Source: a virus (Duplodnaviria; Caudoviricetes). From it: 64,000 nt of DNA. Where the stretch lies: the IMG/VR virus record IMGVR_UViG_3300031673_000001. One strand, 5' to 3'. How positions within the stretch are numbered: position 1 is the first letter of the stretch; every line of letters begins with the position of its first letter. Below the pieces are notes generated by a model. The model was not told the origin of the DNA. It did not search any database and worked only from the letters and a program-made list of their open reading frames with translations. Made by a program: the position numbers and the translations under genes. Positions 1-64,000 of this stretch are shown here, piece by piece.

Positions 1-2
1 GT

Positions 3-1487
3 ATCATCAACACTTGGAAAGAAACTATAGCTCAACTACAATTAAAAGATTTCGATCCAACTAAAGTTCAAACAGAAATAGATGTCTTACAAAAAGATTT
101 AGATTCTATTGAACTGCAAAATGAATCTCAAGAAAATCAACTGCTAACTCAAAAAGAACTTAAAATATATGAGTTAAAAAGTAAAGCAGATGAAGCTAAA
201 GAAGATCTCACCATAAGTTACAATAAAATTAAAGACGAATCAGTAGCTGAATGGAGAGAAGGTGAATCCAAAATAAATAAAAAAGTAAAAGAATTAATAG
301 AAGAGAAACATAAACTCGAAGTAGATGTTCAAACATTTAAAACTCAAGTTTTATCATTCAAGCAAAATATTAATAAAATCAATCAAAGCGTATTTGAATC
401 TAAAATATCATCATGCCCAACTTGTCTTCAAAAAATTACTGGTGATGTTAAACAACATCTAAAAGATGAAATTAAAAAATCTGAAGATTCTATTATAAAC
501 TGTGAAGAAAGTATTAAGAAATTTAATGATAGTATTTATGCACTTGGTTTAAAAATTACTGATGAACAACAAAAGTTAAATAATCTCAACATTCAATATG
601 ATATTGAATTAAAAGTATTAAAACAAAATCATGAAGAAAAACTTGAAGAAGTAAATGAAAGAATAAAAACTGTTCTTGAAAAAGTTGAAATAGCTGGAAA
701 AGAACAATTATCTATTCTTCGATCTAATTCACTTATAAAGATCAATCAATTAAATGAATCAATAAAGAAATTGTTATCCAAAAAAATAGAAGTTGAACTT
801 ATTAAACAAGAACTAGAATCATCTAAACAATCTTTACAAATAGCAGAGAACACAAAACAAAATCTTTTGAGAGATATTAGACAAAAAGAAGAAGAAGAAT
901 ATAATGAAACCCAATTGAATGGTTATATCAGTAGAGTTATAGAATATACAAAAGAGATTCAAGCTATTCAAAAATCAATTATATCTGAAAATAGACTATA
1001 TCAAATATATGATTTTTGGAAATCTGCTTATTCACCCACTGGTATTCCATCAACATTAATTGATGAAGCTATTCCATTTATGAATAAAAAAGTATCTGAA
1101 TATTTGGAGGAAATATCAAATGGTCGTTATATTATTTCATTTGATACCCAGGATGCAATCAAGTCAGGAGAAATGAGAGATAAAATTTCAGTTAAAGTTT
1201 TGGATACACATACAAGAGCAAATAAAAGACTTCAGTTATCAGGTGGTCAAACAAGATTAGTTGATATTGCAACAGTATTAACCCTTGGAGATTTACAATC
1301 AAAGAATTTAGGAATAAAAGTAAATCTATTAATATTTGATGAAATCTTTGATAGTTTGGATGCTCAAAATATTGATTATGTATCTAAGGTATTAATAAGA
1401 TTAAAGAAAGGAAAATCAATATATTTAATTTCACATACTCACCAAGACCAACTAGAAGCAGATCAAGTTCTTCAGTTTAAATCATAA
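3..1487 (+). CDS. sbcC: Rad50/SbcC/T4 gp46-like ABC-ATPase (recombination nuclease subunit), 5'-truncated by window edge
   Basis: Frame is open from position 3, well upstream of the track start at 771. Coiled coil with zinc hook CPTC (414-425), signature LSGGQ, Walker B LLIFDE, D-loop SLD, H-loop LISH. Confidence 0.93.
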   Translation: MINTWKETIAQLQLKDFDPTKVQTEIDVLQKDLDSIELQNESQENQLLTQKELKIYELKSKADEAKEDLTISYNKIKDESVAEWREGESKINKKVKELIEEKHKLEVDVQTFKTQVLSFKQNINKINQSVFESKISSCPTCLQKITGDVKQHLKDEIKKSEDSIINCEESIKKFNDSIYALGLKITDEQQKLNNLNIQYDIELKVLKQNHEEKLEEVNERIKTVLEKVEIAGKEQLSILRSNSLIKINQLNESIKKLLSKKIEVELIKQELESSKQSLQIAENTKQNLLRDIRQKEEEEYNETQLNGYISRVIEYTKEIQAIQKSIISENRLYQIYDFWKSAYSPTGIPSTLIDEAIPFMNKKVSEYLEEISNGRYIISFDTQDAIKSGEMRDKISVKVLDTHTRANKRLQLSGGQTRLVDIATVLTLGDLQSKNLGIKVNLLIFDEIFDSLDAQNIDYVSKVLIRLKKGKSIYLISHTHQDQLEADQVLQFKS

Positions 1488-1496
1488 GGAGGTTTA

Positions 1497-2519
1497 ATGA
1501 TAAGAATAGTAAATTGGTTGTTAACTCGTAGATGTAACCTAAATTGTGACTACTGTGCAATTGTAAAAAACTATCCCACCATGCCTTCTGAATATCCTCC
1601 TATGAGTCATTATATAAAAAATGAAATGACCACAGAGCAAGTTATCAAAGGATTAGATCAATTTCAGTTGCACAATCCAGATTGCTTTCATATCTGGTAT
1701 GGCGGCGAGCCAATTTTGAGGAAAGATTTAGCTGATATTATCAACCACTGTAATGAAAATTATATTCACTACACTATCATATCAAATAATACAAATGAAA
1801 TTATTCCATTGATTGAAAACTTATTTGATAACGTTGATCATATTCAAGGATTTACTGCATCTGTTGATCCATCATTTAATGAAAAAGGTAAGTTTGACAG
1901 AATAATAAAAAGCATATCTGGTTTTGAAAATCTTTTAAAACTCAAAGATCGTATTAATGATGTTGTTGCTGAAATAACAGTTATGAAACATAATGTAAAA
2001 TATCTATATGATCTTGTTAAACTATTAACAGAAAATGGGATCAGCAGTGATATAACATTTGTTGATATAGCAAAAAGTCCATTTTATGATTTCTCTAATA
2101 TAAGTGATGAAAACTTATTGGTAGAACAATCTTCAGAATTATCTGATGTATTTGATTCGTTAAATGATAGTGATTTAGATATTCATATGAAAGAAATCTT
2201 ATTACCAAAAATCTGGGAAATTCTACCATCAGAATTAGATTGTGAATTGGAGAAAGATCTTCATAATGTAACCGTTGATGCAGATGGAACGATTAGATTA
2301 TGTTTAAGAATAAGAGGAACTCATGCTCCAAAATTAGTTAAGGTATCAAATTTAATCGACTCAAAAGGTAACATATCATTTATTGCTGAAAAAGCAATTT
2401 CAAAAGATAAAGAAGTTCATTGTCTAGGATGTAACCATACATGCTTATTAATGAGTAAACATATTAATGAAACAGATCAAGGAACAGAAGATTTAATTCA
2501 TCTCGATAGGAGGGTATAA
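1497..2519 (+). CDS. Radical SAM enzyme with C-terminal Cys cluster (SPASM/twitch-like)
   Basis: CxxxCxxC (CNLNCDYC), GGEP motif, C-terminal C..CLGCNHTC; SD AGGAGG upstream. Confidence 0.88.
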   Translation: MIRIVNWLLTRRCNLNCDYCAIVKNYPTMPSEYPPMSHYIKNEMTTEQVIKGLDQFQLHNPDCFHIWYGGEPILRKDLADIINHCNENYIHYTIISNNTNEIIPLIENLFDNVDHIQGFTASVDPSFNEKGKFDRIIKSISGFENLLKLKDRINDVVAEITVMKHNVKYLYDLVKLLTENGISSDITFVDIAKSPFYDFSNISDENLLVEQSSELSDVFDSLNDSDLDIHMKEILLPKIWEILPSELDCELEKDLHNVTVDADGTIRLCLRIRGTHAPKLVKVSNLIDSKGNISFIAEKAISKDKEVHCLGCNHTCLLMSKHINETDQGTEDLIHLDRRV

Positions 2520-2521
2520 AA

Positions 2522-2836
2522 ATGGCAGCAGAAGAGCAGATTAGAAATGCAGTTAAATTTTGGGAAACCATATATGAAGCTGGAGAAGCAACCATTCGAT
2601 TTATTAAAAAGAGTGGAGTTTCAAGAACTATGAAATGTACCTTAGATTTTGAAAAAATTCCACAGAAACATCATCCTAAAAGTGTTAATATGCCAAAGAT
2701 ATTAAAGTTGATGCAAAAGAGTGGAATAATTCATGTCTATGATTTAGATAAAGGTGACTGGAGATCAGTTCCATTTGCAACTGTTGATTGGTTAGAAACT
2801 TCTGATCAGAGATATAAAATTTCACCTATAAAATAG
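2522..2836 (+). CDS. Small phage protein, WYL_2/DUF2693-like Sm/SH3 fold
   Basis: Pattern IRFIKKSG..RTM.CTL ... VYDLDKGDWRSV resembles the WYL_2/DUF2693 family. Confidence 0.55.
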   Translation: MAAEEQIRNAVKFWETIYEAGEATIRFIKKSGVSRTMKCTLDFEKIPQKHHPKSVNMPKILKLMQKSGIIHVYDLDKGDWRSVPFATVDWLETSDQRYKISPIK

Positions 2837-2844
2837 GAGCAATT

Positions 2845-3222
2845 ATGGATATTATAGATCAACTTTTAAAAGATATCCCATCAAGTGATATTACAGTACT
2901 GATAAAGGAATTTTGCACAAAAATATGGGAAGAAGAAAGCACAAAAGTAAAATATCCTCAAGTACTGCCAAGTGGAGCAAATATATTTCTTGCATTAGAA
3001 GTTCCTGCTAAAAATAAAGGACACATCTCATTTTTAACATTAGAAAGAGATCCAATGGATGAATATATTTCTAATTACTATTCAATAAAAATAATTGATA
3101 TTCAAGGTGCGGATTTACCCCAGATGCCACGAAGACATCAATCTCATAAACTTGAGGGAAGATCAGCAAAAAAAATAATAACTGAATTTGCAAAACTTAT
3201 AAAATTCTATAGAGGGGAATAA
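2845..3222 (+). CDS. Hypothetical protein
   Basis: 125-aa ORF with AGGAG SD, tightly packed in the operon; no motif recognised. Confidence 0.7.
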   Translation: MDIIDQLLKDIPSSDITVLIKEFCTKIWEEESTKVKYPQVLPSGANIFLALEVPAKNKGHISFLTLERDPMDEYISNYYSIKIIDIQGADLPQMPRRHQSHKLEGRSAKKIITEFAKLIKFYRGE

Positions 3223-3225
3223 CAA

Positions 3226-5886
3226 ATGCAATTGGGAATGAAAGATCTTTATGAAGATTATGATATTAGAATAAATAAACGTTATACATCTCTATTAATT
3301 TCGCATCAACCAACTGATTTATCAGCACAGGATCATACTGAAGCATTACCAACTAAACGAATAAAAGTATTACCAACAGATGAATATCTTAAAAAATATT
3401 CATTATTATCAGAAAAAACTTCAACGATTCTTCCTCCTGGTTGTAGATATATTGAAACGCTTAAAAATGGAGGAAGAATATATGTTATTGAAGAACCACC
3501 CCAATTTAGAACAGTAGCAATGTCATTAAACTTTGATCTTATGTATGAAGAAATTAAATCAAAAGGATTACTAGAAGAATATGATATTAAAGGTTGGTTA
3601 GAGAGCAATGTTACACAAACTTCATCAACTAACAGATACTATAAATTAAATCTTGCATTTCCATATGTTGTATTTGTCATTTATATTAATGAAAAAGCAA
3701 ATGTCGAAGTTGGTTATTCTTTTATTAGAACTAGTCAAATGATAGGATTATCTGATTATCTTTTAAAAATGCCAATGTCAAATATTGCAGAAAGTCAGGC
3801 AATATGTTTTGGTGATAGACTTAATTCAGAATCATATAACACAGATCATGAAGCTGTTAGATCAACTATTGATATATTTTGGACAAGTATCTTTAATACA
3901 GACTACACATATAACATCAATGCATATAAAAACGTTGTAGGAATATCAAATTTTTTAGAATGGCAATATCTATCAAGAAAAGATCCAATGTTTGTATATG
4001 TCGCTGACTGGGTTAGATATAATCACAATATCTTTGAACTTATTAATATTATAAAAGAAAGAAGAACCAGCAGATCAAATAATAATGGTAATTCAGATAC
4101 TTATACTACATTTTTAAAAACCTTTACAAAACCCGCAATCATTGGAGAAATTCAAACTGGAAAAATTAATAAAAGAGTTGATCAGCTTTATTATGACATC
4201 ACTACTGGTTTTTATATAACTGATATACTTAAATTAGAAATTGGAGATTCTTTTGAAAATGTAAATAAAACAAAGAAATATTTCGTTATTTCATTTATTG
4301 GCATTAGAGGAGACGATCCTAAAATAATAAGAATTTCATATAATGAAAAAGTATTTAATTTTACACTAAATAGAAAATCTATTCAATATTTAAAAGAAAG
4401 AATTGAAGAACAGCGATTTATTAAAACTATTGATCTTAATGGATTCATTATTAAATCCGGTGATATTATTAAATATATAGATATCACTGGGTCAGAAGTA
4501 TGTAAAAAAATTTACTATATTAGAAAATGTATAGATGGTCGACCAGAGATAAGAATGGGAAATAGATATTATTTAGCTAACAATCTTCCAAAAGGATTAG
4601 AAAAAGTAGATACAGATAATTTAAGCATATATGATATGAATTTGAAAATAGGGGATGAATATTTATACAGTCATTCTAATGCAAGTGATTCTCCTATTAT
4701 CAAACAAATAGAAAGATGTATATTTGATAGTATTGATGTTGCATCAAATAATGACTTGATGTTTAAATTTAAGTCTATGGATCCTCAAAGACAAAATGCC
4801 GACTTAGCAGTATATAGTAATAATACTTCAAACAATCGTCGCAATAGAAGAATATATCCAAAACTTGATTATACAGCAATATGTCAAAATTCTAAAGCAA
4901 CTTCAGTTGGTCGAAGTATTATGGAATTTATAGAGTTTGATGATAATGGAAGCACAATTCCATCCATAGTCTATAAAACACCTACTCACTATAATATTAA
5001 TGTTAATGCACTTTGTGAAAAATCTAAATCAGAAAATATTAAAAATCTCATTAAGAATGATACCACATTTGAAATAGATACCCACTCTGGCATTGTTAAA
5101 TTTGAAGTTGGTGATCTAGTTGTAGTTGCAAATTGGACAAACCCTTTAAGTGTTCTAGATATTAAAAGAATTGAAGCATTTAAAATAGAAGAGAAAGTAA
5201 AAACCATTAACATATCATTTATATTAGCAAATAAACTAGGAAATCTATCTGAAGAATTATTTGTAACTGGTTCTAATGTTCGTATTGGATATATCAGAAA
5301 AATTACAACTAAATTTCAACAGGTATCTGCTGGAATGAAGATTAAAGCAGAAAAAGGAAGAATATCAAATTTTCCAAAAAAAGATTACAATATTATTGTT
5401 GGTATTATTACTGACGGTCCGCAACCATTAGTATTATGTTCAAATGGTTGTACTTTATGGTATGAAGATGTTATAGAAAATTTCAAACTAATTCCAATAA
5501 ACTCTATACTATGGAAGAGCAATGATCATGTTGAATTTGATCTAAAGAAAATTAAACTTCAATCGGGAGATATTGCTATTCCTAATTATTATGGTAATGT
5601 TAATGATCCAGGACTCTTGATGGTTCAAAGTCAAATGAAAAGAGCTTTGAGATATCATCCATTAGACTCGTATTCAAGAAGGTATGATAGTTATAGCGCT
5701 AATTCTGATATGTCGCTTCATAAAGACTGTACATTACATTGTATACCAAATCCAAGAGTTTCAAAATCCGAGCAAGATAAAAATGGTTTTATTAGAGCAG
5801 TTCCTAATTTTCATGGAGGTTTTTATCTAAGTGAAAACTCACACTTTCTATATGTAAATGACTCAAGGAGCTTAATTAATGTTTAA
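3226..5886 (+). CDS. Prokaryotic E2 family D (PRTRC protein B-like) domain fused to tandem SH3/KOW-like repeats
   Basis: N-terminal LPPG..IEEPP..RTV / LAFPYVVF / MPMSNIAESQAICFG / FWTSIFN pattern of Prok-E2_D; six C-terminal modules starting LEIGDSF, IKSGDII, LKIGDEY, FEVGDLV, VSAGMKI, LQSGDIA. Confidence 0.72.
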   Translation: MQLGMKDLYEDYDIRINKRYTSLLISHQPTDLSAQDHTEALPTKRIKVLPTDEYLKKYSLLSEKTSTILPPGCRYIETLKNGGRIYVIEEPPQFRTVAMSLNFDLMYEEIKSKGLLEEYDIKGWLESNVTQTSSTNRYYKLNLAFPYVVFVIYINEKANVEVGYSFIRTSQMIGLSDYLLKMPMSNIAESQAICFGDRLNSESYNTDHEAVRSTIDIFWTSIFNTDYTYNINAYKNVVGISNFLEWQYLSRKDPMFVYVADWVRYNHNIFELINIIKERRTSRSNNNGNSDTYTTFLKTFTKPAIIGEIQTGKINKRVDQLYYDITTGFYITDILKLEIGDSFENVNKTKKYFVISFIGIRGDDPKIIRISYNEKVFNFTLNRKSIQYLKERIEEQRFIKTIDLNGFIIKSGDIIKYIDITGSEVCKKIYYIRKCIDGRPEIRMGNRYYLANNLPKGLEKVDTDNLSIYDMNLKIGDEYLYSHSNASDSPIIKQIERCIFDSIDVASNNDLMFKFKSMDPQRQNADLAVYSNNTSNNRRNRRIYPKLDYTAICQNSKATSVGRSIMEFIEFDDNGSTIPSIVYKTPTHYNINVNALCEKSKSENIKNLIKNDTTFEIDTHSGIVKFEVGDLVVVANWTNPLSVLDIKRIEAFKIEEKVKTINISFILANKLGNLSEELFVTGSNVRIGYIRKITTKFQQVSAGMKIKAEKGRISNFPKKDYNIIVGIITDGPQPLVLCSNGCTLWYEDVIENFKLIPINSILWKSNDHVEFDLKKIKLQSGDIAIPNYYGNVNDPGLLMVQSQMKRALRYHPLDSYSRRYDSYSANSDMSLHKDCTLHCIPNPRVSKSEQDKNGFIRAVPNFHGGFYLSENSHFLYVNDSRSLINV

Positions 5887-7537
5887 AATAGTAGTTGCCG
5901 ATGGAAAACAAGAACTACCAGATGATGATATTTATTATATAGTTGCAAAAGAAGGTATTTTTATAAAAAAGAAATTGGGCATTATGGATAGTGTATCACC
6001 AGTTAAAAATATTTCAATATTAAAAAGTGTTCAAGCAACAGCAAAGATGAATATTGAAAAAATACCATCAATATCTATAGCTAAGGTTTCTAATTTCTTT
6101 AGAGCTGTTCAAAAAGAACATAGATCAGAAGCAATTGTATTATTATTTTATAATGAAAAAACTAAAAAATATAAGTTATTTCCGCCAGCACAAAAAGTGA
6201 GTCCTGCATCAATTGAATATAATAGGGCAGTTGTTATAGATGGTTGGACCATGATTGGTGATATTCATAGTCATAGTTCAATGTCTGCATTTCATTCAGG
6301 AACAGATCAAGGAGATGAGGAGTCTTTCGATGGATTACATATTACATTTGGAAATATGAACTCTGATTTAATAAGTATCTCCGCCTCAATTGTTTCAAAT
6401 GGTAACAGAGTAATAGTTAAACCAGAAGAATATATGAAAGGTATAGAATTAAAAGAAGAGATTGATGAAGTTGAGCAAATTCCTACCACAAGAGTTTATA
6501 GGTGGATCAATGGAAAAATGGTTGAAACAACTCCAAAATTTACAACCGCAGGATTTAAAACCTATCGTAAATATGATAAACGATACAAGGTAGTAAGTGA
6601 GAATGCTATTAAAGCTCAAGTTCCACCCTCATGGTTAGATGCTATTGAAGAACATGAAGTTCGTCATATTTATGGTAATTTTAATCAGTCATTCATAAAT
6701 TGGCCAGAGCATTATAGACATGGATATCCTCAATTTAATCGCGGACCTTGGGCTCCTCGTATTAAAAATGGATGGAATAGAAATTTTGATCCAGATGTTT
6801 GGAGTAGAGAATCTATTAAAGTTCCACCTCAAAATGTTGGAGTTAAAACTAAACCTATTACATTTCCTCCGCATGACCAAGGTCCACTTATTACTGATAT
6901 AACTACTCCTACCAAACCAACTCCTTGTGAATCCTGTGCATTCAAGGAAAGAGCAATTGAATATGTTGCTAAAATAATGGTAGAGAAAAATCAAGGATCC
7001 ATTGAAGAACAGGAAGATGATATATTTGATAAAGAGTCATATGAATGTGAGAAGTGTAATCTAATTGTATCATTTTATTATGATGACTGTGGAGAAATTA
7101 AAGATGATATTATATGTCCATCATGTAAATCAGATGAGCATTTAACCCTACTTGATATAGGATTAAAGGATAAAGATGAAGATGAAGATGATGATCCCTA
7201 TAATTTTGATGACTATCTTTCTGATTTAAAACAAGATTATAAAATCAATTGTAAAACTTGTGGAAGTCAGTTTGATTTATCAATGACAAAAAAAGATGAT
7301 AATGGAGTATCATGTCCATTCTGTGGAAAATTATTATCTACAGAAACAGAAAGCGATCTATTAGATTTAGATGGAGTTAATATAAAGAATATAAGCGAAG
7401 AAGAAATTTCTAATTATAAAGCAGCAAAAGAAAATCCAAATCCATCTAATATAATACCAGATCCTTCTAAACAAATGGTAGCAGACAGTATAAACTCACT
7501 TAAACAATTATTTGAAAAATTTAGGGGAAATAGATGA
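5879..7537 (+). CDS. JAB/JAMM (MPN+) metallo-isopeptidase, PRTRC protein A-like, with C-terminal zinc ribbons and acidic tail
   Basis: E...HxHx7Sx2D motif (SEAIV...IHSHSSMSAFHSGTD); CEKC/CPSC and CKTC/CPFC pairs; D/E-rich stretch. Confidence 0.9.
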   Translation: MFKIVVADGKQELPDDDIYYIVAKEGIFIKKKLGIMDSVSPVKNISILKSVQATAKMNIEKIPSISIAKVSNFFRAVQKEHRSEAIVLLFYNEKTKKYKLFPPAQKVSPASIEYNRAVVIDGWTMIGDIHSHSSMSAFHSGTDQGDEESFDGLHITFGNMNSDLISISASIVSNGNRVIVKPEEYMKGIELKEEIDEVEQIPTTRVYRWINGKMVETTPKFTTAGFKTYRKYDKRYKVVSENAIKAQVPPSWLDAIEEHEVRHIYGNFNQSFINWPEHYRHGYPQFNRGPWAPRIKNGWNRNFDPDVWSRESIKVPPQNVGVKTKPITFPPHDQGPLITDITTPTKPTPCESCAFKERAIEYVAKIMVEKNQGSIEEQEDDIFDKESYECEKCNLIVSFYYDDCGEIKDDIICPSCKSDEHLTLLDIGLKDKDEDEDDDPYNFDDYLSDLKQDYKINCKTCGSQFDLSMTKKDDNGVSCPFCGKLLSTETESDLLDLDGVNIKNISEEEISNYKAAKENPNPSNIIPDPSKQMVADSINSLKQLFEKFRGNR

Positions 7538-8220
7538 AAGAATTATCCATTAAAATCATTGGGTTGGGTGGCGTTGGTTCAGTATTATGTGAAAAGATAG
7601 CAAGATTTTTAAATTACGCCACAGATATTAACGCAAAGTTGACATTAGTAGATGGTGATTCGTATGAAAGTAAAAATTATCAAAGACAAGAATTTACACA
7701 GATGGGAAATAAATCTAGGATTAAAGGTGGAGATTTAGAAAATAAGTTTCCAAATATAGATTTAGATTATTATCCTGCATATATAAATAATGTAAATATT
7801 AATGAAGTCATAAAGTCAGACGATATTGTATTTCTATGTGTTGATAATCATAAAACTAGAATGATCACATCTAAATACTGTAATATGTTAAGCAATATTA
7901 CTTTGATATCTGGTGGAAATGAATTTACGGATGGTAATGTACAAATTTATGTCAGGAAAGGGGGGAAAGATTTAACACCTGATCTCTGTTCTTATCATCC
8001 AGAAATTGCAAATCCCGCAGATAAATTACCAGAGGAAATGAGTTGTGAAGAATTAGCAAATTCAGATCCTCAACTCTACTTCACCAATGTGTGGGTAGCT
8101 ACACTTATGTGTGCAGCATTTTATAATGTAGTTATAAAAAATAACATTGGACCATCTGAAATTTATTTTGATATGACACAGATGTCCGCTATTGCGAAAA
8201 TAAGAGCTCTTAAACAATAA
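7534..8220 (+). CDS. E1/ThiF-family ubiquitin-like activating enzyme
   Basis: GLGGVG nucleotide loop, LVDGD, NYQRQ, GNK, CVDN..R, and a putative catalytic Cys in MSCEE followed by QLYFTN. Confidence 0.92.
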   Translation: MKELSIKIIGLGGVGSVLCEKIARFLNYATDINAKLTLVDGDSYESKNYQRQEFTQMGNKSRIKGGDLENKFPNIDLDYYPAYINNVNINEVIKSDDIVFLCVDNHKTRMITSKYCNMLSNITLISGGNEFTDGNVQIYVRKGGKDLTPDLCSYHPEIANPADKLPEEMSCEELANSDPQLYFTNVWVATLMCAAFYNVVIKNNIGPSEIYFDMTQMSAIAKIRALKQ

Positions 8221-8250
8221 CTGTAAAACAAAGCAAGGAGAATTAAAATC

Positions 8251-8742
8251 ATGGCAAGCGAATATACTTATGAAAATCTGGATAAAATGACCGTCCCCGA
8301 ACTTCGACGTCTATGTGTTGATAAACTTGGAATTCCAGGTATGACCAAAAAACGCAAAGATATTATCATTAAAGCTATTATAAAGCTTCAAGGAAGTTCA
8401 TCCAAACCCTCAGTAGCACCTACTGCAGTAGCTACTGCACCAAAACAAGAAGGTCCATTAACTGAATTAGGTTTTTCTGGACATAGTGTTTTAGATAAAC
8501 CCTATGCATCATTTGGTAATAAAATGAAAACCACAATTCAGGTAACTTGTGGTGCTAGTTCAGGAGCTTTTCCTGTTGAAGGAAAAAGTGTATCTGAAGT
8601 TGGTGAGTTCCTGCGGGAAGTTCTGAATGTGGATAAACTGTCCACAGGTCTGGTCAATGGAAAAGAAATCCCTGGAAGTTATATACTGAAAAACGGAGAT
8701 AGTTTGGAATTTATGAAACCTGCTGGTCGTAAAGGTCGTTAA
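8251..8742 (+). CDS. Rho-N/HeH-like domain fused to a ubiquitin-like (beta-grasp) domain
   Basis: N-term LDKMTVPELRRLC..LGIPGMTKKRKDIIIKAI (Rho_N pattern); Ser/Pro/Ala linker; C-term LVNG...YILKNGDSLEF.KPAGRKGR* (ThiS/Prok_Ub-like ending). Confidence 0.82.
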   Translation: MASEYTYENLDKMTVPELRRLCVDKLGIPGMTKKRKDIIIKAIIKLQGSSSKPSVAPTAVATAPKQEGPLTELGFSGHSVLDKPYASFGNKMKTTIQVTCGASSGAFPVEGKSVSEVGEFLREVLNVDKLSTGLVNGKEIPGSYILKNGDSLEFMKPAGRKGR

Positions 8743-8753
8743 TTGTGCTCCGA

Positions 8754-8781
8754 GGATGGGGATTCTATTGGATCCCCATCC
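8754..8781 (+). terminator. Perfect 10-bp hairpin after the Ubl gene (partial terminator or RNA processing/stability element)
   Basis: GGATGGGGAT-tctattgg-ATCCCCATCC; only a weak U-tract follows. Confidence 0.55.
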
Positions 8782-8808
8782 AATTCTTCAGAAAGGAGAT
8801 CTTAATCT

Positions 8809-9711
8809 TTGAAATTGGATAGTTTAACAATAATTGGAACTGGAACATTAGGAGCACATCTTTGTAAACATCTTGCTGAAAGTTCAGAAATAAGTAAGTT
8901 AATATTAATTGATGCTGATACAGTTGATTCAAAAGACATATCTATTGGTATTTTTAAACAAGTAGATATTTGTCAACCAAAAGTACATGTATTGCATGAT
9001 ATGTTTTCTACTTATGATACTGAAATTGAACCAAGGGTAGAGTTTTATAAAGATGGTATTACACAATTAGCACCAACCGACCTTATAATTGATTGCAGAA
9101 ATGTGTTTGGAAAAAGGGATATTAACATTGATTTAAAAATGTTTATAACAGAAAGGATTTTAATATTAGATTTTGAAAAGAGATTTAAAAATGAAAGTCA
9201 ATTAAAAGGAGAGTACTCCTATAAGTTATCAAAACATGAAATAAGTACAGCTGCTCATTATGCTACAAATTTAATATTATGTAGCAATATTCTAGAAGAG
9301 TTATTAAAAAGTCAATCAGTTAAATGTATTCATATTGATACAATTAAGTCAATAATATTACAGAATATATGCAGTTCAAAACAAAGATATGATATAGTTT
9401 ATGATCTAGATAAGGATGTGGAAAGATTACCACGGATTCATGAAGTTATACAACCAATACTAAAAAAGAATAGAACATCTAATTTAAAGTTGGCAGTCAA
9501 AGAAAGAAGCTCAATTGCTAAAAATATTTTTGAATTTCCAGATGCACCTAAAACAAAATATCAAATAATACCACAAAATAGTTTAAGACAACCAGAAGAT
9601 GTAATTAATTTTTTGAAAAAAATAGTTCAAACTAAAAACGGAACTTCGAAACTTAGACCGGTTCTTATACATGATGAAATTTATATTTTGTCAGAAACAG
9701 GAGGTGCATAA
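8809..9711 (+). CDS. Second, degenerate ThiF/E1-like protein
   Basis: TTG start after AGGAG; IIGTGTLG, LIDAD, Q-PK; N..RQ replaced by KDISIG and DxxD by DCRN. Confidence 0.7.
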   Translation: MKLDSLTIIGTGTLGAHLCKHLAESSEISKLILIDADTVDSKDISIGIFKQVDICQPKVHVLHDMFSTYDTEIEPRVEFYKDGITQLAPTDLIIDCRNVFGKRDINIDLKMFITERILILDFEKRFKNESQLKGEYSYKLSKHEISTAAHYATNLILCSNILEELLKSQSVKCIHIDTIKSIILQNICSSKQRYDIVYDLDKDVERLPRIHEVIQPILKKNRTSNLKLAVKERSSIAKNIFEFPDAPKTKYQIIPQNSLRQPEDVINFLKKIVQTKNGTSKLRPVLIHDEIYILSETGGA

Positions 9712-9712
9712 T

Positions 9713-10177
9713 ATGATTCATCACAATGTAACTATATGTGGAACCGGAAATATTCCATCCACGAATTATGATTTTTACTTTGAAAAAATAATTCCAAAGT
9801 TTACTTTACAAAATAAAACTTATCGACAAATAATCAATATACATAAAATTTATCATTTAGAAGGATTTTGTATTAAAACATACGATACTAAATTAAAAAA
9901 AGTTATGGTATATGGATGGCATCCTAATGTAGATTCTAAAACAAATGAACTTTGTTTATCCAATGATCTACAAGGACAATATGTTCTGGATATTGAAAAT
10001 CTGAAGAATCTATTAATTAGTATGCTTGAAGTTTACAACCTTGATGAATGTTATAATACACCAATTGCCAATCTTTATGAAACAAAAAATGTTGATGCTC
10101 AAGGACAACCATTCTACTTTAATCTTATGAAAGGAATTATATACAATGAACAATCATCCATTAGATCAATATATTGA
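9713..10177 (+). CDS. Ubiquitin-conjugating enzyme E2-like protein (UBC fold)
   Basis: HPNVDSKTNELCL matches the E2 active-site HPN(x7-8)CL; downstream LLISML..NLD helix. Start moved to ATG 9713, 7 nt after GGAGGT. Confidence 0.72.
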   Translation: MIHHNVTICGTGNIPSTNYDFYFEKIIPKFTLQNKTYRQIINIHKIYHLEGFCIKTYDTKLKKVMVYGWHPNVDSKTNELCLSNDLQGQYVLDIENLKNLLISMLEVYNLDECYNTPIANLYETKNVDAQGQPFYFNLMKGIIYNEQSSIRSIY

Positions 10178-10397
10178 AAATAGAATTAAAGAATATGTTA
10201 GGAATAATGAGACAATTATAAAAAAACAAGATGCACAAGTTATTATTAATACCTTAATGCCATTAGTTGATGAGATAATAGCAGATAAGGTAAAGCAGCA
10301 TTTAAAATTTATAGCACAATATTTAATAGATTCACTTAAATCAAAAGAGGAGAAACCAGTAGATGCCAAAGATACTGAACTATCAACAGTTTTGTGA
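10146..10397 (+). CDS. Hypothetical helical protein
   Basis: 83-aa ORF overlapping both neighbours, AAGGA SD. Confidence 0.6.
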   Translation: MNNHPLDQYIENRIKEYVRNNETIIKKQDAQVIINTLMPLVDEIIADKVKQHLKFIAQYLIDSLKSKEEKPVDAKDTELSTVL

Positions 10398-13044
10398 ACA
10401 ACTAGAAGAAGTTACATCCTTAAAAGTAATAGCAAAAAAGAAATTTCACCCTGATGGTCTATTCTCCGAGCAAATTTTTGGACCAGTTAAAAATTACACT
10501 TGTCAATGTGGAATATATTATGGACCATCCAATGTAAAAACTGGTAGTAAATGTAATCTATGTAAGGTAGATATTGTTAATAGTGATGTAAGACGAACAA
10601 GATTTGCAAAAATTATATTACCGTTTCCAATAATAAATCCTTTATTTTATGATCTATTAAATGAAATTGGTGGAAAGAGTATAAAATCAGCTTTAGATGA
10701 CTTAATGAAAAATGAAAAAAGTTATATGTATATTGATGGTCTGGAGCATGTAGTTGCTAGTGAAGATATTAGACCAAGCGGAGTAGAAATCTATGAAAGA
10801 ACAGATGCAATTTATAAACTAATTTATGATGTTTCTAAAGGACTATCAGATGAAGGAATAGAAGACTGGAAAATTATCTCAGAGAATATTGATAATCTTT
10901 TAATAAATCAAATAATTGTATTACCTCCCGATCTAAGACCTGTATCAAGAGGTGGGGCGGGAAAGCATTTAATGGATAAAATTAATAGATACTATGTTCA
11001 GATTCTAACTAATAAAACTTTAATGCATGGTACAAATATAAATGTTCAAAGAGATAAAAATTTATACTATACATATTTTAAACAGATACAGAAAAATGCG
11101 AATGAGTTATATAGCAGAATACTTGAAAAAATGGCAAAGAAAGAAGGTCTAATACGTGGAAATATTTTAGGGAAGAGAATAGATTTTTCAGGTCGAGCGG
11201 TAATAACCCCTGATCCTTCTCTTTTATTAAATGAATGTAAACTTCCATACTTTATGGCATTGGAAATATTTAAACTTCCAATTGCAAAACGAATAATTGA
11301 AATAGGAAGATTTAAATTATTAAACGATGCATTAGACTTTGTTGATAACTGTATTGAATTTAGAAAACCTGACCTTTTTAAAATATGTAAAGATACAGTT
11401 GAAGGTGAGATATGTATATTAAATAGACAACCATCTTTACATAGACTTGGAATGCTAGGTTTTAAAATTCTAATTACATCGGATCAAGTTATTAAAATTC
11501 ATCCATTAGTCTGTGCTCCATTTAATGCCGATTTTGATGGAGATCAAATGGCAATCTATATTCCTATTACAGAAGAAGCTAAACAAGAAATAATTGAAAG
11601 AATGTTACCTTCTCGTAATTTGAGCAGTCCATCAAATGAAAATTTAACAACTACCCCAAGTCAAGATATTATATTAGGAATTTATTTTTTAACTACAGGC
11701 GTATTCGATGGTCAACTGGATGATCAAACTGGTTTAAGTATTTTTAATGATGCACTACCAGATAATTATCCAAAAATTAATGAGTTAGTAAATGAAAAGA
11801 AACTTTTATACATTTTAAATGATATAAAAGATAGTTATCCAGCTGATGAAGTTATTAAAGTTTTGGATAGAATTAAAACAATTGGTTTTACATATGCAAC
11901 ACTATTTGGTTGTACTATGTCATTAGAAAATTTTCAATCAAAAGAACTAACAGATTTAAGAGATGCAATATATTTAAAAAGTACAATTAGAGAACAATTA
12001 ATAGCTCTATCAAATAAGGGCATTATACAAACTCTAAGAAATAGTTTTGAATATGCATATATGATTGAATCTGGTGCTAGAGGAAGCTGGGATCAAGTGA
12101 AACAGATTATAATGTCCAGAGGATTTGTATCTAACTTTGATGGAGAAATTCTGCCGATTCCTATTAAACATAATTTAGTTGAAGGATTAACTGAAAAAGA
12201 GTTTTTCTACTCAACATATGGATGCCGAAAAGGACTTCTTGATATTGCATTAAATACAGGAACATCAGGTTATCTTTCCAGAAAGTTAATTTTTACTTGC
12301 GCTAATCTTCAAATTGATACAGAATTAGATGACTGTGGCACAACTGATCTCCTTGAAGTTTATGTTAAAACTAAAAGAAAAGCAAGAATGCTAGTTAATA
12401 GATATCAACGAGTTAAAGAAAATTTAGAAGTTATTACTAAAGAAAATTATAAAGATATAATTGGAAAAACAATTTGGATTCGAAGTCCTATATTATGTAA
12501 GTCTCCAAAGTTATGTAATAAATGCTATGGTGACTTATATAAAAGATTAAATAGTCGCTTTGTTGGTATAATTGCTGCGCAAACTCTTGGTGAACGAGGA
12601 ACTCAATTAGTTTTAAGAACTTTTCATACATCAGGATCAGCTATTATACAAGGCGAAGGTTTAGAGGATGAATCATTGAAACAGAAAGATATTATTGGAG
12701 ATTTAGCAACTGTATCACAGCTTCTTCACAAATTTAAAAATAAAACATACACAGATATAGTTGAAGAATTATTTGAAGTGTATAATAAAGATATCTATCA
12801 TGTCCATTATGAATGTGTTGTTGCTCAATTAATGTGGAAAGGATTTGAAAAATGGAGACTTATAAAAGATAGACATCTAATAACACCAGATTATTATTCA
12901 ATTCAATCAGTTCCGAACCGTGAAAGTTGGATATTAGCAATGGCATTCTCAAATCCAAAAAGAAGTATTTTGCAAGGAATTTTAAATCAAGGAAAATATT
13001 CAGGTATAATGGATAAAATTTTAAAAGGAGAAATTATATCATGA
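10363..13044 (+). CDS. rpoC: Phage multisubunit RNA polymerase beta' subunit (unsplit, compact)
   Basis: Catalytic NADFDGD; CQCG/CNLC zinc finger; RIDFSGRAVI; LNRQPSLH; trigger loop GERGTQLVLRTFH; GYLSRKL. Confidence 0.97.
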   Translation: MPKILNYQQFCEQLEEVTSLKVIAKKKFHPDGLFSEQIFGPVKNYTCQCGIYYGPSNVKTGSKCNLCKVDIVNSDVRRTRFAKIILPFPIINPLFYDLLNEIGGKSIKSALDDLMKNEKSYMYIDGLEHVVASEDIRPSGVEIYERTDAIYKLIYDVSKGLSDEGIEDWKIISENIDNLLINQIIVLPPDLRPVSRGGAGKHLMDKINRYYVQILTNKTLMHGTNINVQRDKNLYYTYFKQIQKNANELYSRILEKMAKKEGLIRGNILGKRIDFSGRAVITPDPSLLLNECKLPYFMALEIFKLPIAKRIIEIGRFKLLNDALDFVDNCIEFRKPDLFKICKDTVEGEICILNRQPSLHRLGMLGFKILITSDQVIKIHPLVCAPFNADFDGDQMAIYIPITEEAKQEIIERMLPSRNLSSPSNENLTTTPSQDIILGIYFLTTGVFDGQLDDQTGLSIFNDALPDNYPKINELVNEKKLLYILNDIKDSYPADEVIKVLDRIKTIGFTYATLFGCTMSLENFQSKELTDLRDAIYLKSTIREQLIALSNKGIIQTLRNSFEYAYMIESGARGSWDQVKQIIMSRGFVSNFDGEILPIPIKHNLVEGLTEKEFFYSTYGCRKGLLDIALNTGTSGYLSRKLIFTCANLQIDTELDDCGTTDLLEVYVKTKRKARMLVNRYQRVKENLEVITKENYKDIIGKTIWIRSPILCKSPKLCNKCYGDLYKRLNSRFVGIIAAQTLGERGTQLVLRTFHTSGSAIIQGEGLEDESLKQKDIIGDLATVSQLLHKFKNKTYTDIVEELFEVYNKDIYHVHYECVVAQLMWKGFEKWRLIKDRHLITPDYYSIQSVPNRESWILAMAFSNPKRSILQGILNQGKYSGIMDKILKGEIIS

Positions 13045-13220
13045 GAAGTTCAAAAAGAATACCTGAAATGTTAAGAATAATATCGAAGGTTTGGTATACA
13101 TATCCAGACCTTCGATTGGGGCAACTAATATTAAATGGTTGTCCAACTGATGAAGGATTATATTATATGGAAGATGAAGATCTTCTAGAAAATTTAAAAA
13201 GATCTTATAAGGAGGAGTAA
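13041..13220 (+). CDS. Small conserved-type phage protein (59 aa) not in the ORF track
   Basis: MRSSKRIPEMLRIISKVWYTYPDLRLGQLILN...EDEDLLENLKRSYKEE*; ATGA overlap with the beta' stop; its 3' end carries the AGGAGG SD of beta. Confidence 0.8.
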   Translation: MRSSKRIPEMLRIISKVWYTYPDLRLGQLILNGCPTDEGLYYMEDEDLLENLKRSYKEE

Positions 13221-13223
13221 ACT

Positions 13224-16200
13224 TTGAAATTAATTAATCCAGTTTTCAAAATACAAGATCCTAACAACAATATCTTCACGATTCGAAAAAAAGATCAAGA
13301 TCAACTCTTAACAGTAACAAGACAAATACTTCAACCTGCAATAGATTTAGGATTTACATTAAATGAACTTACTTTAAAAGATTCTAGATTTTCATCTGGA
13401 GAATTATCGAAAACAGTTAAACAAACCCTTGCAATTAAATTACAAAAAGGAACTTCTAATATTGATTTAAGTTTACAGATTCCTAAATTGGTTGATAATA
13501 ATTATATAGTAATTAATGGTCGTAGGAAAATTCCTCTCTTTCAATTATTTGATATTCCAATTGTAACTAGAGGAGAAAATATTAAGTTACGAACTAATGT
13601 AGCAACCCTAATGATTGTAAAAGATAGAGATCCGCCATTTGTTAAAGTTAGTTTTTTAGGAAAAAAGATTCCTCTATCAATACTATTATATGCATATTAT
13701 GGAATTGATGAGATGATAAAAAATAAAGAGTTTGATCTTATAAATGTTAAAATTGAGGATTTAGATCCAGAAAACTTAATGGATTTATTAATAAAAGATT
13801 GTAAACTCATATATAATGATCTACAAACAAATATGACACAAGATGATTTTATTCTAGAAATTGGAAGGGTTTATTCAAAATATAATTCCAAATCTAAAGG
13901 TCATGACATTGTTTATGCTTTAGATTTAATTCCACAGGTTGATATATTTACAAGATCTTTCTTAACAACTGGATCATTATTAGGAGAATTAATTCTAACA
14001 ATTAAGACTGGGGATGTAGATGATATATTATTTACAAATAAGAGAGTTAGATGTTTTGAATATATGATTTTTTCAAAGCTATCAAAAATTATATTTGATT
14101 TATGTTTTTCAAATAGATCAACCAAGCAACCGAAATTTAATACAAATTCAACTCAAATATTAAGTGAATGTAATGTTTCGGATATTGTTCAATTTGATTT
14201 TTCAATCAATCCTATTGAGGAATTAACAAAGTTATCAAGAATAAGTCTCTTGGGTCCTGGTGGATTTAAAAGAGAGAATATACCAAAGCATTTAAGGGAT
14301 ATATGCCCTACGATGTTTGGTCGTATATGCCCAGTAGACACCCCAGATCGCGATAACTGCGGCGTTCTACAAAACTTGATACCTAATGTCAAATTGGATG
14401 ATCAACTACGCTTCTCTGATGATATATGCGAGCATCAACCTATTTCAATACCTGTATCATTCACCCCATTCTGTGAACATGATGATCAGACAAGATTACA
14501 AATGGCAGCATCACAAATGAGACAAGCGATTATGCTAAAAGAATTTGATCAACCAATGATCAAGTCTGGTTGTGAAGGTTTATATACAGATCATACACAA
14601 TTTATTAAACGTGCAAAAAAGAATGGTGAGGTTGTTCATATTGATGAAAAATATTTAATGGTTGTATATGAAGATAGAATAGTTGATATTTTTGATATCT
14701 CATTTAGAAATATTTATGTTGAACACATGGATACCATGAAATTATATGTTAACGTTGGAGATAAATTTAAAACTGGAGACATATTAGCTGAAAGTAATTT
14801 TATTCAAAATGGTGATATTACTTTTGGTAAAAACTTATTAACAGGAGTAATGATTTATTATGGTCATAATTATGAGGATGGTATTATTATATCTGATAGA
14901 TTAGTAAAAACTAATACTTTTACATCAGTTCATTTTAAGGATCTATCATTTACAATTCCTCCAAATAAAGTTTTATTAACTTTGTCAAACGATGAATATA
15001 AACCATTACCAGATCCTCTTGAACTAATTAAAATAGGAAATCCATATGCAATTTTGAAAACTCTCTCATCAGAAGATTTATACTCTGTTTGGATAGAACC
15101 TATACGATTAGAAGCAGAGAAAACATATATTATACCAAGTGTAAAGATATATGCAAATGAATGGAATCAAGACATACCTGAATATAAAGAATGGGTAGAA
15201 AAAACAATTAAAAAACAGAAAGAAAAACAGACAGGTTTGAGAGAAATGATTAAAGAAAAGTTACCAAGAGATCTTGCTGTAAAATTTATAAGAGAAAAAG
15301 ATCTAGAACTATTCTCATTCATTGGTAAATATAAAAATAAAAAAGAAAAAATAAATGGTATTTATGTAGAAATGTCTGGAATTCATTTAAGATCAATTCA
15401 GGTTGGAGATAAAATTGCAAATAGGCATGGTAATAAAGGAGTTATATCCAGAATATTACCGCATGAAATGATGCCACAATTAGAAGATGGAAGACATCTC
15501 GATATATGTTTAAATCCATTAGGAATAATTTCTCGTATGAATATTGGTCAGTTATTTGAGTTACATCTATCTATGTCATTATATGACTTACAAAAAACTA
15601 TATCTAAAATGTTAGTAGATGAAAAATCACAGGATGAGATCAAACAATATTTAATTAACTATATTAAAATTATTGATAAGACAAAAGAAGGATGGTATCA
15701 AAAACAATTTATTGAACAGCTTCCAGATATTATTGATTCTAAGTTTATTGAATCACTAACACTAATACAACCACCATTTGAATCTTGTCATATAGAAGAT
15801 TTAGAAAAAGCATTAAAATATACTGAAACAAATTTCGCATATGATATATATGATCCTATTCCAAGAAAGAATTTATTAAAACCAATTGCAGTTGGTTATA
15901 TGTATTTTTTAAGAATGGTTCATATAGCAGAAGAAAAGTTAGCATCTAGAGGAATTGGTTCATATGCAAAACGAACTCTGCAACCATTAGGCGGAAGAAA
16001 AAATAAAGGTGGTCAAAGATGTGGAGAAATGGAAACAGCATGTATTATTGGTCATGATTGCCCAAAAAATTTATTTGAGTTTTTAACAACCAAATCAGAT
16101 TGTATAGATTTGAAAAACGATTATATTAGAAGCTATATAAATACTGGAAGATCAACAAATGAGCAAAAAATAGAACTAAATCCAATGCCAGAGTCTGTTA

Positions 16201-16265
16201 AATTATTAAACTCTTATCTAACAGTGTTGGGGGTAGATTACAATGACAACGTACAATCACAATGA
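13224..16265 (+). CDS. rpoB: Phage multisubunit RNA polymerase beta subunit (unsplit)
   Basis: GRICPVDTPD..NCG, RLQMAASQMRQA, GDKIANRHGNKGVI, NPLGIISRMN.GQ, GGQRCGEME; TTG start. Confidence 0.97.
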   Translation: MKLINPVFKIQDPNNNIFTIRKKDQDQLLTVTRQILQPAIDLGFTLNELTLKDSRFSSGELSKTVKQTLAIKLQKGTSNIDLSLQIPKLVDNNYIVINGRRKIPLFQLFDIPIVTRGENIKLRTNVATLMIVKDRDPPFVKVSFLGKKIPLSILLYAYYGIDEMIKNKEFDLINVKIEDLDPENLMDLLIKDCKLIYNDLQTNMTQDDFILEIGRVYSKYNSKSKGHDIVYALDLIPQVDIFTRSFLTTGSLLGELILTIKTGDVDDILFTNKRVRCFEYMIFSKLSKIIFDLCFSNRSTKQPKFNTNSTQILSECNVSDIVQFDFSINPIEELTKLSRISLLGPGGFKRENIPKHLRDICPTMFGRICPVDTPDRDNCGVLQNLIPNVKLDDQLRFSDDICEHQPISIPVSFTPFCEHDDQTRLQMAASQMRQAIMLKEFDQPMIKSGCEGLYTDHTQFIKRAKKNGEVVHIDEKYLMVVYEDRIVDIFDISFRNIYVEHMDTMKLYVNVGDKFKTGDILAESNFIQNGDITFGKNLLTGVMIYYGHNYEDGIIISDRLVKTNTFTSVHFKDLSFTIPPNKVLLTLSNDEYKPLPDPLELIKIGNPYAILKTLSSEDLYSVWIEPIRLEAEKTYIIPSVKIYANEWNQDIPEYKEWVEKTIKKQKEKQTGLREMIKEKLPRDLAVKFIREKDLELFSFIGKYKNKKEKINGIYVEMSGIHLRSIQVGDKIANRHGNKGVISRILPHEMMPQLEDGRHLDICLNPLGIISRMNIGQLFELHLSMSLYDLQKTISKMLVDEKSQDEIKQYLINYIKIIDKTKEGWYQKQFIEQLPDIIDSKFIESLTLIQPPFESCHIEDLEKALKYTETNFAYDIYDPIPRKNLLKPIAVGYMYFLRMVHIAEEKLASRGIGSYAKRTLQPLGGRKNKGGQRCGEMETACIIGHDCPKNLFEFLTTKSDCIDLKNDYIRSYINTGRSTNEQKIELNPMPESVKLLNSYLTVLGVDYNDNVQSQ

Positions 16266-16638
16266 TGTTATTAAACAGATATGGACTAGTGCTGTATGGA
16301 CTGGTGATACAACAAATACTACATCAGTTTCAATGTCATCATATACTGATTATTATTCAACAAATTCTTTAAAGAGAATTGTCGTAAAATTAAGTGAAGA
16401 AATAGTTCAAGAAGCATTAGACAAAACAGAAGAAAAACATATCAAACCTGATCCTATCCCTATTACTTTAGAAACTGTTAAATTTAATCCAGAAAATTTA
16501 TGGAGTGAATCAAAATGCTTAAAACAGAATATTGTTCAATCTGTAAAGAAGAAATTACTATTAGATATCATATTCCAGATAAAAACTTTAAAATTGAAAA
16601 GGGAAAAATCGTTAGGGACGATATTCACAAAGGAATGA
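16243..16638 (+). CDS. Hypothetical protein
   Basis: ORF coupled to the beta stop; its last ~40 codons overlap the next gene. Confidence 0.5.
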   Translation: MTTYNHNDVIKQIWTSAVWTGDTTNTTSVSMSSYTDYYSTNSLKRIVVKLSEEIVQEALDKTEEKHIKPDPIPITLETVKFNPENLWSESKCLKQNIVQSVKKKLLLDIIFQIKTLKLKREKSLGTIFTKE

Positions 16639-16760
16639 TTTTTGATAATCCAATATTATTATTTCAATGTTCAAATGATAGTGAACATAAACTTCTTGTA
16701 TTAGATGAATGGAAAGTAGCTATTGCAGAAGAATTTTATAGAGGAGCATATTATGAATGA
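16515..16760 (+). CDS. Small putative zinc-binding protein
   Basis: CSIC ... C.ND.EH; GGAG SD upstream of ATG. Confidence 0.6.
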   Translation: MLKTEYCSICKEEITIRYHIPDKNFKIEKGKIVRDDIHKGMIFDNPILLFQCSNDSEHKLLVLDEWKVAIAEEFYRGAYYE

Positions 16761-17610
16761 TAACGAATGTCTTCCAGATATACAATGTACAGAACCAGCA
16801 TTACAAATTCCTATCAAGCAAGTTGGAGTTGAAAATGTTGTGGTTCCTTTTAGTTTAGAATCTAAAAATGGTGGATTTCATAATTTGACAGCAAACGTCA
16901 CTATGATGACTAATTTAGATCATACAACAAAAGGAATCTCAATGTCTAGATTATTATTAACATTAAAACCATATTTGGAACTTCCATTAAAAAGTAAATT
17001 AATAAAAGAAATAATTAAAAAGATGTTAGAAAACGTTGGTGGTTCATCAGCATTTATGAGATTTAAATTTAGACTACCAAGAATTCGAGAATCCATTAAA
17101 ACAAAAAATTCATTTCCAATCTATTATAAATGTAAGTTTGAGGGACAGATATTTAAAAAAGAATTATATGAAGAATTTAGATTCTTTCAAGGGGTTACAG
17201 TTCAATATGCATCATATTGCCCATGTTCCGCAGAACTATGCAGCGTATTAAATGAAAGAGGATTTCCTCATAATCAAAGATCATTTGCGCAAATCTTAAC
17301 AGAAATAGATACTAAATCTCATTATGTTTGGTTAGAAGATATTATTGATGCAGTCGAAAATAATATACACACCTTACCATATCCAGTAATTAAAAGAATT
17401 GATGAACAAGAGATAGCAAGAATTGCAGCAAAGAATCCAATGTTTGTAGAAGATGCAATTAGAATAATATCTAATTCTGTTGATAAAATACCAGGTGTGA
17501 TAGATTGGGTTGTAAAATGTATTCATGAAGAATCAATACATACTTCTGAAGCAGTAGCAGTCAATTGGAAAGGAACTTTAAATGGATTTGATGGAAGGCG
17601 TTACATATGA
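16753..17610 (+). CDS. folE2: GTP cyclohydrolase I, type IB (FolE2/MptA family)
   Basis: IPIKQVGV, KGISMSRL, YASYCPCS, PHNQRS, NPMFVED..R, EESIH.SEA; start placed at ATG 16753 after GAGGAG. Confidence 0.93.
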   Translation: MNDNECLPDIQCTEPALQIPIKQVGVENVVVPFSLESKNGGFHNLTANVTMMTNLDHTTKGISMSRLLLTLKPYLELPLKSKLIKEIIKKMLENVGGSSAFMRFKFRLPRIRESIKTKNSFPIYYKCKFEGQIFKKELYEEFRFFQGVTVQYASYCPCSAELCSVLNERGFPHNQRSFAQILTEIDTKSHYVWLEDIIDAVENNIHTLPYPVIKRIDEQEIARIAAKNPMFVEDAIRIISNSVDKIPGVIDWVVKCIHEESIHTSEAVAVNWKGTLNGFDGRRYI

Positions 17611-18308
17611 TTACAATTTCAATTTCATATGGTTTTGGTAAGAATAATAGATATAATATTGAAACTATACCAAAGAATATCCAACTCGCAATATATAAAT
17701 ATGAAGAGTTTTTAGAATCTAACTTAAAGATATTACACGAAAATAATATAAATGTAAATGTAGTTCATCTTCCTTTAGATACTCTTAAAAAAGACCAATA
17801 TGAAATGATAGAGTTTATGAATGCCTTGCGCTATAAAATAGGTGTAAAAAAGTTTGTAATTCATCCAAACAAAACGATTAAATCTTTTGTTGAATACTGG
17901 ATGAGTTTTCAGGCGAAAGACCCAACATATCAATTATGTATTGAGAACTTTCAATGGAGGATGAAAAAAGAATTAAAATCTCCATTAGAAATATTAGAAT
18001 ATTGTATTACATATCCTAATCATATAAAAATGTGTTTGGATACATCTCATACAGAAGAAATCTGGTTGGATCATAAAATATTAAATACCTTGCTTCGCTA
18101 TGTTTCAGTTATACACTTATCAAATAGACAAGGAAAAAAACAACATATGCCATTTAACTCAAGCAAGGGAGATTTAAATTTAATGGCATTTGTTAATAAC
18201 CTAAAATTTGTTAAATGGAGTGGCGATATTGTATTAGAATATATGCCAGAACATCAGCACAAATTATTTAAAAACTATCAATTTCTAAGGGAGATAATGG
18301 ATGGATAG
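17607..18308 (+). CDS. TIM-barrel metalloenzyme, AP-endonuclease-2/xylose isomerase-like
   Basis: VHLP, VIHP, CIEN, CLDTSH, IHLSN, HMP, VLEY metal-ligand pattern. Confidence 0.82.
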   Translation: MITISISYGFGKNNRYNIETIPKNIQLAIYKYEEFLESNLKILHENNINVNVVHLPLDTLKKDQYEMIEFMNALRYKIGVKKFVIHPNKTIKSFVEYWMSFQAKDPTYQLCIENFQWRMKKELKSPLEILEYCITYPNHIKMCLDTSHTEEIWLDHKILNTLLRYVSVIHLSNRQGKKQHMPFNSSKGDLNLMAFVNNLKFVKWSGDIVLEYMPEHQHKLFKNYQFLREIMDG

Positions 18309-18666
18309 AGAAGAAAAAATTAAAAAGATTAATTTGCTATATGAAAAAGAAAGAGACTATCAGCTATGTGTATTTGGAGAATATGAAAATGTAGAATCTT
18401 TAAATTTAGCTAGTTTTCTAGTTCTAATTGAGAGATATTTACAAAAAGCAAAAAAGAGTTATGCAGGACCTTGGTCAAACAAATTGCCCCCTTGGTTAAA
18501 CACATGCCAAGAATATTATAACCAAGGCACAGCTCCAATAGAAACTTATGAAGAACTTGTTAAAATATTTGCTTTAACAGGAGCAGCGTTAGAAACTTAT
18601 GCTGATTTTAATTTATCAGAATGGCGAGAAAACATCACGGAAGACTCAAAAAAATGGAAGGAGTAA
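18301..18666 (+). CDS. Hypothetical protein, possibly MazG-like all-alpha NTP pyrophosphatase fold
   Basis: ER.YQ..VFG ... EELVKIFALTGAALE loosely resembles MazG-like phage proteins. Confidence 0.4.
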   Translation: MDREEKIKKINLLYEKERDYQLCVFGEYENVESLNLASFLVLIERYLQKAKKSYAGPWSNKLPPWLNTCQEYYNQGTAPIETYEELVKIFALTGAALETYADFNLSEWRENITEDSKKWKE

Positions 18667-18674
18667 ATTGAACA

Positions 18675-19478
18675 ATGAATGACAATTTAAATCAACTAAT
18701 TCAGGAAACACCAGCGGATGAAACTATGAAATTTGATGTAAACAATCTTGAACTTCCAGCAGAGGAACCCATTGAAGAAAATTCTGCTGAAGAAGAAGAA
18801 GTATCTGATACTGGAGAACAAGAATCTGAAAATGTCGAAACATCTCCAGTAGAACAAGCAACTAATCAAATTCCAATTATATCTTTTGGTGATTGGTTTC
18901 GAACCTACAGAACAAATTTTCCTGCCATTCATCAAAGTCAAATTGGAATTACAGGAGTTGATCCAAATGACTATTTAATGGTATCAATTGATAATTCCGA
19001 TGGAGAAGAACTATCACCAGGTGTTATAAAAAGATGGTTAAGATTATTTGATGATGCTATGATTCAACCAGTTCTTAATCTAGAACCATCAGATATAAAA
19101 ATTTATAAAAGCACTTTCAAAGTTATCTATCCTCTGGATGAACAGACATTTATTAAAATGTATGCAATCAGAACTGGAATAATATCTGTATTCTGTCATG
19201 GATTAGATGGTGGTCTTGTGCCATATTCAATAGTTATTTCAAAGAAGAAAGCTGAATTTGTAGAAATACAAACTCACGATATTGAACTTTATAGAGCACA
19301 ATTATCACAACCAGTCAACATGGAAACATTTCATCTATTATATAAACAAAGTCTAAAAGCTGATAACTTTACTACAAAGGGACAAGCAATCAATTGGTTG
19401 TTAGCTAGACAAGATAATATTACAGACATCAATCATCATCTTGCGATTGATAAAGTTATAATGACCTTGTTGAGTTAA
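18675..19478 (+). CDS. Hypothetical protein with acidic N-terminal tail
   Basis: 267-aa ORF, Glu-rich first 60 aa, GGAG SD. Confidence 0.7.
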   Translation: MNDNLNQLIQETPADETMKFDVNNLELPAEEPIEENSAEEEEVSDTGEQESENVETSPVEQATNQIPIISFGDWFRTYRTNFPAIHQSQIGITGVDPNDYLMVSIDNSDGEELSPGVIKRWLRLFDDAMIQPVLNLEPSDIKIYKSTFKVIYPLDEQTFIKMYAIRTGIISVFCHGLDGGLVPYSIVISKKKAEFVEIQTHDIELYRAQLSQPVNMETFHLLYKQSLKADNFTTKGQAINWLLARQDNITDINHHLAIDKVIMTLLS

Positions 19479-19485
19479 CTTCCTT

Positions 19486-19538
19486 ACTCGGATGAGAGTT
19501 TAAATTACCCCCCTGATTTTGCTCTCATCCGAGTTTTC
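19486..19538 (+). terminator. Intrinsic terminator-like hairpin, 13-bp stem with 23-nt loop
   Basis: ACTCGGATGAGAG (19486-19498) pairs with CTCTCATCCGAGT (19522-19534), followed by TTT. Confidence 0.65.
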
Positions 19539-19549
19539 AAGGAGCTTGT

Positions 19550-20278
19550 ATGAAAATAAATTTAAACTTAGACTTAATTATAAAAGAGGTTTATATTTAT
19601 GATATTCAATCATGCCATTATACACTTATGAAAATGAATGGATATGATTTAGAAGATATAGATCCAAATGATAAATTAGCTAGAAATATTGCAATTGGAA
19701 AAATGATGCAAAAAAATCCAAGACTTACAGAATTTTTAAGAGCAACAACAATATCATTAATTGATGAATATATAACAGCAAATGAAATTGAGGAAGATGA
19801 TATTGTAATTAGACAATATGATGGTTTATTGCTTACTAAACTTCTACACAAAAATAACATACAGGAGATTCCTTTAAATCTAAGAAAAACTTTTGACGTA
19901 TTTATTTCATCCATAAAAAGAGATATGTATATTGCAATTGATACAATGAAACAACCTTCAATTAAAGGAGTTCCTTTTAGATATCCCCATATGGATCAAA
20001 TTTATAAAAGAATATGTCAGTTAAATTTTTTTAATAAACCAGAATTATTTAAAGGATTGGAAAAAATAAAAAGATTGATTCTTGATTCAAATGATATAAA
20101 TTTATTTGTTATTCCTATAAAAAGCAATAAATTAAGCATTTTTATGTTACGATATGGAGAAATGGAAATATCACCAGGAACAGTAAAGTTAATTGATACA
20201 GATGAAATTGATAAACGTAGATATTTTGATATCTATATATCACCATTTACAAAAAGTATCGTTTCACAATATGCCTAG
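19550..20278 (+). CDS. Conserved-type large-phage protein, possible DNA polymerase palm-like domain
   Basis: YIYDIQSCH (motif A-like), R...IG.M, RQYDGL (motif C-like); only 242 aa. Confidence 0.4.
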   Translation: MKINLNLDLIIKEVYIYDIQSCHYTLMKMNGYDLEDIDPNDKLARNIAIGKMMQKNPRLTEFLRATTISLIDEYITANEIEEDDIVIRQYDGLLLTKLLHKNNIQEIPLNLRKTFDVFISSIKRDMYIAIDTMKQPSIKGVPFRYPHMDQIYKRICQLNFFNKPELFKGLEKIKRLILDSNDINLFVIPIKSNKLSIFMLRYGEMEISPGTVKLIDTDEIDKRRYFDIYISPFTKSIVSQYA

Positions 20279-20286
20279 GAGGTTAT

Positions 20287-20928
20287 ATGAAATTTATGAA
20301 GTTATTGAATATTGCAGCGGGTAAAATGCCATATCTTCCAGACATTGTTGGAGATTCAAAATCTTTATTCGTTGTTAACCTAGATACAATGTATTATAAT
20401 CATACTTTAACAGAAACTATCGAACAAACATATCATCAAATAAATGATATCCAGATATATGATGAGACAAGTAATATTAACGCATATAATCAAAATAGAG
20501 TATTCTACTGTAAAGAGGATGTATTTCAGTTTCTAGAAAGAACTCAAATGGAATTTGACGTAGTTACCATTTATAGATTTCTTGAGCATGTTTCCTTTAC
20601 ACAGATTTTATATTTTATATATCTAGTTTCAGGGGTTGTTCATAAAGGTGGAATTGTTGACGTTATTGTTCCAAATTATAAAATCCTGGCAAGCATGTTG
20701 ATTCAAGAACATCCGAAAAGTAAATCTTTTGAACAAGATAACATCTTATTAACAACAGAATTATTAAATGAACCATCATGCCCACATGTTTCGATATGGA
20801 CTCCTGAAAGAGCTAAATATTTTTGGGAATTAGAAAAAAGATTTTTCGTTGCATCTGCTAATACCAAATCTAGATTTGAATATGATGGAAGAGATATATA
20901 CCTTAGATTTCAAGCGGAGAGAATATGA
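20287..20928 (+). CDS. Class I SAM-dependent methyltransferase-like protein
   Basis: LLNIAAG motif I, VVNLD, FDVV...FLEHV, GG.VDV.VP. Confidence 0.72.
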   Translation: MKFMKLLNIAAGKMPYLPDIVGDSKSLFVVNLDTMYYNHTLTETIEQTYHQINDIQIYDETSNINAYNQNRVFYCKEDVFQFLERTQMEFDVVTIYRFLEHVSFTQILYFIYLVSGVVHKGGIVDVIVPNYKILASMLIQEHPKSKSFEQDNILLTTELLNEPSCPHVSIWTPERAKYFWELEKRFFVASANTKSRFEYDGRDIYLRFQAERI

Positions 20929-21236
20929 AACATTCTCATAATTTAATTGCTAACAGAAATGATACTTTACGTATGAATATGTATATGTCAGATTATGTTA
21001 TTGCATTAACAAGAACTCGTGAAAAACCAAATGAAAGATTTGTTAAAGTGTTAAAAAATAGAAACTCAGGAAAAACAGGAAGAGCAGATCCTCAATTAAC
21101 AATTGATCTCTGCTGTCATATGATTACTATGTCTATTTTTGGAGACACTTCAATGAAGCTATTTCGAGTAGAATTAGAAGAACTAATAAAAGAAACAATA
21201 ATAAAAAAGTTAGGAGACGCTCATGACCCCTTTTAG
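20925..21236 (+). CDS. Small protein resembling the C-terminal end of a DnaB/gp41-type helicase
   Basis: SDYVIAL.R ... VKVLKNRNSGKTG resembles the helicase arginine-finger motif; no Walker A/B. Confidence 0.4.
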   Translation: MKHSHNLIANRNDTLRMNMYMSDYVIALTRTREKPNERFVKVLKNRNSGKTGRADPQLTIDLCCHMITMSIFGDTSMKLFRVELEELIKETIIKKLGDAHDPF

Positions 21237-22152
21237 CGAAAGAGCACAGACGATGGGACTTGATGTTTCATGCGCCCATAAAGGTTTATTCTCATATGAA
21301 GATCGATATTCTAAAATAGCATATAGATCATTAATTTCTGCAGAAGTTTATTCAGAGGATGAATATCAAAGACATCCAACCGATGGACTACCATCTCCTA
21401 TCATTGGAATATGGACAGCAGCTCCAGATAACGATGAGTATGTATATGCTGGATATGTTTCACAAATGTATAAATTTGTTGGAAATGCATCGTTAACTGA
21501 TAGAGTTCGAGAATCATTATTAGGAATTGGAAGTCCTGTATTAACTATTAATACTTTTACTGATGCTTATCTAACTTCCATGAGAGAAGAAATTATTTTA
21601 CAAAGTAGTTTAAGTTCACAGCAGATTGGAGATATCCATCCTGTTATGATTATTGGAAATAGTTATAATGGTGAAAGATCAGCTTCTGTTGGTTTTGGTA
21701 TTGCTGTTGATGGAGGAGAAACTATCGGAAATACTGTATTTTGTTTCTCATTAGGTGAGATGAAGATGATTCATGTTGAAAGTTCAAATACAACATTAAC
21801 ATCGGGAATCAATCAGTATCTTGAAGTATTTAATAACAATATAGTTGAGATGATAGATACAACTTTTCAGACACAACTAACACAAGAACAAATGTTTGCT
21901 ACTCTAGATATTATTGAAAAATATGGAAAAAGAAGAGTGGCCAAGATAACTGATATATTAACAACTCTGCAACCAGCGCCAGTAGAAGGTCAACCCCCAC
22001 CATTACCAAGTGCATGGAATGTCTTTTTAGCTATTACAAGATACTGTGCCCTTGAACCAAATTTAAATATAAAAAGATTACTGGAAAATATTGCAGAAAG
22101 TGTGCTAATCGTTCCAACCAGAATGTTTGAAGTATTGGATAAACTACAATGA
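21223..22152 (+). CDS. DUF932-like phage protein
   Basis: VSQMYKFVGN, IIGNSYNGERS, C...H pattern similar to DUF932/DUF945. Confidence 0.5.
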   Translation: MTPFSERAQTMGLDVSCAHKGLFSYEDRYSKIAYRSLISAEVYSEDEYQRHPTDGLPSPIIGIWTAAPDNDEYVYAGYVSQMYKFVGNASLTDRVRESLLGIGSPVLTINTFTDAYLTSMREEIILQSSLSSQQIGDIHPVMIIGNSYNGERSASVGFGIAVDGGETIGNTVFCFSLGEMKMIHVESSNTTLTSGINQYLEVFNNNIVEMIDTTFQTQLTQEQMFATLDIIEKYGKRRVAKITDILTTLQPAPVEGQPPPLPSAWNVFLAITRYCALEPNLNIKRLLENIAESVLIVPTRMFEVLDKLQ

Positions 22153-22247
22153 TTATAAAAATATTATTTGTAATAGGTTATATGCTATTTTGTTGCATTT
22201 GTTTAATAATAGCAAATCATGGAAATCCAAAATTAGATATAGAATAA
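22149..22247 (+). CDS. 32-aa single-TM membrane peptide not in the ORF track
   Basis: MIIKILFVIGYMLFCCICLIIANHGNPKLDIE*; ATGA overlap with the previous stop. Confidence 0.5.
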   Translation: MIIKILFVIGYMLFCCICLIIANHGNPKLDIE

Positions 22248-22259
22248 GTTATATCATTT

Positions 22260-22332
22260 AGGCGGGGAATAAGGATGTATGCTTCGGACCTTTAAGGGAC
22301 AAGCGAGTGCCATTATTCCCCGTCTTTTTTTT
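22260..22332 (+). terminator. Intrinsic terminator ending the left operon (13-bp stem, 40-nt structured loop, U8)
   Basis: AGGCGGGGAATAA pairs with TTATTCCCCGTCT (one G-U), followed by a T run. Confidence 0.8.
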
Positions 22333-22345
22333 GGAACAAAATATA
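22331..22345 (+). promoter_or_regulatory. Putative late promoter motif (TTGGAACAAAATATA)
   Basis: Variant of the WAGAACAAAATA motif recurring upstream of structural genes; 19 nt before ATG 22365. Confidence 0.55.
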
Positions 22346-22364
22346 AAAGAAGGGGTGTCTGTCT

Positions 22365-23600
22365 ATGGCAACAAGATTTTGGTCACCGTCAAGAACATAT
22401 GAGTTTGAAGTAAAAGTGGTAGATAGAGATCTCACTCCCGATTTATATAAATTGACCATTTTAACTTCAATAGATTTCCCATATCAAACATTTGTATTAG
22501 AATTCTTACTTGATCCAGATGATTTGGTACTTGAGAAAATATATGGTCAACAAGAAATTAAACTAACAGCAAAGTTAATGGCAACAGCTCCTGATCTTGT
22601 AAATGATCAAATTGATTTTACTCTAATGTACTTATCAGGAAATATACCATTACACATAAAAAATACAATACAAAATCAAACTGAAGTTAAAAAAGTACCA
22701 ATTGTAATAACCACAGTTTCTCGAAAATCATTTATTACAATGTCAACTTATGTTAATGACGTATTTGAGAATACTACTATTGAATCAGTTATTTCAAATT
22801 TAGTCTCTAAAGCAAAAGGTGAATTAAAACAGGATATTGTTGGAAAAAATATTGAAAAAATAGATCAAATTATTATTCCTCCCACAACTCTTTATCAAGC
22901 ATTAAAATATTTAAATAAAACTTTTGGTGTATTCAATGGGTGGATGGCATTATGGTGTTTATATGATAATAAAGTTTATATAAAAAATTTAACATCAAAA
23001 ATGAAATCATCCTACTTATTTTCAATATATCAGTTCGCATCTAATGTTGATAATAATGAACTTACAACAGTATTGGATGAAATTGTTTATTATACAAAAT
23101 ATGATATTAAAACTTCATATAATGGTAATGCCAAATTTGCTGTTTTTGCTCCAACTATGAAACACATTGTTAAACCAAAAGATAAATTAAGTGAAACATT
23201 AACAATTCATCTAGAAAATTTTTGCAAAACATACGGTTTGATATCCCAAAAGAATAAAATCTTTTTAGATAATTTAGCTATGACTAAATCTAACAGGCAA
23301 AGAGTTTATAAAGATCATACAGGATATGAGAAAAATCAGTCTTTTATTAATTCCAATATGGCAGAAGAAATTGGAGATCTCGCGCAGATTGAAGTTAAAC
23401 TAGAACGTTTTTTAAAAATAAAAAATCTTATGAATGTTGGTGAAGCAGTAAAATTTATCTCAAAAATTGATGATTATAAAGATTTAACTGGACTTTATAT
23501 TCTTAGGTCATCCGAGTTAAACTTTATTAAGGCAAAAGATTGGGAATCTTCTGCAAATTTAAAGTTAATGAGAACAAATAGAATCATAGCAAAAGGTTAA
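22365..23600 (+). CDS. Probable baseplate hub / tail protein (gp27/GpD-like)
   Basis: IIIPPTTLYQALKYL and C-terminal VGEAV.F......LTGLYIL pattern; first gene of the morphogenesis block. Confidence 0.5.
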   Translation: MATRFWSPSRTYEFEVKVVDRDLTPDLYKLTILTSIDFPYQTFVLEFLLDPDDLVLEKIYGQQEIKLTAKLMATAPDLVNDQIDFTLMYLSGNIPLHIKNTIQNQTEVKKVPIVITTVSRKSFITMSTYVNDVFENTTIESVISNLVSKAKGELKQDIVGKNIEKIDQIIIPPTTLYQALKYLNKTFGVFNGWMALWCLYDNKVYIKNLTSKMKSSYLFSIYQFASNVDNNELTTVLDEIVYYTKYDIKTSYNGNAKFAVFAPTMKHIVKPKDKLSETLTIHLENFCKTYGLISQKNKIFLDNLAMTKSNRQRVYKDHTGYEKNQSFINSNMAEEIGDLAQIEVKLERFLKIKNLMNVGEAVKFISKIDDYKDLTGLYILRSSELNFIKAKDWESSANLKLMRTNRIIAKG

Positions 23601-23605
23601 AAACA

Positions 23606-23616
23606 TAGAACAAACA
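23606..23616 (+). promoter_or_regulatory. Putative late promoter motif (TAGAACAAACA)
   Basis: Motif variant in the short intergenic gap before the terminase gene. Confidence 0.45.
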
Positions 23617-23630
23617 CCAAAAGGAGTTAT

Positions 23631-25280
23631 ATGTCTGTTCACATTTCAAAGTTAGCTCAAAAATATGTAGAAGAGTTTATTAAATGTAAAGCATCATTTG
23701 ATTACTACTGTAGAAACTACGTTCTAATTGAGCTACCAGGTAGAGATGAAAAATTAATTCCTTATAGAAAACAAACTGAATTAATTGATTTAATTGAAAG
23801 TCAACATTATGTTCTTGTATTAAAGAGTAGGCAGATTGGAATCTCAACAATTATTCAAGCATATTCTTCTTGGTTAACCATATTTTTTGATAATGTTGTA
23901 ATAGGAATTATTTCAAAAGATGGAAAAGAAGCAACCGATTTTGCTAGAGCTGTTAGAGGAATTATAGAAAAACTTCCAGATTGGATGAAACCATTAAAGG
24001 GTATTTTAGGGAGAGGATTTGCAAAAAGAACTGAACAATCATTTATTTTAACAAATGGTAGTAAAGTTTTTGCTTCACCAGTAAATCCAAATGCTCCAGA
24101 AAAGACACTTCGTGGAAAAGCAATTACATTTTTAGTTATCGACGAAGCAGCATTTGTTCATTATGTTGATACTGCTTGGACTTCTATGGTACCAGCTCTT
24201 TCAACAAATCAGATGCAAGCTCGTAAAGCTAATATTCCATTTGGAACAATTGTTTTATCAACCCCAAATAAAACCATCGGTGTTGGGCAATGGTATTTTG
24301 AAAGATATTTAAAATCAATATCTGGAGATGATATATTCAAACCATTCGTTATTCATTGGAAAATGATTCCTGAACTTGCTGAAGATACTGAATGGTATAG
24401 TATGCAATGTAGATTATTCGATTATGATAAAAAGAAAATAGCTCAAGAGTTAGAATTAAAATTTCTGCCAGCAGAAGGATCATTTTTTGAAGCTGATACA
24501 GTTGAAAAAATGCAAGACAGCTCTATGGTTCCATTACAAAAAATTAAGTTATATAATGGAGAAATATGGCAATTTTCGCCATCAATACCTGGAACAACTT
24601 ATATTATAGGAGTTGATACAGCACCAGAACATGGTACAGATAAATCAGCTATCACAGTTTGGGACTATACAACATTAGAACAGGTATGGGAGTATCAAGG
24701 TAAATGTAAGGTATTAGATTTTGTAAATGTTGTCAAGGTAGCTGCTACAACATATAAAAATTCTGTTATAGTTGTAGAATCAAACTCATATGGAAATCAA
24801 GTTGTAGAACATTTAAATGCAAGCGAATATTCTACACAATTGTATAAAGAGAAACGTGGAAAGAATACTTTAGTTCCAGGTCTATCAACCAATTCTAAAA
24901 CGAGACCATTGATGATTGATGCACTATATTCTTATATGACTCAATATCCAGAATCTGTAAAATCAGAAAGATTAGCACTAGAGTTAACAGGACTTGTTTC
25001 TAAATCTAGTGGAAAGGTTGAAGCTGATACCGGGTGTACTGATGATATAGCATTATCAGCAGCTTTATGCTTTTATGTTAGAAAATACGATCCACCTCTA
25101 GCATTACAAATGAACTTGATAGATGGTTCAATGATAACAAATGATTTAAAAGATGTTCTCGGTTATAACGTTGGTCTTTCTGATGTTGAATTTACTGATC
25201 AAAGCATTATGAGATATGTTAAAAATAAACCAGAAGAAAATTTAGGGTATATAGATACAATAAGTTTCTTCAAGGGATGA
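23631..25280 (+). CDS. terL: Terminase large subunit (T4 gp17-like)
   Basis: Q motif PYRKQ, Walker A LKSRQIGIST, Walker B VIDEAAF, STPN coupling motif, nuclease GVDTA / VESN / DDIALS. Confidence 0.96.
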   Translation: MSVHISKLAQKYVEEFIKCKASFDYYCRNYVLIELPGRDEKLIPYRKQTELIDLIESQHYVLVLKSRQIGISTIIQAYSSWLTIFFDNVVIGIISKDGKEATDFARAVRGIIEKLPDWMKPLKGILGRGFAKRTEQSFILTNGSKVFASPVNPNAPEKTLRGKAITFLVIDEAAFVHYVDTAWTSMVPALSTNQMQARKANIPFGTIVLSTPNKTIGVGQWYFERYLKSISGDDIFKPFVIHWKMIPELAEDTEWYSMQCRLFDYDKKKIAQELELKFLPAEGSFFEADTVEKMQDSSMVPLQKIKLYNGEIWQFSPSIPGTTYIIGVDTAPEHGTDKSAITVWDYTTLEQVWEYQGKCKVLDFVNVVKVAATTYKNSVIVVESNSYGNQVVEHLNASEYSTQLYKEKRGKNTLVPGLSTNSKTRPLMIDALYSYMTQYPESVKSERLALELTGLVSKSSGKVEADTGCTDDIALSAALCFYVRKYDPPLALQMNLIDGSMITNDLKDVLGYNVGLSDVEFTDQSIMRYVKNKPEENLGYIDTISFFKG

Positions 25281-25283
25281 AAA

Positions 25284-26168
25284 ATGACTAAAAATATATA
25301 TGAACTATTTGCACCTCCTGTTGGACTTAAATTAGTTAATACCATTGATGGAATGGAATTATATTCATCATCAAAATTAATGAAGAATTTTTTATTAGCT
25401 TTTGAAAAGTCCAGTAGAGGAAGTGATAAGGTTAAAATAATTGATAAATTATTAAGCAAAGGATTGATAGTTCCTTGCTTTAAATCAAAAGGAATTTTTC
25501 CTTTTCTAAAATATAAATTATTTGGAAATGAAGATTCCAAATCAATCCTTGGAATGTATCATCTAGAAACAAAAAGAGTTTATATTATAATTGATAATAG
25601 TTCAACAATCTTTGGAACATCCTCTAATGACGAGTTAGTATCTACAACTCTACATGAAGCAATGCATTTAGCAGCAGGAAGAAATATGAAAACATTCTTA
25701 AAAATTATGATGCCGACATTAAGAAACTTTTATTCAGAGGCATTTAGTAAAATTTTTTCTTTAAAATCTGTTCCTAATATTGATAAAATTATATATCATT
25801 TAGCATTGTATGAGTCATCAAGAAATCTAAATATCAATAAACAATTAACTGAATACTATCACTTACTTTATGATACATTTAAAGATTCAACAAATCTAAA
25901 TGAAAACGATCTTAGATTACAACTACAAAATTATATTGTATCTATGAAAATATTCTTTGTAAGTTTCACATCATTTGTAAGATCATATAGAAAATGGCAA
26001 AGTATATTCATTGAATTAAATCATGCATATGAAAAAACATTTGGAAAGCGAAATACTTATACATCACCATTCCAAGAATTAGTTTCTGTTTCAGAAGTAG
26101 CTTGTGTTATGGCAGAAATGAAATCACAGGATCCAAGAGTAAACTCAATATTGAAGATGTTGAAATAG
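25284..26168 (+). CDS. Zincin-like (HExxH) putative metallopeptidase
   Basis: TTLHEAMHL motif preceded by ILGMYH..TKRVYIII; downstream ELVSVSE could supply the third ligand. Confidence 0.6.
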   Translation: MTKNIYELFAPPVGLKLVNTIDGMELYSSSKLMKNFLLAFEKSSRGSDKVKIIDKLLSKGLIVPCFKSKGIFPFLKYKLFGNEDSKSILGMYHLETKRVYIIIDNSSTIFGTSSNDELVSTTLHEAMHLAAGRNMKTFLKIMMPTLRNFYSEAFSKIFSLKSVPNIDKIIYHLALYESSRNLNINKQLTEYYHLLYDTFKDSTNLNENDLRLQLQNYIVSMKIFFVSFTSFVRSYRKWQSIFIELNHAYEKTFGKRNTYTSPFQELVSVSEVACVMAEMKSQDPRVNSILKMLK

Positions 26169-26179
26169 GAGATTAAAAT

Positions 26180-28831
26180 ATGGCGGATGAAAAATCCCGA
26201 GAGCCAGGTAGCATTACGAAAACTGCTGATGCTCAAAATGAAAGGATATCTGGTATAAGTAATGTTTCTCGAACAGTTTCACAAATGCAAAAGACAACTC
26301 AACGTAAAATTGAAGAAACTCAAGACTCTATTGAATATGGTGGATCCTCAGAAACAACCATGAGAGAAATGAATAACGTTCTTTCTAAATTTGGAAAAAC
26401 TATAACTGCATTTACAGCAGGTGTTCAAAATGTATCAATGAGCACAGCTAAAGCAACAAAAGATGCCATTGGAGATTATGGTAAAGCAATCGGTCGAGAT
26501 ATTAATTTTAATAAACAAAATATGGTTGCCATGGCATTGTCTAGAACAACTCCATTATTTGGTTACTTTGCAGCTAAATTTATGGAGACTGACGTTTTCA
26601 AAAAAGCTAAAGATAGAATGAAAGAATCCATCGCCGGTGCATTTAAAGGCATTGGATCAAGCATTGCAAATATTTTTAAGGGCAGAAAAGAAGCTAAAGA
26701 GTCCAAAACATCTAAAATTCCAAAAATGGCATCAGGTGGTTACGTTGAAAAAGGAGGAATGGCACGACTTCACGCTGCTGAAGTTGTTATGCCAATTGAA
26801 AAGATCCTTGAACGTATTGATGATTCTATATCAGTTTCAAGAGAAATAGCTACTATTTCAGAAAAGAATCAACTAAAATCATTAGCAAAAATGGCAACGT
26901 TTGTTGGGGGCGAAAAGGGTAAAGAACCTGTTGGAATGGTTAAGGGTTTCTTGCGAGCAATGAGAGAAGTTCAAACTCAATATGAAGAACCCTCAAATAT
27001 GCGTATGTTAAGAGCTGTCTTATCAATTCAAGATACATTGGGTTCAACCATTGGGACATGGGATCAAGTATGGACCAAAATGCTGATTGAGCATCCAACC
27101 TTTAGACAATTGGCATTTGCTGCAAAAATGTCATCAAAAATATTTGGAGCTCCATTTAAATTCATTTGGAAATTTTTTAAATTAAGAGGAAGCTATAAAT
27201 CTCAACTTTCTAGATCCGATAATCCATTTCAAGCACTAAATGAAAATATAGGTGTCCTCTATACTGGTACAATGTGGAGACTTGATAATATTGCTAACTT
27301 TACAAAACTTGGAGCAAGGGGTTCTACAGATTTATCTTCATTTGTAACAGGAACTAGATATCCCAAAGTAGAAGGAGTTGGAAAAGGACTTTGGAGTTTA
27401 TTTGGACTTGCAAGAAGTGGAATAGGACTTATTGCAAAACCAATTCATAAATATTTGAATAAAAGTAGCAATAAATGGGCGAGAGCTCTTGCATTTGAAA
27501 TGGAATCTCCATTTACAAACGCATTTTATAAAGTATTCAAACATAAAGCAACAATGAAAGCACTGTATGGTAGTGAAACTGAAGAAGGGGAAGGAAGTCC
27601 ATGGCAAAAATTATTAAAACACATGAAAGATCAACCTTTGATAGTAAGCGATCCAGAACTTACAAAAACTACTAAAAAAAAATGGTTATGGGAAAAATTA
27701 AAATATGGTAAGGAAAAAGTTAAAAGTGCATTTGGTTGGATCTGGAAAATTTTATTAATGGGAGGTAGCTGGATAAAGAATCTTCTAGGATTAGGAACAG
27801 GAGGATGGTTATTAACTGCTGTTAAAGGACTTGGTAGTGTATTTGGAGCTTCACTTGCTAGTGCTGGAATTATGGGTCCAATTGTTGCCGCAATTGGAGC
27901 TGCATTGATTGGAGCTTCAATAGGGACTTTTATAGACAAATGGATTCTTAAACCTTATGTGACTGGTCCTTACTATGAAAGAATGAATAAAGCACAACAA
28001 AAAGGAATCAAAAAAAGGGGGAAACTTAGAGGACAAAATTTAAGTGACGCATTGGGGCAAACAGCAACTGGTAAAGAAACTTATGAAAGTAAAGTAGCAT
28101 TAAAAACTAGCACCCAACTTAAAGCACAAAAAACCATATTAGGAACTACTCATCTAGCAGCAGAAGCTATTAGGGCAGCACAAGATGAATTTATACGAAA
28201 AAATAAATCGAAATATGCTGAATATACCCCAGAGGAAATTGCAAAAGCAAGAGAAAGATGGCGTCATACTTGGGATTACTGGAATAAGTATAAGTTTAAA
28301 CTTGATAGATCAGATCCAGAAAAATTTGGAACATGGAAAGAAGCAGCGTTTTTTAAATATCTACAAAAAGTAGGAACCAAGAATAAAAATTTAACAGGAG
28401 CAATCAAAGAGCATGAACTAAAAGTATGGAATTCAAAAAGTGCAGGAGAAAAAGCTGGATATGCAGCTAGAAGAGCTATAACAGAAGGGGGAATGACATT
28501 TCTTGCTGAAAGAGGAAAATATGCTTTAACTCAAGCTGGTCAATGGATAGTAAAAGCTACTGGAAAAATTGTTGATGCAAAAGAAATAGCAAAAATGGAA
28601 GCATCAGATATACTAGCATCTAGCAGATTACTAAAAGAAGAGTTGAAGAAAAGAGGTATGGATCAAAAAGGAAATCTAGAAGAACTTTCAGATAGACTTC
28701 AACAAAGTGTGTCCAAATTTAGCAATACAGTAGATACTAAAATAAGTCAAGTTACAGAAATAATTAATCCATCTCAAGGAAATATTATGGGCGAAATGGA
28801 ACTAAGGATTGCTACAGGCAATTTTCATTAA
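26180..28831 (+). CDS. Tail tape-measure-like protein
   Basis: Long Ala/Gly/Lys-rich helical sequence with hydrophobic segments; MASGGYV..GGMARLHAAEVVMP motif typical of tape-measure proteins. Confidence 0.62.
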   Translation: MADEKSREPGSITKTADAQNERISGISNVSRTVSQMQKTTQRKIEETQDSIEYGGSSETTMREMNNVLSKFGKTITAFTAGVQNVSMSTAKATKDAIGDYGKAIGRDINFNKQNMVAMALSRTTPLFGYFAAKFMETDVFKKAKDRMKESIAGAFKGIGSSIANIFKGRKEAKESKTSKIPKMASGGYVEKGGMARLHAAEVVMPIEKILERIDDSISVSREIATISEKNQLKSLAKMATFVGGEKGKEPVGMVKGFLRAMREVQTQYEEPSNMRMLRAVLSIQDTLGSTIGTWDQVWTKMLIEHPTFRQLAFAAKMSSKIFGAPFKFIWKFFKLRGSYKSQLSRSDNPFQALNENIGVLYTGTMWRLDNIANFTKLGARGSTDLSSFVTGTRYPKVEGVGKGLWSLFGLARSGIGLIAKPIHKYLNKSSNKWARALAFEMESPFTNAFYKVFKHKATMKALYGSETEEGEGSPWQKLLKHMKDQPLIVSDPELTKTTKKKWLWEKLKYGKEKVKSAFGWIWKILLMGGSWIKNLLGLGTGGWLLTAVKGLGSVFGASLASAGIMGPIVAAIGAALIGASIGTFIDKWILKPYVTGPYYERMNKAQQKGIKKRGKLRGQNLSDALGQTATGKETYESKVALKTSTQLKAQKTILGTTHLAAEAIRAAQDEFIRKNKSKYAEYTPEEIAKARERWRHTWDYWNKYKFKLDRSDPEKFGTWKEAAFFKYLQKVGTKNKNLTGAIKEHELKVWNSKSAGEKAGYAARRAITEGGMTFLAERGKYALTQAGQWIVKATGKIVDAKEIAKMEASDILASSRLLKEELKKRGMDQKGNLEELSDRLQQSVSKFSNTVDTKISQVTEIINPSQGNIMGEMELRIATGNFH

Positions 28832-28841
28832 GGAGATATAA

Positions 28842-30125
28842 ATGGCAACTTTTCAAACAGCACTACCCATAGATTATATTATTGGAATGCCTCCTATTAC
28901 AACAGTAACTGGAGATCCAATTCATACACAAAGAAGTTCTGAAGCAGTAAAAAATACAATGCCTGTTGCAACAATTTATCCAGGAATTCCATCATTTGAA
29001 GCTGGTATAGATCTATTTACCAGAGTAAATGCATTTGAGTTTGGTAGCCATAGAAGAGAATCACAGATAAAGAACGTCAACACTGTATATTATCAGGATT
29101 TATTAATAGAGCATGGATATAGACTAGATACACATATTCACTCAGGTGGAGTTAAAGTTGCATACATAGCAGATAATTTTCCAACCGATACATTTACTAA
29201 TGAGTATGGAGAAAATTTTCTTCAAAGTCTTACTAGTGGTGCTTCTGAAGCTGCAGCTTCTATTGCGCAGATGTTTGGAAAAAGAGATGTACGAGGAGTA
29301 CTTGGAGGACTTGCTGGTGCTATTGGAGAAGCTAGTTCGACTGTTGGGGATTTTGCTAAAGGTACATTAAACGCTATTGATAAAGTTGGTGGAGCACTTG
29401 CTTCACTAAGTCCAAATGCAGCTAGAATGGGTAAAATGGTTAGTTCACTTGCTGCTGGTTCAAGAATTGACTTTCCAATGGTTTGGAAAAGTAGTTCTTT
29501 TCAACCATCCTACTCAATGACAGTTAGATTATATAATCCGAATCCTGGAGATCCAGAAACAACAAAAAAGTATATTATAGGACCAATTGCAGCACTGATG
29601 TTATTAGGAATTCCAATATCTGAAGATGGTAGCACATATAGTTGGCCATATCTTCATAGAGTTTCATCTCCTGGTATATATGATTTAGATCCTGCTTATA
29701 TTCAAAATATTACCATTGTAAAAGGTGGTGATCAACAACAGATTGCATATACACAATCATTAGGAGTTGTTGATGTAAGAATTGATTTTGGAAGTTTATT
29801 TAGTAGCATGCTTGCATCTAAAGATAAAGTAAATAAAACGAGACCAACTTTAAGAAAATATTTATCAGCTATGGAAAATCGAAAAACTGTATATAATATT
29901 ACAGGAGGGAGTCTTAAAGATCCAAAAACCACAAATCAAAAACCAATGAAAAGTGAAGTTGTAGGACCTGGAAGAAATCAACAAGCTTGGACTAAATCAC
30001 AAGCAATACTTGACGCTCAACCACCAGAACCACCGCCCGATAGAGTTACTCAAACAGTTAAGGATATTGGTTCCGCAATATTAGAGCAGATTCCAAAAGG
30101 ATTTAGAATTAGTACTACTCGTTAG
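28842..30125 (+). CDS. Probable baseplate / tail-tube initiator protein (gp48/gp54-like)
   Basis: Follows the tape measure; FPMVWKSSSF..SYSMTVRL..P ... YIQNITI pattern. Confidence 0.42.
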   Translation: MATFQTALPIDYIIGMPPITTVTGDPIHTQRSSEAVKNTMPVATIYPGIPSFEAGIDLFTRVNAFEFGSHRRESQIKNVNTVYYQDLLIEHGYRLDTHIHSGGVKVAYIADNFPTDTFTNEYGENFLQSLTSGASEAAASIAQMFGKRDVRGVLGGLAGAIGEASSTVGDFAKGTLNAIDKVGGALASLSPNAARMGKMVSSLAAGSRIDFPMVWKSSSFQPSYSMTVRLYNPNPGDPETTKKYIIGPIAALMLLGIPISEDGSTYSWPYLHRVSSPGIYDLDPAYIQNITIVKGGDQQQIAYTQSLGVVDVRIDFGSLFSSMLASKDKVNKTRPTLRKYLSAMENRKTVYNITGGSLKDPKTTNQKPMKSEVVGPGRNQQAWTKSQAILDAQPPEPPPDRVTQTVKDIGSAILEQIPKGFRISTTR

Positions 30126-31234
30126 CACATGGTATTTCTAAAAATTAATGTTAAATATACCGCAAGAAATAGATTAACAATAAATTGGGTTTGTGATGTA
30201 TAATTATTATATTGATCTCTTATTTTTAAATTATCTAAAACCTTTATTAAAAGAATATTGACCTGCTGTTTAAAATAAACTGGAGCATTACTTCTTTTAA
30301 CTGCCATAAATCTTCTCAAATATTTTTCATATCCGCTTCCACATATTTGATTTACACTCGTTAATTGTTTCATATATAAATTCAAAATCATTCTTATATT
30401 ATCCGAGTATTCAACTTGTACCATCTCACTAGCAATCAATTCACCAATAGAAGCTTTTATTTTACTTATTTCTTTCGCTTTATCCAAAGCTTTTCTATCA
30501 ACTATTTTATATACACTTAATTTTTTAATTGTTTCTTCAACTTTCGCTTTTCCTCTTTCAAGAGATTGATACTGATATGCATTATCTTCATCATCAGGCG
30601 TATCAGTTTGTGTTTTAATTGATGCCCCTTTTTCTTTCGCTTTATAATAATTTTCGACAAAACTCTTTACACTCTGTGAAATTCGATGTCTCGATGCTGT
30701 AATAAAATCAATTATTTTATCGAGATCCCAATCTCCGATATACCTTTCATATTTTTTCTTTAGCTCACTTGATAAATAATATAAACTGTTTGCTATTGTT
30801 TTCTCACGTACAAATAAATGTGTTTTTGTTAATGTATCAATCGTATATCTAAATATATCAGGATTACAATACTTTAATTGCTTATTCATTAATCGACCAT
30901 ATTGAAAAAACGAATAATAAACCAGAGTGGTTTTAAATGCAGCAGTATCTCTATGTAAAAGAAATAAATGCATAACAACAATTAAAAGATTTGTACCTGG
31001 ATCTTTGTGTAATAACCACTTTTCAGCTCTAGTTCCTTTATATTGTCTTTTAACAAATTCTTTAACATCTTTATCTGTAACTCCCATCTCTTTTAATACT
31101 TCAAAATATACTAATTTTGTCTTTGGATAATAGCATGGTTCAGATAAAGCATCAAATTCTTTTGCAGCATATTTAGTAATTAATGTTTTGAGATTTCTAA
31201 TATTATATTTAGACTTTTCTATTAATATCTTCAT
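30122..31234 (-). CDS. Hypothetical alpha-helical basic protein
   Basis: 370-aa ORF, last gene of the - strand baseplate operon; its stop overlaps the convergent stop. Confidence 0.75.
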   Translation of the reverse strand: MKILIEKSKYNIRNLKTLITKYAAKEFDALSEPCYYPKTKLVYFEVLKEMGVTDKDVKEFVKRQYKGTRAEKWLLHKDPGTNLLIVVMHLFLLHRDTAAFKTTLVYYSFFQYGRLMNKQLKYCNPDIFRYTIDTLTKTHLFVREKTIANSLYYLSSELKKKYERYIGDWDLDKIIDFITASRHRISQSVKSFVENYYKAKEKGASIKTQTDTPDDEDNAYQYQSLERGKAKVEETIKKLSVYKIVDRKALDKAKEISKIKASIGELIASEMVQVEYSDNIRMILNLYMKQLTSVNQICGSGYEKYLRRFMAVKRSNAPVYFKQQVNILLIKVLDNLKIRDQYNNYTSQTQFIVNLFLAVYLTLIFRNTMC

Positions 31235-33717
31235 TATGAGAATATCCTAATTGCTATATCATTTTCTTCAAAGAAAATATATTCTGGACCATAAGATAGT
31301 AACTCTTCTTGGGTCAATGCATCTAAATCAAAATTAAAAAAGATACTAGATTCAGGTTTAATTAAACGACAATGTTCAACTCCTTCTACTTCTTGAACTA
31401 CATCAATAATTTCTGATCTATATAAATATTTATTAATACCGAACCTAGATGTAAATGCTGTAACAATAGCTTCCCTAACCTCACTTGTTAAATCACTATT
31501 CGATCCTGTATAAGTTGAAGTTTTGAAAATATCCAATGAAAGTTGTAAAGGAATTTCATATACTGGTACAACCCAACCAGCTTGACAATAAATATATTTC
31601 TTTGCCTCATCCGTTACATAAACCATCTGCTCTGTCTTTGGTTCATAGTACGCCCAAGTCATTGAGGTTGAATCGCTTAATTCAGCTATTTGATCATCTT
31701 TTCCTAACCATTCTCCTATACCATTTAATATAATATATCTATCTCCATCAATTCCAGATACAGGAGGGGTAGATAAAATATCATCAACAGCAGTTAGATT
31801 AACCTTGTTCAATTGCATATTCTGCATTATACCATTTGTATTAGCAAGTTTAAAATTAACAAAGTCAGTTGTCATTTTATAATCTTTAAAATCCAATGTT
31901 GTTACTAATTTTTGCATTACATTAGATTCAAAATCTGCTTTATCTATACTATCATAGTAAGTTTTTTCAATAGCAGGAATGTCATAAACAGTATATGACG
32001 TCGAATCATAAATTACATTTGATAGTTCAAAATCATTGAGAGATTTTCTAAATGTAAATAGTGCTGTATATTGACTAATATAATTAATACCATATTTTAA
32101 AGTAAAGTAATATGTTGCTTCTCCACTAGGCAAAACAGTATAATCTGGAAGTGATAATATAAATGAAGATGCAGTTGAATCATTAGTCATAGTATAAGTT
32201 GAACCTGTTTCTAGAACTTCAATTTCACAAGTAACAATATCTGCATCATTTTCTGTCGTTTTATAATCTAATTGAAATTCTGCTCCAACTCCATTTTTAG
32301 TAACAGTCAACAAATCACAATATAAATTATATGAAGAATTATAACTTGTAACTAGTGTTGGAACTTGTTTTACCTCATACATTACATATGTATAAGTAGC
32401 AACGGAATTTAGTTGCTCAATCTCCATATCAAAAATTGTATAATAATCTTCTCCACCATATGTTAAAATTGTTCCTCTAGGAACAACTGTATTTGTAAAT
32501 ACATACTTTATATTTCTTGATGGAACAATTACAGTAGAATATAATAAAGTTGAAAATAAACTTATTTCATTTACCTTAATATCAGAACGTTTTAAAACAG
32601 GCAATGAATTTTGAGAAATTGGAGAATCTTCAATAATAATATTTGTGTTGATATAATCATTTTCAGTAACAAGTCTTTCTAAAGCTGTTAGGTTTGTAAT
32701 AGCATTTCTTCGGACTTCCTCAATTGATTCTTCATCTTCTCCACCAGTTCCTGGAGTTGGATTAGTAACTGTATAATTGACAGCTTTTCCTTGATCATCA
32801 CTTATTCTAGTTTTAATGTCACTCGTTTTTCCTGTTATAGAACCAGCAATAATATTTCCATCAGATCCCTTTGTTAATTCTGTTGTAACCTGTACTGTTG
32901 CTCCAGCTTCAGGTTGATAACCAATTAGACCATTACCAAACTGAAGACTGAATCCTGTATCATTTCTCTTTTTAACATAACCTTTTGTAGTTTCATCCAT
33001 TAAAAATAAACTACTATACTCTGTATAAGTCTCATAACCAGAAGAACCAGAAGGGCGAATTTCAACTGTTACATCGGATATTTTTTTATTTATATCAGTA
33101 AATGTTACATCAAAATCAAAAAATTGATACGTTTGTAAATCTTCAGGAACTTGAAATTCTTGAATATCTGATTCAAATTGTTTGAAAGGTAAAACTACAG
33201 AAAAATAATTTGTGCCATTTTCATCAGTTGACGTAGAATATGGCATATTATAAACTTTATTATCTTCGGTAACAGTTATTGTTACAGTAGAATTATTCAA
33301 TACATTTATTGTAGTCGAATAATAGGTTTTAAATGCTATATTACTAGCTGATAGTTCAAATCCTTCAGATATTTCAAATGTTACATCATCTTCTGTAAAG
33401 CTTAACTCAAATGCAAATAAAACATTTACAAATGCAGGGGATGCTTCAGATGGAGTATATCCCAAGAATGAAGCTAAATTGTAAATTGATGAAGATAATT
33501 GTGCTTTAGTTAAAAAGAATTCTCTATAAGAAGATATTTGATAAAATAAATTATTAGTTGTTAATGTAGACAACGCTTCAACAACGAAAGCAAGAAATGA
33601 AGACTTTGTCAAATCAACCTCATTTAGTTCGAGATACTTTGCTAAAAGCTCTATAATTTTTAGAGTTGTTTGATCTTTAGATTTATAAACTTGCGATGAT
33701 GTTATATTATCTGGCAT
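31234..33717 (-). CDS. Baseplate wedge subunit (T4 gp6 / baseplate J-like)
   Basis: FLTKAQL.SSIYNLA.FLGY.P, LQFGNG..GYQP, TKGSDGN, GGEDEESIEEVRRNA..RLVT..DY. Confidence 0.88.
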   Translation of the reverse strand: MPDNITSSQVYKSKDQTTLKIIELLAKYLELNEVDLTKSSFLAFVVEALSTLTTNNLFYQISSYREFFLTKAQLSSSIYNLASFLGYTPSEASPAFVNVLFAFELSFTEDDVTFEISEGFELSASNIAFKTYYSTTINVLNNSTVTITVTEDNKVYNMPYSTSTDENGTNYFSVVLPFKQFESDIQEFQVPEDLQTYQFFDFDVTFTDINKKISDVTVEIRPSGSSGYETYTEYSSLFLMDETTKGYVKKRNDTGFSLQFGNGLIGYQPEAGATVQVTTELTKGSDGNIIAGSITGKTSDIKTRISDDQGKAVNYTVTNPTPGTGGEDEESIEEVRRNAITNLTALERLVTENDYINTNIIIEDSPISQNSLPVLKRSDIKVNEISLFSTLLYSTVIVPSRNIKYVFTNTVVPRGTILTYGGEDYYTIFDMEIEQLNSVATYTYVMYEVKQVPTLVTSYNSSYNLYCDLLTVTKNGVGAEFQLDYKTTENDADIVTCEIEVLETGSTYTMTNDSTASSFILSLPDYTVLPSGEATYYFTLKYGINYISQYTALFTFRKSLNDFELSNVIYDSTSYTVYDIPAIEKTYYDSIDKADFESNVMQKLVTTLDFKDYKMTTDFVNFKLANTNGIMQNMQLNKVNLTAVDDILSTPPVSGIDGDRYIILNGIGEWLGKDDQIAELSDSTSMTWAYYEPKTEQMVYVTDEAKKYIYCQAGWVVPVYEIPLQLSLDIFKTSTYTGSNSDLTSEVREAIVTAFTSRFGINKYLYRSEIIDVVQEVEGVEHCRLIKPESSIFFNFDLDALTQEELLSYGPEYIFFEENDIAIRIFS

Positions 33718-33728
33718 AAGTCAATTCC

Positions 33729-34373
33729 TTATATAAAATAAAAACCACTATTATCATCAAACAACGACTTTGCTGTGGTCCTTAAGCTTTCATTTTTTGA
33801 TAACAATCTTGTCATAAAAGAAGCATCATTAAAAGTATGAATTTTTTTATCATAGTCATAAAACGTATATACGTTTTGTACTTGTTGATTTAATTGAGTT
33901 TCTGTTACACTCTGCTCCAAACTTACAATAATCTTCCAAAATAGTCTATCAGCATTTACAGATTTTTCTACACCACCAACATTATATAAAGGATACACAT
34001 TATTAGTAGGTCTTAAATAATCCTGTTCTAATTTAATTTTATCATTTGGTAGAGGAATTATTCCATATGTGCTTGGAATAACAAATGTAGTATTATTCTC
34101 TTTGACATAACCAATGTCTTGACCATCCATTGGGGTACTAATCTCATCAATATAAAAAACAGGAAGCAATAAAATTTTATTCCATTTAACTCCTGAATAT
34201 TCACCAACTCTATCATATGAACCAGCAAAAACATTCTCATCTTCCCAAATAGTTTCATCGGTATCAATATGATAATAAGTAGTTAAAAAAGCAACCGAAT
34301 GTTTACTATAAAAGTCATAAACTAATCCTTGATACTCATGAATATAGTCATATATTCTTTCATATTTTTGCAT
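33729..34373 (-). CDS. Probable virion structural protein (weak gp14/neck-like pattern)
   Basis: Position between gp25-like and gp6-like genes; P.PNDKI......LYNV..VE pattern. Confidence 0.4.
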   Translation of the reverse strand: MQKYERIYDYIHEYQGLVYDFYSKHSVAFLTTYYHIDTDETIWEDENVFAGSYDRVGEYSGVKWNKILLLPVFYIDEISTPMDGQDIGYVKENNTTFVIPSTYGIIPLPNDKIKLEQDYLRPTNNVYPLYNVGGVEKSVNADRLFWKIIVSLEQSVTETQLNQQVQNVYTFYDYDKKIHTFNDASFMTRLLSKNESLRTTAKSLFDDNSGFYFI

Positions 34374-34378
34374 TATTT

Positions 34379-34804
34379 TTATCCTGTTATTCTACCTGTG
34401 GAATCATCAAAACCTAAAGATAAAGTTCCTTGCTCTCCTTCATATTTAATTAAGATATCAATTTCAAATCCTTTTTTATTAGAAAGTAATCTAACTGAAA
34501 TATCTTGAATAAGAGCTCTATTATCATATTTTTGTATTCTATATTCAATTTCTCTTTTTATTTCATCAACGGTTTGATCATCAATAGGTTGAAATACCAT
34601 TAGATGTAAATCGCTTCCATATTCAGGATCGTGAAGATGTGTTCTTCTTGGTGTACTTAAAATATTATTCCATGATGAAATAATTACATTTAAATTACTA
34701 ATTTTTTGAAAATCTCCTGCTGCAGTTATTTTTGGTAGAAAGTCCAATAATCTACTTTCACCTCCAGTAACTACAGCATTAAATCTATCTAATAAATTTG
34801 GCAT
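34379..34804 (-). CDS. Baseplate wedge protein gp25/GPW-like
   Basis: NILSTP......PEYGSDL....FQPID......I..RI.KYDNR. Confidence 0.88.
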   Translation of the reverse strand: MPNLLDRFNAVVTGGESRLLDFLPKITAAGDFQKISNLNVIISSWNNILSTPRRTHLHDPEYGSDLHLMVFQPIDDQTVDEIKREIEYRIQKYDNRALIQDISVRLLSNKKGFEIDILIKYEGEQGTLSLGFDDSTGRITG

Positions 34805-34814
34805 TATTCATCCT

Positions 34815-35030
34815 CTAACTCTTTAATCCACTAACAATTTCTTCAGTAATTATTTTTTTCTTTTCCTCTTCTAAATCACTCTTCCATTTTAAATAAGAGT
34901 AAAATCTCTGGACTGGCATTGCAACAATGTCAACATATGATTGTTTACTCATTTCCATGCATGAGAAAATATTTTTTTCAAGTTGGGATATGTACTCGTC
35001 TACTAAATCATAGCGAGTACACCATTCGAA
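34815..35030 (-). CDS. Frameshift-extension ORF (gp51/gpT-like) of the upstream chaperone; not in the ORF track
   Basis: The +1 frame opens three codons before the U7 run (35029-35035) and reads ...FFEWCTRYDLVDEYISQLEKNIFSCMEMSKQSYVDIVAMPVQRFYSYLKWKSDLEEEKKK...*; its first ATG (34958) lacks an SD. Confidence 0.6.
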   Translation of the reverse strand, partial: FEWCTRYDLVDEYISQLEKNIFSCMEMSKQSYVDIVAMPVQRFYSYLKWKSDLEEEKKKIITEEIVSGLKS

Positions 35031-35790
35031 AAAAATTGCCCACTAAATCTATATTTATTAATTCCTCATATCCACAGTGATGGCAATTACTTAACATATT
35101 TAATTCGATTCCATACTGCCCAAATGCCTTTTTATATTCTGCATAAATATATCTTTTGTCTTTAGAAGCTAGAGATCTATATGCATCAATAATATCTTCT
35201 CTATCAGAATAAACAACACTATCCCCACCAGCTTCAGGAGTTTGAAATAACTTTTTAATAATTAAAGTTTCAGTGAATATATCTAATTCTTTATTACCTC
35301 TTTGAGTTTTAAGAGCCATAATTTCATCCCAAAGAGTAGGTTGCTTTATAGTTGCAAATACAGTTTTCGATGTTGGTAACTCAACATCAAACTCTTTTTC
35401 AATAATATTTTCTTCTGGATAAGAGTTCATACTAAATGTTTCAGATGCTTTAACTGTTACAGCATAACTTTGACCACAACTTCCACAGGTAATATCATAA
35501 TTTCTAATATCCTCATAGGTGATATGATATAAACCATATAACAAAGCATCTCTATCTTTTAAAGTTGTCATCTTCAACCAAGTATCATAATTTGGGATAC
35601 TATCTGGTTTTTTGACAAATGAATCAAAAATACATTTGTTTAGATGATCATTAGCTTTTGTTGGTGTTAAAACGCTTGCTTTAAGACGTTCTTCCTCTTG
35701 AACATTTAATGATCTAACATGATATGACAAATTTGTTTGAGGTGTTACTATTTCATATTCCGGATATTTTATATCAAACCCTTTAAACAT
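35008..35790 (-). CDS. Tail/baseplate hub assembly chaperone (T4 gp26-like)
   Basis: YPEYEI.TP.....YHVRSL.V.EE..L N-terminus; CGSC and CHHC pairs; ends NFFRMVYSL; directly downstream of the tube gene. Confidence 0.65.
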   Translation of the reverse strand: MFKGFDIKYPEYEIVTPQTNLSYHVRSLNVQEEERLKASVLTPTKANDHLNKCIFDSFVKKPDSIPNYDTWLKMTTLKDRDALLYGLYHITYEDIRNYDITCGSCGQSYAVTVKASETFSMNSYPEENIIEKEFDVELPTSKTVFATIKQPTLWDEIMALKTQRGNKELDIFTETLIIKKLFQTPEAGGDSVVYSDREDIIDAYRSLASKDKRYIYAEYKKAFGQYGIELNMLSNCHHCGYEELINIDLVGNFFRMVYSL

Positions 35791-35821
35791 AACATCTATC
35801 TCCTTTCAATTCTCATTTATT

Positions 35822-35871
35822 AAAAAATATGCCACTACCAAATAACATTTTTCTATTAGGAAGTGGCATAT
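35822..35871 (-). terminator. Intrinsic terminator after the tail tube gene
   Basis: ATATGCCACT (35827-35836) / AGTGGCATAT (35862-35871), 10-bp stem with 25-nt loop; U-tract on the - strand. Confidence 0.75.
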
Positions 35872-35888
35872 CTAGATCAATCAATCTA

Positions 35889-36611
35889 TTATGTTGATGA
35901 CGAAATAATGCCACCATAATTTTCAATAACGTCCTTTTTAATTGAGTATACATTTTCTGCTAGACTTTGGCATTTCTCTTTAACCCAAGACTCATGCCAT
36001 ACATAATCACAATTAAATTCCATTTCAACATCGAGTCTTCCAACTGTTTCGACATCACTTGTAAAAAGATCTTGTGGATCTTTTGTAGGAAATACACCAT
36101 CATATGCTGCATAATATTCTACTGTTACTGCATCAGGTGCTGTTGTCCAATAATACATTACACACGCATAAGTTGATTTAGTATAACCATTAAGAGCTTC
36201 ACCATCAACTAGATTGGAAACACCAGAACGATAATCTCTTATCATTTTTATCCAACCATGAAAAATATTTAGAATTGGAGTCCCATTGAATTCTAGAAAT
36301 TTTACAGAAACAGAATTTCCATAATCAATATTTCCCGGAACGGACCATTTAATTCCACCTAGTCCTGTAAACTCAACTTTATTAAGAGTCCCACCAGGAG
36401 GTGTAACCGATAAACATGAAGCTGCTAAAATATTACTAATTTCAGTTGTTGTTAGATTATCTGCATACTTTGGAAGAGCAACTGGAATACCAGCAAAATA
36501 TACAAAATGATAACCAGTTAAATAGGGATCTGCCACTCCAGCAATTGTCCCTCCAAAGTCTCTAGTTAATCTATTATTTGGCACTTTCGCAAACGAATTT
36601 TTAATGCCCAT
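35889..36611 (-). CDS. Tail tube protein (T4 gp19-like)
   Basis: SVTPPGGTL..VEF.G.GG....PG...Y.NSVSVKFLE, W.KMI, Y.GVFP, EF..DY. Confidence 0.78.
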   Translation of the reverse strand: MGIKNSFAKVPNNRLTRDFGGTIAGVADPYLTGYHFVYFAGIPVALPKYADNLTTTEISNILAASCLSVTPPGGTLNKVEFTGLGGIKWSVPGNIDYGNSVSVKFLEFNGTPILNIFHGWIKMIRDYRSGVSNLVDGEALNGYTKSTYACVMYYWTTAPDAVTVEYYAAYDGVFPTKDPQDLFTSDVETVGRLDVEMEFNCDYVWHESWVKEKCQSLAENVYSIKKDVIENYGGIISSST

Positions 36612-36629
36612 TTTAAAATACCTCCAAAA

Positions 36630-37118
36630 TTAAACTTTCATTTTCAATCTAATAGCTTTTTTAACAGAATTCCAATCTCCATTTTTTATTGTAATTGCTT
36701 TATCATCAATATAAAAATTGGCTCCCAACTTGTCTGAAGTAATTCTATCAAAATAAATTTTATGATCACTTAGATAATTTTCAATATTTTTTATTTCTTT
36801 TAAATGATCTCCACCCATTTCTTCTGCATTTTCTTTTGAAGCTCGAGTTGTAAATATAATAATTTCAAACCCCAAATCTTTCAACCAATCTATTGTCTCT
36901 CTTGCACCATCAAATGGATCATCATAAATTGATCCATCTTGATAACCTTTTGAATACTTATGTATAGTAGCATCAAAGTCAATCATCGCTCGTTTAATTT
37001 TAAACTCACCAGTTTTTTCCGAGAAATATTTAATACGTTTCTTTTTCTTAATAACAGAACCCATAGCAAAAATAGATTCGTTATTTTGTATTTTTTCTAA
37101 ATAATTTGAAATATTCAT
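36630..37118 (-). CDS. HAD-superfamily phosphatase-like protein
   Basis: MIDFDATI (motif I), IIFTTR (motif II), K..A.FYIDDK (motifs III/IV); start placed at ATG 37118 after GGAG. Confidence 0.8.
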   Translation of the reverse strand: MNISNYLEKIQNNESIFAMGSVIKKKKRIKYFSEKTGEFKIKRAMIDFDATIHKYSKGYQDGSIYDDPFDGARETIDWLKDLGFEIIIFTTRASKENAEEMGGDHLKEIKNIENYLSDHKIYFDRITSDKLGANFYIDDKAITIKNGDWNSVKKAIRLKMKV

Positions 37119-37151
37119 AAATTCAAATGCTCCATGAGTGAATATCAACTT

Positions 37152-37166
37152 TATATTTTGTTCTAA
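37152..37166 (-). promoter_or_regulatory. Putative late promoter motif TTAGAACAAAATATA
   Basis: Full motif upstream of the HAD-tube operon. Confidence 0.6.
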
Positions 37167-37199
37167 CAAAATGACCACATCTCGTTTAAAAAAATAGAT

Positions 37200-37222
37200 C
37201 TATATATATTAATAATTGAAAG
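37200..37222 (+). promoter_or_regulatory. Putative second-class promoter CTATATATATTAATAATTGA
   Basis: 19/20 identical to 42207-42226; precedes a + strand unit inside a - strand region. Confidence 0.6.
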
Positions 37223-37265
37223 ATGATCATTTCTATATTTTTAACCCATAATTTAGGAGGATAAA

Positions 37266-37517
37266 ATGATTTATGAAAAACTTAAGTATGTATTACAAGA
37301 AGCTAATCAAAAATGGGATGAAACTAATGAGATAAACAGAGTATTAATTTTAGCAATTCCTATTTTATTGCTTCTATTTATAAACAGACCTCTCTTACTT
37401 GCCTTAGTTATAATATCAGCAGTTCAACGAATATTTTATTACAATGATTATTATAAAGATAAAGAATTTATTAAACCAAAATCAAACTTACCCATTAATA
37501 CTTTAGAAAAAAATTAA
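37266..37517 (+). CDS. Small two-TM membrane protein
   Basis: AGGAGG SD; hydrophobic VLILAIPILLLLFI / LLLALVIISAV. Confidence 0.75.
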   Translation: MIYEKLKYVLQEANQKWDETNEINRVLILAIPILLLLFINRPLLLALVIISAVQRIFYYNDYYKDKEFIKPKSNLPINTLEKN

Positions 37518-37608
37518 TTAAAGATTCAACCAGTTGTTCAATTGGGTTTTAAATAAATTAACATTGAAAAAGAGGAATTACTATGATCATAAGAAATGAG
37601 GAATTACT

Positions 37609-38118
37609 GTGGGTATACATATAACAGACTTTGTTGGTATACCAGAAGATTTTATTATTGAAGATCACATGACAATGCGAGAAAGAATGGGTATTTTTGA
37701 TTATCCCAAACTTATTTCTCTTGAAATAATTAACAAGACAAATGCAGTTATTAAAACAACAGGTTATCTTAGAATTTCAGCAATATTAGCAGAAAATTAT
37801 CAACGAGAAATACAAGCAGTAGCTTCTGCAGCTGCATATTTAATGTGTCTTGATGAATTAGGATTAGTAGTTACTTCATTCAAGAGATTTAGTTTTGAAG
37901 AGTTAACATATCCTAGTAATAAAAGGGAAGGATTTAAAAAATTTATTCACACCATTGAAAAAGGAGAATTGGATATAACCATTCATATAGTCAATATCTT
38001 TCCTCTAATTCAGAATGGTAAATATTATATGGAAAGTGTTATTAAAAATCTTTTAATATTGGATGATATTGAATTAGATCGACAGAGAACCTTAATCGAA
38101 ATTACCGAACTCGATTAA
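37609..38118 (+). CDS. Hypothetical protein
   Basis: GTG start after GAGGA; ends at a bidirectional terminator. Confidence 0.65.
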   Translation: MGIHITDFVGIPEDFIIEDHMTMRERMGIFDYPKLISLEIINKTNAVIKTTGYLRISAILAENYQREIQAVASAAAYLMCLDELGLVVTSFKRFSFEELTYPSNKREGFKKFIHTIEKGELDITIHIVNIFPLIQNGKYYMESVIKNLLILDDIELDRQRTLIEITELD

Positions 38119-38127
38119 ACAACAGCG

Positions 38128-38168
38128 AAAAAAGGACTGACTAGATGCATAAGTCAGTCCTTTTTTTA
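38128..38168. terminator. Bidirectional intrinsic terminator
   Basis: A6-GGACTGACT-agatgcata-AGTCAGTCC-T8 between convergent genes. Confidence 0.9.
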
Positions 38169-38175
38169 CTCAGAT

Positions 38176-40188
38176 TTACTTAATGAAAAAGTTCAACTCA
38201 ATTTTCTCAACCACTCTGGTTGGTTCCAAGGTTACATTAACATGAAAAGTCTTTGTCTTTCTTTCATAATCCGTTGCCCCAACATCAATAGAATATGAAT
38301 CAAGACCTCGTTTGTTTTTTATAACCTCTAGAAACTCTGTTATTGCTCCTCCCACCTGACCCCAGGTAATAGGATCATTCTGTTCAAAGATAAAATATCT
38401 ACAGAATTGCTCAAGTGCTCTCTTACAATATAAAACAAGTCTTACAATATTTAAATCTTGTAATGCACTTGCTTTAGCTTGAGCGGTCAATTGTCCCCAA
38501 ACAACATAACCCGCTGAAAATTGAACAATTGGATTTAGTTGTTTTAGATACATCTGATCCCTTTGTCCAAGACGTGGATTATATCTAAGCTCCTTAATGT
38601 TATCTATTGCACCTCTATTAAATCCAGCAGCTGCAAACCAAAGCTGTGCAATATTGTCATTTCTTGGTAACAAGTATGACATATGATAAATCGGTGAGAA
38701 CCAAATATCTTGTCCTGTAAATGGATCAGATACTTTACTATATGATTCATATAATGATACATAATAATTATTATATGGATGACTACTTGTTCGTGTTGCT
38801 AATGCAGCTGTTACTGATACATTATCTCCATTATCAAGGATGCCAACACAATCTCTTCTAGTCGAACAAAGTGTGCTGATAGCTGTTTTTGTATCTGATG
38901 GATAACCAGCATCATACACAATTGAGAAATAAGTATTTTCTGTATCCAGGACTTCATCCACATAATTTCCATTATTCGGATTTGTTAGAATTCCTGTATA
39001 ACCTTGTTCAAGTAAAGTTGGTGCTGAAGATGCTGCCCAAACTCCAGAAGTATCAGTATTAAGACTTCTATCAAGTTTCCACAATGATCCTTCAGAACCT
39101 TTTCTTAAAGGTTTTGGTTCAGATGAACTAAATGCACTAGCAATATTTGAGTATGATTTCTTAATTGTATATGTAATTGATGAATCAGTATCAAAAGATG
39201 TAAAATCTGAAGATGTTGAATCCGTTGCCCAGGATTGAATTGCTGTATTTAAATCATTGGTTGACCAGACTTCCATTGTCTCACCATCAACACCTGATGA
39301 GTCGCCTAACCATCCATAGATTTCATTTCCTCTTCCATCTTTTGCAATAACTACATAAGATGCAGTCCCTGCTACAGCAGGTTCCCATTCAGAAAAGTCT
39401 TGCTTATTATCTGTAATTGTTGCGGAACCAGATGTTTTTACAACAACTGTTGTTCCAATATCTTTATCATAAGTTTTAACTGCTTGTTCATAACCACTTG
39501 TATAAGCTCCACTTGCAAGTTCCATATCCGCTCTTAAAACAGATGAATATGTTTCAAGAACAGATCCAATAAAAACTGACTCACCAGCTGAATCTACAGC
39601 ATTCGGGTCAAATGAAACTTCAAATGATTCAATTATAACATCATCATCATCCGACTGCTTCTCATATATATCTAGAACATAAACTCCATCTATCGTTGGG
39701 TTTGAGTGTATAGTAAGTCGTATTCCTAAAGAGTTATAATAATCACCTCTTCCAATTGGTCTTAAGAATGCAATTGGATTTTTTAAACCATCAACTTCAA
39801 GATTTGTTGTAATCTCACCTTTTGTATTTAAACTATCAACATAAGTGATTGAAGTTACTGAAGTACCATCACCAACCAATTGATTATCAATTCTAAAATT
39901 AGCGTAAGTAGCATCATCTGGTAATAGACGAATCCAAAATAACGCTCCAGATTCTCCTAAATGATTATATGCTACATATGGACCTTGTCCATAACTCTTT
40001 CCAAAGTCAACAATATTCGGTTCACCAAATTCTGAAATTAGTTCAGATCTTGAACCTAAAAATAGTAATTCATTATCTCTACCTTTATGTGTAAAACCGC
40101 ACAGAAAACCAATGGTTGACGGTACAGCTTGCACAAAAGCAGAGAGATCAATAATCTTGGTATAAACGCCTGGGCTCACATTTGACAT
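38176..40188 (-). CDS. Contractile tail sheath protein (gp18-like)
   Basis: MS..SPGVYTKIIDLS N-terminus; WFAAAGFNRG, LY..Q.NPIV, WGQ.T, LNIVRL..Y, FIFEQND..TW, P.R.VE.I.L.F. Confidence 0.95.
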   Translation of the reverse strand: MSNVSPGVYTKIIDLSAFVQAVPSTIGFLCGFTHKGRDNELLFLGSRSELISEFGEPNIVDFGKSYGQGPYVAYNHLGESGALFWIRLLPDDATYANFRIDNQLVGDGTSVTSITYVDSLNTKGEITTNLEVDGLKNPIAFLRPIGRGDYYNSLGIRLTIHSNPTIDGVYVLDIYEKQSDDDDVIIESFEVSFDPNAVDSAGESVFIGSVLETYSSVLRADMELASGAYTSGYEQAVKTYDKDIGTTVVVKTSGSATITDNKQDFSEWEPAVAGTASYVVIAKDGRGNEIYGWLGDSSGVDGETMEVWSTNDLNTAIQSWATDSTSSDFTSFDTDSSITYTIKKSYSNIASAFSSSEPKPLRKGSEGSLWKLDRSLNTDTSGVWAASSAPTLLEQGYTGILTNPNNGNYVDEVLDTENTYFSIVYDAGYPSDTKTAISTLCSTRRDCVGILDNGDNVSVTAALATRTSSHPYNNYYVSLYESYSKVSDPFTGQDIWFSPIYHMSYLLPRNDNIAQLWFAAAGFNRGAIDNIKELRYNPRLGQRDQMYLKQLNPIVQFSAGYVVWGQLTAQAKASALQDLNIVRLVLYCKRALEQFCRYFIFEQNDPITWGQVGGAITEFLEVIKNKRGLDSYSIDVGATDYERKTKTFHVNVTLEPTRVVEKIELNFFIK

Positions 40189-40191
40189 GAG

Positions 40192-40486
40192 TTAAATCCT
40201 CCTACCTATAACTATTTGTTTATATTCTAAATTTAGATTTTTTTCAACTTTATAAACAACCTTTCTCGATAGATTCTTAGTTCTAACAATTTCTCTATTT
40301 AACTCACGTAAATATCCTTTCCAAATATTTCTACTACCATTAGTAGTCACATGACAACTAATACACAAATAAACCAAATTTCTTCTTCTATTATCTTTCT
40401 TAATGTAATTTATGTGATTGACTAAAATGAGCTTGTAAAGATTTTATTTTAACAAACTCTCTATCACATATTTTACAGTTAAACAT
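40192..40486 (-). pseudogene. Disrupted C2H2-zinc-finger/HNH homing endonuclease remnant
   Basis: ORF 40400-40486 = MFNCKICDREFVKIKSLQAHFSQSHKLH* (canonical C2H2); an overlapping shifted frame reads LVNHINYIKKDNRRRNLVYLCISCH (HNH-like). Confidence 0.65.
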
Positions 40487-41144
40487 AAAGATACCACACA
40501 AAAACTAGTCTTCTATCAGAAGTCTTTACAATTGATGAAAAAGTAATTCTTGCAAATAAGAAAAAATCACCCGCCCAACCTCCAGCATTTGAAGTAGCAG
40601 TAAATAAACCTGCTTCACTCATTTGTTCACCATTTGCATCATCAACTCCGATAGTAACTGTAACTTTTAATATTAACCATTTATCATCATTCAATGGATC
40701 TCTTTCATATTCAATTTGATCAAATGGATGTTTATACCCACTCTCTCCTAAATTTGAATCAGTTGCATTGATCAAAATAGGAGAATTAAGATCCGTATTG
40801 AGCAATGTTGGTGGAACAGGATCTAATGGATCAGCTGGTAAGACTCCACCATCGCCTAAACCAAACCAGCAGAGAAAATGATCTTTTGCATTTTTAGAAG
40901 TAGCTGAAGCATCTGGATTATGCTGTTTTATTAGCATTTGAGCAAGTATTTCTCTTCCATTATAAACAACTAAATTATTTTTTCTTACAAGTTGTCTTTT
41001 CCCATTTTCGTCCACCTCAAAAATATGAACCTCACCAATTGGTCTTCTTTCGGAACTCATATTTCTATTAACAGAGTCTCCTAAACATTCGTCGCCATAA
41101 TGATCATGGACTTCAACTATAGTTGTTTTTACCTTTTTTTCCAT
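40479..41144 (-). CDS. Probable baseplate/tail-fibre attachment protein
   Basis: NLVV..GR, FG.GDGG, SEAGLF, LFARITF..I.KT.D....F.W pattern; start placed at ATG 41144. Confidence 0.55.
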   Translation of the reverse strand: MEKKVKTTIVEVHDHYGDECLGDSVNRNMSSERRPIGEVHIFEVDENGKRQLVRKNNLVVYNGREILAQMLIKQHNPDASATSKNAKDHFLCWFGLGDGGVLPADPLDPVPPTLLNTDLNSPILINATDSNLGESGYKHPFDQIEYERDPLNDDKWLILKVTVTIGVDDANGEQMSEAGLFTATSNAGGWAGDFFLFARITFSSIVKTSDRRLVFVWYLYV

Positions 41145-41189
41145 AATAAATTTCCCTTTATGTTTACTGACAATAGCGTACAAAGTTTG

Positions 41190-41202
41190 TATTTTGTTCT
41201 AA
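41190..41202 (-). promoter_or_regulatory. Putative late promoter motif TTAGAACAAAATA
   Basis: Upstream of the operon that includes the sheath gene. Confidence 0.6.
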
Positions 41203-41230
41203 AAATCTTTTAAGATTAGAAACTAAAACG

Positions 41231-41287
41231 AAAAAAAGGATGCAGCGAAGCAGAGCATATTTTATCTACTCCTAAAAACTGCACCCT
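41231..41287 (-). terminator. Intrinsic terminator, 9-bp stem with 33-nt structured loop
   Basis: AGGGTGCAG...CTGCATCCT (one G-U) followed by a T run on the - strand. Confidence 0.7.
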
Positions 41288-41312
41288 TTATCCCAGCCAC
41301 GGGAATTCTTTA

Positions 41313-42095
41313 TTATTCTAAAAAAGTTCCACAATTAGAACAATACTTAGCTGATGATTTGGACTTTGTTCCACAAATAGAACACGTAAGTACAGCTTTG
41401 ATAGTTAATGGTTGATTAACTTGACCACCACTATTTGTTAAACCGCAAAGTTTAATAATTATAACTTTTGGATCCTCTAATTTACCCATTGAAGTATAAT
41501 TAAAATCCTGATTAATTTGAGATCCTTTTACAGTAATTCCTTCATCCTGGGCAGGTGTTACTCCAAGATCTTCAACATTACAATTAAATGATCTAATATC
41601 AGACATACCTCTTATTACTGATCTATCAGCATCTCCACTTGAATTGTAAGTCCAATCTCCTACAGAACCATAATGAGTATACTTAATAGGACTATCATAA
41701 TGATGGTGTACTTCATTAATAGTTTTAACAATCCAGGGTTCAGCAACTGGTTTTTCAAATGCAAATTCAATTCTTATAAAACCATCTTCAATCTTATCGC
41801 CACGATGCTCTTGAATTTGTTTTGTTTTTTGAATAAATTTAAATCTATTCCTAGCTGTTGTTCCTTTCAAAAAACCAGACAATTCAGTGGTTGTATTTGG
41901 ATCAATGACTAAAGCATTATTGTCTAAAACATCCTGCCCATCAATTTCAATTTTAATGGATGCTCTACGAGTATTCAAATTTTTTAATAATATGGAATAC
42001 TCTGATCCAAAAGGTAGGTAAACAGTATCATCCTTTATTCGAAGAATTTTACCATTCAATTTGAGTTCTGCTACTAACTGATCTTTATATGTCAT
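41313..42095 (-). CDS. Hypothetical protein with beta-rich N-domain and C-terminal double zinc ribbon
   Basis: EYSILLKN....RA...IEIDG.DV; C-terminal CSICG......YCSNCG; AGGAGG SD. Confidence 0.75.
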   Translation of the reverse strand: MTYKDQLVAELKLNGKILRIKDDTVYLPFGSEYSILLKNLNTRRASIKIEIDGQDVLDNNALVIDPNTTTELSGFLKGTTARNRFKFIQKTKQIQEHRGDKIEDGFIRIEFAFEKPVAEPWIVKTINEVHHHYDSPIKYTHYGSVGDWTYNSSGDADRSVIRGMSDIRSFNCNVEDLGVTPAQDEGITVKGSQINQDFNYTSMGKLEDPKVIIIKLCGLTNSGGQVNQPLTIKAVLTCSICGTKSKSSAKYCSNCGTFLE

Positions 42096-42175
42096 TTTAC
42101 TTCCTCCTTTTAACAGGTCACTGACTAAGACCTCGGATTTGCTTAAAGTCAGTTGGTTTATTTATTGCTTACATT

Positions 42176-42187
42176 TATTTGTTCTAA
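42176..42187 (-). promoter_or_regulatory. Putative late promoter motif TTAGAACAAATA
   Basis: Upstream of ORF 41313-42095, back-to-back with the second motif class. Confidence 0.5.
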
Positions 42188-42206
42188 TTATTTAAATACG
42201 ATTCTG

Positions 42207-42230
42207 CTATATATATAAATAATTGATAAG
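42207..42230 (+). promoter_or_regulatory. Putative second-class promoter CTATATATATAAATAATTGA
   Basis: Near-identical to 37200-37219; precedes the ncRNA candidate. Confidence 0.6.
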
Positions 42231-42468
42231 GTAGGAGTTGCGCTGTTTTTTATAAAACTATGCGCTCCGACTTCAGAGCAGGAGACCTATGCTGGTGGGG
42301 GTATTCGGAGCGATCATCTCCGGACTCTATCCCAGTAAGGATGATCTCTCCTGCTCTGATTTTAAAACTAACTATAAGGGGGTGATATTTATGTAAACTA
42401 TGAATGGAAGAGAAGTGACAAAATATTATATTCGATTGTTTTAACCTTATATCACTTCTCTTTTTTTT
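42231..42468 (+). ncRNA. Candidate structured non-coding RNA
   Basis: GC-rich core (55/100 G+C at 42261-42360 by hand count); 13-bp outer stem 42273-42285/42347-42359 with inner helices; promoter motif upstream and terminator downstream. Confidence 0.6.
42409..42468 (+). terminator. Intrinsic terminator, 10-bp stem with 33-nt loop
   Basis: AGAGAAGTGA / TCACTTCTCT followed by a T run. Confidence 0.75.
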
Positions 42469-42475
42469 CTAAACT

Positions 42476-42625
42476 TTATTTAAGTACAGAAACAATTGTT
42501 AATAATATTGCAATAGCTAAAACTCCATAGATCCATTTAACTGGAAATTTACCTAACACCCAACCAAATAAACCTCCGTATAGCACAAGTAAAAGTTCTT
42601 TTACTGGCACATTTCCAATATTCAT
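42476..42625 (-). CDS. 49-aa membrane protein not in the ORF track
   Basis: MNIGNVPVKELLLVLYGGLFGWVLGKFPVKWIYGVLAIAILLTIVSVLK*; AAGGAG SD. Confidence 0.7.
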   Translation of the reverse strand: MNIGNVPVKELLLVLYGGLFGWVLGKFPVKWIYGVLAIAILLTIVSVLK

Positions 42626-42673
42626 ATTATGCTCCTTTGTAATAAAAATTCATTGGTTTATATTTTTATGGTT

Positions 42674-44638
42674 CTATAAAGAACTGGAACTTGAACTACT
42701 AGATGAAGAGACAGAGCTTGATGAGCTACTAGCAAGAACCTGTATTTGTATCCTAGCTTGATCAAATCCCGACATACAATCAAACGTACCGGGTTCATCA
42801 AAATTTGCAAATCCTCCAGTCGTAACTTCCTCATACAAAACTATATAATTTGTTGAATCTGAACACCCTTCAAAAGAAGGATGTGTATATATTAACAGTA
42901 CATCTGTAGAATCTGTACATCGTGGTTCAGCAATGATTCCTACAGACGTACTATCTACTACCAATGTAGATGTGCCATCAGCAATTAGCTCACCTCCTGT
43001 TACCTCATTATAAACAATAGCAGTTGAATCGAAATCTGGTGGGATACATACTAATCTTATATATCGAATTTCCTCTATAAATGGAAAGAAATCAGTCTGT
43101 CTTATATCTGTTACAGCACCAATATCAAAATAAGAATCACAATCATATGTTTCTCTTTGATAAAATAAACTGGTAGTTGAATCATTCAAACAAATTGTAC
43201 AACTATCAGTTGCATCAATATTCTCATGTGTACAGCAAGGATTACCATCTCCTGTTACCCAATCATAAATAGGAAATTCTACTCTTGGAGTTTCAGCATA
43301 ATCCTCTACAATAATCGTATTAAATAAAGGGTTATCAATTTGTAACAACTCAAGTAATAATAATCTTGCTCTATATGGTTTGAAAAAGTTAATAACAGGT
43401 TTAAGATCCTCAAAGAATGAATCTATACCAAACATAATAAAACCCATATTAACAAAACCATATCCAAGGTTGATACGAACCCAAGATGAAAGGTCTTTCA
43501 TTAAACTAAACATTAACTCCGAATCTGTTAATGTGGTAGAATCTAATGCACTCTTCAATGAAGGATTTATTAATGTAAGAAACATTTCAGCATCTAATCT
43601 ATTTTGTAAAAAGTTTCTTGGATTCTCTCTCGTAAATCCATCATAAAATGTTGTAAGACCAGATATAATTCCTGATCTATCTATTGGTCTAGCAGTTGCA
43701 ATTTCAAACTCATCTATTATATCAGTGACATTTGCTACTGAAGTTCCATCATAGCATATAAAACTATCTCCAGTTTGACCAACGTTGTATTGTTTATTAA
43801 ATAAATATACGATTGATAAATAAAGTTCTAATAAAGAAACAACTTCACCTATTTCACTAACTTCAGCATTAGCTGTTGGGACTACACCATTATCTAAATA
43901 ATATTGAAATTGATCTTGTACAAGTCTTATAAGAATTCCAATTTCAGGACCATCAATTGAAGCTACTGGACGAATTCCCAAATAAGGAGTTTTAGATGGT
44001 AAGTTAATATCATTTATTTGTTGAAGTTGTAATATTTGATCTTGAGTATATAACCAGTGAGGATCATTAGCAGTTAATCTATCATAATCAAATGTAAGTT
44101 TGGAAGGATTTGTTGTTGTTCCAGCAATTGCAGTTCCTTCAAAAATTAAAGAGTCCACTGCTTCTAATTTTATAAAAAATTCATATATATCTACTTTTGT
44201 AACACCATAATATTGTAATACTTCAACTATTGCTTGTGGTGTTCCTTTTCTCTTATATAAATTAACAAGATCTAAAAAGAAATTAATTTTTAAATCAATA
44301 GGATTATCGTCAGGTCCTTTTAATTGTGTAGAATGATTAAAACCAAAACTTCTAAATAATTCATCAAGATCAGGATTAGAAAGAGTTTCAACATTTGTTA
44401 TTTTAGAACTTGCAGAAGCAATGGTTTGATGTGCTGCATACCAATCAAGTAAAAAACTTCTCAAACGTAACCAGTCATCTGAACTACTAGGAGGAGCTCC
44501 ACCAAGAACAAAGTCAAAATACAATCCAGCTTTTGCTTTAGAATCTTTAGCAAGAGAATCGAGAACATTAGTCATACCAGCTACAGTGTCTCCACTTGCC
44601 GCAGATAATATGTCCCAAAAGTTGTCTACTGTAAACAA
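42674..44638 (-). CDS. Baseplate wedge / tail protein I-like (gp7-like) with poly-Ser C-terminus
   Basis: LDELF.SFGF ... LVNLYKRKGTPQAI.EVL motif; ends ASSSSSSVSSSSSSSSSL. Confidence 0.62.
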   Translation of the reverse strand: MFTVDNFWDILSAASGDTVAGMTNVLDSLAKDSKAKAGLYFDFVLGGAPPSSSDDWLRLRSFLLDWYAAHQTIASASSKITNVETLSNPDLDELFRSFGFNHSTQLKGPDDNPIDLKINFFLDLVNLYKRKGTPQAIVEVLQYYGVTKVDIYEFFIKLEAVDSLIFEGTAIAGTTTNPSKLTFDYDRLTANDPHWLYTQDQILQLQQINDINLPSKTPYLGIRPVASIDGPEIGILIRLVQDQFQYYLDNGVVPTANAEVSEIGEVVSLLELYLSIVYLFNKQYNVGQTGDSFICYDGTSVANVTDIIDEFEIATARPIDRSGIISGLTTFYDGFTRENPRNFLQNRLDAEMFLTLINPSLKSALDSTTLTDSELMFSLMKDLSSWVRINLGYGFVNMGFIMFGIDSFFEDLKPVINFFKPYRARLLLLELLQIDNPLFNTIIVEDYAETPRVEFPIYDWVTGDGNPCCTHENIDATDSCTICLNDSTTSLFYQRETYDCDSYFDIGAVTDIRQTDFFPFIEEIRYIRLVCIPPDFDSTAIVYNEVTGGELIADGTSTLVVDSTSVGIIAEPRCTDSTDVLLIYTHPSFEGCSDSTNYIVLYEEVTTGGFANFDEPGTFDCMSGFDQARIQIQVLASSSSSSVSSSSSSSSSSL

Positions 44639-44651
44639 GTTTTATCTCCTC

Positions 44652-45293
44652 TTAGTCAAACGTGGTAATATCCGATTCTCTAAGACTCATAAAATCAAAA
44701 TACTGATCCATAACATACATTTCATAGAGAGTTTCTAAAATAGTTCCGTTTGATACTAATGTTGTATTGTTATAATTAGAATAGTTGTCATTAAGTTTTA
44801 AATCTAAATATAAAAAAATTAGCTTTGATAAAATAGTTGATAAATTATTATAAGTCGCATATAAAATATTTGCAGTTGAATCAAAATAAGTTGTGACTGA
44901 ATCAACAATTATTACTCCGGTTGAATCTCCTCTATAAGACAATAAGGCATCCAATAAAGAAAAATCATCAGATTGTAAAGTAAATACATTTGTTCCTTCA
45001 TCATCATCTATAACAAGATACTTAGCTGATATTGGATAAATCATAATTCGATTTTTAACTGTACTTGGCCAACAAGAAATACTTTCTTCTTTATATAAAT
45101 ATTTGTAATTTGGATAAGTAACCGTATCATAATCATCATTAAAAAGAAGAGCTATGAATGAGTTAGGCGATAAATAGACATCCCCAATATCAACCGGCAA
45201 AGGAACCGCATTCTTATTTATTGTTGAACCTAATATAAAGGAATGAGACCACGCTTGTAACTCTCCTACAAGTATAGTAGATGCTAATGTCAT
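44652..45293 (-). CDS. Hypothetical (probable virion) protein
   Basis: 213-aa ORF within the structural operon. Confidence 0.65.
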   Translation of the reverse strand: MTLASTILVGELQAWSHSFILGSTINKNAVPLPVDIGDVYLSPNSFIALLFNDDYDTVTYPNYKYLYKEESISCWPSTVKNRIMIYPISAKYLVIDDDEGTNVFTLQSDDFSLLDALLSYRGDSTGVIIVDSVTTYFDSTANILYATYNNLSTILSKLIFLYLDLKLNDNYSNYNNTTLVSNGTILETLYEMYVMDQYFDFMSLRESDITTFD

Positions 45294-45860
45294 TTATTGC
45301 CTCACATCAGTCTGAATTAAATCAGCTGCGCTCATCATATCAAGGATATGTACAAAGAGAGTTTCTGGATTATAATCTTTAAAGGAAAAGGGTTTATTTT
45401 TTAAAACATTTGTACTCCATCTCCCACTATGAAATCTCATACATTCTTCCATAATTGCAAACTGTTCCTCAGTTAATATTTCTAAAAATGTTTGTTTATT
45501 ATTACTAACTAAATCAGCAGCTTCTTTATCATGACTTATATCTGTATGTTTTCGATCGCCCATCTTTCCATATTTTAAAATATCATGTAAAGATATTGCA
45601 AATAACAACTTATCGCAATCAGATGTTTTCAATTTAATTTCAAATAATCTTAAAATCTTAACTGCTGTATAAAGCATCTCATAAACATGTTCTGCATTTG
45701 TGGGAACTTCACCATTCAATTTTTTATGATACTTGTTCGTTGATGAAGTTGGTCTACTCCAAGTATCTGGAATCATAGAATTGATTCCTTGCCATAACTT
45801 AAATGATCTTTCTGTCATATTATTACTTAACAATTCAATAATTTTCTCTGGATACTCCAT
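45294..45860 (-). CDS. HD-domain phosphohydrolase
   Basis: SSTNKYH, EHV, LHDILKYG, H, FHSG.W, HILD: H..HD..H..H..D ligand set. Confidence 0.82.
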   Translation of the reverse strand: MEYPEKIIELLSNNMTERSFKLWQGINSMIPDTWSRPTSSTNKYHKKLNGEVPTNAEHVYEMLYTAVKILRLFEIKLKTSDCDKLLFAISLHDILKYGKMGDRKHTDISHDKEAADLVSNNKQTFLEILTEEQFAIMEECMRFHSGRWSTNVLKNKPFSFKDYNPETLFVHILDMMSAADLIQTDVRQ

Positions 45861-45875
45861 TAATATTTCCTTTCA

Positions 45876-46460
45876 TCATCCTGTTTTTATAGTAGCTCCT
45901 CCTCCAGCACTAACTTCAACTCCACCACCACTTCCTTTCATATCTTGTATTCTTGCTTGAAGTTGTCTTAATTCAGCTGAATATTTATCAATTTGAGCGC
46001 TACCTTTAGCTTTACACTTATCAGGATTTTTGGATTTAGAACAATTTGCTAATTCTCTCTTAAATAGACTTAACAATTTTTCTGCTTTTGTCATTTTAAC
46101 TCTTATAAAACACAAATCCCTTGGTTTTCCAATAGATAAAACTCCACATTTTCTAGAAGATTTAGAAAAGACAGCTCTAATTAGTCTATATGCAACCCAA
46201 CCTACTGGACTTAATATAAACATACCAAGAATTGTTTTTCCCCATCCTTCACTAAGTTCATGTGCTTCAAATCTATCTACAACTATTTGTTCAGAATATC
46301 CTTCAAAATGTTGAACTCTGCCATCTAAAAGAAATCCCATAACATCAACTTTGGATGCTTCATTTTGAATCCATTCTAATAGCTGTCCTTTGGATTGCTT
46401 ATCTAATTTACATTCAACAATGACAGCACCTGCAAGTATTTTTAAATCAACTGTATTCAT
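45876..46460 (-). CDS. Hypothetical protein, possible head-internal protein
   Basis: Start at ATG 46460 after GGAGG; xxE motifs (QNEA, LSEG) like T4-type maturation sites; hydrophobic central segment. Confidence 0.55.
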   Translation of the reverse strand: MNTVDLKILAGAVIVECKLDKQSKGQLLEWIQNEASKVDVMGFLLDGRVQHFEGYSEQIVVDRFEAHELSEGWGKTILGMFILSPVGWVAYRLIRAVFSKSSRKCGVLSIGKPRDLCFIRVKMTKAEKLLSLFKRELANCSKSKNPDKCKAKGSAQIDKYSAELRQLQARIQDMKGSGGGVEVSAGGGATIKTG

Positions 46461-46484
46461 GTCTAATATCCTCCACAAAACATT

Positions 46485-46880
46485 TTATAATTTTTTAGCT
46501 TCTTTTAATTTATAAACTTCAACTTCAACTCTTGTATCTATTAGAGCATCAACATCATTTATAACTTTCTTTAAAAAAACTTCTGTTGATAATGGCAACT
46601 GGCATTTAATATCAGCAACTACAGATCTCTTTATCTCTCTTGCTTCATCTTCAGTAATTTTACCATCTGCTCCATATTTTTTCATTACTTGTTCAGCTTT
46701 GATGACCGTACCCTTTATTATCTTATCAAGTTGATCAAATGCAGCATCAATTTCTCTATTATCAGTTTTGTTTTTAACAAATCTTCTTAACTCATTTAAT
46801 CCCCACGTTATTAATATTCCAATCGCTGTAATTAGAGCTGGTGCAATTATTGACGTAATTTCATTTATTACATTTTCCAT
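46485..46880 (-). CDS. Putative holin (LL-H-like)
   Basis: Single N-terminal TM segment, then V.KAEQ....K.....I...VE.EV.KLK soluble domain. Confidence 0.55.
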   Translation of the reverse strand: MENVINEITSIIAPALITAIGILITWGLNELRRFVKNKTDNREIDAAFDQLDKIIKGTVIKAEQVMKKYGADGKITEDEAREIKRSVVADIKCQLPLSTEVFLKKVINDVDALIDTRVEVEVYKLKEAKKL

Positions 46881-46883
46881 TTT

Positions 46884-47198
46884 TCATTTCCCCACTAGAG
46901 GCACTGATGCATCTAAATTAGCATCTGTTTGTATATGTTTTGGCACTTCCGCTTGAATATAAATAGTTAAATTTCCAGAACCAGGTGGAATATTAGTAAC
47001 TTGCTTTTCTATATCAGTTATCGATCTCTTAATAAGTTCAACATCCTTATCTGTAATTTTTTCTGCATATCTATTATTACCAACATAATAGTTGAAATAA
47101 ACCTCATAGTGTCTAAATGTACAAGAAGAAATTAAAAAATAAAATATGATTGAATATATACAAAATATAATAATTGATAATCTCATTAGTCTTTCCAT
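46884..47198 (-). CDS. Putative membrane/lipoprotein
   Basis: Basic N-terminus, hydrophobic stretch ending ISSC (lipobox-like). Confidence 0.45.
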   Translation of the reverse strand: MERLMRLSIIIFCIYSIIFYFLISSCTFRHYEVYFNYYVGNNRYAEKITDKDVELIKRSITDIEKQVTNIPPGSGNLTIYIQAEVPKHIQTDANLDASVPLVGK

Positions 47199-47758
47199 GA
47201 GTAAATTTGAATTCTTGGTTTATAAATGTTAAGCGAGTCAAATTCACCCGGTCTCAAAGCTGTTTCTTGTTTCTCTAATACCCCAGCTTCCTCTAATACC
47301 CATTGAACAAACTCAGAACAAAAGCTATATTTTGATACATCAACATTTACTTTTTTATACATATTTTTAATCAATGATATATAATCATATCTTATTTCTT
47401 CTGTTCGCCCCTCTGCTAAAAGACAAATACTTGCAATCTTATCTCGGTACTCATCAAATTCTTTTTTTAATGAGTGCCAATATACACTTCCCTTATAATT
47501 TTTTAATCTGTCTGATAATAAGTTTATTTCGATACCTCGAGATAATGCTTCCATTACAAATCTTCTATCTTTAATATCTTCAAACTCTTGAACACACCAC
47601 ACAATGCCAGTGTGATTAACATCCTTTTTTGTTATCCCTCTTATCATACTTCCAATTCTTGAATAAGTAGTAAATTCTACAAGATCTCCATTACCCATTA
47701 AACCACGATAAATATAATATTGACTAAGATTTTCAGCATCCCAATTTAATCCACCCAT
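47186..47758 (-). CDS. Permuted papain-like NlpC/P60 enzyme (YiiX/YebB-like)
   Basis: GDLVEF ... NHTGIV (His before Cys), YDY, FCSEFV catalytic Cys, LRPGEF. Confidence 0.82.
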   Translation of the reverse strand: MGGLNWDAENLSQYYIYRGLMGNGDLVEFTTYSRIGSMIRGITKKDVNHTGIVWCVQEFEDIKDRRFVMEALSRGIEINLLSDRLKNYKGSVYWHSLKKEFDEYRDKIASICLLAEGRTEEIRYDYISLIKNMYKKVNVDVSKYSFCSEFVQWVLEEAGVLEKQETALRPGEFDSLNIYKPRIQIYSWKD

Positions 47759-48270
47759 ATACTCAACCCCCTAACCTCGGATACAAGGTCATCTATACTT
47801 GATACTACAAGTATAATATCATCATCTGGAATGAACTTGTCTTGCGGAAGTTGTAAAAACATATCACCAAAAAGAAAAACTTGAGATCCTACCATTTTAT
47901 TTATCTTAGTGAATTGAGCTAAAACAATAGTTTTAAGATCCCCATATGTTATGCCATTTTTAACACGATCTTTAGTATATTGTGCCCACGCCTCAAATTC
48001 TTGAAATGTATATCCTTCTAATATCAAACCTTCTTTGGATACCACTTCCATACCTCTATGAATAATACAAGGGTCAAACTTATAATCTTCTTGTAGACTA
48101 CAAATGTAACTCGTCCTACCAAACATTTTAACATCAGCACAAAACTCAACTAATGAAAGTTGAGCTCCATCAGGTTTGTCAACAATGCATGGTGTTACTC
48201 CTACTTTTTGGTTTCCCATGCAAGATACTAATAATACGCTTAAATACAATACTATAAATAATTTTTTCAT
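47746..48270 (-). CDS. Putative lipoprotein
   Basis: MKKLFIVLYLSVLLVSC signal peptide II; start placed at ATG 48270 after GAGG. Confidence 0.7.
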   Translation of the reverse strand: MKKLFIVLYLSVLLVSCMGNQKVGVTPCIVDKPDGAQLSLVEFCADVKMFGRTSYICSLQEDYKFDPCIIHRGMEVVSKEGLILEGYTFQEFEAWAQYTKDRVKNGITYGDLKTIVLAQFTKINKMVGSQVFLFGDMFLQLPQDKFIPDDDIILVVSSIDDLVSEVRGLSIWVD

Positions 48271-48286
48271 ATGAACTTCCTCACTT

Positions 48287-48961
48287 TTATTTTGGTATTT
48301 TTTTACCAAGTATTTTCACAACTTCTTTTAAAACTTTATATTGGTCTCCACTTGCTGCAGCATTCACAGCTTGTTCATATACAATCTCTTGAATCCGTTT
48401 ATTCCCAGTTCCTACCCTTGCCATATATTTATAGATAAAATCTTCATTAACATATTTTTTAAGATCTTCAACCGTATGCTTTTTGCTAACGCTTTTTGGT
48501 TTGGTCTTTACATTTGATGTTTTAACATTTCTATATTTATTCAGACGTTCCTCAACAATTTGTTCCTTTTTTGTCTTTGCCTTTTCACTTGATTCTGAAA
48601 TAGATTTAATTTTTACACCTGGTTTTCTTTCTCCACCTTCACCAGCTATTTTAGCTTCTATTGTAACAGGCATTTTTACTTCAATCTCACCCTTCCAAGG
48701 ACTAAAGTAATCTTGATCTTCTGTATATAAATCAAGTTGCGCTTCAAACACTGTTCCGTTTTTAATACTTTTCTTAACAAGATTTTTTAATGGAGCAATC
48801 ACTGCCTGTATTTGACTATCACCAACAACAACTGGAAATCCAAGTTGAACTTCTTCTGAAATAAAGAATCTAACAAAACCATTAATTTCTGAGGAATTCG
48901 CACCGGACAATTCAACTTCAAATGTCAAGATCTTTTCTTTACCTGGGTTTAAATATAACAT
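48287..48961 (-). CDS. Hypothetical protein
   Basis: Beta-rich N-domain, Lys-rich linker, helical C-domain. Confidence 0.65.
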   Translation of the reverse strand: MLYLNPGKEKILTFEVELSGANSSEINGFVRFFISEEVQLGFPVVVGDSQIQAVIAPLKNLVKKSIKNGTVFEAQLDLYTEDQDYFSPWKGEIEVKMPVTIEAKIAGEGGERKPGVKIKSISESSEKAKTKKEQIVEERLNKYRNVKTSNVKTKPKSVSKKHTVEDLKKYVNEDFIYKYMARVGTGNKRIQEIVYEQAVNAAASGDQYKVLKEVVKILGKKIPK

Positions 48962-48973
48962 TTTATTTTCCTC

Positions 48974-49186
48974 TTAAAAATCATTCATCGTAATTTGCTT
49001 AACTAAAACTTTTAAATCTTTATCTTTACTTTTAACATCTCTAAAATAAACCTTATCAACCTTAACCGCAAATCTTTGCTTCTCAGCTAATTGACCAACA
49101 GCTGGTGCTCCTCCACCGAATCCAGTTCCTCCTCCGCCACCGCAACAATCCCTAAACATTCCGCCAGTTGCAATGCTTACAGACAT
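48974..49186 (-). CDS. Small Gly-rich hypothetical protein
   Basis: 70-aa ORF with AGGAG SD. Confidence 0.6.
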   Translation of the reverse strand: MSVSIATGGMFRDCCGGGGGTGFGGGAPAVGQLAEKQRFAVKVDKVYFRDVKSKDKDLKVLVKQITMNDF

Positions 49187-49187
49187 T

Positions 49188-49709
49188 TTACACTCCTACA
49201 ATTTGTTGCCAGTAGTTGAATTTTCCACATTCGGTTCCATCTGCTGTAATTCTATATGTCTCAATTATATCATTTGATGTTCCAACAGATGCAGGATTTG
49301 AATATGTTCTCACTCTTGCTAAAATCATATTACCATACTCATCATAGGTTGGATCATCTATATACATATTATGATGCGAGAGACCGAGGGTCTTTGAAAC
49401 AGCATCATAAATTGTTGATAAATCTCCATTAAATACTTGAACATCATCCGATTTACCCCAAGGAAAATAAGTTGGATGCGTTGTATTGACATACCAGGTG
49501 CCCTCCGAATTTGGTGTAAATACATATTTATAATTTCCACTTCCTAGTTCTATTATTGTGCCTGACACAGATCCAGATACTTCACTACCTACTGGATTAT
49601 AAACATAGAGAGTAAATTGAGCTGGAGGAATACCAGGAATTAAATTGCCATTCTCATCTGCAACTGTAAAGTGTTCAGATACAGGTTGATTGAGAATTCC
49701 TTGTAGCAT
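49188..49709 (-). CDS. Probable virion protein with Ig-like beta domain
   Basis: ELGSGNYKY.FTP..EGTWYV beta-sandwich pattern. Confidence 0.55.
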   Translation of the reverse strand: MLQGILNQPVSEHFTVADENGNLIPGIPPAQFTLYVYNPVGSEVSGSVSGTIIELGSGNYKYVFTPNSEGTWYVNTTHPTYFPWGKSDDVQVFNGDLSTIYDAVSKTLGLSHHNMYIDDPTYDEYGNMILARVRTYSNPASVGTSNDIIETYRITADGTECGKFNYWQQIVGV

Positions 49710-49719
49710 ATTAAACTCC

Positions 49720-50223
49720 TTATAATGTAGCTGGAATTAAACCAGTATTACGCTTGATATCCTTAATATCCTGACCAGCGGTATCATCGTCGCTTTCATA
49801 ATCTGCCAAATCCTTAGACCAGACAGCTTGTTGAACTTCTTCAACAGTTCCAATTCCAGTAGATACTCTTTGAGATTGTGGAGAAACTTGTAGAGTAACT
49901 AAAACTGTCCATGGATCTATAGTTGTAACAAATGGAAAATCCACACCTCCTTCAACATATAAATTACCATTCACAGTTAGAGTATGATCAACTTCATCTG
50001 GTCTCATTCTCCAACCATTGGTTAAGAAAAAATATGCTGAAATATTTAAAGTCCCTGAAATAGGGTCACCTCCAGTCGTTCTAAATGCACTTAAATACTT
50101 TGCATTATCTGATTCTAAAACCCATTCCTTCCACCAAGAGTATACGTCAGCAACATCGAGTTCTGTTATTCCATTATTAACAATAATTAATCTTGCTGTA
50201 CCATCAAAGGTAACATCTGCCAT
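49720..50223 (-). CDS. Probable virion appendage protein
   Basis: TFD...RLI......V.DVYS.WKEW motif shared with the adjacent 453-aa protein. Confidence 0.55.
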   Translation of the reverse strand: MADVTFDGTARLIIVNNGITELDVADVYSWWKEWVLESDNAKYLSAFRTTGGDPISGTLNISAYFFLTNGWRMRPDEVDHTLTVNGNLYVEGGVDFPFVTTIDPWTVLVTLQVSPQSQRVSTGIGTVEEVQQAVWSKDLADYESDDDTAGQDIKDIKRNTGLIPATL

Positions 50224-50254
50224 TTGATTTCTCCTCTTGTTTTATTTTAGGCCA

Positions 50255-50278
50255 TTGAGGGGAACTTAATCCCCTCAA
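50255..50278. terminator. 9-bp hairpin between fibre-region genes
   Basis: TTGAGGGGA-acttaa-TCCCCTCAA; no clear U-tract. Confidence 0.45.
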
Positions 50279-50309
50279 TAATAGAGACCCTACAAATTCA
50301 CCTATTCGC

Positions 50310-51671
50310 TTATGTTGGATTACTGTAGTTTCTTTCCAGTGGTGCAACCACAGAAATATTATTAGTTTTACTTCTAACAAGAGTTGATGTTACCTTAACA
50401 AACTGTGCTGTCAATAATCCAATAGCAACAACTGTTACAGCAGCATCTGTTACAGGAGTTCTTGATCCCTGTGCATTATTATCATAGTCAAATGTAAAAT
50501 CAATAGATGCTTGTGCATTAACATCTCCCGTAATTTGAACAGCAGTAGCATCTTCAACTATAATAGCATTCTCTGTACCATAATTTCCAGCTGGTGTACT
50601 TGTGAAAAACATCCAATATTTAGCATCAGCATCATCCTGGATATTATCATTAAATGCAATTGAACCAGTGGCAATAAAAGCGTGAGCTCTATATGTTCCA
50701 AGAAATGAATCATCAGCAAAGAATAATGAGTTTGTATCGCCAACAATATAATTATCAATATAAACACCACCAAGAGATGTAAGTTTAGTATATAGATCAT
50801 CACCAATAAACTGTAGCATCTCATCTGCTGTTTGACCCCACCAGAAACCATCACCAGAGTCAATATCTGCTTGTTGTCTCAACAAATACTGGACTTTTTC
50901 ATATACATATTCTTTCGCCTTATTATTAGCATTAATGATGATACTAAAATCATAAGGAACACCATTAATAACTCTACTTTGTGGAGTTCCATAATACGTA
51001 ACCGTAATACCACCATATGTTGGAGCATCCCCTTCAATTTGTGCATCTGTATGTGTTACCTTAATATCTGTTCCATTTGATAGAGGCATAGCATATTTTC
51101 TATATGTCAGAACTGATAAATTCTGTTCTGTCAATAGATTATAGCTGTTATAAGTTTTTTGTTCTTCTCTTAGGAAAATCTTAAAGTAACTTCTATAATT
51201 AAAGTTACCATTATCAGCATCTCCATAAATTTGAACAGCTTGGTTTACTTCACCGGTTAAATTAAAATAAGCAACATTTGTTTGATCAGCTGCCTGAATG
51301 TAGTATGCCAAGTCAACACCAGAATCATCAAACGCACCAAGTGTTGTAACATTCATCCACTCCTGTTCAGAAGCAGCTCCTTGGACAGACCAACCACCAT
51401 CTCGAATCAACAATCTTGAAGCTGAATCAAGAAGATCCCAACTATCAACAAAGTCCATCTGTTCGTCAGTAATTGGTACCATTGGGAATGGAAACTTAAT
51501 TAAGTTTGCATCTGTTCTCCATTCCTCCTTTAAAAATGAATAAAAAGTTTGTAACGCAACACCATCAGTAGATAAATTACCTGCTACAACTAAAGCAATA
51601 GTTCGCGCAGTTGTATCAATAAAAACCTCAGTTTCTTGATTTAGATCATCTGGATCAACTATCTTTGCCAT
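50310..51671 (-). CDS. Probable virion appendage protein (acidic, beta-rich)
   Basis: IDT.ARTI...GV.LQTFYSFLKEEW..FPFPM; Asp/Thr/Tyr-rich. Confidence 0.6.
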   Translation of the reverse strand: MAKIVDPDDLNQETEVFIDTTARTIALVVAGNLSTDGVALQTFYSFLKEEWRTDANLIKFPFPMVPITDEQMDFVDSWDLLDSASRLLIRDGGWSVQGAASEQEWMNVTTLGAFDDSGVDLAYYIQAADQTNVAYFNLTGEVNQAVQIYGDADNGNFNYRSYFKIFLREEQKTYNSYNLLTEQNLSVLTYRKYAMPLSNGTDIKVTHTDAQIEGDAPTYGGITVTYYGTPQSRVINGVPYDFSIIINANNKAKEYVYEKVQYLLRQQADIDSGDGFWWGQTADEMLQFIGDDLYTKLTSLGGVYIDNYIVGDTNSLFFADDSFLGTYRAHAFIATGSIAFNDNIQDDADAKYWMFFTSTPAGNYGTENAIIVEDATAVQITGDVNAQASIDFTFDYDNNAQGSRTPVTDAAVTVVAIGLLTAQFVKVTSTLVRSKTNNISVVAPLERNYSNPT

Positions 51672-51752
51672 TTTTATTTCCTCCTAATATAGATACTAAT
51701 AACATATTTATATTTTATGTCTTTGTAAATAATCTTTATAATATGTTCTTTC

Positions 51753-53975
51753 TTATGTAGTATAATTTATTTCTAAATATGGTCTTAAACTTGTATCTAC
51801 TGTATATTCCCTACTATGTATTAAAACCACTTCACCTGAACCACCACCACCATGTATAAGTAACCATCCATAATGGACGGATATTACCTCATCAAAATAA
51901 TCTTGAAGACTATCAGAAACATCTAATGAAATCCAACCAGTCTGTCCATTAGTTATAGATGTAGTTGGTGCATCTGCTGTTCCTCTATCATTAGCTCCAC
52001 CTGCTCCAGCACTTTGCCAGCTATTTCCAGTAGAGTAAACATTCCAAGTTGCTTCGGATTCGACCCAGTTTCTCTTTAATGGATAAGCAGTAAGACTTCT
52101 AGTAATTAAATATGTATTGCTATAGATATAAAGATATAGATTTGCTGAATTTATTGTAGCTCCAAATGGAATGGTTGTTATATTTGGTCTAAATAAAATT
52201 TCTTGAATACCACTTATATCTGATGCTAATTTTAAATCAACACTGTTTCCATATGGTGTTGCTGGATTTTGATTATCAATATATGTATCCACAACTCCTG
52301 TAAAATCATCATTAGGTCTACCGCCCCAAGTTCTAGTTTTTGTTGTTATTTCATTTGAATACCATCTATCTACAGCTAAAACCAAAGTGGTACTTTGATT
52401 ACCACTAGGTCTTAACAAGGTCTGTCTAAAGTATAAATAGTCTGGAACATCGAGAACAACTACATCAACAGCATTTCCTGCTAAAGATTGATCAAAATTA
52501 TAAACCTCTGTTCCAGTCGCTGAAGATTCAACTCCATAAACTTGAGTTTGTGTTCCAGAATTATAAACTCTAAACTCTGCACCAGTCACTGTTTCATTTG
52601 CTTGATTCTTTATTACAAACGTCCAAATAATGGAAGCAACAACAGAGGTTGTAGATCCTGTTTCATTTTTAATTGTTGGTATTTCACCTCCAGAAACATT
52701 TATAGTAACATGACCACCTGAATTATTATAAATACATTCGTTTCCAGACGAACCATCACTTTCAGCATAATTTGTATAATTACAATTCAATAAGGTAAAG
52801 CTGCCACCTGCATGATTAGAATCTAATTCCATTGCATGGTTTGAACCATCGCTAATAAAATCACAATTAGTTATAAGATTTAAATTTTCAACCAATAATG
52901 AAACTGCAGCATCACTATTAGTAAATAAGCATCCGTCAAATTCAGCTCCACCCTGTGTAACCTGATTACATCGTCTAAAGATACAACTAATAATTTCAAC
53001 TGGATGAAAATCCGCAGTTGAATCAAATATAAATGTATCCATATCTATAAACGTACATGAATCCATATAAACAGTAGCAGGCGATGACATTAAAAATCGT
53101 CCACGTGATGCTGTACTTGTATCTAATACCTGAAATGTAAAACCAACCATTGAAACATATGAGTCTATATTAATAATTTCAATTAGGTTAAAATTTGCTG
53201 TAACTTTTGGAGTCCATTGAATAAATATAGCTTTATTTGTATCTACAAAATAAACAGGATTTGATACTGATCCAAGCTGCATACGTCCTTTCCAAAGATA
53301 ACCACCAGGAGTTGCCTGTATCAAACCCCATCTGTTATTTTGATCATCATTTTGTGTGGCAAATCCAGCAATTGTTGCATATCCACCCCCAACATCATCA
53401 CCAAGTTCAAATATCGCAGAACCACGACCATATCTCATTACATCTACCTGGTGGGGTTCGCCCTTACCAGGACCAGTTAGTACATATACAGCACTGCCAA
53501 CATAATTTATTGTACCTGTGGTTGTACCTGCCCAATTGTCTCTTGTTATCGTTGGATTTACTACATGATTTACAAATCCACCATAAGGATAACTATCTCT
53601 ATCCTGTCCACCTGTGTACCAAACATTAAAATCACTCAAACCAGATCCGAGAACAATTCTAAATCCACCTTGAGCGTAAGTTCCAAAAGCAAATGGTGAA
53701 GAATAGTTATGCCATACAAATACTGCTCCATCAGTAGGAACTGTTATACCACCTGAATTATAAGCTAAAGAACCAATACCAGTATTTTTAGTTGTGTCCT
53801 GTGTAACAGCATAACTTCCTTGAATATATGGATATTCACCATCTTGATAAGCGGGGGCACCTTGAACATTATATACTTCACTATCCTGATCTGTTCCGGT
53901 TAATTCGACCCAACCTGACGCTTCATCCCCGGTTGCTATATCACTTAAATCTTCTGTGTAGCTTGGTGCCGCCAT
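51753..53975 (-). CDS. Tail fibre/spike-like protein with beta-helix and C-terminal DNRLRE (CBM96-like) domain
   Basis: DTYI....P...YG, IPFGATI.SA.L.LY, W.ESEATWN, SRE......RPYLEINY; central beta-helix-like repeats (CTFIDM, CIFRRC, CLFTNS, CDFISD). Confidence 0.72.
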   Translation of the reverse strand: MAAPSYTEDLSDIATGDEASGWVELTGTDQDSEVYNVQGAPAYQDGEYPYIQGSYAVTQDTTKNTGIGSLAYNSGGITVPTDGAVFVWHNYSSPFAFGTYAQGGFRIVLGSGLSDFNVWYTGGQDRDSYPYGGFVNHVVNPTITRDNWAGTTTGTINYVGSAVYVLTGPGKGEPHQVDVMRYGRGSAIFELGDDVGGGYATIAGFATQNDDQNNRWGLIQATPGGYLWKGRMQLGSVSNPVYFVDTNKAIFIQWTPKVTANFNLIEIINIDSYVSMVGFTFQVLDTSTASRGRFLMSSPATVYMDSCTFIDMDTFIFDSTADFHPVEIISCIFRRCNQVTQGGAEFDGCLFTNSDAAVSLLVENLNLITNCDFISDGSNHAMELDSNHAGGSFTLLNCNYTNYAESDGSSGNECIYNNSGGHVTINVSGGEIPTIKNETGSTTSVVASIIWTFVIKNQANETVTGAEFRVYNSGTQTQVYGVESSATGTEVYNFDQSLAGNAVDVVVLDVPDYLYFRQTLLRPSGNQSTTLVLAVDRWYSNEITTKTRTWGGRPNDDFTGVVDTYIDNQNPATPYGNSVDLKLASDISGIQEILFRPNITTIPFGATINSANLYLYIYSNTYLITRSLTAYPLKRNWVESEATWNVYSTGNSWQSAGAGGANDRGTADAPTTSITNGQTGWISLDVSDSLQDYFDEVISVHYGWLLIHGGGGSGEVVLIHSREYTVDTSLRPYLEINYTT

Positions 53976-54387
53976 TAATTTGCTCCCTTACAAAGTCTCT
54001 ATTATGTCCTGCTGCCAAAAAGAAGGTTTTTGACTTTTTATTATAGTCAACAATTAAGATAGATATTCCTTCCCTCCTGAAAAAGTTTATTTGGTTTAAC
54101 ACTAATAAAGATAATTCTTTTTCTGTAACTCCTACAATTACATTATCAGAATATTTTTCAAATAAGACATGACATTTATCTGGTCTCAATTCTTTACTAA
54201 CAATTAACATTTGACTTATCATCTGCTTCCAAGCACATTCATATATACGACAAGATTCTGGTCTTTCTTCATAAATTTCACAACCAACTTCTTCTTTACA
54301 ATATTGACAATATTCATTAACTTTGCTGTTCACTTCTGGTATCACTGGAAATTTACAACAAAGGGTGCAACCATCACATTCTATCAT
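53941..54387 (-). CDS. YkgJ/UPF0153 family CxxCxxCC cysteine-cluster protein
   Basis: CDGCTLCC, C.YC...GC.IYE.RP..CR.YEC.W. Confidence 0.82.
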   Translation of the reverse strand: MIECDGCTLCCKFPVIPEVNSKVNEYCQYCKEEVGCEIYEERPESCRIYECAWKQMISQMLIVSKELRPDKCHVLFEKYSDNVIVGVTEKELSLLVLNQINFFRREGISILIVDYNKKSKTFFLAAGHNRDFVREQINGGTKLHRRFK

Positions 54388-54659
54388 TTGATTCCAACTT
54401 TATGAACTACCTTCATAGTATCACTATATTCAAATTCATCTTCGTGAGAATCTGTTCCAGTTTCTTTTCCTACTTCAATAGTAACTGTAATAGAACGACC
54501 ACCTTTTGGATAATAATATTCTATAAAATCATCTAAAAGTTTATCTATTTTAACACGCATCATTTCATAGATAGTTTTATTTGGATCCATCTTATGAACT
54601 TTCTTCTCTGTTCTTTCATCTTTTTCTAATAGTTTGATTATAGGTTCATTATCATTCAT
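54384..54659 (-). CDS. Hypothetical protein
   Basis: 91-aa ORF with AGGAG SD, first gene after a promoter motif. Confidence 0.6.
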   Translation of the reverse strand: MNDNEPIIKLLEKDERTEKKVHKMDPNKTIYEMMRVKIDKLLDDFIEYYYPKGGRSITVTIEVGKETGTDSHEDEFEYSDTMKVVHKVGIK

Positions 54660-54680
54660 AATTAAACCATTCTCCTTTTC

Positions 54681-54692
54681 ATTTTGTTCTAA
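54681..54692 (-). promoter_or_regulatory. Putative late promoter motif TTAGAACAAAAT
   Basis: Intergenic, upstream of the fibre-region operon. Confidence 0.55.
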
Positions 54693-54715
54693 CTTTTAAT
54701 ACAGTTAAATACCAA

Positions 54716-55330
54716 TTATCTATATCTTACCCTTACAGATCCTAAATCAAATGTTGCTACCCCACTTGGCGTTGATAGAGATATTGTAGTTAATGACTGT
54801 GATGTAGTTTTCCTTCCCGAAAATGTACTCAACTTAGATATAATATTTGATATTCCATCTGCCATCCATAAATGTAAATTCGGATCCCACCTTGTTAATC
54901 TAAATCTACCAGATACTATATCAGCTGCATTCCAAGCGTTTACCCTAAATGTATAAAATCCATCTGTAACAGCAGATTCTCCATTTGGACCCCTAACAAC
55001 CCCAGTATATCCAGTCAATTCAACCCCACCCGCGTCTCCAAGTCTTATAACAGGAGGTTGACTACTTGTGTTAGTGCTTACTCCATTTAGCATTACTTCA
55101 ACCTCCATAGCATCGGATGGAATTGATGTAGTCACAGTTATTGAAGTTCCAGATGTTGTACTAACTATTGTAGTATAAGTCCAGACTTTTGTAGCACCAT
55201 CTAAAATTTTACCCTCTAGTTCTAAGATACTTATTTTAACAGATGCTGTATTATCTTGGGAACCTTCTAATAAATCACTATCATTTAAAGGAAGTGAAGG
55301 TAGATTTAATTGTGGTATTGTTTTGGCCAT
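54716..55330 (-). CDS. Tail fibre-associated protein
   Basis: MAKTI.QL...L...DLL....D....KI..EL fibre-type N-terminus; Thr/Ser-rich beta-sandwich C-domain. Confidence 0.58.
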   Translation of the reverse strand: MAKTIPQLNLPSLPLNDSDLLEGSQDNTASVKISILELEGKILDGATKVWTYTTIVSTTSGTSITVTTSIPSDAMEVEVMLNGVSTNTSSQPPVIRLGDAGGVELTGYTGVVRGPNGESAVTDGFYTFRVNAWNAADIVSGRFRLTRWDPNLHLWMADGISNIISKLSTFSGRKTTSQSLTTISLSTPSGVATFDLGSVRVRYR

Positions 55331-55342
55331 TTTAATATCCTC

Positions 55343-56455
55343 TTAATATAGTAACCTTAAATCTCCATCATGTGTTATTCTCTCTTCTCCACTATGTATA
55401 ATTCTCACCATCTCAAAAATTACAGAACTACTTGAACTTGAAATTGAACTGCTTGATCTACTGCTTGATGAAATAGATGATGAACTTGAACTCCAACTTG
55501 AGCTTGAACTAGATGAGACAGAACTTGAACTAGATTTTGAGCTTGAGCTAATAGATTGAGATGATGAAGAAATTGATATCGAACTGCTACTAGAACTACA
55601 AGAACAATATCCTGTTCTTTCTATTGATATTAACTGTTTAGAAGAATTATAATTAAATATACTTGTTAATAATGCTCCATCTGAAATTCTTGTTAAATCA
55701 GTCTGAATTAAATTCTTTTTTGAATCATATAAGAAATCTTTATGAAACAATCTTACATTCGCTGTAGAATCGCTCCATATATCTATATCAGTTAATTGTT
55801 TGCTAGAATCATATGTAAACGTTTTATAGTAGCATAGATATGAAGTTTTAAACTCCATCTCCATTTCAAGAATTAATTGATCACATCTAGTAAAAGTTCC
55901 ATCTCTTCCATCGGTACCATCTACACCTGGAGCACCATCTTCTCCGTCTATTCCATCTACACCTGGAGCACCTGGAATACCATCTGCACCATCAATACCA
56001 TCTTGACCACCCAACGACATTAGATTCCAAACAGTTATCCAAGATGTTCCATCGCCTGGTTCAGTATCTAATGACGGACTATGATCACTTATTGAAATAT
56101 AAGAACTTCTATTGTTATAGACTACATCATTGATAAGATAAGATGTGGTATCTATAGACCAAGAACCACGCCAGGTGAAACTCTCTCCGTCAATTCCATC
56201 AGCACCATCCACACCTGGTGCACCATCAGATCCATCTGCTCCACCTGAAGCAAATAAATCCCAATTTAATGTCCAATTAACACCAACACCCGGTTCATCA
56301 TTAATTGTCGAAGTGTGATTAATTGTTGATATATAAGAATTCCCATTATTCTCAACTAGATCATTTATAATATAAGCAGTACCATCAGACCAAGAACCTC
56401 TCCATTGGATATTACTACTTCCGCTAATACTCCTTATAATATTATCTCTTAGCAT
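55343..56455 (-). CDS. Collagen-like fibre protein with two CBM5/12-like modules and a poly-Ser tract
   Basis: Two WRGSWS...Y.IND.V..N..SYIS repeats; Gly-X-Y runs (GADGSDGAPGVDG; GIDGADGIPGAPGVDG); ~60-aa Ser tract near the C-terminus. Confidence 0.8.
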   Translation of the reverse strand: MLRDNIIRSISGSSNIQWRGSWSDGTAYIINDLVENNGNSYISTINHTSTINDEPGVGVNWTLNWDLFASGGADGSDGAPGVDGADGIDGESFTWRGSWSIDTTSYLINDVVYNNRSSYISISDHSPSLDTEPGDGTSWITVWNLMSLGGQDGIDGADGIPGAPGVDGIDGEDGAPGVDGTDGRDGTFTRCDQLILEMEMEFKTSYLCYYKTFTYDSSKQLTDIDIWSDSTANVRLFHKDFLYDSKKNLIQTDLTRISDGALLTSIFNYNSSKQLISIERTGYCSCSSSSSSISISSSSQSISSSSKSSSSSVSSSSSSSWSSSSSSISSSSRSSSSISSSSSSVIFEMVRIIHSGEERITHDGDLRLLY

Positions 56456-56491
56456 ATAATAGGAACCCCTCTAGTCGTTATATTGGTATTT

Positions 56492-56506
56492 TATATTTTG
56501 TTCTTA
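56492..56506 (-). promoter_or_regulatory. Putative late promoter motif TAAGAACAAAATATA
   Basis: Directly after the upstream stop, before the collagen fibre gene. Confidence 0.55.
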
Positions 56507-56507
56507 T

Positions 56508-57377
56508 TTATTTCTTTCTATTTAAATATTTTTCATCAATATAATCCCAAGGGATTTCTTCTTTTTTTCCATATCTCATTTGATAGTTATACTCACCATG
56601 AATATGTCTAAATCCTACAGTCTTATACCAAGTCCCGACTCCAGGTTTCCATACTTGTGTATTGAATGGATTTTCTTTGGGTTTAACACACTTCAAATCC
56701 AAATCTATTATAGCTCTAGCAAAACGTGCTTCTGTATTCCCCATCTGTTGAGCGTATTTTTCATAGTTGTCTAAAGGAATTAAATGATCTTGAAAGTGTT
56801 TCATCATAGCATTAATAGCAACAGTTTTAGCAATAAATCCAGTTGTATTAAATAGGGGTCTTTTATTATTCTCCTCCCAACCAACTCCAAATATATCAGC
56901 ATCACCCATCATATCCATTAGTTGGTTAAAGTTTTCAGGTTTCTCTAATATGCAATCCCCATTTGCACAATAAACATATTCAAAACTACCCATGGTTTGA
57001 AGACCAAATTTTAAACACCAAAAATAAGGGTATAGAACTCCACCCCAGGTTTGATATCTTGAAATTATAAATGTATCAATTTCATCAAACACTTCTCTCT
57101 TTGGCATTAGACCATCAAATGAGGCACCCTTATGAATGGGATTCCAATAGTTATCATAAACAACTGCTAACCAGTAACCAAGCTTCTTATGAGATTTAAC
57201 TGATGCTGTTAGAAATGGTCTATTTCCAGGATGCGAGGTTAATAGTATTCCCAAAGGTTTCAATGCCTTAATAGCAAATTTGTCACATTCTTCATAACCC
57301 TTCAAAATATCTTTATAATATGCACGATCTTTAGCAGATATTTTTTCATCCTTCAATAAAGCTCTAGTTATTGTCAT
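56508..57377 (-). CDS. Putative GT-A-fold glycosyltransferase-like protein
   Basis: ILLTSH..N, VVYDN, VYCANGDCI (DxD-like), LFNTTGF.AK; paralog of the next ORF. Confidence 0.55.
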   Translation of the reverse strand: MTITRALLKDEKISAKDRAYYKDILKGYEECDKFAIKALKPLGILLTSHPGNRPFLTASVKSHKKLGYWLAVVYDNYWNPIHKGASFDGLMPKREVFDEIDTFIISRYQTWGGVLYPYFWCLKFGLQTMGSFEYVYCANGDCILEKPENFNQLMDMMGDADIFGVGWEENNKRPLFNTTGFIAKTVAINAMMKHFQDHLIPLDNYEKYAQQMGNTEARFARAIIDLDLKCVKPKENPFNTQVWKPGVGTWYKTVGFRHIHGEYNYQMRYGKKEEIPWDYIDEKYLNRKK

Positions 57378-58423
57378 TAATTACTCCCTTCTATTACATC
57401 TTTCCATTTCTCATAATATTCTTCATCCTTTAAAACAAATGATTGAAACTCTTGTCTAATGAAATGGTTTAATCTTTCAGATGGAGGTCCAAGCTCATTC
57501 CTTTTTGAATCATCATGTAGTGGTTCCTTTCCATAATATTCTATTGGATAATATCTTCTATTCCAATATGAATCCTCTCCTTCTGCCCAATATTTATATA
57601 ACCATCTTCTATCATTTGTTTCATAATATTTATGTAACACCATTTCATGCTTTGTAAAATAGTCGTGTTTGAAATCAATATATTTTTTTGGAATAGGTTC
57701 TAAATGTTCTACAGGTGATTGTTTATGTTCAGCTCCAAGATTTCTAAATCCCAAAATTCTTTTCCATGTGCTATCTTCTTCATATGCATTATAATGATCC
57801 ACTCCTTTATATCTATGATTAGGAGGATAGATTGGTTGTATTGGAGCAATCCCATTTTTGATATTATTATGATTTATAAAATCTCTTAAGATAACTTCTG
57901 GACTATATGATTTTGGTATATTATGTTTTAGAGTGTCTGTAATAAAATCCGCAAGTCTTTGATATATATACGCTTTAAACATAACACTACAAGTATGAGT
58001 TAGATTTGGTTCAGTAGAGGATGCCATCATATCACAATCATTACCCAGTAATTTAACAATATCATTTATTCCTTTTGGATTCTCCCATATACAATCTCCG
58101 TTTGCTGTAAATACAACTCTCACTTCATTCATTCTTAATAACACACCAGCAGCATAGACTGTATCCCATAACCAACCAATTCTTTTATCTGCTCCATAAG
58201 TTCTATGTTTAAATACCCAAGAGTGTGGAATTTTCATAATATCAGAACTTGGAAACTCTCCCTTACAATCATAACTACATATTACATAAGCTCCAGTTTC
58301 CATATATTTTTCTAGTGTCTTTTTAAGAAATAATCTATGACCATCCCAAGATGTTACAACTATTGCTTTATCAGCTCTCAAAGGAAAATCATTTAGATGA
58401 AATTTATTACTTTCTACAACCAT
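57377..58423 (-). CDS. Putative GT-A-fold glycosyltransferase-like protein
   Basis: IVVTSW, ICSYD, VFTANGDCI; paralog of 56508-57377. Confidence 0.55.
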   Translation of the reverse strand: MVVESNKFHLNDFPLRADKAIVVTSWDGHRLFLKKTLEKYMETGAYVICSYDCKGEFPSSDIMKIPHSWVFKHRTYGADKRIGWLWDTVYAAGVLLRMNEVRVVFTANGDCIWENPKGINDIVKLLGNDCDMMASSTEPNLTHTCSVMFKAYIYQRLADFITDTLKHNIPKSYSPEVILRDFINHNNIKNGIAPIQPIYPPNHRYKGVDHYNAYEEDSTWKRILGFRNLGAEHKQSPVEHLEPIPKKYIDFKHDYFTKHEMVLHKYYETNDRRWLYKYWAEGEDSYWNRRYYPIEYYGKEPLHDDSKRNELGPPSERLNHFIRQEFQSFVLKDEEYYEKWKDVIEGSN

Positions 58424-58432
58424 TTTATTCTC

Positions 58433-59068
58433 CTATCTCTCTTTTGCACTAGTTCTCTTCACCACTGCTTTCGGTCTTGTTATATACTTCTTATGTATCA
58501 TCCGGTCAATAGAATTAAATCCATGATCTAACAATAACTGGTGTCTTCCAATATCAGAATCTTTTATAATACTATTGTAAGGAACATCTTTTGGCCATTT
58601 CAGTCCTGTAAATATTTCCAGACCTTTTATACAAGGTTCAGGATCCTTCATTAATGCAGATGTATTTAAAATATAAAATGGTTTAAGCAAATGTAAGAAT
58701 TTTGCAATATGTATTTCTGCTGAAACTAATGTATTCCAAGCTTCTCCAACATCTGAAGCTCTATGATAATAATTAGATAACATAGTTGCCATCCACTCTC
58801 TTTGTAAAACAATAGTGTACATTTTATATCCGCATCTTTCAAATTCTAAAGAAGCAGTCGTTGGATCAAACCATTCTCTTCCATAAGGAACACTTCGTCT
58901 TAACACTAAATTTGGATTATCAGTAATTCCAGCTAAACTCATTTCTCCAACAATAAATTTGTCCAACAGTTGAGGTTCTTCCCAATAGCAGGACATCGTC
59001 TTTAATATTAATGATGTTAAATTATTTCCTGAACTCTCTGGTCCAAAAACTAAAAATACTTTAGACAT
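58433..59068 (-). CDS. Sulfotransferase-like P-loop protein
   Basis: FLVFGPESSGNNL resembles the 5'-PSB loop; IVLQRE resembles the 3'-PB motif. Confidence 0.55.
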   Translation of the reverse strand: MSKVFLVFGPESSGNNLTSLILKTMSCYWEEPQLLDKFIVGEMSLAGITDNPNLVLRRSVPYGREWFDPTTASLEFERCGYKMYTIVLQREWMATMLSNYYHRASDVGEAWNTLVSAEIHIAKFLHLLKPFYILNTSALMKDPEPCIKGLEIFTGLKWPKDVPYNSIIKDSDIGRHQLLLDHGFNSIDRMIHKKYITRPKAVVKRTSAKER

Positions 59069-59777
59069 CTAAATACCTCCTCACCAATTCACTTTCTAAT
59101 TTCCAATGACCTGTCTTTCCTTTGGGATATTGTTTGGATCTTCCTAAATATAAATCTGCAAATCGTGGAACTTTTAATCCTTCAGCTATAGCAAGTCCTG
59201 TTGACTGATTACCCAAATAAAACTTTGATCCTTTAATAATTTCAGCAAACTCCATAGCATCTTTTATCTCATATCTCTTAATATTATATTTTCTATTTTC
59301 ACAGAAGTTTTTATACTCATGATCAAGACCAACAAATACTGCTCTATCTTCAAATCCTCGAAGTTCTTCCCAATCAATTGTAATACCTTCCCACCTCAAT
59401 TTGCCTGTATCATTGATAATAATATCAGCAACATATTTAGGTTGAATATTGAATAACCAGGGAGCATCTAAATTAAAATTTAATTTAAATGCCATCGCAT
59501 GACATTCTAATATTGTATAAGTGTTAAATGGTTGGTTTCTAAATTCATCTAAATTATAAACTACATCAAATGCTTTCCACTGGGGTGCAAGGAAGGAATG
59601 ATATATCAGACCCTTTACATAAGGTTGAGCTTCTAATAATGATCTATAAAATTTCTTATCTTGATCAATATTTAAATGAAGAGTTCCGCCACCAAGATTA
59701 TACATAGTAGCTAGACCATAAATCATGTCTCCACATCCGCCACCATGTTTAAATGTTACTTCCATTTTATTTACCAT
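59061..59777 (-). CDS. GT9-like (heptosyltransferase-type, GT-B) glycosyltransferase
   Basis: HGGGCGDMI, LLEAQPYV.G, FYLGNQSTGLAIAEGLKVP. Confidence 0.65.
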   Translation of the reverse strand: MVNKMEVTFKHGGGCGDMIYGLATMYNLGGGTLHLNIDQDKKFYRSLLEAQPYVKGLIYHSFLAPQWKAFDVVYNLDEFRNQPFNTYTILECHAMAFKLNFNLDAPWLFNIQPKYVADIIINDTGKLRWEGITIDWEELRGFEDRAVFVGLDHEYKNFCENRKYNIKRYEIKDAMEFAEIIKGSKFYLGNQSTGLAIAEGLKVPRFADLYLGRSKQYPKGKTGHWKLESELVRRYLDV

Positions 59778-60871
59778 CCTTCCGATATTCTCTGTGCAAT
59801 ATATTCTCTAGATTCTTCATCCACCCATGAACCAACTGGAATTGATATTAATTCTTTATTAATGGAATTTAGTACAGGTAAACTATCACACTCAAAATCT
59901 CTAACACAAGCATGTATATCATTTCGCTCGTGCACCTTGGAGACGTGAATACCACTATCAGTCATCATTTTTGAAAATCCATCTCTGTCTTTCGTCAGCA
60001 AACTATATAACCAATATGATGACTCTCTATCATCTTTAGTTTGAGTTAAATTGACTCCACTAATATTAGATAGCTCTTTATTATAGTAGATAGCGTTCTC
60101 TTGACACTTCTTAACATTCTCGTCAGCTAAACTCATATTATATAAACCAATGGTAGCACAAACATCACTCATATGATATTTATAACCATATTCTAAAATC
60201 TCTTCCTCACATCTCATATCCCGACGTAAACTTTCTCTATTAATACCATACCATCTTAGAAGCTTTCCTCTTTCATAATCAGAATAATTTCGACAAAATA
60301 AAACGCCACCATCAACTGTTGTAAGGTGTTTTATTGCTTGAAAACTCATCATTACAAAGTCGGAATATTTACAATCTCCTATAATGGTTTTACAATAAGT
60401 TGAACCATAAGTATGAGCAGCATCTTCAATTAATTTAATATCATGTTTCACTGCGATATCATGTAACTCCTTCATATCACAGGGATATCCTCCCCAATGC
60501 ACACAAATAATAGCTTTTGTTTTTTCGGTTATTTTTCTTTCAACATCAAGAGGATCAATGTTAAAATCCTCTTTAACATCTGCCCATACAATATCAGCAC
60601 CCTGCATAAGTATTGGAAAATTTGTTGCTGTACAGGTTAGAGGGGTTGTAATAACCTCATCGCCGGGTCCAACTCCAGATAAACGTAAAGCTAAATGTAA
60701 AGCATGTGTTCCTGCAGATGTTGTTAATCCATATGGATTATTAAATTTATTGGAAAGAGCAATTTCAAATTCAGTTACTTTTGGACCCTGTCCTATATAA
60801 CCAGAATACAAAGTTTCAATTAATGGCTCTCGTACCTTCTCACTCATCATTACCTTAAATAGGGGTATCAT
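59771..60871 (-). CDS. DegT/DnrJ/EryC1/StrS PLP-dependent sugar aminotransferase
   Basis: GPKV.EFE, SAGTHALHLAL, GPGDEVIT, VHWGG.P, IEDAAH, SFQAIKHLTT.DGG. Confidence 0.95.
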   Translation of the reverse strand: MIPLFKVMMSEKVREPLIETLYSGYIGQGPKVTEFEIALSNKFNNPYGLTTSAGTHALHLALRLSGVGPGDEVITTPLTCTATNFPILMQGADIVWADVKEDFNIDPLDVERKITEKTKAIICVHWGGYPCDMKELHDIAVKHDIKLIEDAAHTYGSTYCKTIIGDCKYSDFVMMSFQAIKHLTTVDGGVLFCRNYSDYERGKLLRWYGINRESLRRDMRCEEEILEYGYKYHMSDVCATIGLYNMSLADENVKKCQENAIYYNKELSNISGVNLTQTKDDRESSYWLYSLLTKDRDGFSKMMTDSGIHVSKVHERNDIHACVRDFECDSLPVLNSINKELISIPVGSWVDEESREYIAQRISEGW

Positions 60872-60892
60872 TTCAATCTCCTTACATTTCCT

Positions 60893-61051
60893 TTATTTTA
60901 GATTTTTACTGTTTTTACTGTCATCTTTATATCCCTTATAAACTCGAAAAACCTGACCGCAGCAATAACATTTTAACCAACCTGAATCCATTGTGGATGT
61001 CGTGGTCCCTAATACGTAAATTTCCGTTGATTTGCACGTAGGACAACTCAT
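60893..61051 (-). CDS. 52-aa zinc-ribbon protein not in the ORF track
   Basis: MSCPTCKSTEI...KCYCCGQVF...*; ATGA overlap with the upstream stop. Confidence 0.7.
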   Translation of the reverse strand: MSCPTCKSTEIYVLGTTTSTMDSGWLKCYCCGQVFRVYKGYKDDSKNSKNLK

Positions 61052-61683
61052 TTTATTTTCCTTAAATATCCATTGGGATTAAATGTCATGAGAAATTTCT
61101 CACATTCTTTATCTATCTCAAAATCATCATTTGTTTTTAAAAATTTCTTCACTGCCTCAAAAGGACCTTTCCCATATTCCCATTTCACTGGATGACCACT
61201 TACATGTGAGTCCTCTACTATCATATAAGAACCAACTGCAACAAATTGTGAATACAATTCCATCTCTTTTAAAACATGATCATAACTGTGCCATGAATCT
61301 AAAATAACCATACATCGTTTATTGGTAGCATATCTACTAACCACTTTAACTATATCAGGATCAATACTATTTCTAGTAACGCAATTTATTCTCGATAGAA
61401 CACCAGAATTATAACACATAGAAAGTTGTAGTTTTGTATGATCAGTGTCTATTGTTATAACCTGACCATGATACATCAACTCCAGAATTGAAGCATAAAA
61501 AATTGATGAACCGCCAAATCCGGTTCCTGTCTCAATAATATAATCAGGTTTAACCTTATATATTAATTCTTGGATAACAAATGCATCAAATGGCAATTTC
61601 CAAATTGGAATACCCAACCATTTTGTATTTTCCCACATTCTATTTTTTTCATAATACTTATGAAAATCATCTATAGATTTCAT
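61048..61683 (-). CDS. CmcI-family (cephalosporin hydroxylase / rhamnosyl O-methyltransferase-like) methyltransferase
   Basis: WLGIPIWK.PFD....QELI..VKPD.IIETGT..GGS, ILDS.H..DHV.KE, IVED. Confidence 0.9.
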   Translation of the reverse strand: MKSIDDFHKYYEKNRMWENTKWLGIPIWKLPFDAFVIQELIYKVKPDYIIETGTGFGGSSIFYASILELMYHGQVITIDTDHTKLQLSMCYNSGVLSRINCVTRNSIDPDIVKVVSRYATNKRCMVILDSWHSYDHVLKEMELYSQFVAVGSYMIVEDSHVSGHPVKWEYGKGPFEAVKKFLKTNDDFEIDKECEKFLMTFNPNGYLRKIK

Positions 61684-62272
61684 TTAAACATCCTTTCTTT
61701 TGAAATATTGTCATTGAAGGAAAAGCAGACATTATATAATATCCAAAGTCTTCTTTTATTATTTTATTATTTTTTAATTCTTCTCTTATCTTAGGTTTAT
61801 GATATTTAACCATCCATTCAATATTATCCCTTTCTTCGCTTCCCCCTTCAAATGCAATTATCCCACATTCTCTCAATCTATGACTCCAAAAATTCATAAC
61901 TTTCTTTAATATATTTCCATTGTTGCTTATATCAACATGAAGAAAATCAACTGTACGAGATGCAATTATATGTGAAACATCAAATGCATCACCTGAACTT
62001 AAATTAACAAAATCTGTAAGTCCTTCATCATCAATTAATTTTTGAACCTCATCCTCATTTCCATGCTTATATTCATATTCATCCCATAAATCCCAGGACC
62101 ATAATTTTCCCTCAACTCCAGATACTTCTTTATTAAATTTTAGACCCCGAGCAATATGCAAAGTGCTATAACCATCTAAAACTCCAACCTCCACACACAT
62201 CTCTGGTTTCTTCCCAATTATAAGAGACAATAAAACATCACCATAATTATTCTCTTTATATGAACTTCTCAT
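61667..62272 (-). CDS. Class I SAM methyltransferase (Methyltransf_24-like)
   Basis: KPE.CVEVGVLDGYST, WSWD.W, VDFLHVDI. Confidence 0.82.
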   Translation of the reverse strand: MRSSYKENNYGDVLLSLIIGKKPEMCVEVGVLDGYSTLHIARGLKFNKEVSGVEGKLWSWDLWDEYEYKHGNEDEVQKLIDDEGLTDFVNLSSGDAFDVSHIIASRTVDFLHVDISNNGNILKKVMNFWSHRLRECGIIAFEGGSEERDNIEWMVKYHKPKIREELKNNKIIKEDFGYYIMSAFPSMTIFQKKGCLNEIYR

Positions 62273-63999
62273 TTCAATATCTCCTCAATCCATCGTTCAG
62301 GTAAAAATTCTTTTTTAGCTTTTATTCTAGCTTCACGTCCCTTGATTTTTAACAGAAGGGGATTGTCTAAAACCTCTTGAATAACTCTTTTGTAGTCTTC
62401 CCACGTATCACATCTCCAACCTGTATTATCATCAACCCTATCTTTAGGACCAGAGTGGTTATCAACTATACAAGGAAGACCGCTCGCCATCGCCTCAAGG
62501 ATCACTTTTGGACCGCCCTCTGTGTACGAGTCAGGCAATTTGTACATGAACAGGTTCCCACGAGATAGAAAATCATGAACCTTCAATTCATTTACCTTAA
62601 ACTTAAAGATATTTGGATGCTCAAATGTTTCACTAAATGCCGGCATGTAATGAAATTGAATTGAGTTATCCATTCTTAAAACTTCTCTAATATGAGTATT
62701 TGTATTTGGATGATGTTTTGCATCGCGTTGTGAATTATGTCTAATAAGTCTAAGAGGAAACTCATAATTGGGTTGGATTTTAAAATACTCTGTAAGATCT
62801 GTTGGTGGAGGCATAACAACTGTTTTAACATCTGGAAGTCTTTGTAATAATTCACCTTCGTGTTCTGAGCTAAGAAACATATACTTATCCCATCCTTTTG
62901 TCCATTCAACATTTCCTGCTCCACCAATTTTAAAGTTTAATACCATAACCTTTCTTTTAGTATTTAATGTTGGCATAACATCAGTCCACGGTGGTTTGTG
63001 ATATCCCCAGATCGTATCACTGCAATAAAGTATAGTTACATCAGCAGGTTCTTGTATTGTTGACCAATCTGTTTTTCGTACTCCTTCTGGTATATCATTT
63101 AAATAAGGAGTACAGATGTTACCTGTTGATATAAGATCAACTCTATAACCTTTTTCTCTTAACATTTTCATAATATAGAGAGTTGATCTTTCACTTCCCC
63201 CATATCCACGACATGTGGAAATAACTCTTGCTAATGGTTTCTGTGTATCTACATCAATTTTAGCTATCTCTCGTTGCTCTAACTTTGGTATTTCTGGATT
63301 TGTACTTTCATTCTTGACCCAGAAATGGCATCGGTGCCCACCTTTAGATTTCATTGTATATTTACCTTCTAGGTGTTTTTTCTGCCATTCTCTTTCAGGA
63401 ACTCGACCAGCATCATGAACAACAACAAGGTCAGATAATTCTGACGCAGCTTTCGTTGACCATTCCCTATTTGGTCCTCCGGCGGGTCCATCAACAAATG
63501 CAAAATCAAATCTATTTGGTTCTCCTAGAGGAAGATTAAAATTCTTTCCATCCCAATGATAGATTTTAACATCTTTATCTTTAGGAATCATACTAGAAAT
63601 TTTCTTAATCCATCCAGGTTGCGTTTCAAATGATATTACTTTATCAACTAATGTACTATAAAGTAAGGTTGACAAACCACAACCAAATTCAATAACAGTT
63701 TTTACATTATACTTTTTAAAGATATCTCTAATAAATAACCAATCTCTATCTGTTACACTACCACCACCCCATTTGAATCCATATTTATTTAATAGATCCT
63801 CATCAACAGCTTCAGGTTTTGGTGCAACAAAAACTCTCTTTTCCCCTGTAACATTTTTAAAGAAGATGTTTGGAATTTTCTTTCCATATTCTAATCTGCC
63901 CCCTGCATAGTAATTTCTAACTGCTGTAGCAATTTCTTCAGGTTCAATAATATCAACACATTTAGGAATTTTTCTATCTTCAAAACTTACAAGATTTTT
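62269..63999 (-). CDS. Multidomain glycosyltransferase/methyltransferase fusion (GT9-like end + MTase + GT4), 5'-truncated by window edge
   Basis: Frame is open to 63999: PKCVDIIEPEEIATAV (GT9-type C-terminus), VIEFGCGLST/FAFVDGP (MTase), GGSERS and EGGPKVILEAMASGLPCI (GT4). Confidence 0.85.
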   Translation of the reverse strand, partial: KNLVSFEDRKIPKCVDIIEPEEIATAVRNYYAGGRLEYGKKIPNIFFKNVTGEKRVFVAPKPEAVDEDLLNKYGFKWGGGSVTDRDWLFIRDIFKKYNVKTVIEFGCGLSTLLYSTLVDKVISFETQPGWIKKISSMIPKDKDVKIYHWDGKNFNLPLGEPNRFDFAFVDGPAGGPNREWSTKAASELSDLVVVHDAGRVPEREWQKKHLEGKYTMKSKGGHRCHFWVKNESTNPEIPKLEQREIAKIDVDTQKPLARVISTCRGYGGSERSTLYIMKMLREKGYRVDLISTGNICTPYLNDIPEGVRKTDWSTIQEPADVTILYCSDTIWGYHKPPWTDVMPTLNTKRKVMVLNFKIGGAGNVEWTKGWDKYMFLSSEHEGELLQRLPDVKTVVMPPPTDLTEYFKIQPNYEFPLRLIRHNSQRDAKHHPNTNTHIREVLRMDNSIQFHYMPAFSETFEHPNIFKFKVNELKVHDFLSRGNLFMYKLPDSYTEGGPKVILEAMASGLPCIVDNHSGPKDRVDDNTGWRCDTWEDYKRVIQEVLDNPLLLKIKGREARIKAKKEFLPERWIEEILK

Positions 64000-64000
64000 A

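Follow-up and report, generated by a model that had tools for sequence, protein, structure and literature searches.

A giant phage protein that joins a UBC (E2) fold to a long array of barrel-type beta modules is, in our best explanation, the conjugating enzyme of a phage-borne Ubl tagging system, its barrels docking target proteins in a UBE2O-like manner; we give this reading a probability of about 0.55. The protein, P0001, is encoded by an intact open reading frame (886 residues; ATG at 3226, stop codon at 5884–5886) in the window, i.e., the whole 64,000-nucleotide stretch of viral DNA that was analyzed (Table 1). Bacterial Ubl conjugation has until now been linked to anti-phage defence (CBASS Cap2, Bil), whereas here the enzyme logic sits in a phage. 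The giant E2 family is large and conserved, and its E2 appears to have gained a long reader-type barrel array, a design otherwise familiar from UBE2O, a eukaryotic E2/E3 hybrid. Should targets be chosen by the barrels, the protein would provide a handle on what the phage tags during infection as well as a compact, E3-free, and possibly re-targetable conjugation enzyme.

We infer thioester chemistry with the following order of transfer. The JAB peptidase would trim the residue past the terminal Gly of the Ubl, the ThiF-type E1 would adenylate the Ubl and hand it over as a thioester to Cys194 of the giant protein, and target binding by the barrels would keep the target beside the charged Cys. 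Holding the target in this position would confer E2/E3 hybrid action, as in UBE2O, in which five SH3-like domains form the substrate site (PMC12818219). A Ubl with a capped terminal Gly is encoded near the giant E2, and JAB trimming of capped Ubl C-termini has been shown for BilC (PMC10557695). Counting against this reading, P0001 scores below the Pfam cut-off, the downstream His of family D is absent, and a second E2 of the HPN...C type is conserved in the operon.

Table 1. Features of the giant E2-like gene and of its neighbourhood (positions in the window).
Feature	Position	Strand	Observations
Upstream trio: radical SAM/SPASM-like (1497-2519), WYL_2 Sm-like barrel (2522-2836), 125-aa protein (2845-3222)	1497..3222	+	Pfam, NCBIfam
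Giant E2-D-like protein P0001, whole gene	3226..5886	+	intact ORF; 40 full-length metagenomic homologues
N-terminal extension, residues 1-66	3226..3423	+	three strands and helices; poorly conserved
UBC (E2)-fold domain as modelled, Prok-E2_D type, residues 67-270	3424..4035	+
Putative active-site motif P183-x-x-N186-I187-x6-C194-x-G196	3772..3813	+	N186, C194 in 165/165; G196 in 159/165
Helical linker, residues 271-301	4036..4128	+	pLDDT 49-61; conservation 0.15
Beta module M1, residues 302-384, motif LEIGD at 337	4129..4377	+	eight short modelled strands; G340/D341 conserved
Barrel M2, residues 398-465, motif IKSGD at 409	4417..4620	+	BAH-core / capped-Tudor / TraI SH3-like
Barrel M3, residues 466-548, motif LKIGD at 473	4621..4869	+	Tudor-like; variable
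Beta module M4, residues 553-612, motif-less	4882..5061	+	six short strands and a helix in the model; least conserved module (0.17)
Barrel M5, residues 613-694, motif FEVGD at 626	5062..5307	+	KOW / Tudor-like
Module M6, residues 695-768, motif VSAGM at 700	5308..5529	+	fold suggested by modelled strands only
Module M7 and C-terminal tail, residues 770-886, motif LQSGD at 778	5533..5883	+	modelled strands and helices
JAB/JAMM peptidase, PRTRC protein A-like, Zn-ribbon tail	5879..7537	+	PF14464, E 8.8e-5
ThiF-type E1, 228 aa, invariant Cys171	7534..8220	+	PF00899, E 6e-20
Ubl: Rho_N head and beta-grasp; C-terminus KPAG(K/R)KG plus 0-1 residue	8251..8742	+
Second, degenerate ThiF-like protein (pseudo-E1) ending ETG(G/A)A	8809..9711	+
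Small HPN...C E2-like protein, 168 aa	9671..10177	+	UQ_con, E 0.0059, under cut-off

The E2-like domain and its putative active site

The AF2 model of the full-length protein has a mean pLDDT of 82.8 and a pTM of 0.55, with the mutual placement of UBC domain and barrels being unreliable. Residues 67–270 are modelled as a UBC (E2) fold, and the top ca. 34 matches in an unbiased structure search were all E2, UEV, or RWD proteins. The ESM Atlas cluster closest to the N-domain bears Prok-E2_D (PF14460; TM 0.60/0.67). The Pfam model of this family aligns to residues 146–235 of P0001 with an E-value of 0.011 and 15.9 bits, under its 25-bit cut-off, and PF14460 is matched by 37/37 aligned homologues at E ≤ 0.1 (best E 1.9e-5). 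As modelled, the domain is a diverged UBC fold of the Prok-E2_D type. This agrees with the original prediction, which had recognized an E2-D pattern in the strings MPMSNI....AICFG and FWTSIFN; both are present, at residues 182–196 and 218–224, and its counter-scenario, an N-domain that is not UBC-like, does not match the model.

Foldseek of the N-domain alone against the PDB returned nothing at E ≤ 0.001, with Ube2S first at rank 35; PDB sequence searches with N-domain and C-terminal profiles gave chance-level matches only; and NCBIfam, including its PRTRC_B model, yielded no match at E ≤ 0.05. By classical UBC criteria, P0001 has neither a UQ_con (PF00179) match nor the HPN His and keeps only P-x-x-N. 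Family names of the E2-C/E2-D kind need care, since the Pfam 'prokaryotic E2 family C' proved not to be an E2 (PMC10557695).

Across 165 full-length relatives, N186, C194, and W219 are invariant. C194, which follows the beta-meander, is the sole invariant Cys (C73 reaches 92% and C738 81%), and its distance of eight residues from Asn186 equals the HPN...C spacing of classical E2s. This pattern marks Cys194 as the putative catalytic Cys and Asn186 as the putative equivalent of the HPN Asn, which gives the E2-D family a testable active site. The PxxN-x7-C-x-G motif is common to the phage family and two annotated PRTRC protein B sequences, while a third plasmid protein, a weak match, keeps PxxN-x7-C with the Gly absent. 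An hhalign comparison of the N-domain alignment with one PRTRC-B sequence, which served for motif alignment only, gave a probability of 0.9%. Both reference PRTRC-B sequences, one of which was scanned by Pfam and scored 91.7 bits on PF14460, carry THPN about 30 residues past the Cys, whereas the phage family has (I/A)-x-F-N at this place. No conserved His occurs across the phage N-domain alignment, in keeping with the earlier suggestion that the His following the E2-D Cys had been replaced.

The C-terminal beta modules

Residues 302–886 are beta-rich in the predicted structure. Six h-x-x-G-[DM] motifs occur there (starting residues in Table 1), against 0.86 ± 0.91 expected when the C-terminal 586 residues are shuffled 20,000 times (P about 1e-4). 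Four of the six sit exactly at the turn joining two predicted short strands, and those at 700 and 778 lie just ahead of a strand; G340/D341, G629, G703, and G781/D782 are conserved in at least 90% of the family. In structure comparison, M2, M3, and M5 each match, on their own, the BAH, Tudor, KOW, CarD-RID, or UBE2O SH3-like barrels, and five-stranded SH3-type barrels are found. M1, which is followed by a helix (383–397), is covered only within alignments to multi-KOW Spt5 structures. M1, M4, M6, and M7 are probably barrel-type modules too, judging from the secondary structure in the model. ESM Atlas rows across residues 613–760 carry SH3-like 2B domains, and a feature search of the Atlas gave no usable match. 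The C-terminal 585 residues would comprise six motif-bearing SH3-fold barrels of KOW/Tudor/BAH-core-like kind and a further beta module. Small SH3-fold barrels of five strands, in many cases arranged one after another, also occur in Spt5/NusG KOW arrays, tandem Tudor/Agenet/BAH chromatin readers, and the RNA polymerase-interacting domains of CarD and Mfd, and KOW domains also share the G-D turn at the first hairpin.

At the sequence level, no KOW (PF00467) or Tudor/SH3 family recurred in Pfam among 37 members, and no PDB sequence match was obtained. Comparison by hhalign of the seven modules with one another and with the N-terminal piece detected no significant similarity (probability at most 16%), and the term "repeat" is therefore valid at the fold level only. 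The six GD/GM modules originally proposed stand as motifs far above chance expectation, with three barrels matching singly, but not as sequence repeats. Their count also leaves out the motif-less beta module at 553–612 and the N-terminal beta/alpha piece at 1–66. A C-terminal region devoid of repeated SH3-like barrels, the outcome that would have spoken against the proposal, is at odds with M2, M3, and M5.

Conservation within the protein peaks in M6 (0.56), ahead of the UBC domain (0.45) and M5 (0.44). The conserved stretch of M6 reads FPKKD...PLVLCSNGCTLW, in which N740 is kept in 165/165, S739 in 162/165, and C738 in 134/165 members. In M7 and the tail, P843-R844 is invariant (R844 in 165/165), and G781/D782 is conserved across the 165 relatives. 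C738 was ruled out as a second catalytic Cys because it is kept in only 134 members, 29 of the 165 having Phe, Leu, or Met instead.

The ranking of M6, UBC domain, and M5 is as expected for binding to a fixed partner. M5 structurally resembles the RNA polymerase-binding barrels CarD-RID, Mfd-RID, UvrD/PcrA Tudor, and NusG/Spt5 KOW, and the gene block always lies directly upstream of the phage RNA polymerase genes. These features are compatible with barrels that serve as a scaffold or address label for E1/pseudo-E1, JAB, Ubl, or RNA polymerase/nucleic acid, target choice being made elsewhere, which we hold to be rather improbable. Net charge, considered as a clue to whether the barrels bind nucleic acid or basic clients, varies in sign across the family (mean +1.9, sd 11.8). 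The suggestion of a built-in reader with an E3-like role survives in part: by analogy, target recognition would fit the UBE2O precedent (PMC12818219), whereas nucleic-acid reading finds no support in the charge. We see a slim chance of a bolder version, in which uncultured giant phages forming a large clade have their own Ubl protein-tagging pathway, and their E2/E3-hybrid enzyme uses KOW/Tudor-type barrels, like those by which NusG, Spt5, CarD, Mfd, and UvrD dock on RNA polymerase, to put the Rho_N/HeH-headed Ubl on host or phage transcription machinery. If true, the phage would 'ubiquitylate' RNA polymerase or its factors as a takeover or regulatory step.

Operon context and the order of transfer

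The giant E2 gene lies in a block with the order radical SAM, WYL_2, small ORF, giant E2, JAB, E1, Rho_N-Ubl, pseudo-E1, small HPN-type E2, and RNA polymerase. This order is retained in five related contigs, the upstream trio being identically arranged in five related contigs. The JAB gene and the giant E2 gene overlap by 8 nt. Besides their Pfam matches, the JAB protein hits PRTRC_A (TIGR03735, E 2.5e-15) and the E1 hits PRTRC_ThiF (TIGR03736, E 4.7e-10), both under cut-off; the E1 has 1011 homologues, with 62–86% identity among the matches listed. A promoter and terminator scan stayed at chance level. Complex prediction of the E1 with the E2-D N-domain gave a score of 0.01, which counts neither for nor against an interaction.

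The small, classical-looking HPN...C protein encoded in the block may itself be the true E2. It is conserved in three phages, with H84-P85-N86 and C95 unchanged among them. With this second, small HPN-type E2 in the operon, the giant protein may not be the only E2 and could work at a later step, such that the E1 would charge the small protein and the giant protein would take the Ubl onto Cys194 before transfer to the barrel-held target. Such a Cys relay would follow HECT/RBR-like logic on a UBC fold. It would also suit a single block holding two E1-like and two E2-like genes, and bacterial Bub pathways are described as passing through two to three successive Ubl~Cys intermediates (PMC11601596). 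However, no E2-like gene besides that of the E2-D protein is listed for PRTRC cassettes, and the small protein matches UQ_con weakly, has a divergent N-terminal half, and varies in length from 111 to 168 aa. On balance, we regard the relay as possible but unlikely.

The radical SAM/SPASM maturase-like gene, always two to three genes upstream, raises a different scenario in which no protein is tagged. E1 and Ubl would then join the radical SAM/SPASM protein in an adenylation, sulfur-carrier, or peptide-modifying (RiPP-like) system, and the giant protein would be a non-catalytic or structural partner. ThiF-type enzymes serve sulfur transfer and RiPP assembly as well. Against this stand the UBC fold with its invariant Cys and Asn, the JAB peptidase, the pair of E2-like genes, and the Ubl terminus KKG, which is not the GG in which sulfur carriers end; we consider the scenario very improbable.

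Comparison with known systems and distribution

PRTRC protein B (PF14460) shares with the giant E2 the UBC-type fold and the PxxN-x7-C-x-G motif, and in two PRTRC loci the cassette likewise combines E2-D, JAB (PRTRC_A-like), and ThiF in the order B-A-ThiF. PRTRC-B proteins, however, measure 240–275 aa without barrels, against 886 aa in the phage, and differ in having the THPN His, while P0001 falls under the Pfam cut-off and matches no NCBIfam model. The phage Ubl is a Rho_N-headed beta-grasp protein encoded after the E1, whereas PRTRC has a 68-aa Prok_Ub before it. PRTRC cassettes occur on conjugative plasmids and islands, the giant E2 in a giant phage, where neither a ParB-family gene nor PRTRC proteins C, E, and F were detected by Pfam/NCBIfam among the neighbouring ORFs from 3 to 10397. 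The PRTRC/E2-D branch has no known function, and among the titles listed in a search of the PRTRC literature none concerned its mechanism.

Human and fungal UBE2O (PMC12818219; PDB 7un6, 7yw1) likewise combines a UBC domain with several SH3-like domains, which in UBE2O build a substrate site turned towards the catalytic Cys. Its barrels are N-terminal and those of the phage protein C-terminal, there is no sequence relationship, and no homology is implied; UBE2O has a classical UBC with HPN, and substrate binding by the phage protein would follow from analogy. BilABCD (Type I/II) and CBASS Cap2/Cap3 are host anti-phage defences, in contrast to the phage-borne system described here (PMC10557695, PMC10097602). 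In E. aridi BilB, the catalytic Cys138 has an adjacent conserved His151 (PMC10557695), unlike the phage family with no conserved N-domain His. Fused barrels, present in the phage protein, have not been described for BilABCD or CBASS.

Neither the whole protein nor residues 60–270 found a tblastn match in 50,697 deposited phage records, and PHROGs and NCBIfam hold no family for P0001. A literature search, which was not exhaustive, found no paper on a phage E2-D with fused barrels. Sequencing runs containing the DNA are soil and sediment metagenomes, with no RNA runs among those listed. The N-domain profile finds 1824 cluster representatives; a word-index search for short relatives recovered gene fragments on tiny contigs only, and nearly all of the best 150 profile matches are 810–985 aa long, which indicates, as far as sequence lengths tell, that the fused, large architecture is the rule in the family.

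The N-terminal domain and its family

The giant E2 gene is intact, and its product carries an N-terminal domain that gave a weak Pfam match to Prok-E2_D (PF14460) on residues 146-235, under the cut-off at E 0.011; the same family was matched by all 37 aligned full-length homologues, and no other family recurred. A profile search with the N-domain returned 1824 cluster representatives at E<=0.001, 212 of them at E<=1e-30. Of the best 150, almost all fall within 810-985 aa, and the few short members look like fragments. The giant protein found no match in any deposited phage record; BFVD contains structurally similar unnamed phage proteins of 240-620 aa, with aligned ranges not reported.

The family alignment is marked by a prominent P183-x-x-N186-I-x6-C194-x-G196 pattern. 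N186, C194 and W219 are invariant across 165 full-length members, and, unlike C194, both C73 (92%) and C738 (81%) vary in the same set. In the HPN...C of UbcH5-type E2s the Asn-to-Cys spacing is 8, equal to the distance in the giant protein. The pattern PxxN-x7-C-x-G is also common to our two references for PRTRC protein B, annotated plasmid genes from loci L003 (91.7 bits on PF14460) and L005 (protein B by annotation). About 30 residues past the Cys, both read THPN, whereas the phage family has (I/A)-x-F-N; because of this replacement, the original prediction was right that the His usually found after the E2-D Cys is missing. Its E2-D pattern in the N-terminal region likewise holds, on the weak PF14460 match, the 37 homologues and the shared motif. 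A separate model of residues 1-300 reached a pLDDT of 84.5 and had no significant Foldseek match in the PDB. Phage proteins abound in the closest ESM Atlas cluster (TM 0.60/0.67 over 194 residues, rmsd 2.3), which is annotated with PF14460. By curated thresholds the domain falls short of membership in Prok-E2_D, and we regard it as a diverged relative of that family.

The C-terminal barrel array

Six hydrophobic-x-x-GD/GM motifs had been claimed for the C-terminal region, which spans 585 residues, and they are there, starting at residues 337, 409, 473, 626, 700 and 778, where shuffled sequences would give 0.86 (P about 1e-4). In the full-length AlphaFold2 model (mean pLDDT 82.8), four of the six lie exactly at a turn joining two short strands, and those at 700 and 778 just ahead of a strand; in KOW domains, a G-D turn occupies the same place. 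In 165 relatives, conservation of the motif Gly and Asp residues reaches 90% or more, D413 (143/165) being the exception. Foldseek with the whole model placed multi-KOW Spt5 chains on top (9wms_W, E 5.8e-7, probability 0.97), followed by tandem Agenet/Tudor domains (7yt9), with UBE2O lower still. Residues 302-384, 553-612, 695-768 and 770-886 are assigned as putative beta modules of the array from five to eight short strands in the model together with Atlas matches to SH3-like helicase 2B domains across 613-760.

Profile-profile comparison of module against module detected no similarity past the short motif; the barrels are ancient or were recruited independently, and are no recent repeats. 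The sixth module, M6 (FPKKD...PLVLCSNGCTLW), is conserved above the catalytic domain, scoring 0.56 against 0.45 for the UBC domain, 0.44 for M5 and 0.39 for M2; lower scores were obtained for M1 (0.29), M7 (0.26), M3 (0.20) and M4 (0.17). N740 in M6 and R844 in M7 are invariant in the 165 members. The giant phage protein is a fusion of an E2-D-type domain to an SH3-fold array.

The Ubl operon and the proposed function

The giant E2 gene sits in a tightly packed head-to-tail series of genes, several of which overlap. Ahead of it lie genes for an SbcC-like protein, a radical SAM/SPASM maturase-like protein, a WYL_2 protein (Sm-like SH3 barrel) and an unknown 125-aa protein; it is followed by JAB, ThiF E1, Ubl, degenerate ThiF, small HPN...C protein and RNA polymerase genes. 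The JAB product is a peptidase that bears a Zn-ribbon tail and resembles PRTRC_A (E 2.5e-15); for the E1, the corresponding match is PRTRC_ThiF (E 4.7e-10), and its homologues number 1011 at E<=1e-10, with 62-86% identity among the matches listed. Block order is kept in relatives with just 34-35% identity and in three more distant members, and its E2-D, JAB, ThiF succession equals the B-A-ThiF order of PRTRC cassettes.

Features of the phage window
Feature	Coordinates	Strand	Remarks
Radical SAM/SPASM, WYL_2, 125-aa trio	1497-3222	+
Giant E2	3226-5886	+	886 aa
Module M6	5308-5529	+	residues 695-768
Ubl	8251-8742	+	Rho_N/HeH-type head; C-terminus KPAG(K/R)KG plus 0-1 residue
Second, degenerate ThiF-like protein	8809-9711	+	300 aa; just N-terminal part of fold matches
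Small HPN...C E2-like protein	9671-10177	+	168 aa; weak UQ_con, E 0.0059
RNA polymerase beta'	10363-13044	+	single unsplit ORF, 893 aa
RNA polymerase beta	13224-16265	+	single unsplit ORF, 1013 aa
FolE2-type GTP cyclohydrolase	16723-17610	+	216.6 bits, at cut-off
Large terminase	23631-25280
Tail sheath	38176-40188	-

Most likely, in our view, the giant protein carries out conjugation in a phage Ubl pathway and has a target-docking platform built into it. Its UBC fold, with invariant Asn and Cys, and its gene neighbourhood suggest Ubl-conjugation chemistry, and the Bil systems of bacteria demonstrate both JAB trimming of capped Ubls and E1-to-E2 transfer (PMC10557695). The barrels would dock targets, as suggested by their domain kind and by UBE2O, in which five SH3-like domains build a substrate site facing the UBC cysteine (PMC12818219). 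The substrate reader originally proposed gains partial support: its two structural predictions, a UBC-like N-domain and SH3-like C-terminal barrels, were borne out.

Since the small E2-like protein keeps an HPN and a Cys that are invariant in three phages (the window and two related ones), the operon has two E2-like genes. Under the main rival explanation, this small protein would be the true E2 and the giant protein a Cys-relay ligase acting after it. The trio ahead of the giant E2 recurs in five of five related contigs examined. That the giant protein works with the radical SAM enzyme in something other than conjugation seems unlikely.

After KPAG(K/R)KG, the Ubl ends with R in the window, with C in the related contig L001 and with no further residue in L002. 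The degenerate ThiF has a tail, E-T-G-(G/A)-A, that is conserved in three phages and looks like a Ubl-type C-terminus; this protein may be a pseudo-E1 partner, or act as a carrier in its own right.

The source phage and outside relatives

The window derives from an uncultured giant phage. Both strands are coding, G+C is 27-35% (about 28-30% near the giant E2 gene), baseplate and fibre genes are present, and the largest contig with a giant-protein homologue measures 237,638 bp. The best terminase matches in deposited phages, from uncultured huge phages and Flavobacterium phages, are just ~30% identical. The RNA polymerase genes, ordered beta' then beta, lie directly downstream of the Ubl block wherever contigs extend there, and the phage DNA was found in soil and sediment metagenome runs.

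Among E1 homologues, P0286 shares 63% identity with the phage enzyme; its record reads 'ThiF family adenylyltransferase [Candidatus Thorarchaeota archaeon]', and the 255,557-bp contig that carries it probably belongs to a giant phage and was binned into an archaeal MAG. On Metabacillus plasmid pB218 (Bacillota), an unannotated set of genes at 5525-8441 comprises a weakly matching Prok-E2_D protein of 300 aa (E 0.0012), a small ORF, and JAB-like and ThiF proteins; the locus is an intermediate linking PRTRC cassettes with the phage block. The FolE2-type gene of the window, together with PTPS (QueD-like) genes in relatives (L001, 511-927; L002, 313-741), may point to a 7-deazaguanine or pterin-type pathway in the phage.

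What the first reader, a model, noticed from the sequence alone, without database searches (positions are those of the whole stretch)
8251..8742. Ubiquitin-like modifier carrying an N-terminal Rho-N/HeH nucleic-acid-binding domain and a masked C-terminal glycine
Seen: a Rho_N-like helical domain, a flexible linker, then a beta-grasp ending PAGRKG-R-stop, so one Arg caps the terminal Gly. Known: Ubl precursors need JAB or protease trimming to expose Gly. Inference: the JAB matures it, and conjugation would covalently attach a DNA/RNA-binding module to targets, plausibly the transcription machinery encoded immediately downstream.
Basis: partly seen in the sequence, partly recalled or inferred. 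Interest (0 to 1): 0.78.

Follow-up and report, generated by a model that had tools for sequence, protein, structure and literature searches.

The report
Giant-phage ubiquitin-like tag with DNA-binding-type head
An uncultured giant phage encodes a small ubiquitin-like tag, fused to a Rho-type helical head and capped by one residue after its reactive glycine, next to its own activating, conjugating and trimming enzymes; this suggests some phages run their own protein-tagging system, whose targets are unknown.

Summary
ORF 8251-8742 (+) encodes 163 aa. It has a Rho_N/HeH three-helix head (res 7-49), a variable Ser/Pro/Ala linker, a conserved pre-domain motif, and a beta-grasp (res 94-155) whose tail ends KPAGRKG-R-stop.

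The terminal Gly is a family trait:
- All 120 close homologues carry the G-x-K-G end: 43 stop at the Gly, 71 add one Cys, and this protein alone adds Arg.
- In a wider family (827 representatives) Gly holds the last profile position in 139 of 146.
- Some relatives are head-to-tail poly-Ubl proteins.

In 71 viral contigs the gene order is fixed: Prok-E2_D protein, JAB, E1, Ubl, second E1-like, HPN-Cys E2, then RNA polymerase beta' and beta. Distant lineages keep Ubl, E2_D, JAB and E1 together in other orders.

A JAB+Ubl model puts the tail in the JAMM site (ipSAE 0.67, best control 0.00). This may partly reflect likeness to solved complexes.

Best reading: a phage-borne ubiquitin-like modifier, trimmed by the JAB and conjugated by its own E1/E2. 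The nucleic-acid-binding role of the head is only inferred, and RNA polymerase as target has no support beyond clade collinearity.

It is a new variant of a known kind; Type II Bil Ubls also have a one-residue cap and N-terminal extensions. The scan's index holds notes on this only from this same genome.

The parts
8251..8742 (+). Ubl gene (P0001, 163 aa): HeH head, linker, beta-grasp, one-residue cap, stop
8235..8240 (+). AAGGAG ribosome-binding site, 10 nt before the ATG
   Evidence: read from the sequence
8269..8397 (+). Rho_N/HeH-type three-helix head (res 7-49). Conserved L-G-I-P-G-x-T-K-K-x-K loop; L26, G30, K33 and K36 are invariant in 38 sequences.
8398..8463 (+). Variable Ser/Pro/Ala/Thr linker (res 50-71), low pLDDT, length varies between homologues
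8464..8529 (+). Conserved pre-domain motif (res 72-93; S79, G89 invariant; F75, P84, F88 nearly so). Its role is unknown.
8530..8736 (+). Beta-grasp Ubl domain with flexible tail (res 94-162), ending at Gly162. Invariant K156, P157, G159, K161, G162.
8737..8739 (+). CGT codon for the cap residue Arg163. Most homologues have Cys here or nothing.
8754..8781 (+). 12-bp stem hairpin just after the stop, -26.5 kcal/mol, z -4.0. Possible attenuator or mRNA stabiliser; function not tested.
5879..7537 (+). JAB/JAMM peptidase (552 aa) with a Zn-ribbon-rich, acidic C-terminal extension. E84, H130, H132, S140 and D143 are invariant in 57 sequences. Predicted maturase and deconjugase.
7534..8220 (+). E1-like ThiF adenylating enzyme (228 aa). 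GLGGVGS, RQ and CVDNHKTR motifs and Cys171 are conserved.
8809..9711 (+). Second ThiF-like protein (300 aa) that lacks the RQ motif. Its C-terminal end E-T-G-[AG]-A is conserved.
9713..10177 (+). E2-like protein with conserved HPN...C motif. The longest ORF starts at 9671; the ATG at 9713 follows the E1b stop.
3226..5886 (+). 886-aa protein whose N-terminal part is a Prok-E2_D domain (35 of 40 clade members hit, best E 8.2e-07) with invariant Cys194

Best explanation
P0001 is the modifier protein of a ubiquitin-like conjugation system carried by a clade of uncultured jumbo myovirus-like phages.

Proposed steps:
1. The JAB peptidase (5879-7537) binds the beta-grasp and its basic tail and cuts after Gly162, removing Arg163.
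2. The E1-like enzyme encoded just upstream (7534-8220) adenylates Gly162, possibly paired with the second, degenerate E1-like protein.
3. The Ubl is passed to a cysteine of an E2. This is the Prok-E2_D domain of the 886-aa protein, the HPN-Cys E2, or both.
4. The Ubl is then joined to target lysines. The JAB can also reverse this.

The Rho_N/HeH head travels with the tag. Either the modified protein gains a module of a type that binds nucleic acid, or the free tag is concentrated on DNA or RNA so that nearby proteins are modified first.

Shown here: the fold, the conserved Gly end, intact catalytic motifs, conserved gene linkage, and a controlled model of the JAB-Ubl contact.

Inferred only: cleavage, adenylation, transfer, nucleic-acid binding, and the identity of targets (phage or host).
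For: Fold: beta-grasp at pLDDT 82. Top Foldseek hits are all Ubl/MoaD/TGS; VIA Z is about 8 to MoaD, ubiquitin, TtuB and ISG15.

Reactive end:
- All 120 close homologues carry the G-x-K-G end, with 0 or 1 further residue.
- Gly sits at the last profile position in 139 of 146 wider representatives; 84 end there and 30 have a one-residue cap.
- Relatives with 2-4 head-to-tail repeats each end in G-x-K-G, like polyubiquitin.

Enzymes:
- The JAMM residues are invariant in 57 JABs.
- E1 nucleotide-binding and Arg-finger motifs and a Cys are conserved; E2 HPN...C is conserved.
- Prok-E2_D is found in 35 of 40 members of the 886-aa family, with an invariant Cys.

Linkage:
- The order E2_D-JAB-E1-Ubl-E1b is intact wherever the contig reaches it, in 71 viral loci. 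tblastn at E<1e-5 detects the HPN E2 in 49 of them.
- Ubl, E2_D, JAB and E1 recur together in other orders in distant lineages (L072), and the E1-Ubl pair recurs in L075 and L077.

Contact model: JAB(1-200)+Zn+Ubl scored ipSAE 0.67 (runs 0.69, 0.67, 0.65). The best of 3 controls was 0.00.
- That mark was reached by 58 of 80 solved complexes and 2 of 110 mismatched pairs.
- The runs agree in at least 96% of contacts, and partner pLDDT is 87.
- Ubl residues 155-163 lie against JAB E84, H130, H132, S140 and D143.
- JAB-Ubl complexes have been solved, so part of this pass may be from likeness.

Precedent: Type II Bil BilA Gly97-Ala98 is cut by the JAB BilC, and bacterial Ubls carry varied N-terminal domains (PMC10557695; 10.1101/2024.11.21.623966).

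Head: it is kept in 87 of 150 family representatives, in 1-3 copies.
Against: - No experiment exists and no cultured relative was found.
- The Ubl has no significant sequence match to any solved Ubl or to Pfam ThiS/ubiquitin models. Assignment rests on predicted fold and context.
- The end is K-G, not the G-G of ubiquitin, NEDD8, ThiS or MoaD.
- Many homologues lack a cap, so 'masking' is not essential.
- Two different E2-like proteins and two E1-like proteins make the actual route ambiguous.
- The Rho_N match is below Pfam's gathering score. In Rho itself the main RNA site is the OB fold next to this helical bundle (my own knowledge), so nucleic-acid binding by the head alone is uncertain.
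Confidence: 0.72

Rival explanations
1. Same cascade, but with the first reader's specific target. The tag is conjugated to the phage RNA polymerase beta'/beta encoded just downstream, giving it an extra nucleic-acid-binding module.
For: rpoC and rpoB follow the cassette in all 71 related loci. The head resembles the N-terminus of the transcription terminator Rho.
Against: The whole block from the radical-SAM gene to FolE2 is collinear in the clade, so the adjacency counts as one event, not 71. On the short contigs of distant lineages with the same Ubl/E1/JAB/E2_D families, no RNA polymerase gene lies nearby. No direct test was possible.
Confidence: 0.1
2. A sulfur-carrier protein of the ThiS/MoaD/TtuB type. 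The E1-like enzyme makes a C-terminal thiocarboxylate used for a thio-modified cofactor or nucleoside; the JAB only exposes the end, as in CysO-Mec systems.
For: The nearest curated families for the E1 are ThiF/MoeB. Structural neighbours include MoaD, ThiS and TtuB. A radical-SAM gene and FolE2 lie in the same block.
Against: The end is K-G, not G-G. Two E2-like proteins with conserved cysteines travel with it. Poly-Ubl precursors and HeH fusions fit a protein tag, not a carrier. No ThiG, MoaE, TtuA or rhodanese family was found among the neighbours scanned.
Confidence: 0.06
3. A non-conjugated adaptor. The beta-grasp is a stable interaction domain and the HeH head a DNA anchor, for example a phage regulator that recruits or regulates the E1/JAB proteins without being attached to anything.
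For: Many beta-grasp domains (TGS, RBD, UBX-like) are never conjugated, and fold matches include them. The protein matches no curated Ubl family.
Against: The chain ends exactly at a conserved Gly, with only 0-1 further residue in close homologues. Head-to-tail repeats in relatives each end in the same G-x-K-G. Linkage to E1 directly upstream recurs in several lineages. The tail is modelled in the JAMM site.
Confidence: 0.1

Closest known systems
Type II BilABCD (Bacterial ISG15-like) Ubl BilA with JAB BilC, E1 BilD and E2 BilB (PMC10557695)
   Same: Single beta-grasp Ubl with a conserved Gly followed by a short non-conserved tail (one Ala in E. aridi). The tail is removed by the operon's JAB, and the Ubl is then activated by E1 and passed to E2. 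Some BilA proteins carry N-terminal extensions.
   Different: - Bil is a bacterial defence operon ordered Ubl-E2-DUB-E1, with a fused inactive-plus-active E1.
- Here the genes belong to a phage core block ordered E2_D-JAB-E1-Ubl-E1b-E2, and the two E1-like domains are separate genes.
- The Ubl shows no detectable sequence match to solved Ubl chains.
- The N-terminal domain is HeH/Rho_N, which is not among those reported (disordered, coiled coil, DUF1508).
Iyer/Burroughs/Aravind 2006 E1-E2-JAB-Ubl operon classes on mobile elements, including the PRTRC cassette (PMC1779556; NCBIfam TIGR03735/TIGR03736)
   Same: - The same combination of JAB, ThiF-type E1, an E2 of a prokaryotic family and a small Ubl with C-terminal Gly, borne on mobile DNA.
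- Tandem Ubl repeats were noted there too.
- The best curated match of the JAB is PRTRC protein A, and the E1 also matches the PRTRC ThiF family protein.
   Different: - Scores are far below the curated cut-offs: JAB 56.6 vs 101.8 bits, E1 39.2 vs 144.75 bits.
- No ParB gene was noted in the block.
- The Ubl matches no NCBIfam model.
- An HPN-type E2 and a second E1-like protein are added.
Eukaryotic ubiquitin and polyubiquitin precursors
   Same: Beta-grasp with a basic flexible tail ending in Gly. Precursors are capped by one extra residue; by my own knowledge this is Cys in human UBB. Relatives are head-to-tail poly-Ubl proteins. The cassette holds an HPN...Cys E2 and two E1-like proteins, one with degenerate motifs.
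   Different: The end is K-G rather than G-G. There is no sequence similarity to ubiquitin: 10-16% identity in structural alignments. It carries an N-terminal HeH domain. No RING or HECT E3 was recognised.
Rho termination factor N-terminal helical subdomain (Pfam Rho_N, HeH/SAP/LEM-like fold)
   Same: Three-helix head with the L-G-I-x-G-x-S/T-K-x-x-K loop. It superposes at rmsd 1.0 A with 32% identity over 44 columns.
   Different: Here it stands alone, without Rho's OB fold or ATPase. It occurs in 1-3 copies ahead of a Ubl. The Pfam score is below the gathering threshold.

Membership tests
Conjugatable ubiquitin-like modifier (functional class) | Beta-grasp fold | tested here: met
   AF2 pLDDT 82. 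Foldseek hits are all beta-grasp at probability 1.0. VIA Z is about 8 to MoaD, ubiquitin and TtuB.
Conjugatable ubiquitin-like modifier (functional class) | Conserved C-terminal Gly at or within a few residues of the chain end, on a flexible tail | tested here: met
   All 120 close homologues carry the G-x-K-G end with 0-1 further residue. Gly is found in 139 of 146 wider representatives.
Conjugatable ubiquitin-like modifier (functional class) | Linked E1 adenylating enzyme, E2 with catalytic Cys, and a deconjugating peptidase | tested here: met
   Synteny in 71 loci and in distant lineages, with conserved motifs.
Conjugatable ubiquitin-like modifier (functional class) | Covalent attachment to target proteins | not testable with these tools
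   Needs biochemistry or proteomics.
ThiS/MoaD sulfur carriers | C-terminal Gly-Gly and a match to the Pfam ThiS model | tested here: not met
   The end is K-G. There is no ThiS hit at E <= 0.01; only faint precomputed hits exist on relatives.
ThiS/MoaD sulfur carriers | Partner sulfur-transfer enzymes (ThiG, MoaE, TtuA, rhodanese) nearby | tested here: not met
   None was found among the neighbours scanned with Pfam.
Type I/II BilABCD | Gene order Ubl-E2-DUB-E1, with E1 carrying fused inactive and active adenylation domains | tested here: not met
   The order here is E2_D-JAB-E1-Ubl-E1b-E2, and the two ThiF-like domains lie on separate genes.
Type I/II BilABCD | Sequence homology of the Ubl to BilA | tested here: inconclusive
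   Profile searches of all PDB chains gave no significant Ubl hit. BilA sequences themselves were not compared directly.
PRTRC cassette | Proteins reach the NCBIfam cut-offs for PRTRC_A and PRTRC_ThiF | tested here: not met
   56.6 vs 101.8 bits and 39.2 vs 144.75 bits.
Rho_N / HeH domain | Pfam PF07498 at the gathering score | tested here: inconclusive
   20.9 bits vs 24.9 for this protein. Some homologues carry precomputed PF07498 hits. Atlas clusters show Rho_N in 15-51% of members.
Rho_N / HeH domain | Three-helix helix-extension-helix fold that superposes on the Rho N-terminus | tested here: met
   rmsd 1.0-1.8 A over 44-46 columns, probability 0.90-0.99.
Rho_N / HeH domain | Binds nucleic acid | not testable with these tools
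   Inferred only, from the conserved basic loop T-K-K-x-K and a net charge of +4 for residues 1-50.

The most novel reading that the evidence does not exclude
Prokaryotic viruses run their own complete ubiquitin-like 'writer' system as a core replication function. It attaches a DNA/RNA-binding HeH tag to host or phage proteins to relocate or disable them. This viral lineage unites features otherwise seen together in eukaryotes: poly-Ubl precursors, single-residue caps, an active plus a degenerate E1-like protein, and an HPN-Cys E2. It could therefore bear on how the eukaryotic system was assembled.
Probability: 0.3. Interest if true: 0.85.

Novelty: new variant of a known kind. Interest (0 to 1): 0.68.

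Why it matters
The bacterial ubiquitin-like conjugation systems shown so far to act in phage infection (Type II CBASS Cap2/Cap3 and Bil) are host defences against phages. Here the same kind of machinery is a conserved core block of a widespread clade of roughly 200-280 kb phages. The clade is seen in 71 IMG/VR contigs and in soil and marine-sediment runs.

That suggests phages use protein tagging themselves, for takeover, counter-defence or their own assembly.

The tag carries a domain of a type that binds nucleic acid, so the modification could work by relocating proteins rather than by marking them for degradation.

A practical point: the K-G end means trypsin would leave a single Gly (+57.02 Da) on target lysines, which makes target discovery by mass spectrometry straightforward. 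The poly-Ubl relatives give a natural substrate for testing the JAB.

Tried and rejected
- DNA and protein searches of 50,697 deposited phage genomes found no relative of the cassette DNA or of the Ubl. The E1 has weak hits in jumbo Bacillus phages, but the region around one of them (vB_BceM_WH1) shows no annotated Ubl, JAB or E2.
- Profile searches of PDB sequences gave only insignificant hits (FHA of Dun1, PF1061, SAMP2, TGS). The FHA resemblance is a shared N-G-x-x-V...G-D motif and was set aside after the fold search.
- The full-length AF2 model was poor (pLDDT 67) and its Foldseek hits were weak, so the C-domain was refolded alone.
- PADLOC gave only weak CBASS E1-E2 hits for the two ThiF-like proteins and none for the Ubl, JAB or E2.
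- P0172, a 3308-aa hit with 19 partial matches, is a T9SS surface protein with Ig/Fn3 repeats. It was rejected as a false positive.
- The C-terminal 116 aa of the second E1-like protein gave no Pfam hit. Whether it is a ubiquitin-fold domain was not resolved.
- No whole genome is held for this window.
- No RNA holder was listed for the gene.
- Eight literature searches found no paper describing a phage-encoded HeH-Ubl or this cassette (the jumbo-phage review was read). This covers only the held library.

Full report
**What is there.** The window is part of an uncultured jumbo, myovirus-like phage.
- It holds a tail sheath, baseplate and large terminase, and its GC content is about 29%. Contigs carrying the same protein reach 237 kb.
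- ORF 8251-8742 (+) has an AAGGAG site 10 nt before its ATG. It encodes P0001, 163 aa, ending ...KPAGRKG-R-stop.
- A 12-bp hairpin (8754-8781, -26.5 kcal/mol, z -4.0) follows the stop.

**Domain anatomy.**
- Residues 7-49 form three helices. They match Pfam Rho_N weakly (E 3.7e-4, 20.9 bits against a cut-off of 24.9). They superpose on the Rho N-terminus at rmsd 1.0 A over 44 columns, probability 0.99.
- The loop L-G-I-P-G-x-T-K-K-x-K is the most conserved part: L26, G30, K33 and K36 are invariant in 38 sequences.
- Residues 50-71 are a low-confidence, length-variable Ser/Pro/Ala/Thr linker.
- Residues 72-93 carry a conserved motif of unknown role (S79, G89 invariant; F75, P84, F88 nearly so).
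- The C-domain, folded alone with 144 diverse sequences, reaches pLDDT 82 with beta-beta-alpha-beta-beta...beta order and a flexible tail.
- All top Foldseek matches are beta-grasp proteins at probability 1.0, TM 0.5-0.67. VIA-align gives Z 8.1 to MoaD in the MoeB-MoaD adenylate complex (rmsd 2.0 A, 66 aligned), and Z 7.8-8.1 to ubiquitin, TtuB, Fubi and ISG15.

**The glycine end is a family trait; the cap is optional.**
- Among 120 close homologues (49-83% identity), all carry the G-x-K-G end: 43 stop at that Gly, 71 add one Cys, 6 add another single residue, and Arg occurs only here. The codon here is CGT, one transition from the Cys codon TGT. That this is the history is my inference.
- An exhaustive HMMER search with the C-domain profile found 827 cluster representatives at E <= 0.001.
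- In 146 of the best 150, Gly holds the last profile position in 139. Of the 146, 84 end there, 30 have one extra residue (Cys in 17) and the rest have longer tails.
- Fifteen representatives are poly-Ubl proteins, mostly head-to-tail repeats each ending G-x-K-G. Ten are bare 65-77-aa Ubls.
- 87 carry the HeH head in one, two or three copies.

This pattern is what one expects of a processed, conjugated modifier. It also shows that cap removal cannot be the only task of the peptidase.

**Context.**
- In all 71 related IMG/VR loci the order is fixed: radical-SAM, WYL_2, a 125-aa protein, an 886-aa protein, JAB, E1, Ubl, second ThiF-like (E1b), E2, then RNA polymerase beta' and beta, and later FolE2.
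- The JAB keeps E84, H130, H132, S140 and D143 in all 57 sequences compared. Its best curated match is PRTRC protein A, well below the cut-off.
- The E1 keeps the glycine loop, RQ, the CVDNHKTR motif and Cys171. E1b lacks RQ but keeps a striking E-T-G-[AG]-A C-terminus. The E2 keeps HPN...C.
I tested this: 35 of 40 clade members hit Pfam Prok-E2_D (best E 8.2e-07; 0.0022 for the window's copy), with invariant Cys194.
- Distant lineages carry the same four families in other arrangements. L072 has poly-Ubl, E2_D, JAB, E1. Another contig has an E2_D protein, a 304-aa protein, ThiF, Ubl, WYL_2. L075 and L077 have E1 directly before the Ubl.

The conserved unit is thus Ubl + E2_D + JAB + E1. E1b and the HPN E2 are additions of this clade.

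**JAB-Ubl contact.** A controlled complex prediction used JAB residues 1-200, zinc, and the Ubl domain with its tail.
- It gave ipSAE 0.67 (runs 0.69, 0.67, 0.65) against 0.00 for the best of three controls.
- That mark was reached by 58 of 80 solved complexes and 2 of 110 mismatched pairs.
- The runs agree in at least 96% of contacts, and partner pLDDT is 87.
- Ubl residues 155-163 contact the JAMM residues; the lowest-error pairs include K161 with H130 and D143.
- The calibration holds only roughly here, because my own alignments and a riding zinc were used.
- JAB-Ubl complexes have been solved, so this shows likeness and compatibility, not proof of cleavage.

**Most likely mechanism** (confidence about 0.7 for the core).
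1. The JAB trims Arg163.
2. E1 adenylates Gly162.
3. The Ubl moves to an E2 cysteine.
4. The Ubl is joined to target lysines, and the JAB can reverse this.

The HeH head is either cargo that gives targets a nucleic-acid-binding module, or an anchor that concentrates the tag on DNA or RNA. I rate nucleic-acid binding by the head at about 0.4-0.5. The evidence is its fold, a conserved basic loop, net charge +4 and its multiplication to 2-3 copies in relatives.

Targets are unknown. RNA polymerase is possible, but only clade-wide collinearity supports it, and the adjacency is not seen on the limited distant contigs.

**Rivals.** A sulfur-carrier role is unlikely: the end is K-G rather than G-G, E2-like proteins are present, relatives are poly-Ubl, and no sulfur-transfer partners were found. 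A non-conjugated adaptor is unlikely given the exact Gly terminus and the repeated E1 linkage.

**Comparison with known systems.**
- The nearest characterised analogue is Type II Bil. There BilA Gly97 is followed by one Ala, which the JAB BilC removes, and some Ubls carry N-terminal extensions (PMC10557695; 10.1101/2024.11.21.623966). Gene order, E1 architecture, sequence and ownership (phage rather than host) all differ.
- The operon type belongs to the E1/E2/JAB/Ubl classes on mobile elements outlined by Iyer and colleagues in 2006, who also noted tandem Ubls (PMC1779556).
- A broad review of jumbo phages does not mention such a cassette (PMC7824862), and none of my searches found one described.
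- Asgard-virus genomes with ThiF/E1-like genes have been reported (10.1101/2021.07.29.454249), but without a Ubl of this kind.

**Verdict.** This is a real, strongly conserved gene. It is speculative on nucleic-acid binding and unsupported on the RNA polymerase target. I class it as a new variant of a known kind, with interest 0.68. The phage occurs in soil and marine-sediment metagenomes from several studies. The scan's own index holds notes on this gene only from this same genome.

Noticed in passing
window 8809-9711 (E1b), last 5 codons: The second ThiF-like protein ends in a clade-wide conserved E-T-G-[AG]-A motif (for example PETGAA in 26 and EETGAA in 13 of 61 sequences). A conserved small-residue C-terminus on an E1-like protein recalls CBASS CD-NTase tails, which are themselves adenylated and conjugated. 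It could be a second substrate, or a tail that occupies the E1 site.
   Followed up: partly
L072 2690-3523; L074 1294-1932; L078 7091-7996; proteins P0128, P0139, P0169, P0204: Relatives of the Ubl occur as proteins with 2-4 repeats, each ending G-x-K-G, and often a short extra tail, like polyubiquitin. In the fully tandem ones the repeats are head to tail (L078's protein has a spacer). In L072 the poly-Ubl lies next to a short Prok-E2_D protein, a JAB and an E1.
   Followed up: partly
window 3226-5886: The N-terminal 250 aa or so of the 886-aa protein is a Prok-E2_D domain with invariant Cys194 (35 of 40 clade members hit the Pfam model). The remaining 600 aa or so match nothing. The cassette therefore has two different E2-like proteins.
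   Followed up: partly
L010 10466-11059 (also L009, L016, L019, L022, L024 and others): In many related phages an extra ORF (197 aa in L010) sits between the Ubl and E1b genes. It was not scanned against any family library.
   Followed up: no
L075 275-1209 (NCBI assembly GCA_964360205.1, 12-kb contig): An E1 closely similar to the phage E1 (phmmer E 2e-53), followed by a bare 73-aa Ubl, lies at a contig end. Beside it are citrate-lyase-like, mraZ, rsmH and PBP genes. This could be a cellular or prophage copy of the pair.
   Followed up: no
window 8754-8781: A strong hairpin lies right after the Ubl stop and before E1b. It could raise Ubl expression relative to the downstream enzymes.
   Followed up: partly
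window 10363-16265: The RNA polymerase beta' (893 aa) and beta (1013 aa) are each one unsplit ORF in beta'-then-beta order. A 59-aa ORF between them is conserved in 39 of 71 loci.
   Followed up: no
window 1497-2836 and 16723-17610: A radical-SAM/SPASM-like enzyme, a WYL_2 protein and a FolE2 GTP cyclohydrolase flank the block. WYL_2 also follows the Ubl in a distant lineage (L077 and the contig), so it may be functionally tied to the cassette.
   Followed up: no

Follow-up and report, generated by a model that had tools for sequence, protein, structure and literature searches.

To establish what lies at the locus, open reading frames were translated and examined across the window, by which we mean the whole 64,000-nucleotide stretch of DNA analysed (IMG/VR record IMGVR_UViG_3300031673_000001). 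The window is part of an uncultured giant tailed phage. It carries a tail-sheath gene (38176–40188) and unsplit RNA polymerase beta' and beta genes directly downstream of the block described here, and no deposited phage genome matches it at the DNA level. The gene of interest is the sixth in a co-oriented, tightly packed block. The features are as follows:

3226–5886 (+), 886-aa protein with an N-terminal E2-family-D-like domain (Prok-E2_D, E = 0.011 over aa 146–235) and Cys194 in a PxSNI-x5-ICFG motif that is invariant in three sequences at 35–51% identity
5879–7537 (+), JAB/JAMM peptidase of 552 aa with C-terminal zinc ribbons (Prok-JAB, 8.8e-05; PRTRC_A, 2.5e-15, below its cut-off)
7534–8220 (+), ThiF-type E1 of 228 aa with intact GxGxxG, NxxRQ and DNxxxR motifs (Pfam ThiF, 6e-20; sub-threshold match to NCBIfam PRTRC_ThiF, 4.7e-10)
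8251–8742 (+), ubiquitin-like modifier (Ubl) of 163 aa with a Rho_N-like head and a beta-grasp-like tail ending in KPAGRKG-R (weak Rho_N, ThiS and Ub-Mut7C hits)
8809–9711 (+), ThiF-like protein of 300 aa, an E1 adenylation fold plus a C-terminal extension of ~110 aa ending in G-G-A (Pfam ThiF, 1.9e-08)
9699–9704 (+), Shine-Dalgarno sequence AGGAGG of the E2-like gene, lying inside the last codons (T-G-G) of the upstream ThiF-like gene
9713–10177 (+), E2-like (UBC-core) gene, 154 aa
9920–9928 (+), HPN triad (His70-Pro71-Asn72), with His70 at 9920–9922
9953–9955 (+), Cys81, the predicted thioester-forming cysteine
10037–10054 (+), second conserved motif, Y-N-L-D-x-C-Y, after the crossover helix (Asp111, Cys113)
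10146–10397 (+), small conserved ORF of 83 aa and unknown function that overlaps the 3' end of the E2-like gene and is syntenic in related phages, with counterparts of 75–82 aa in two loci
10363 onward, RNA polymerase beta'

A conserved HPN-Cys motif in the E2-like family

Translation of 9713–10174 gave a protein of 154 aa carrying WHPNVDSKTNELCL at residues 69–82. The start at 9713 is supported by the AGGAGG sequence 8 nt upstream and by homologues that align from residue 1; gene callers used the same boundaries on several independent metagenome contigs of up to 237 kb. While a word-indexed homologue search found only the protein itself, an exhaustive HMMER scan of 1.84 billion cluster representatives identified 65 relatives at E of 0.001 or better (eight of them at 1e-10 or better), all metagenomic. 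Among these, 60 showed exactly HPN-x8-C. In a 62-row alignment with a mean column identity of only 23%, His70 was invariant (62/62) and Pro71, Asn72 and Cys81 were each kept in 61/62 rows, showing that the motif is not due to chance. The second motif was also conserved (Leu110 49/62, Asp111 52/62, Cys113 49/62 and Tyr114 50/62). One relative has Asp in place of the Cys, and one tandem form contains a Cys-less first copy next to a Cys-bearing copy.

These data confirm the first-pass annotation, which had noted a eukaryote-style HPN...C motif in a protein with a divergent N-terminal half, encoded next to two ThiF genes and a Ubl, with two corrections. The claim that the motif is one residue longer than canonical appears to hold only against the UBE2D-type spacing, as HMMER aligned it without a gap to WHPNISSVTGAICL of human UBE2K, which has the same spacing. 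Moreover, the following helix was said to end in NLD, but in our model it comprises residues 94–105 and N109-L110-D111 follows it; Asp111 aligns with the PDDP loop of UBE2K.

No match was found when the E2-like and ThiF-like proteins (tblastn) and the region (megablast) were compared with 50,697 deposited phage genomes, and the nearest cultured phage by RNA polymerase beta', Rhizobium phage RHph_Y65 (28% identity), has no such operon next to its polymerase. A search of viral contigs with the single protein gave no confirmed relatives. A degenerate DNA pattern for HPNCDPxT-x3-C, which tests only one sub-motif, gave three hits in 185,579 species genomes, none in an open frame and hence attributable to chance. 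PHROGs, NCBIfam and PADLOC assigned no family to the protein. The family is invisible to Pfam, PHROGs, NCBIfam and PADLOC at their thresholds, so it is currently unannotated in metagenomes.

Predicted fold and genomic context

To determine whether the protein resembles the UBC fold, sequence and structure searches were combined. The only Pfam hit was UQ_con (PF00179; E = 0.0033, 17.5 bits against a gathering cut-off of 27, aa 68–126 on profile positions 70–129), and none of the other 61 family members hit UQ_con at E of 0.1 or better. All 13 PDB phmmer hits were eukaryotic E2s (E of 0.17–1.2), with HPN and Cys in register without gaps, whereas a profile of the whole family found only one PDB E2 (Pex4, E = 0.62). 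An AlphaFold2 model built on the 62-sequence alignment without templates (pLDDT 91.9, pTM 0.80) showed strands at 17–26, 30–43, 49–57 and 60–66, followed by the HPN loop, Cys81 and helix 94–105. Foldseek against the PDB gave only E of 0.2 or worse, although the list was almost entirely composed of E2s, and Foldseek against BFVD gave nothing below E = 0.2, with a few giant-virus and ASFV E2s among the noise. VIA-align against 48,161 representative chains placed an E2 first (1yrv, Z 5.5, 103 residues, rmsd 4.0 A), and by our reading of the titles about 38 of the top 50 were UBC, UEV or RWD proteins, including bacterial BubB (9eav_D, Z 5.0) and the CdnG-E2 of CBASS (8hsb_B, Z 4.3). Re-examination of Foldseek's candidates gave 24 chains at Z of 5 or more, nearly all E2s, with about 100 residues at 3.3–4.0 A. 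The ESM Atlas fold search ranked a UQ_con cluster first (TM 0.50 over 108 residues; next row 0.34), while the Atlas feature search gave only uninformative rows under 0.9 and the Atlas's own model of the protein was poor (pLDDT 0.33). These values are modest, and Z under 8 can reflect only a common arrangement, so the assignment to the UBC core rests on the consistency of the searches. The values are, however, similar to those reported for the accepted bacterial E2 BubB against UBE2D2 (3.8 A over 104 C-alpha), which also lacks the C-terminal helix pair (PMC11601596). Several elements of canonical E2s were absent from the model: strands at 2–8 and 17–26 take the place of helix alpha-1, which canonical E2s use to bind E1 and E3 (the structural alignments start at E2 residue ~20–26, after alpha-1), and helices alpha-3 and alpha-4 are replaced by short strands of lower confidence. 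The shorter relatives (~110 aa) consist of the core only.

Nine distinct genomic contexts of family members were read, down to 27% identity. In eight of them the E2-like gene directly follows, often overlapping, a ThiF-family gene of 285–309 aa (ThiF'), while in the ninth, on a 1.1-kb contig, it abuts an uncharacterised cut ORF of 206 aa; two further contigs of under 1.3 kb were too short to show the upstream gene. Wherever enough flank was available, the same block recurred: SMC-like, radical SAM, WYL_2, ~880-aa protein, JAB, ThiF, Ubl, ThiF', E2-like and RNA polymerase. The homologues of the Ubl end at KG or KG plus one residue, matching the capped-glycine arrangement trimmed by the JAB in Type II Bil systems (PMC10557695). 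This is therefore a conserved core module of a phage clade and not a stray gene.

The 300-aa ThiF-like protein has a predicted E1 adenylation fold over residues 1–185, its best matches in a VIA search with an AlphaFold2 model being the Cap2 E1 domain (Z 17.6), MoeB (16.5) and SAE1 (16.4). It departs from the canonical ATP-site motifs, in that NxxRQ is replaced and DCTDN reads DCRN here but DCRD in distant relatives. Its C-terminal ~75 residues are predicted as strand-(loop)-strand-helix-hairpin, compatible with a beta-grasp, and in all 18 aligned relatives plus a 285-aa homologue the protein ends exactly at G-[GAS]-A. Part of this conservation could be due to the Shine-Dalgarno sequence of the coupled E2-like gene, since GGAGG overlaps the Gly codons, but one lineage keeps G-S-A without that overlap. 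Complex prediction of the ThiF-like and E2-like proteins returned no answer (score 0.00) and is no evidence either way.

A possible phage-encoded Ubl cascade

With moderate confidence, we propose that the ORF encodes a minimal, highly diverged E2 of the classical HPN type which forms a thioester and acts as the conjugating step of a phage-encoded Ubl cascade. In this inferred scheme, the JAB peptidase trims the single residue after the terminal Gly of the Ubl; the 228-aa ThiF E1, possibly paired with the 300-aa ThiF-like protein, adenylates that Gly; the Ubl passes as a thioester to Cys81, in a site shaped by Asn72 and Asp111; and it is then transferred to lysines of unknown phage or host targets, perhaps selected by the 886-aa multi-domain protein. 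The first-pass inference of a probable catalytic E2 distinct from the E2-D gene is supported: hhalign found no relation between the family and the E2-D-like domain of the 886-aa protein, and Pfam assigns the two to different models. That it is the only E2 is not established, because the 886-aa protein keeps its own invariant Cys194, so the operon may hold two active E2-like enzymes and the Ubl could pass through either or both.

An alternative, which we consider unlikely, is that the protein is a UBC/UEV/RWD-fold adaptor which binds the Ubl, the ThiF-like partner or the 886-aa protein and assists or regulates conjugation, as Mms2 assists Ubc13, with the thioester forming on Cys194. The resemblance of the JAB and ThiF to PRTRC components, the E2-D-like domain with its own invariant Cys, the many non-catalytic UEV and RWD domains matched at the same Z as E2s, the relatives deviating at the Cys and the absence of alpha-1 would fit this view, but UEV-type proteins characteristically lose the very residues, Cys81 and the full HPN triad at fixed spacing, that are retained here, and the Cys-less copy of the tandem form sits beside a Cys-bearing one. 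Still less likely is a Cys/His enzyme of another kind, such as a deconjugating or deamidating hydrolase or a metal-binding module using His70, Cys81 and Cys113, whose likeness to UBC would reflect a simple alpha/beta arrangement and a convergent motif. While the middling Z scores, the Foldseek E-values of 0.2 or worse, the family profile that barely detects E2s and the lack of a counterpart of Cys113 in the UBE2K alignment leave room for this, four independent searches (Pfam, PDB phmmer, VIA and the ESM Atlas fold search) agree on E2s rather than any hydrolase family, HPN, Cys and the acidic loop residue align co-linearly with UBE2K, the operon already has a JAB peptidase, and the pairing with an E1-fold gene fits an E2.

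Similarly doubtful is a counter-defence role, in which an active or decoy E2 intercepts or redirects host Ubl immune pathways (Bil, type II CBASS Cap2, Bub). All characterised bacterial Ubl conjugation systems act in phage defence (PMC10557695, PMC11601596), and both phage ThiF proteins weakly match PADLOC Cap2-type E1-E2 models. However, the phage brings its own E1, Ubl and JAB and so needs no host components, and the block is syntenic and conserved between DNA-repair-like genes and the phage RNA polymerase across a clade with ThiF' identity down to 26–33%, which looks like a core function rather than a swappable anti-defence gene. More speculatively, and with low probability, the HPN-type E2 and the 300-aa ThiF-like protein may form a second, self-contained arm of the system, in which the tail of the latter recruits the E2, as the ubiquitin-fold domain of eukaryotic E1s does, within a eukaryote-style heterodimeric E1, or is itself the activated and conjugated end, as the CD-NTase C-terminus is in type II CBASS. 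In either case a clade of giant phages would carry a two-E1, two-E2 conjugation machine of eukaryote-like complexity as a core gene set beside its RNA polymerase, and an independent lineage of classical HPN-type E2s outside eukaryotes and archaea.

Comparison with known conjugation systems

Ubl conjugation in the bacterial world has so far been characterised as host defence against phages, and full-text searches revealed no paper describing a phage that carries its own E1, E2, Ubl and JAB cascade, the nearest case being an Asgard-archaeal virus with ThiF/E1-like genes only. The family shows that the classical HPN-Cys active-site signature, which most bacterial E2-like families lack (PMC1779556), exists in a large uncatalogued viral family, which bears on where eukaryote-type E2s came from. 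The conserved position next to the RNA polymerase and the nucleic-acid-binding-type head of the Ubl point to testable targets.

As inferred for the phage protein, BilB of Type I/II BilABCD operons is a stand-alone E2 encoded with an E1, a JAB and a Ubl whose reactive Gly is capped by extra residue(s) and trimmed by the JAB (PMC10557695). BilB is, however, described as using Cys138 with a downstream His151, and a search of that text found no mention of an HPN triad, whereas the phage family has HPN upstream of the Cys, no conserved downstream His and no PADLOC hit at E of 0.1 or better. BilD is a single E1 chain with an inactive and an active adenylation domain, while here there are two separate ThiF-like genes. 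BubB and the Cap2 E2 domain are likewise diverged UBC folds lacking the C-terminal helix pair, but BubB uses a serine and oxyester intermediates (PMC11601596) and the Cap2 E2 is fused to its E1; no Prok-E2 model was listed for the phage protein in a Pfam scan at E up to 1, although HMMER's filters drop most matches above about 0.1. With the PRTRC cassettes and class 6d operons (Ubl, JAB, E1-like, E2-like; PMC1779556), the phage JAB and 228-aa ThiF share their most specific NCBIfam matches (TIGR03735/TIGR03736 set), but these are far below the curated cut-offs (JAB, 56.6 bits against 101.8; ThiF, 39.2 bits against 144.75), as is the weak Prok-E2_D match of the 886-aa protein; the operon resembles a PRTRC core but is not a member. 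The class 6c and 6d E2-like proteins lack the classical His, those of class 6d having a His after the Cys, and the HPN-type E2 and the second ThiF-like gene are additions with no PRTRC counterpart known to us.

The closest known proteins are the classical eukaryotic/archaeal E2s of the UQ_con family, such as human UBE2K, UBE2U and UBE2L3, with which the phage protein shares the HPN triad upstream of the Cys (with the 8-residue spacing of UBE2K), an acidic residue in the loop after the crossover helix, a predicted core of beta-meander, HPN flap, Cys and alpha-2, and a location beside E1-like, Ubl and JAB genes. In contrast to these proteins, it shows only about 15% identity, scores below the family threshold, lacks three of the four helices, has extra N-terminal strands and the additional YNLDxCY motif, and is encoded by a phage. 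We therefore regard it as a diverged variant of the classical E2s rather than a member of UQ_con.

Genes flanking and overlapping the Ubl block

The Ubl block is flanked by conserved neighbours, the order of which is kept in relatives with an identity of the ~300-aa ThiF-like protein (ThiF') down to ~30%:

3-3222, upstream neighbours: an SMC/AAA_23-like ATPase, a radical SAM protein, a WYL_2 protein and a 125-aa ORF
16723-18308, neighbours downstream of the polymerase: a GTP cyclohydrolase I-like gene (GCHY-1) and an AP-endonuclease-fold gene

A conserved small ORF of 83 aa (10146-10397), the function of which is unknown, overlaps the 3' end of the E2-like gene by 32 nt and precedes RNA polymerase beta'. 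Its counterparts in two of the related loci, L007 and L013, are 75-82 aa long, and an N-terminal PLDDY..I motif is shared.

C-terminal features of the ThiF-like protein, the Ubl and the JAB peptidase

The C-terminal features concern three genes of the block:

8809-9711 (last codons 9697-9708), ~300-aa ThiF-like protein
8251-8742, Ubl
5879-7537, JAB peptidase, residues ~360-490

In the alignment of the ThiF-like protein (A2) and in the related loci (L007, L009, L011, L013 and L016), this protein always ends exactly at G-[G/A/S]-A (ETGGA, ETGAA, DDGSA), following a C-terminal module predicted as strand-strand-helix-hairpin, which could be a ubiquitin-fold or Ubl-like tail. Although the Gly codons also form the Shine-Dalgarno sequence of the coupled E2 gene, locus L009 keeps G-S-A without that overlap. 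The C-terminus of the Ubl is ...KPAG[R/K]KG, followed either by nothing (L007 6531-7001 and L016 405-866) or by one residue (Arg in the window, Cys in L013 8475-8936), in line with a reactive terminal Gly that sometimes needs trimming. The JAB peptidase carries a long C-terminal extension with a lone CxxC and two CxxC...CxxC zinc ribbons, plus an acidic stretch. The length varies between relatives (375-603 aa), and the extension could be a Ubl-binding or E3-like treble-clef module.

E2-like sites in the operon and among relatives

The operon contains a second E2-like active site, located in the N-terminal domain of the 886-aa protein:

3226-5886, 886-aa protein, with the E2-like site within residues 146-235

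This domain has an invariant PxSNI-x5-ICFG motif (Cys194) and a downstream FNTDY motif in three sequences at 35-51% identity. The site shows E2-like spacing but has no His. Among the relatives of the E2-like protein, P0023 (L015 237-1139), a protein of 300 aa, has Asp in place of the catalytic Cys (HPNADPESKELDL) and an extra ~190-aa C-terminal domain of unknown kind, while P0062 (L016 1794-2531) is a tandem of two E2-like domains. The latter sits in the same order of Ubl, ThiF', E2 and RNA polymerase, the RNA polymerase beta' there carrying a weak intein hit. The first domain of the tandem has HPN but no Cys and the second has HPN-x8-C, an arrangement that resembles a fused UEV-E2 pair.

Follow-up and report, generated by a model that had tools for sequence, protein, structure and literature searches.

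A gap of 380 nt between two minus-strand genes of an uncultured contractile-tailed jumbo phage raises the question of what a short plus-strand unit, with a conspicuously G+C-rich core, a promoter-like motif at one end and a terminator at the other, is for. The DNA analysed here, a stretch of 64 000 nucleotides (IMG/VR record IMGVR_UViG_3300031673_000001) that we call the window, has a G+C content of 30.8%, compared with 54% in the core of the unit, and the metagenome runs that contain it are DNA runs labelled soil or marine sediment. An earlier, sequence-only reading had noted this G+C-rich core and had bounded the unit by the promoter-like motif (42207-42226) and a hairpin followed by U8 (42406-42468), as we also find; it had proposed a structured non-coding RNA with two mutually exclusive folds, possibly a switch, a 6S-like decoy for RNA polymerase or a sponge for defence proteins. 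The structured non-coding RNA is upheld by the analysis below, but the mutually exclusive folds are not.

In the orientation of the window, the left part of the locus consists of the genes for a tail sheath (38176-40188; the protein is about 29% identical to the sheaths of PBS1/AR9-type phages), a 235-aa protein and a 260-aa protein (41313-42095), all on the minus strand. Next, on the plus strand, come the promoter motif, a cargo that varies between loci and, last, the element; a 305-aa gene (in most relatives) and a baseplate-like gene converge on it from the right, again on the minus strand. The 305-aa gene gave a weak Metallophos match in Pfam in one locus. In the window the right flank is a minus-strand ORF of 49 codons, and beyond it the gene for a 654-aa virion protein. 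The site is inside the tail and baseplate module, and the element lies on the plus strand, divergent from the neighbouring late structural genes and antisense to the genes that flank it. The 260-aa neighbour ends in a C-terminal zinc ribbon, the only feature recognized by Pfam and below threshold; a PHROGs search with this protein gave no match, and its AlphaFold model (mean pLDDT 55.6) was too poor for a fold search. It was considered as an RNA-binding partner of the element and set aside on these three grounds.

The promoter-like motif, with the 20-nt consensus CTATATATATwAATAATTGA, has two copies in the window (37200 and 42207); the copy at 37200 has one mismatch, with a chance expectation of 0.13. 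Each copy precedes a plus-strand island, and these islands are the only ones in the region. The copy at 42207-42226 stands back to back with an opposite-facing motif ahead of the 260-aa gene, and the motif is also found upstream of the cassette in relatives (L001, L002, L004, L006, L012, L015, L041 and L042). What lies between motif and element ranges across loci from nothing to several small ORFs, whose products include pilin-like proteins with an N-terminal methylation motif, PilX_N proteins, small zinc-finger proteins and small membrane proteins. The features of the unit in the window are as follows.

42207-42226, plus strand: promoter-like motif CTATATATATAAATAATTGA, a putative promoter (present twice in the window and, in relatives, ahead of the cassette)
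42231-42272, plus strand: leader with a window-specific hairpin (GGAGUUGCGC...GCGCUCC), including CGCTCCGA (minimum free energy folding)
42273-42285, plus strand: 5' strand of P1, the 13-bp outer stem (13 of 13 pairs with compensatory changes; 93% of cells paired)
42286-42295, plus strand: 5' strand of P2, CCT-(A)-TGCTGG, 9 bp (8 of 9 pairs with compensatory changes; 96% of cells paired)
42298-42301, plus strand: 5' strand of P2a, 4 bp, after the junction UG at 42296-97 (RNAalifold; covaries)
42304-42310, plus strand: 5' strand of P3, TTCGGAG, 7 bp, of which the inner 5 pairs are solid (covariation)
42311-42317, plus strand: 7-nt apical loop, in which GAUCAU (42312-42317) is the 5' strand of the pseudoknot (covariation)
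42318-42324, plus strand: 3' strand of P3, CTCCGGA (covariation)
42325-42331, plus strand: 3' strand of P2a (42325-28) and the conserved junction AUC (42329-31) (RNAalifold; covaries)
42332-42340, plus strand: 3' strand of P2, CCAGTAAGG (covariation)
42341-42346, plus strand: 6-nt 3' bulge AUGAUC, the 3' strand of the pseudoknot, abutting P1 (covariation)
42347-42359, plus strand: 3' strand of P1 (covariation)
42360-42363, plus strand: U4 directly behind P1, at best weak as a terminator (sequence)
42377-42396, plus strand: strong Shine-Dalgarno sequence AAGGGGGUGA, then AUG-UAA (sequence)
42406-42468, plus strand: hairpin and U8, the predicted terminator of the unit in the window (minimum free energy fold)

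Homologous loci were obtained from IMG/VR by way of relatives of both flanking proteins, and further copies came from scans of viral and metagenome contigs with degenerate patterns. In BLAST comparisons across the loci the intergenic region, including the hairpin core, is about 72% identical. A covariance model (R1) was built from 11 sequences and run on the loci fetched through the neighbouring proteins; five members outside the seed (L012, L013, L015, L046 and L056) were found by this model alone, L056 with a score of only 25 bits. The total is 22 members from contigs of related uncultured jumbo phages, and these share one syntenic site and one orientation with respect to the conserved neighbours.

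The fold is a rod of 87 nt (42273-42359) on the plus strand. The whole unit of 238 nt has a predicted folding energy of -75.9 kcal/mol (z = -5.3 versus 200 dinucleotide shuffles, none of which folded as well). The helices listed by the sequence-only reading, namely P1, P2, P3 and two additional ones, are all present in the window exactly where it had placed them, and a fourth nested helix, P2a, which was not part of that fold, is supported by covariation; RNAalifold and explicit counting of pairs concur on the four. Across an alignment of 20 sequences, pairing holds in 93.7% of cells and compensatory changes are seen at 35 of the 39 pairs, values that none of 500 shuffles reached. When the partners were slid by one to three columns as a control, pairing fell to 44-55%. 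Within P2 the bulged A at 42289 is nearly invariant, and the G-U wobble 42291/42336 is conserved in 18 of the 20 sequences. Conservation is higher in unpaired than in paired columns (0.40 versus 0.88 bits), and the lengths of helices and loops are almost invariant among members; both features are typical of a tertiary fold that selection maintains. G-U cells number 97 and A-C cells 6, and U-runs occur on the plus strand only; the RNA strand is therefore the plus strand of the window. Judging from the alignment, we regard the structure itself as almost certainly real.

A further helix, GATCAT (42312-17) with ATGATC (42341-46), links the apical loop to the bulge between P2 and P1. Among 20 homologues loop and bulge form seven different complementary duplexes: GAUCAU/AUGAUC, GGUCAU/AUGACC, GGUCAC/GUGACC, GGUUAU/AUAACC, GAUCAC/GUGGUC, a 4-bp CCAC/GUGG, and, in the most divergent member, GAGUUA/UAACUC. 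Four of the six pairs of this 6-bp helix show compensatory changes and 94-98% of its cells are paired. On this comparative evidence the loop/bulge helix is a conserved pseudoknot between an apical loop and an internal loop.

No family in Rfam 15 matched the 64-kbp window at its gathering score; a search of 41900-42800 gave noise only (at most 23.5 bits, E at least 0.14), and in ten homologous loci nothing was found over the element. Matches to the intergenic region were not found in the DNA of GenBank phages, nor was an exact 22-mer found in IMG/VR. Two degenerate patterns, which detect close relatives only, had no match in a collection of 185 579 prokaryote species, each represented by a single genome. 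No description of the fold was found in our search of the literature. A screen of IMG/VR has listed 8495 candidate structured RNAs (csRNAs), of which 1241 overlap predicted terminators (Fremin, Bhatt and Kyrpides 2023; PMC10690425), and the element may be among these candidates, which derive from the same collection of viral contigs; the text of that paper does not describe the motif or mention jumbo phages. By its covariation and its setting, the element is a structured, non-coding, plus-strand RNA element embedded in a putative terminator, with a fold that matches no Rfam family.

A run of U6-U9 directly follows P1 in 12 of the 22 homologues, and in those members the element is therefore the predicted intrinsic terminator of its unit. 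The window has no more than U4 after P1, and a simple terminator scan did not call the element. Like an intrinsic terminator, the element has a G+C-rich stem, P1, here of 9-13 bp. The loop of such a terminator is typically 3-8 nt long and unstructured, whereas P1 encloses a conserved, covarying domain of 61 nt with three helices and a pseudoknot. Eight homologues (L001, L002, L004, L006, L051, L058, L059 and L062) have the full fold without a following U-run, and in the window a separate terminator stands downstream, with counterparts in L001 and L002. At the same site in two other relatives (L048 and L055) there is a plain hairpin followed by U residues, the stem of which resembles the P1 of other members, so that these domain-less relatives retain precisely the P1 and U-run part; in a third (L014) a P1-like stem encloses an unrelated insert of 45 nt in place of the inner domain. 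Judged from these natural variants, termination and the inner domain are separable.

Because the inner domain is dispensable in at least two relatives (L048 and L055) and replaced in L014, its role could be accessory or purely in cis. The element would then be a 3'-end module only, that is, an elaborate intrinsic terminator combined with a retroregulator-like barrier to 3' exonucleases for the variable cassette, which insulates the convergent late genes from antisense read-through and has no function in trans. This would agree with the U-runs that follow P1, with the persistence of P1 and its U-run where the inner domain has been lost, with the position of the element, always in the last 250 nt or so of the plus-strand unit, and with the upstream ORFs, which in many loci stop within about 10 nt of P1. 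However, the fold is intact in units without cargo (in the window, L001 and L053 there is no credible ORF between the promoter motif and the element) and fully conserved in the eight homologues in which the element does not serve as terminator. Termination requires neither the conserved unpaired nucleotides nor the covarying pseudoknot, and elsewhere in the same genome a plain hairpin and U-run suffices: the other plus-strand island of the window ends in one, so this class of polymerase and promoter needs no complex fold to terminate. We consider a purely cis-acting module, the chief rival of the reading preferred below, on the whole improbable.

A ligand- or protein-responsive terminator, with an aptamer inside the hairpin, is unlikely. 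Folding of the inner domain would time the closure of P1 and so set the amount of antisense read-through into the late genes. The 3' strand of the pseudoknot abuts that of P1, the conserved junction nucleotides could form a pocket, and the sequence downstream is the antisense of late structural genes; but another strong terminator stands within about 100-230 nt in the window, L001 and L002, so that read-through would be stopped anyway, a conserved alternative (anti-terminator) pairing was not found, and the gene context suggests no ligand. Riboswitches have a conserved aptamer upstream of a regulated gene and a conserved alternative pairing, whereas the element has no conserved downstream gene, and its sole alternative helix is specific to the window.

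In three lineages the element is abutted by a tRNA-like cloverleaf that lacks an anticodon and carries an encoded NCCA; this lies on its 3' side in L004 and L051 and on its 5' side in L062. These cloverleaves have a 7-bp acceptor stem, D and T arms and an anticodon arm with a loop of only 4-5 nt; ARAGORN labels that of L062 "tRNA-???". Such tRNA-like punctuation suggests that a discrete RNA, its ends defined, is selected for. Together with the retention of the fold where there is no cargo or where P1 is not the terminator, it leads us to read the element as a small stable RNA.

We therefore put at about an even chance, on comparative grounds, that the element is a small stable non-coding phage RNA built into a terminator and most likely serving as a trans-acting module for recognition by protein. 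The phage promoter-like motif would drive a short unit of which the 87-nt element is the sole constant part. P1, P2, P2a and P3 would stack as a rod, in which the 7-nt apical loop pairs with the 6-nt bulge. In most relatives P1 and the U-run would halt the polymerase; in the window the second hairpin with U8, some 100 nt downstream, would do so. The inner domain, locked by the pseudoknot, would be a separate functional module, retained where there is no upstream gene to serve and where P1 is not a terminator, probably freed in three lineages by the flanking tRNA-like punctuation, and apparently open to loss while the P1 and U-run terminator remains. The released RNA would be stable and act in trans, in the most likely mode by presenting a fixed three-dimensional surface (the bulged A, the G-U wobble and the UG/AUC junction) to a phage or host protein.

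Precedents exist for RNAs of this type. The species 1 and 2 RNAs of T4 are small stable RNAs in a phage tRNA cluster, and in MALAT1/mascRNA the ends of the RNA are made by tRNA-like punctuation. The cloverleaves that encode CCA next to the element in three lineages would likewise give the element defined ends, made by RNase P or RNase Z. In contrast to those systems, the tRNA-like partners here have no anticodon loop, most members have no such neighbour, and processing is only putative. A bolder form of the small-stable-RNA reading would make the element the founding member of a new class of small stable phage RNAs, in which a protein-binding module, locked by the pseudoknot, set free either by termination or by tRNA-like punctuation and encoded together with anticodon-less tRNA mimics, acts in trans as a decoy or sponge for an RNA-binding enzyme of host or phage, possibly as a loop-bulge dimer. 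In this extended form we hold it to be doubtful.

By covariation the loop/bulge pairing is compatible alike with a pseudoknot within one molecule and with a contact between two. Contacts between molecules could build antiparallel dimers or rings like those of the phi29 pRNA, possibly with a role in virion assembly. Going by the secondary structure, some 20 stacked base pairs (roughly two helical turns) separate loop from bulge, which would strain a contact in cis and suit a side-by-side antiparallel dimer, and the element is inside the tail and baseplate module. It resembles the pRNA as a phage RNA with paired 5' and 3' ends and a hairpin loop that is complementary to a bulge and covaries with it. 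It differs in having no sequence match or Rfam match to the pRNA, no three-way junction and a contractile-tailed jumbo phage as its source; the pRNA is known only from phi29-like podoviruses. Loss of the domain in some relatives speaks against an essential role in assembly, and pseudoknots between an apical loop and an internal loop in cis are documented (PMC5009743). A contact between molecules is thus very unlikely to be the main explanation.

Slighter still is the chance of a new class of small self-cleaving ribozyme, a twister-like rod with an apical-loop pseudoknot. Small ribozymes are numerous in phages, and they are resembled by the stacked helices, the pairing of loop with internal loop, the conserved unpaired nucleotides and the G-U wobble. 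No Rfam ribozyme matched, however, even at E values up to 10, only about ten unpaired positions are conserved, and we found no genomic logic for cleavage.

Hardly credible is the original proposal of a switch with two mutually exclusive folds, or of a 6S-like decoy for RNA polymerase. Both of the helices on which mutual exclusion was based do exist in the sequence of the window. The first, GATCATC with GATGATC, contains the pseudoknot, GATCAT with ATGATC, which shares no nucleotide with the helices of the rod and covaries alongside them, so that it is not a rival fold and requires no switch. The supposed seventh pair, C42318-G42340, is contradicted by L002, in which the equivalent of G42340 is A and the change is compensated by its partner within P2 (C to U), not on the side of the loop. 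The second, CGCTCCGA (42263-70) with TCGGAGCG (42305-12), is specific to the window: the leader (42231-42272) is conserved in sequence in no homologue and differs in every one, the flank upstream of P1 is unrelated in the other members, which have no counterpart of this helix, and we therefore take it to be a coincidence of the window. The 6S RNA is about 180 nt long and folds into a rod whose large central bubble imitates an open promoter, whereas the element has a core of 87 nt, small internal loops and no match to 6S RNA. For a sponge of defence proteins, likewise proposed, the analysis gave no evidence.

A small protein gene, either a frame of 35 codons (42289-42396, with its AUG inside P2) or an ORF of 41 codons (42260-42385), can be dismissed almost completely: about 9 of 14 homologues could encode a peptide like MLVGVFGAIISGLYPSKDD and the AUG inside P2 is nearly invariant, but the frame is broken by a frameshift or stop in 5 of 14 and the ATG is absent in 3 of 14, there is no Shine-Dalgarno sequence, the entropy of the three codon positions (0.50/0.77/0.72) shows no excess at the third, the compensatory changes in the stems account for the conservation, and the 41-codon ORF starts in the non-conserved leader. 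Conservation of frame, start codon and codon-position pattern, as expected of a small protein gene, was accordingly found for neither.

Among the closest known systems are the apical-loop to internal-loop (ALIL) pseudoknots, which, according to PMC5009743 (citing Mazauric et al. 2008), stimulate frameshifting in IS3-family elements, barley yellow dwarf virus and other plant viruses. The element shares with them an apical loop that pairs with an internal loop of an extended stem. In ALIL stimulators a slippery heptamer lies 5-9 nt upstream and a -1 frame overlaps. A slippery heptamer is found in only 2 of the 22 upstream flanks here, as expected by chance; there is no overlapping downstream frame and no conserved frame through or beyond the element, which stands after stop codons or in units without ORFs and ends in a U-run. 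A role as frameshift stimulator is therefore excluded by the lack of slippery sites and of a downstream frame.

Three further candidates were rejected. For a 'handle' RNA of the kind associated with Ro60, like the Y RNAs, the ACAGCA of the putative handle was sought in and beside the element and found in none of the 22 loci, nor did the loci analysed contain a TROVE gene. The window has AAGGAUGA, which is similar to a CsrA site, but its GGA is part of P2 and covaries away in homologues. A single-stranded DNA site like the attC of integrons was dropped, as no integrase was found and each cassette region has only a single copy.

The non-coding RNAs of phages that are understood are few. For the present one the structural evidence is as strong as comparative analysis permits with 22 sequences, the pseudoknot being backed by multiple compensatory changes, and with 87 nt the RNA is short enough for immediate biochemistry. 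Its unusual modular anatomy, a terminator stem bearing a removable conserved tertiary domain, offers an experimental handle, and natural variants are at hand in which the domain is deleted (L048 and L055), the unit has no ORF (the window, L001 and L053) or the element is punctuated by tRNA-like structures (L004, L051 and L062). Should the domain bind a protein of host or phage, it would be a new kind of RNA effector in the biology of jumbo phages; should it only tune termination or the stability of the 3' end, it would show how a terminator can accommodate a tertiary fold. The 260-aa neighbour has more than 1300 relatives in metagenomes, and the element may therefore be widespread in the viromes of soil and sediment.

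Three minor observations concern the surroundings and details of the element. The Shine-Dalgarno sequence with AUG-UAA at 42377-42396 appears to be what is left of a small ORF, of which L001 has a longer version with no ATG and L002 a truncated one; the peptide of the L001 ORF had no match in Pfam, and the idea that it is DUF5320-like was dropped on that account. The 5' UTR of the 260-aa gene also has a pseudoknot, which like that of the element contains GGUC/GACC; a link between the two was considered and abandoned, as no parallel changes were seen across loci. Finally, a receptor of GNRA tetraloops was considered and set aside: the UAUG/GUAAG of P2 is similar to the 11-nt receptor but one nucleotide short of it.

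The 260-aa gene that diverges from the + strand cassette has a conserved H-type pseudoknot in its 5' UTR, immediately 5' of the Shine-Dalgarno sequence:

Window 42115-42153, - strand: H-type pseudoknot
42147-53 with 42120-26, - strand: S1, ACUGACU/AGUCAGU
42129-33 with 42115-19, - strand: S2, AGGUC/GACCU

Pairing holds in 94% of cells across 14 loci. S2 shows covariation, occurring as GGUC, GGGU, GAUU and GGUU, each with a matching partner. Because its placement is similar to that of the T4 gene 32 operator pseudoknot, this structure may be a translational operator.

At the end of the cassette, the 87-nt element is accompanied in related phages (loci designated L) by further RNAs:

L042:1632-1760, + strand, and L040 downstream of 4326, - strand: second structured RNA, beginning GAUAGUUAGUCAACGUCCGGA
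L004:3234-3305, - strand: anticodon-less tRNA-like RNA
L051:3200-3269, - strand: anticodon-less tRNA-like RNA
L062:1109-1182, - strand: anticodon-less tRNA-like RNA

The second structured RNAs of L042 and L040, apparently homologous to each other, follow the element and precede the final terminator, a position occupied in L006 by a different structured segment; L053 has a leader of ~190 nt without an ORF. The unit seems to end in a small RNA-module array. The tRNA-like RNAs, which directly adjoin the element, each combine a 7-bp acceptor stem with D and T arms and carry an encoded NCCA; their anticodon arms are capped by a loop of 4-5 nt. The T arm of the L062 RNA is canonical (GGUUCGAAUCC), and this RNA was the only one of the three called by ARAGORN (as 'tRNA-???'). 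These RNAs could be processing punctuation or decoys.

An altered copy of the element, a P1-like stem with a different interior, and a site 3' of the element in the window were also recognized:

L058:1440-1500 (approximately), - strand: second, decayed element copy, 3' of a 65-codon ORF
L014:4446-4530, - strand: P1-like stem with an unrelated insert, at the syntenic site in a more distant relative
Window 42377-42396, + strand: strong Shine-Dalgarno sequence AAGGGGGUGA, then the start-stop pair AUG-UAA

In the decayed copy, the pseudoknot strands GGUCAUCAC/GUGAUGACC are now adjacent, giving a simple hairpin and U7 terminator, which suggests that cargo enters the cassette by recombination between terminator copies. 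The 13-bp stem of L014, similar to P1 (the outer stem) of the other members and followed by U7, encloses an unrelated insert of ~45 nt; the terminator loop appears to tolerate different inserts. The site at 42377-42396 looks like a small gene in decay. At the equivalent site, a 21-codon ORF opens in L002 and extends into the terminator, and L001 has a 48-codon Gly/Pro/Lys-rich frame without ATG.

Proteins resembling type IV pilins (N_methyl motif) and minor pilins (PilX_N) are among the variable cassette cargo of four relatives, and were unexpected within a phage tail-gene module:

L012:4353-4718, - strand: cargo with pilin-like proteins
L013:5769-6872, - strand: the same
L046:1512-3315, - strand: the same
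L058:1801-3282, - strand: the same

The other + strand island of the window, with its promoter motif at 37200 and an ORF at 37609-38118, ends in a bidirectional-looking structure:

Window 38125-38170: plain hairpin, flanked by A5 and U7
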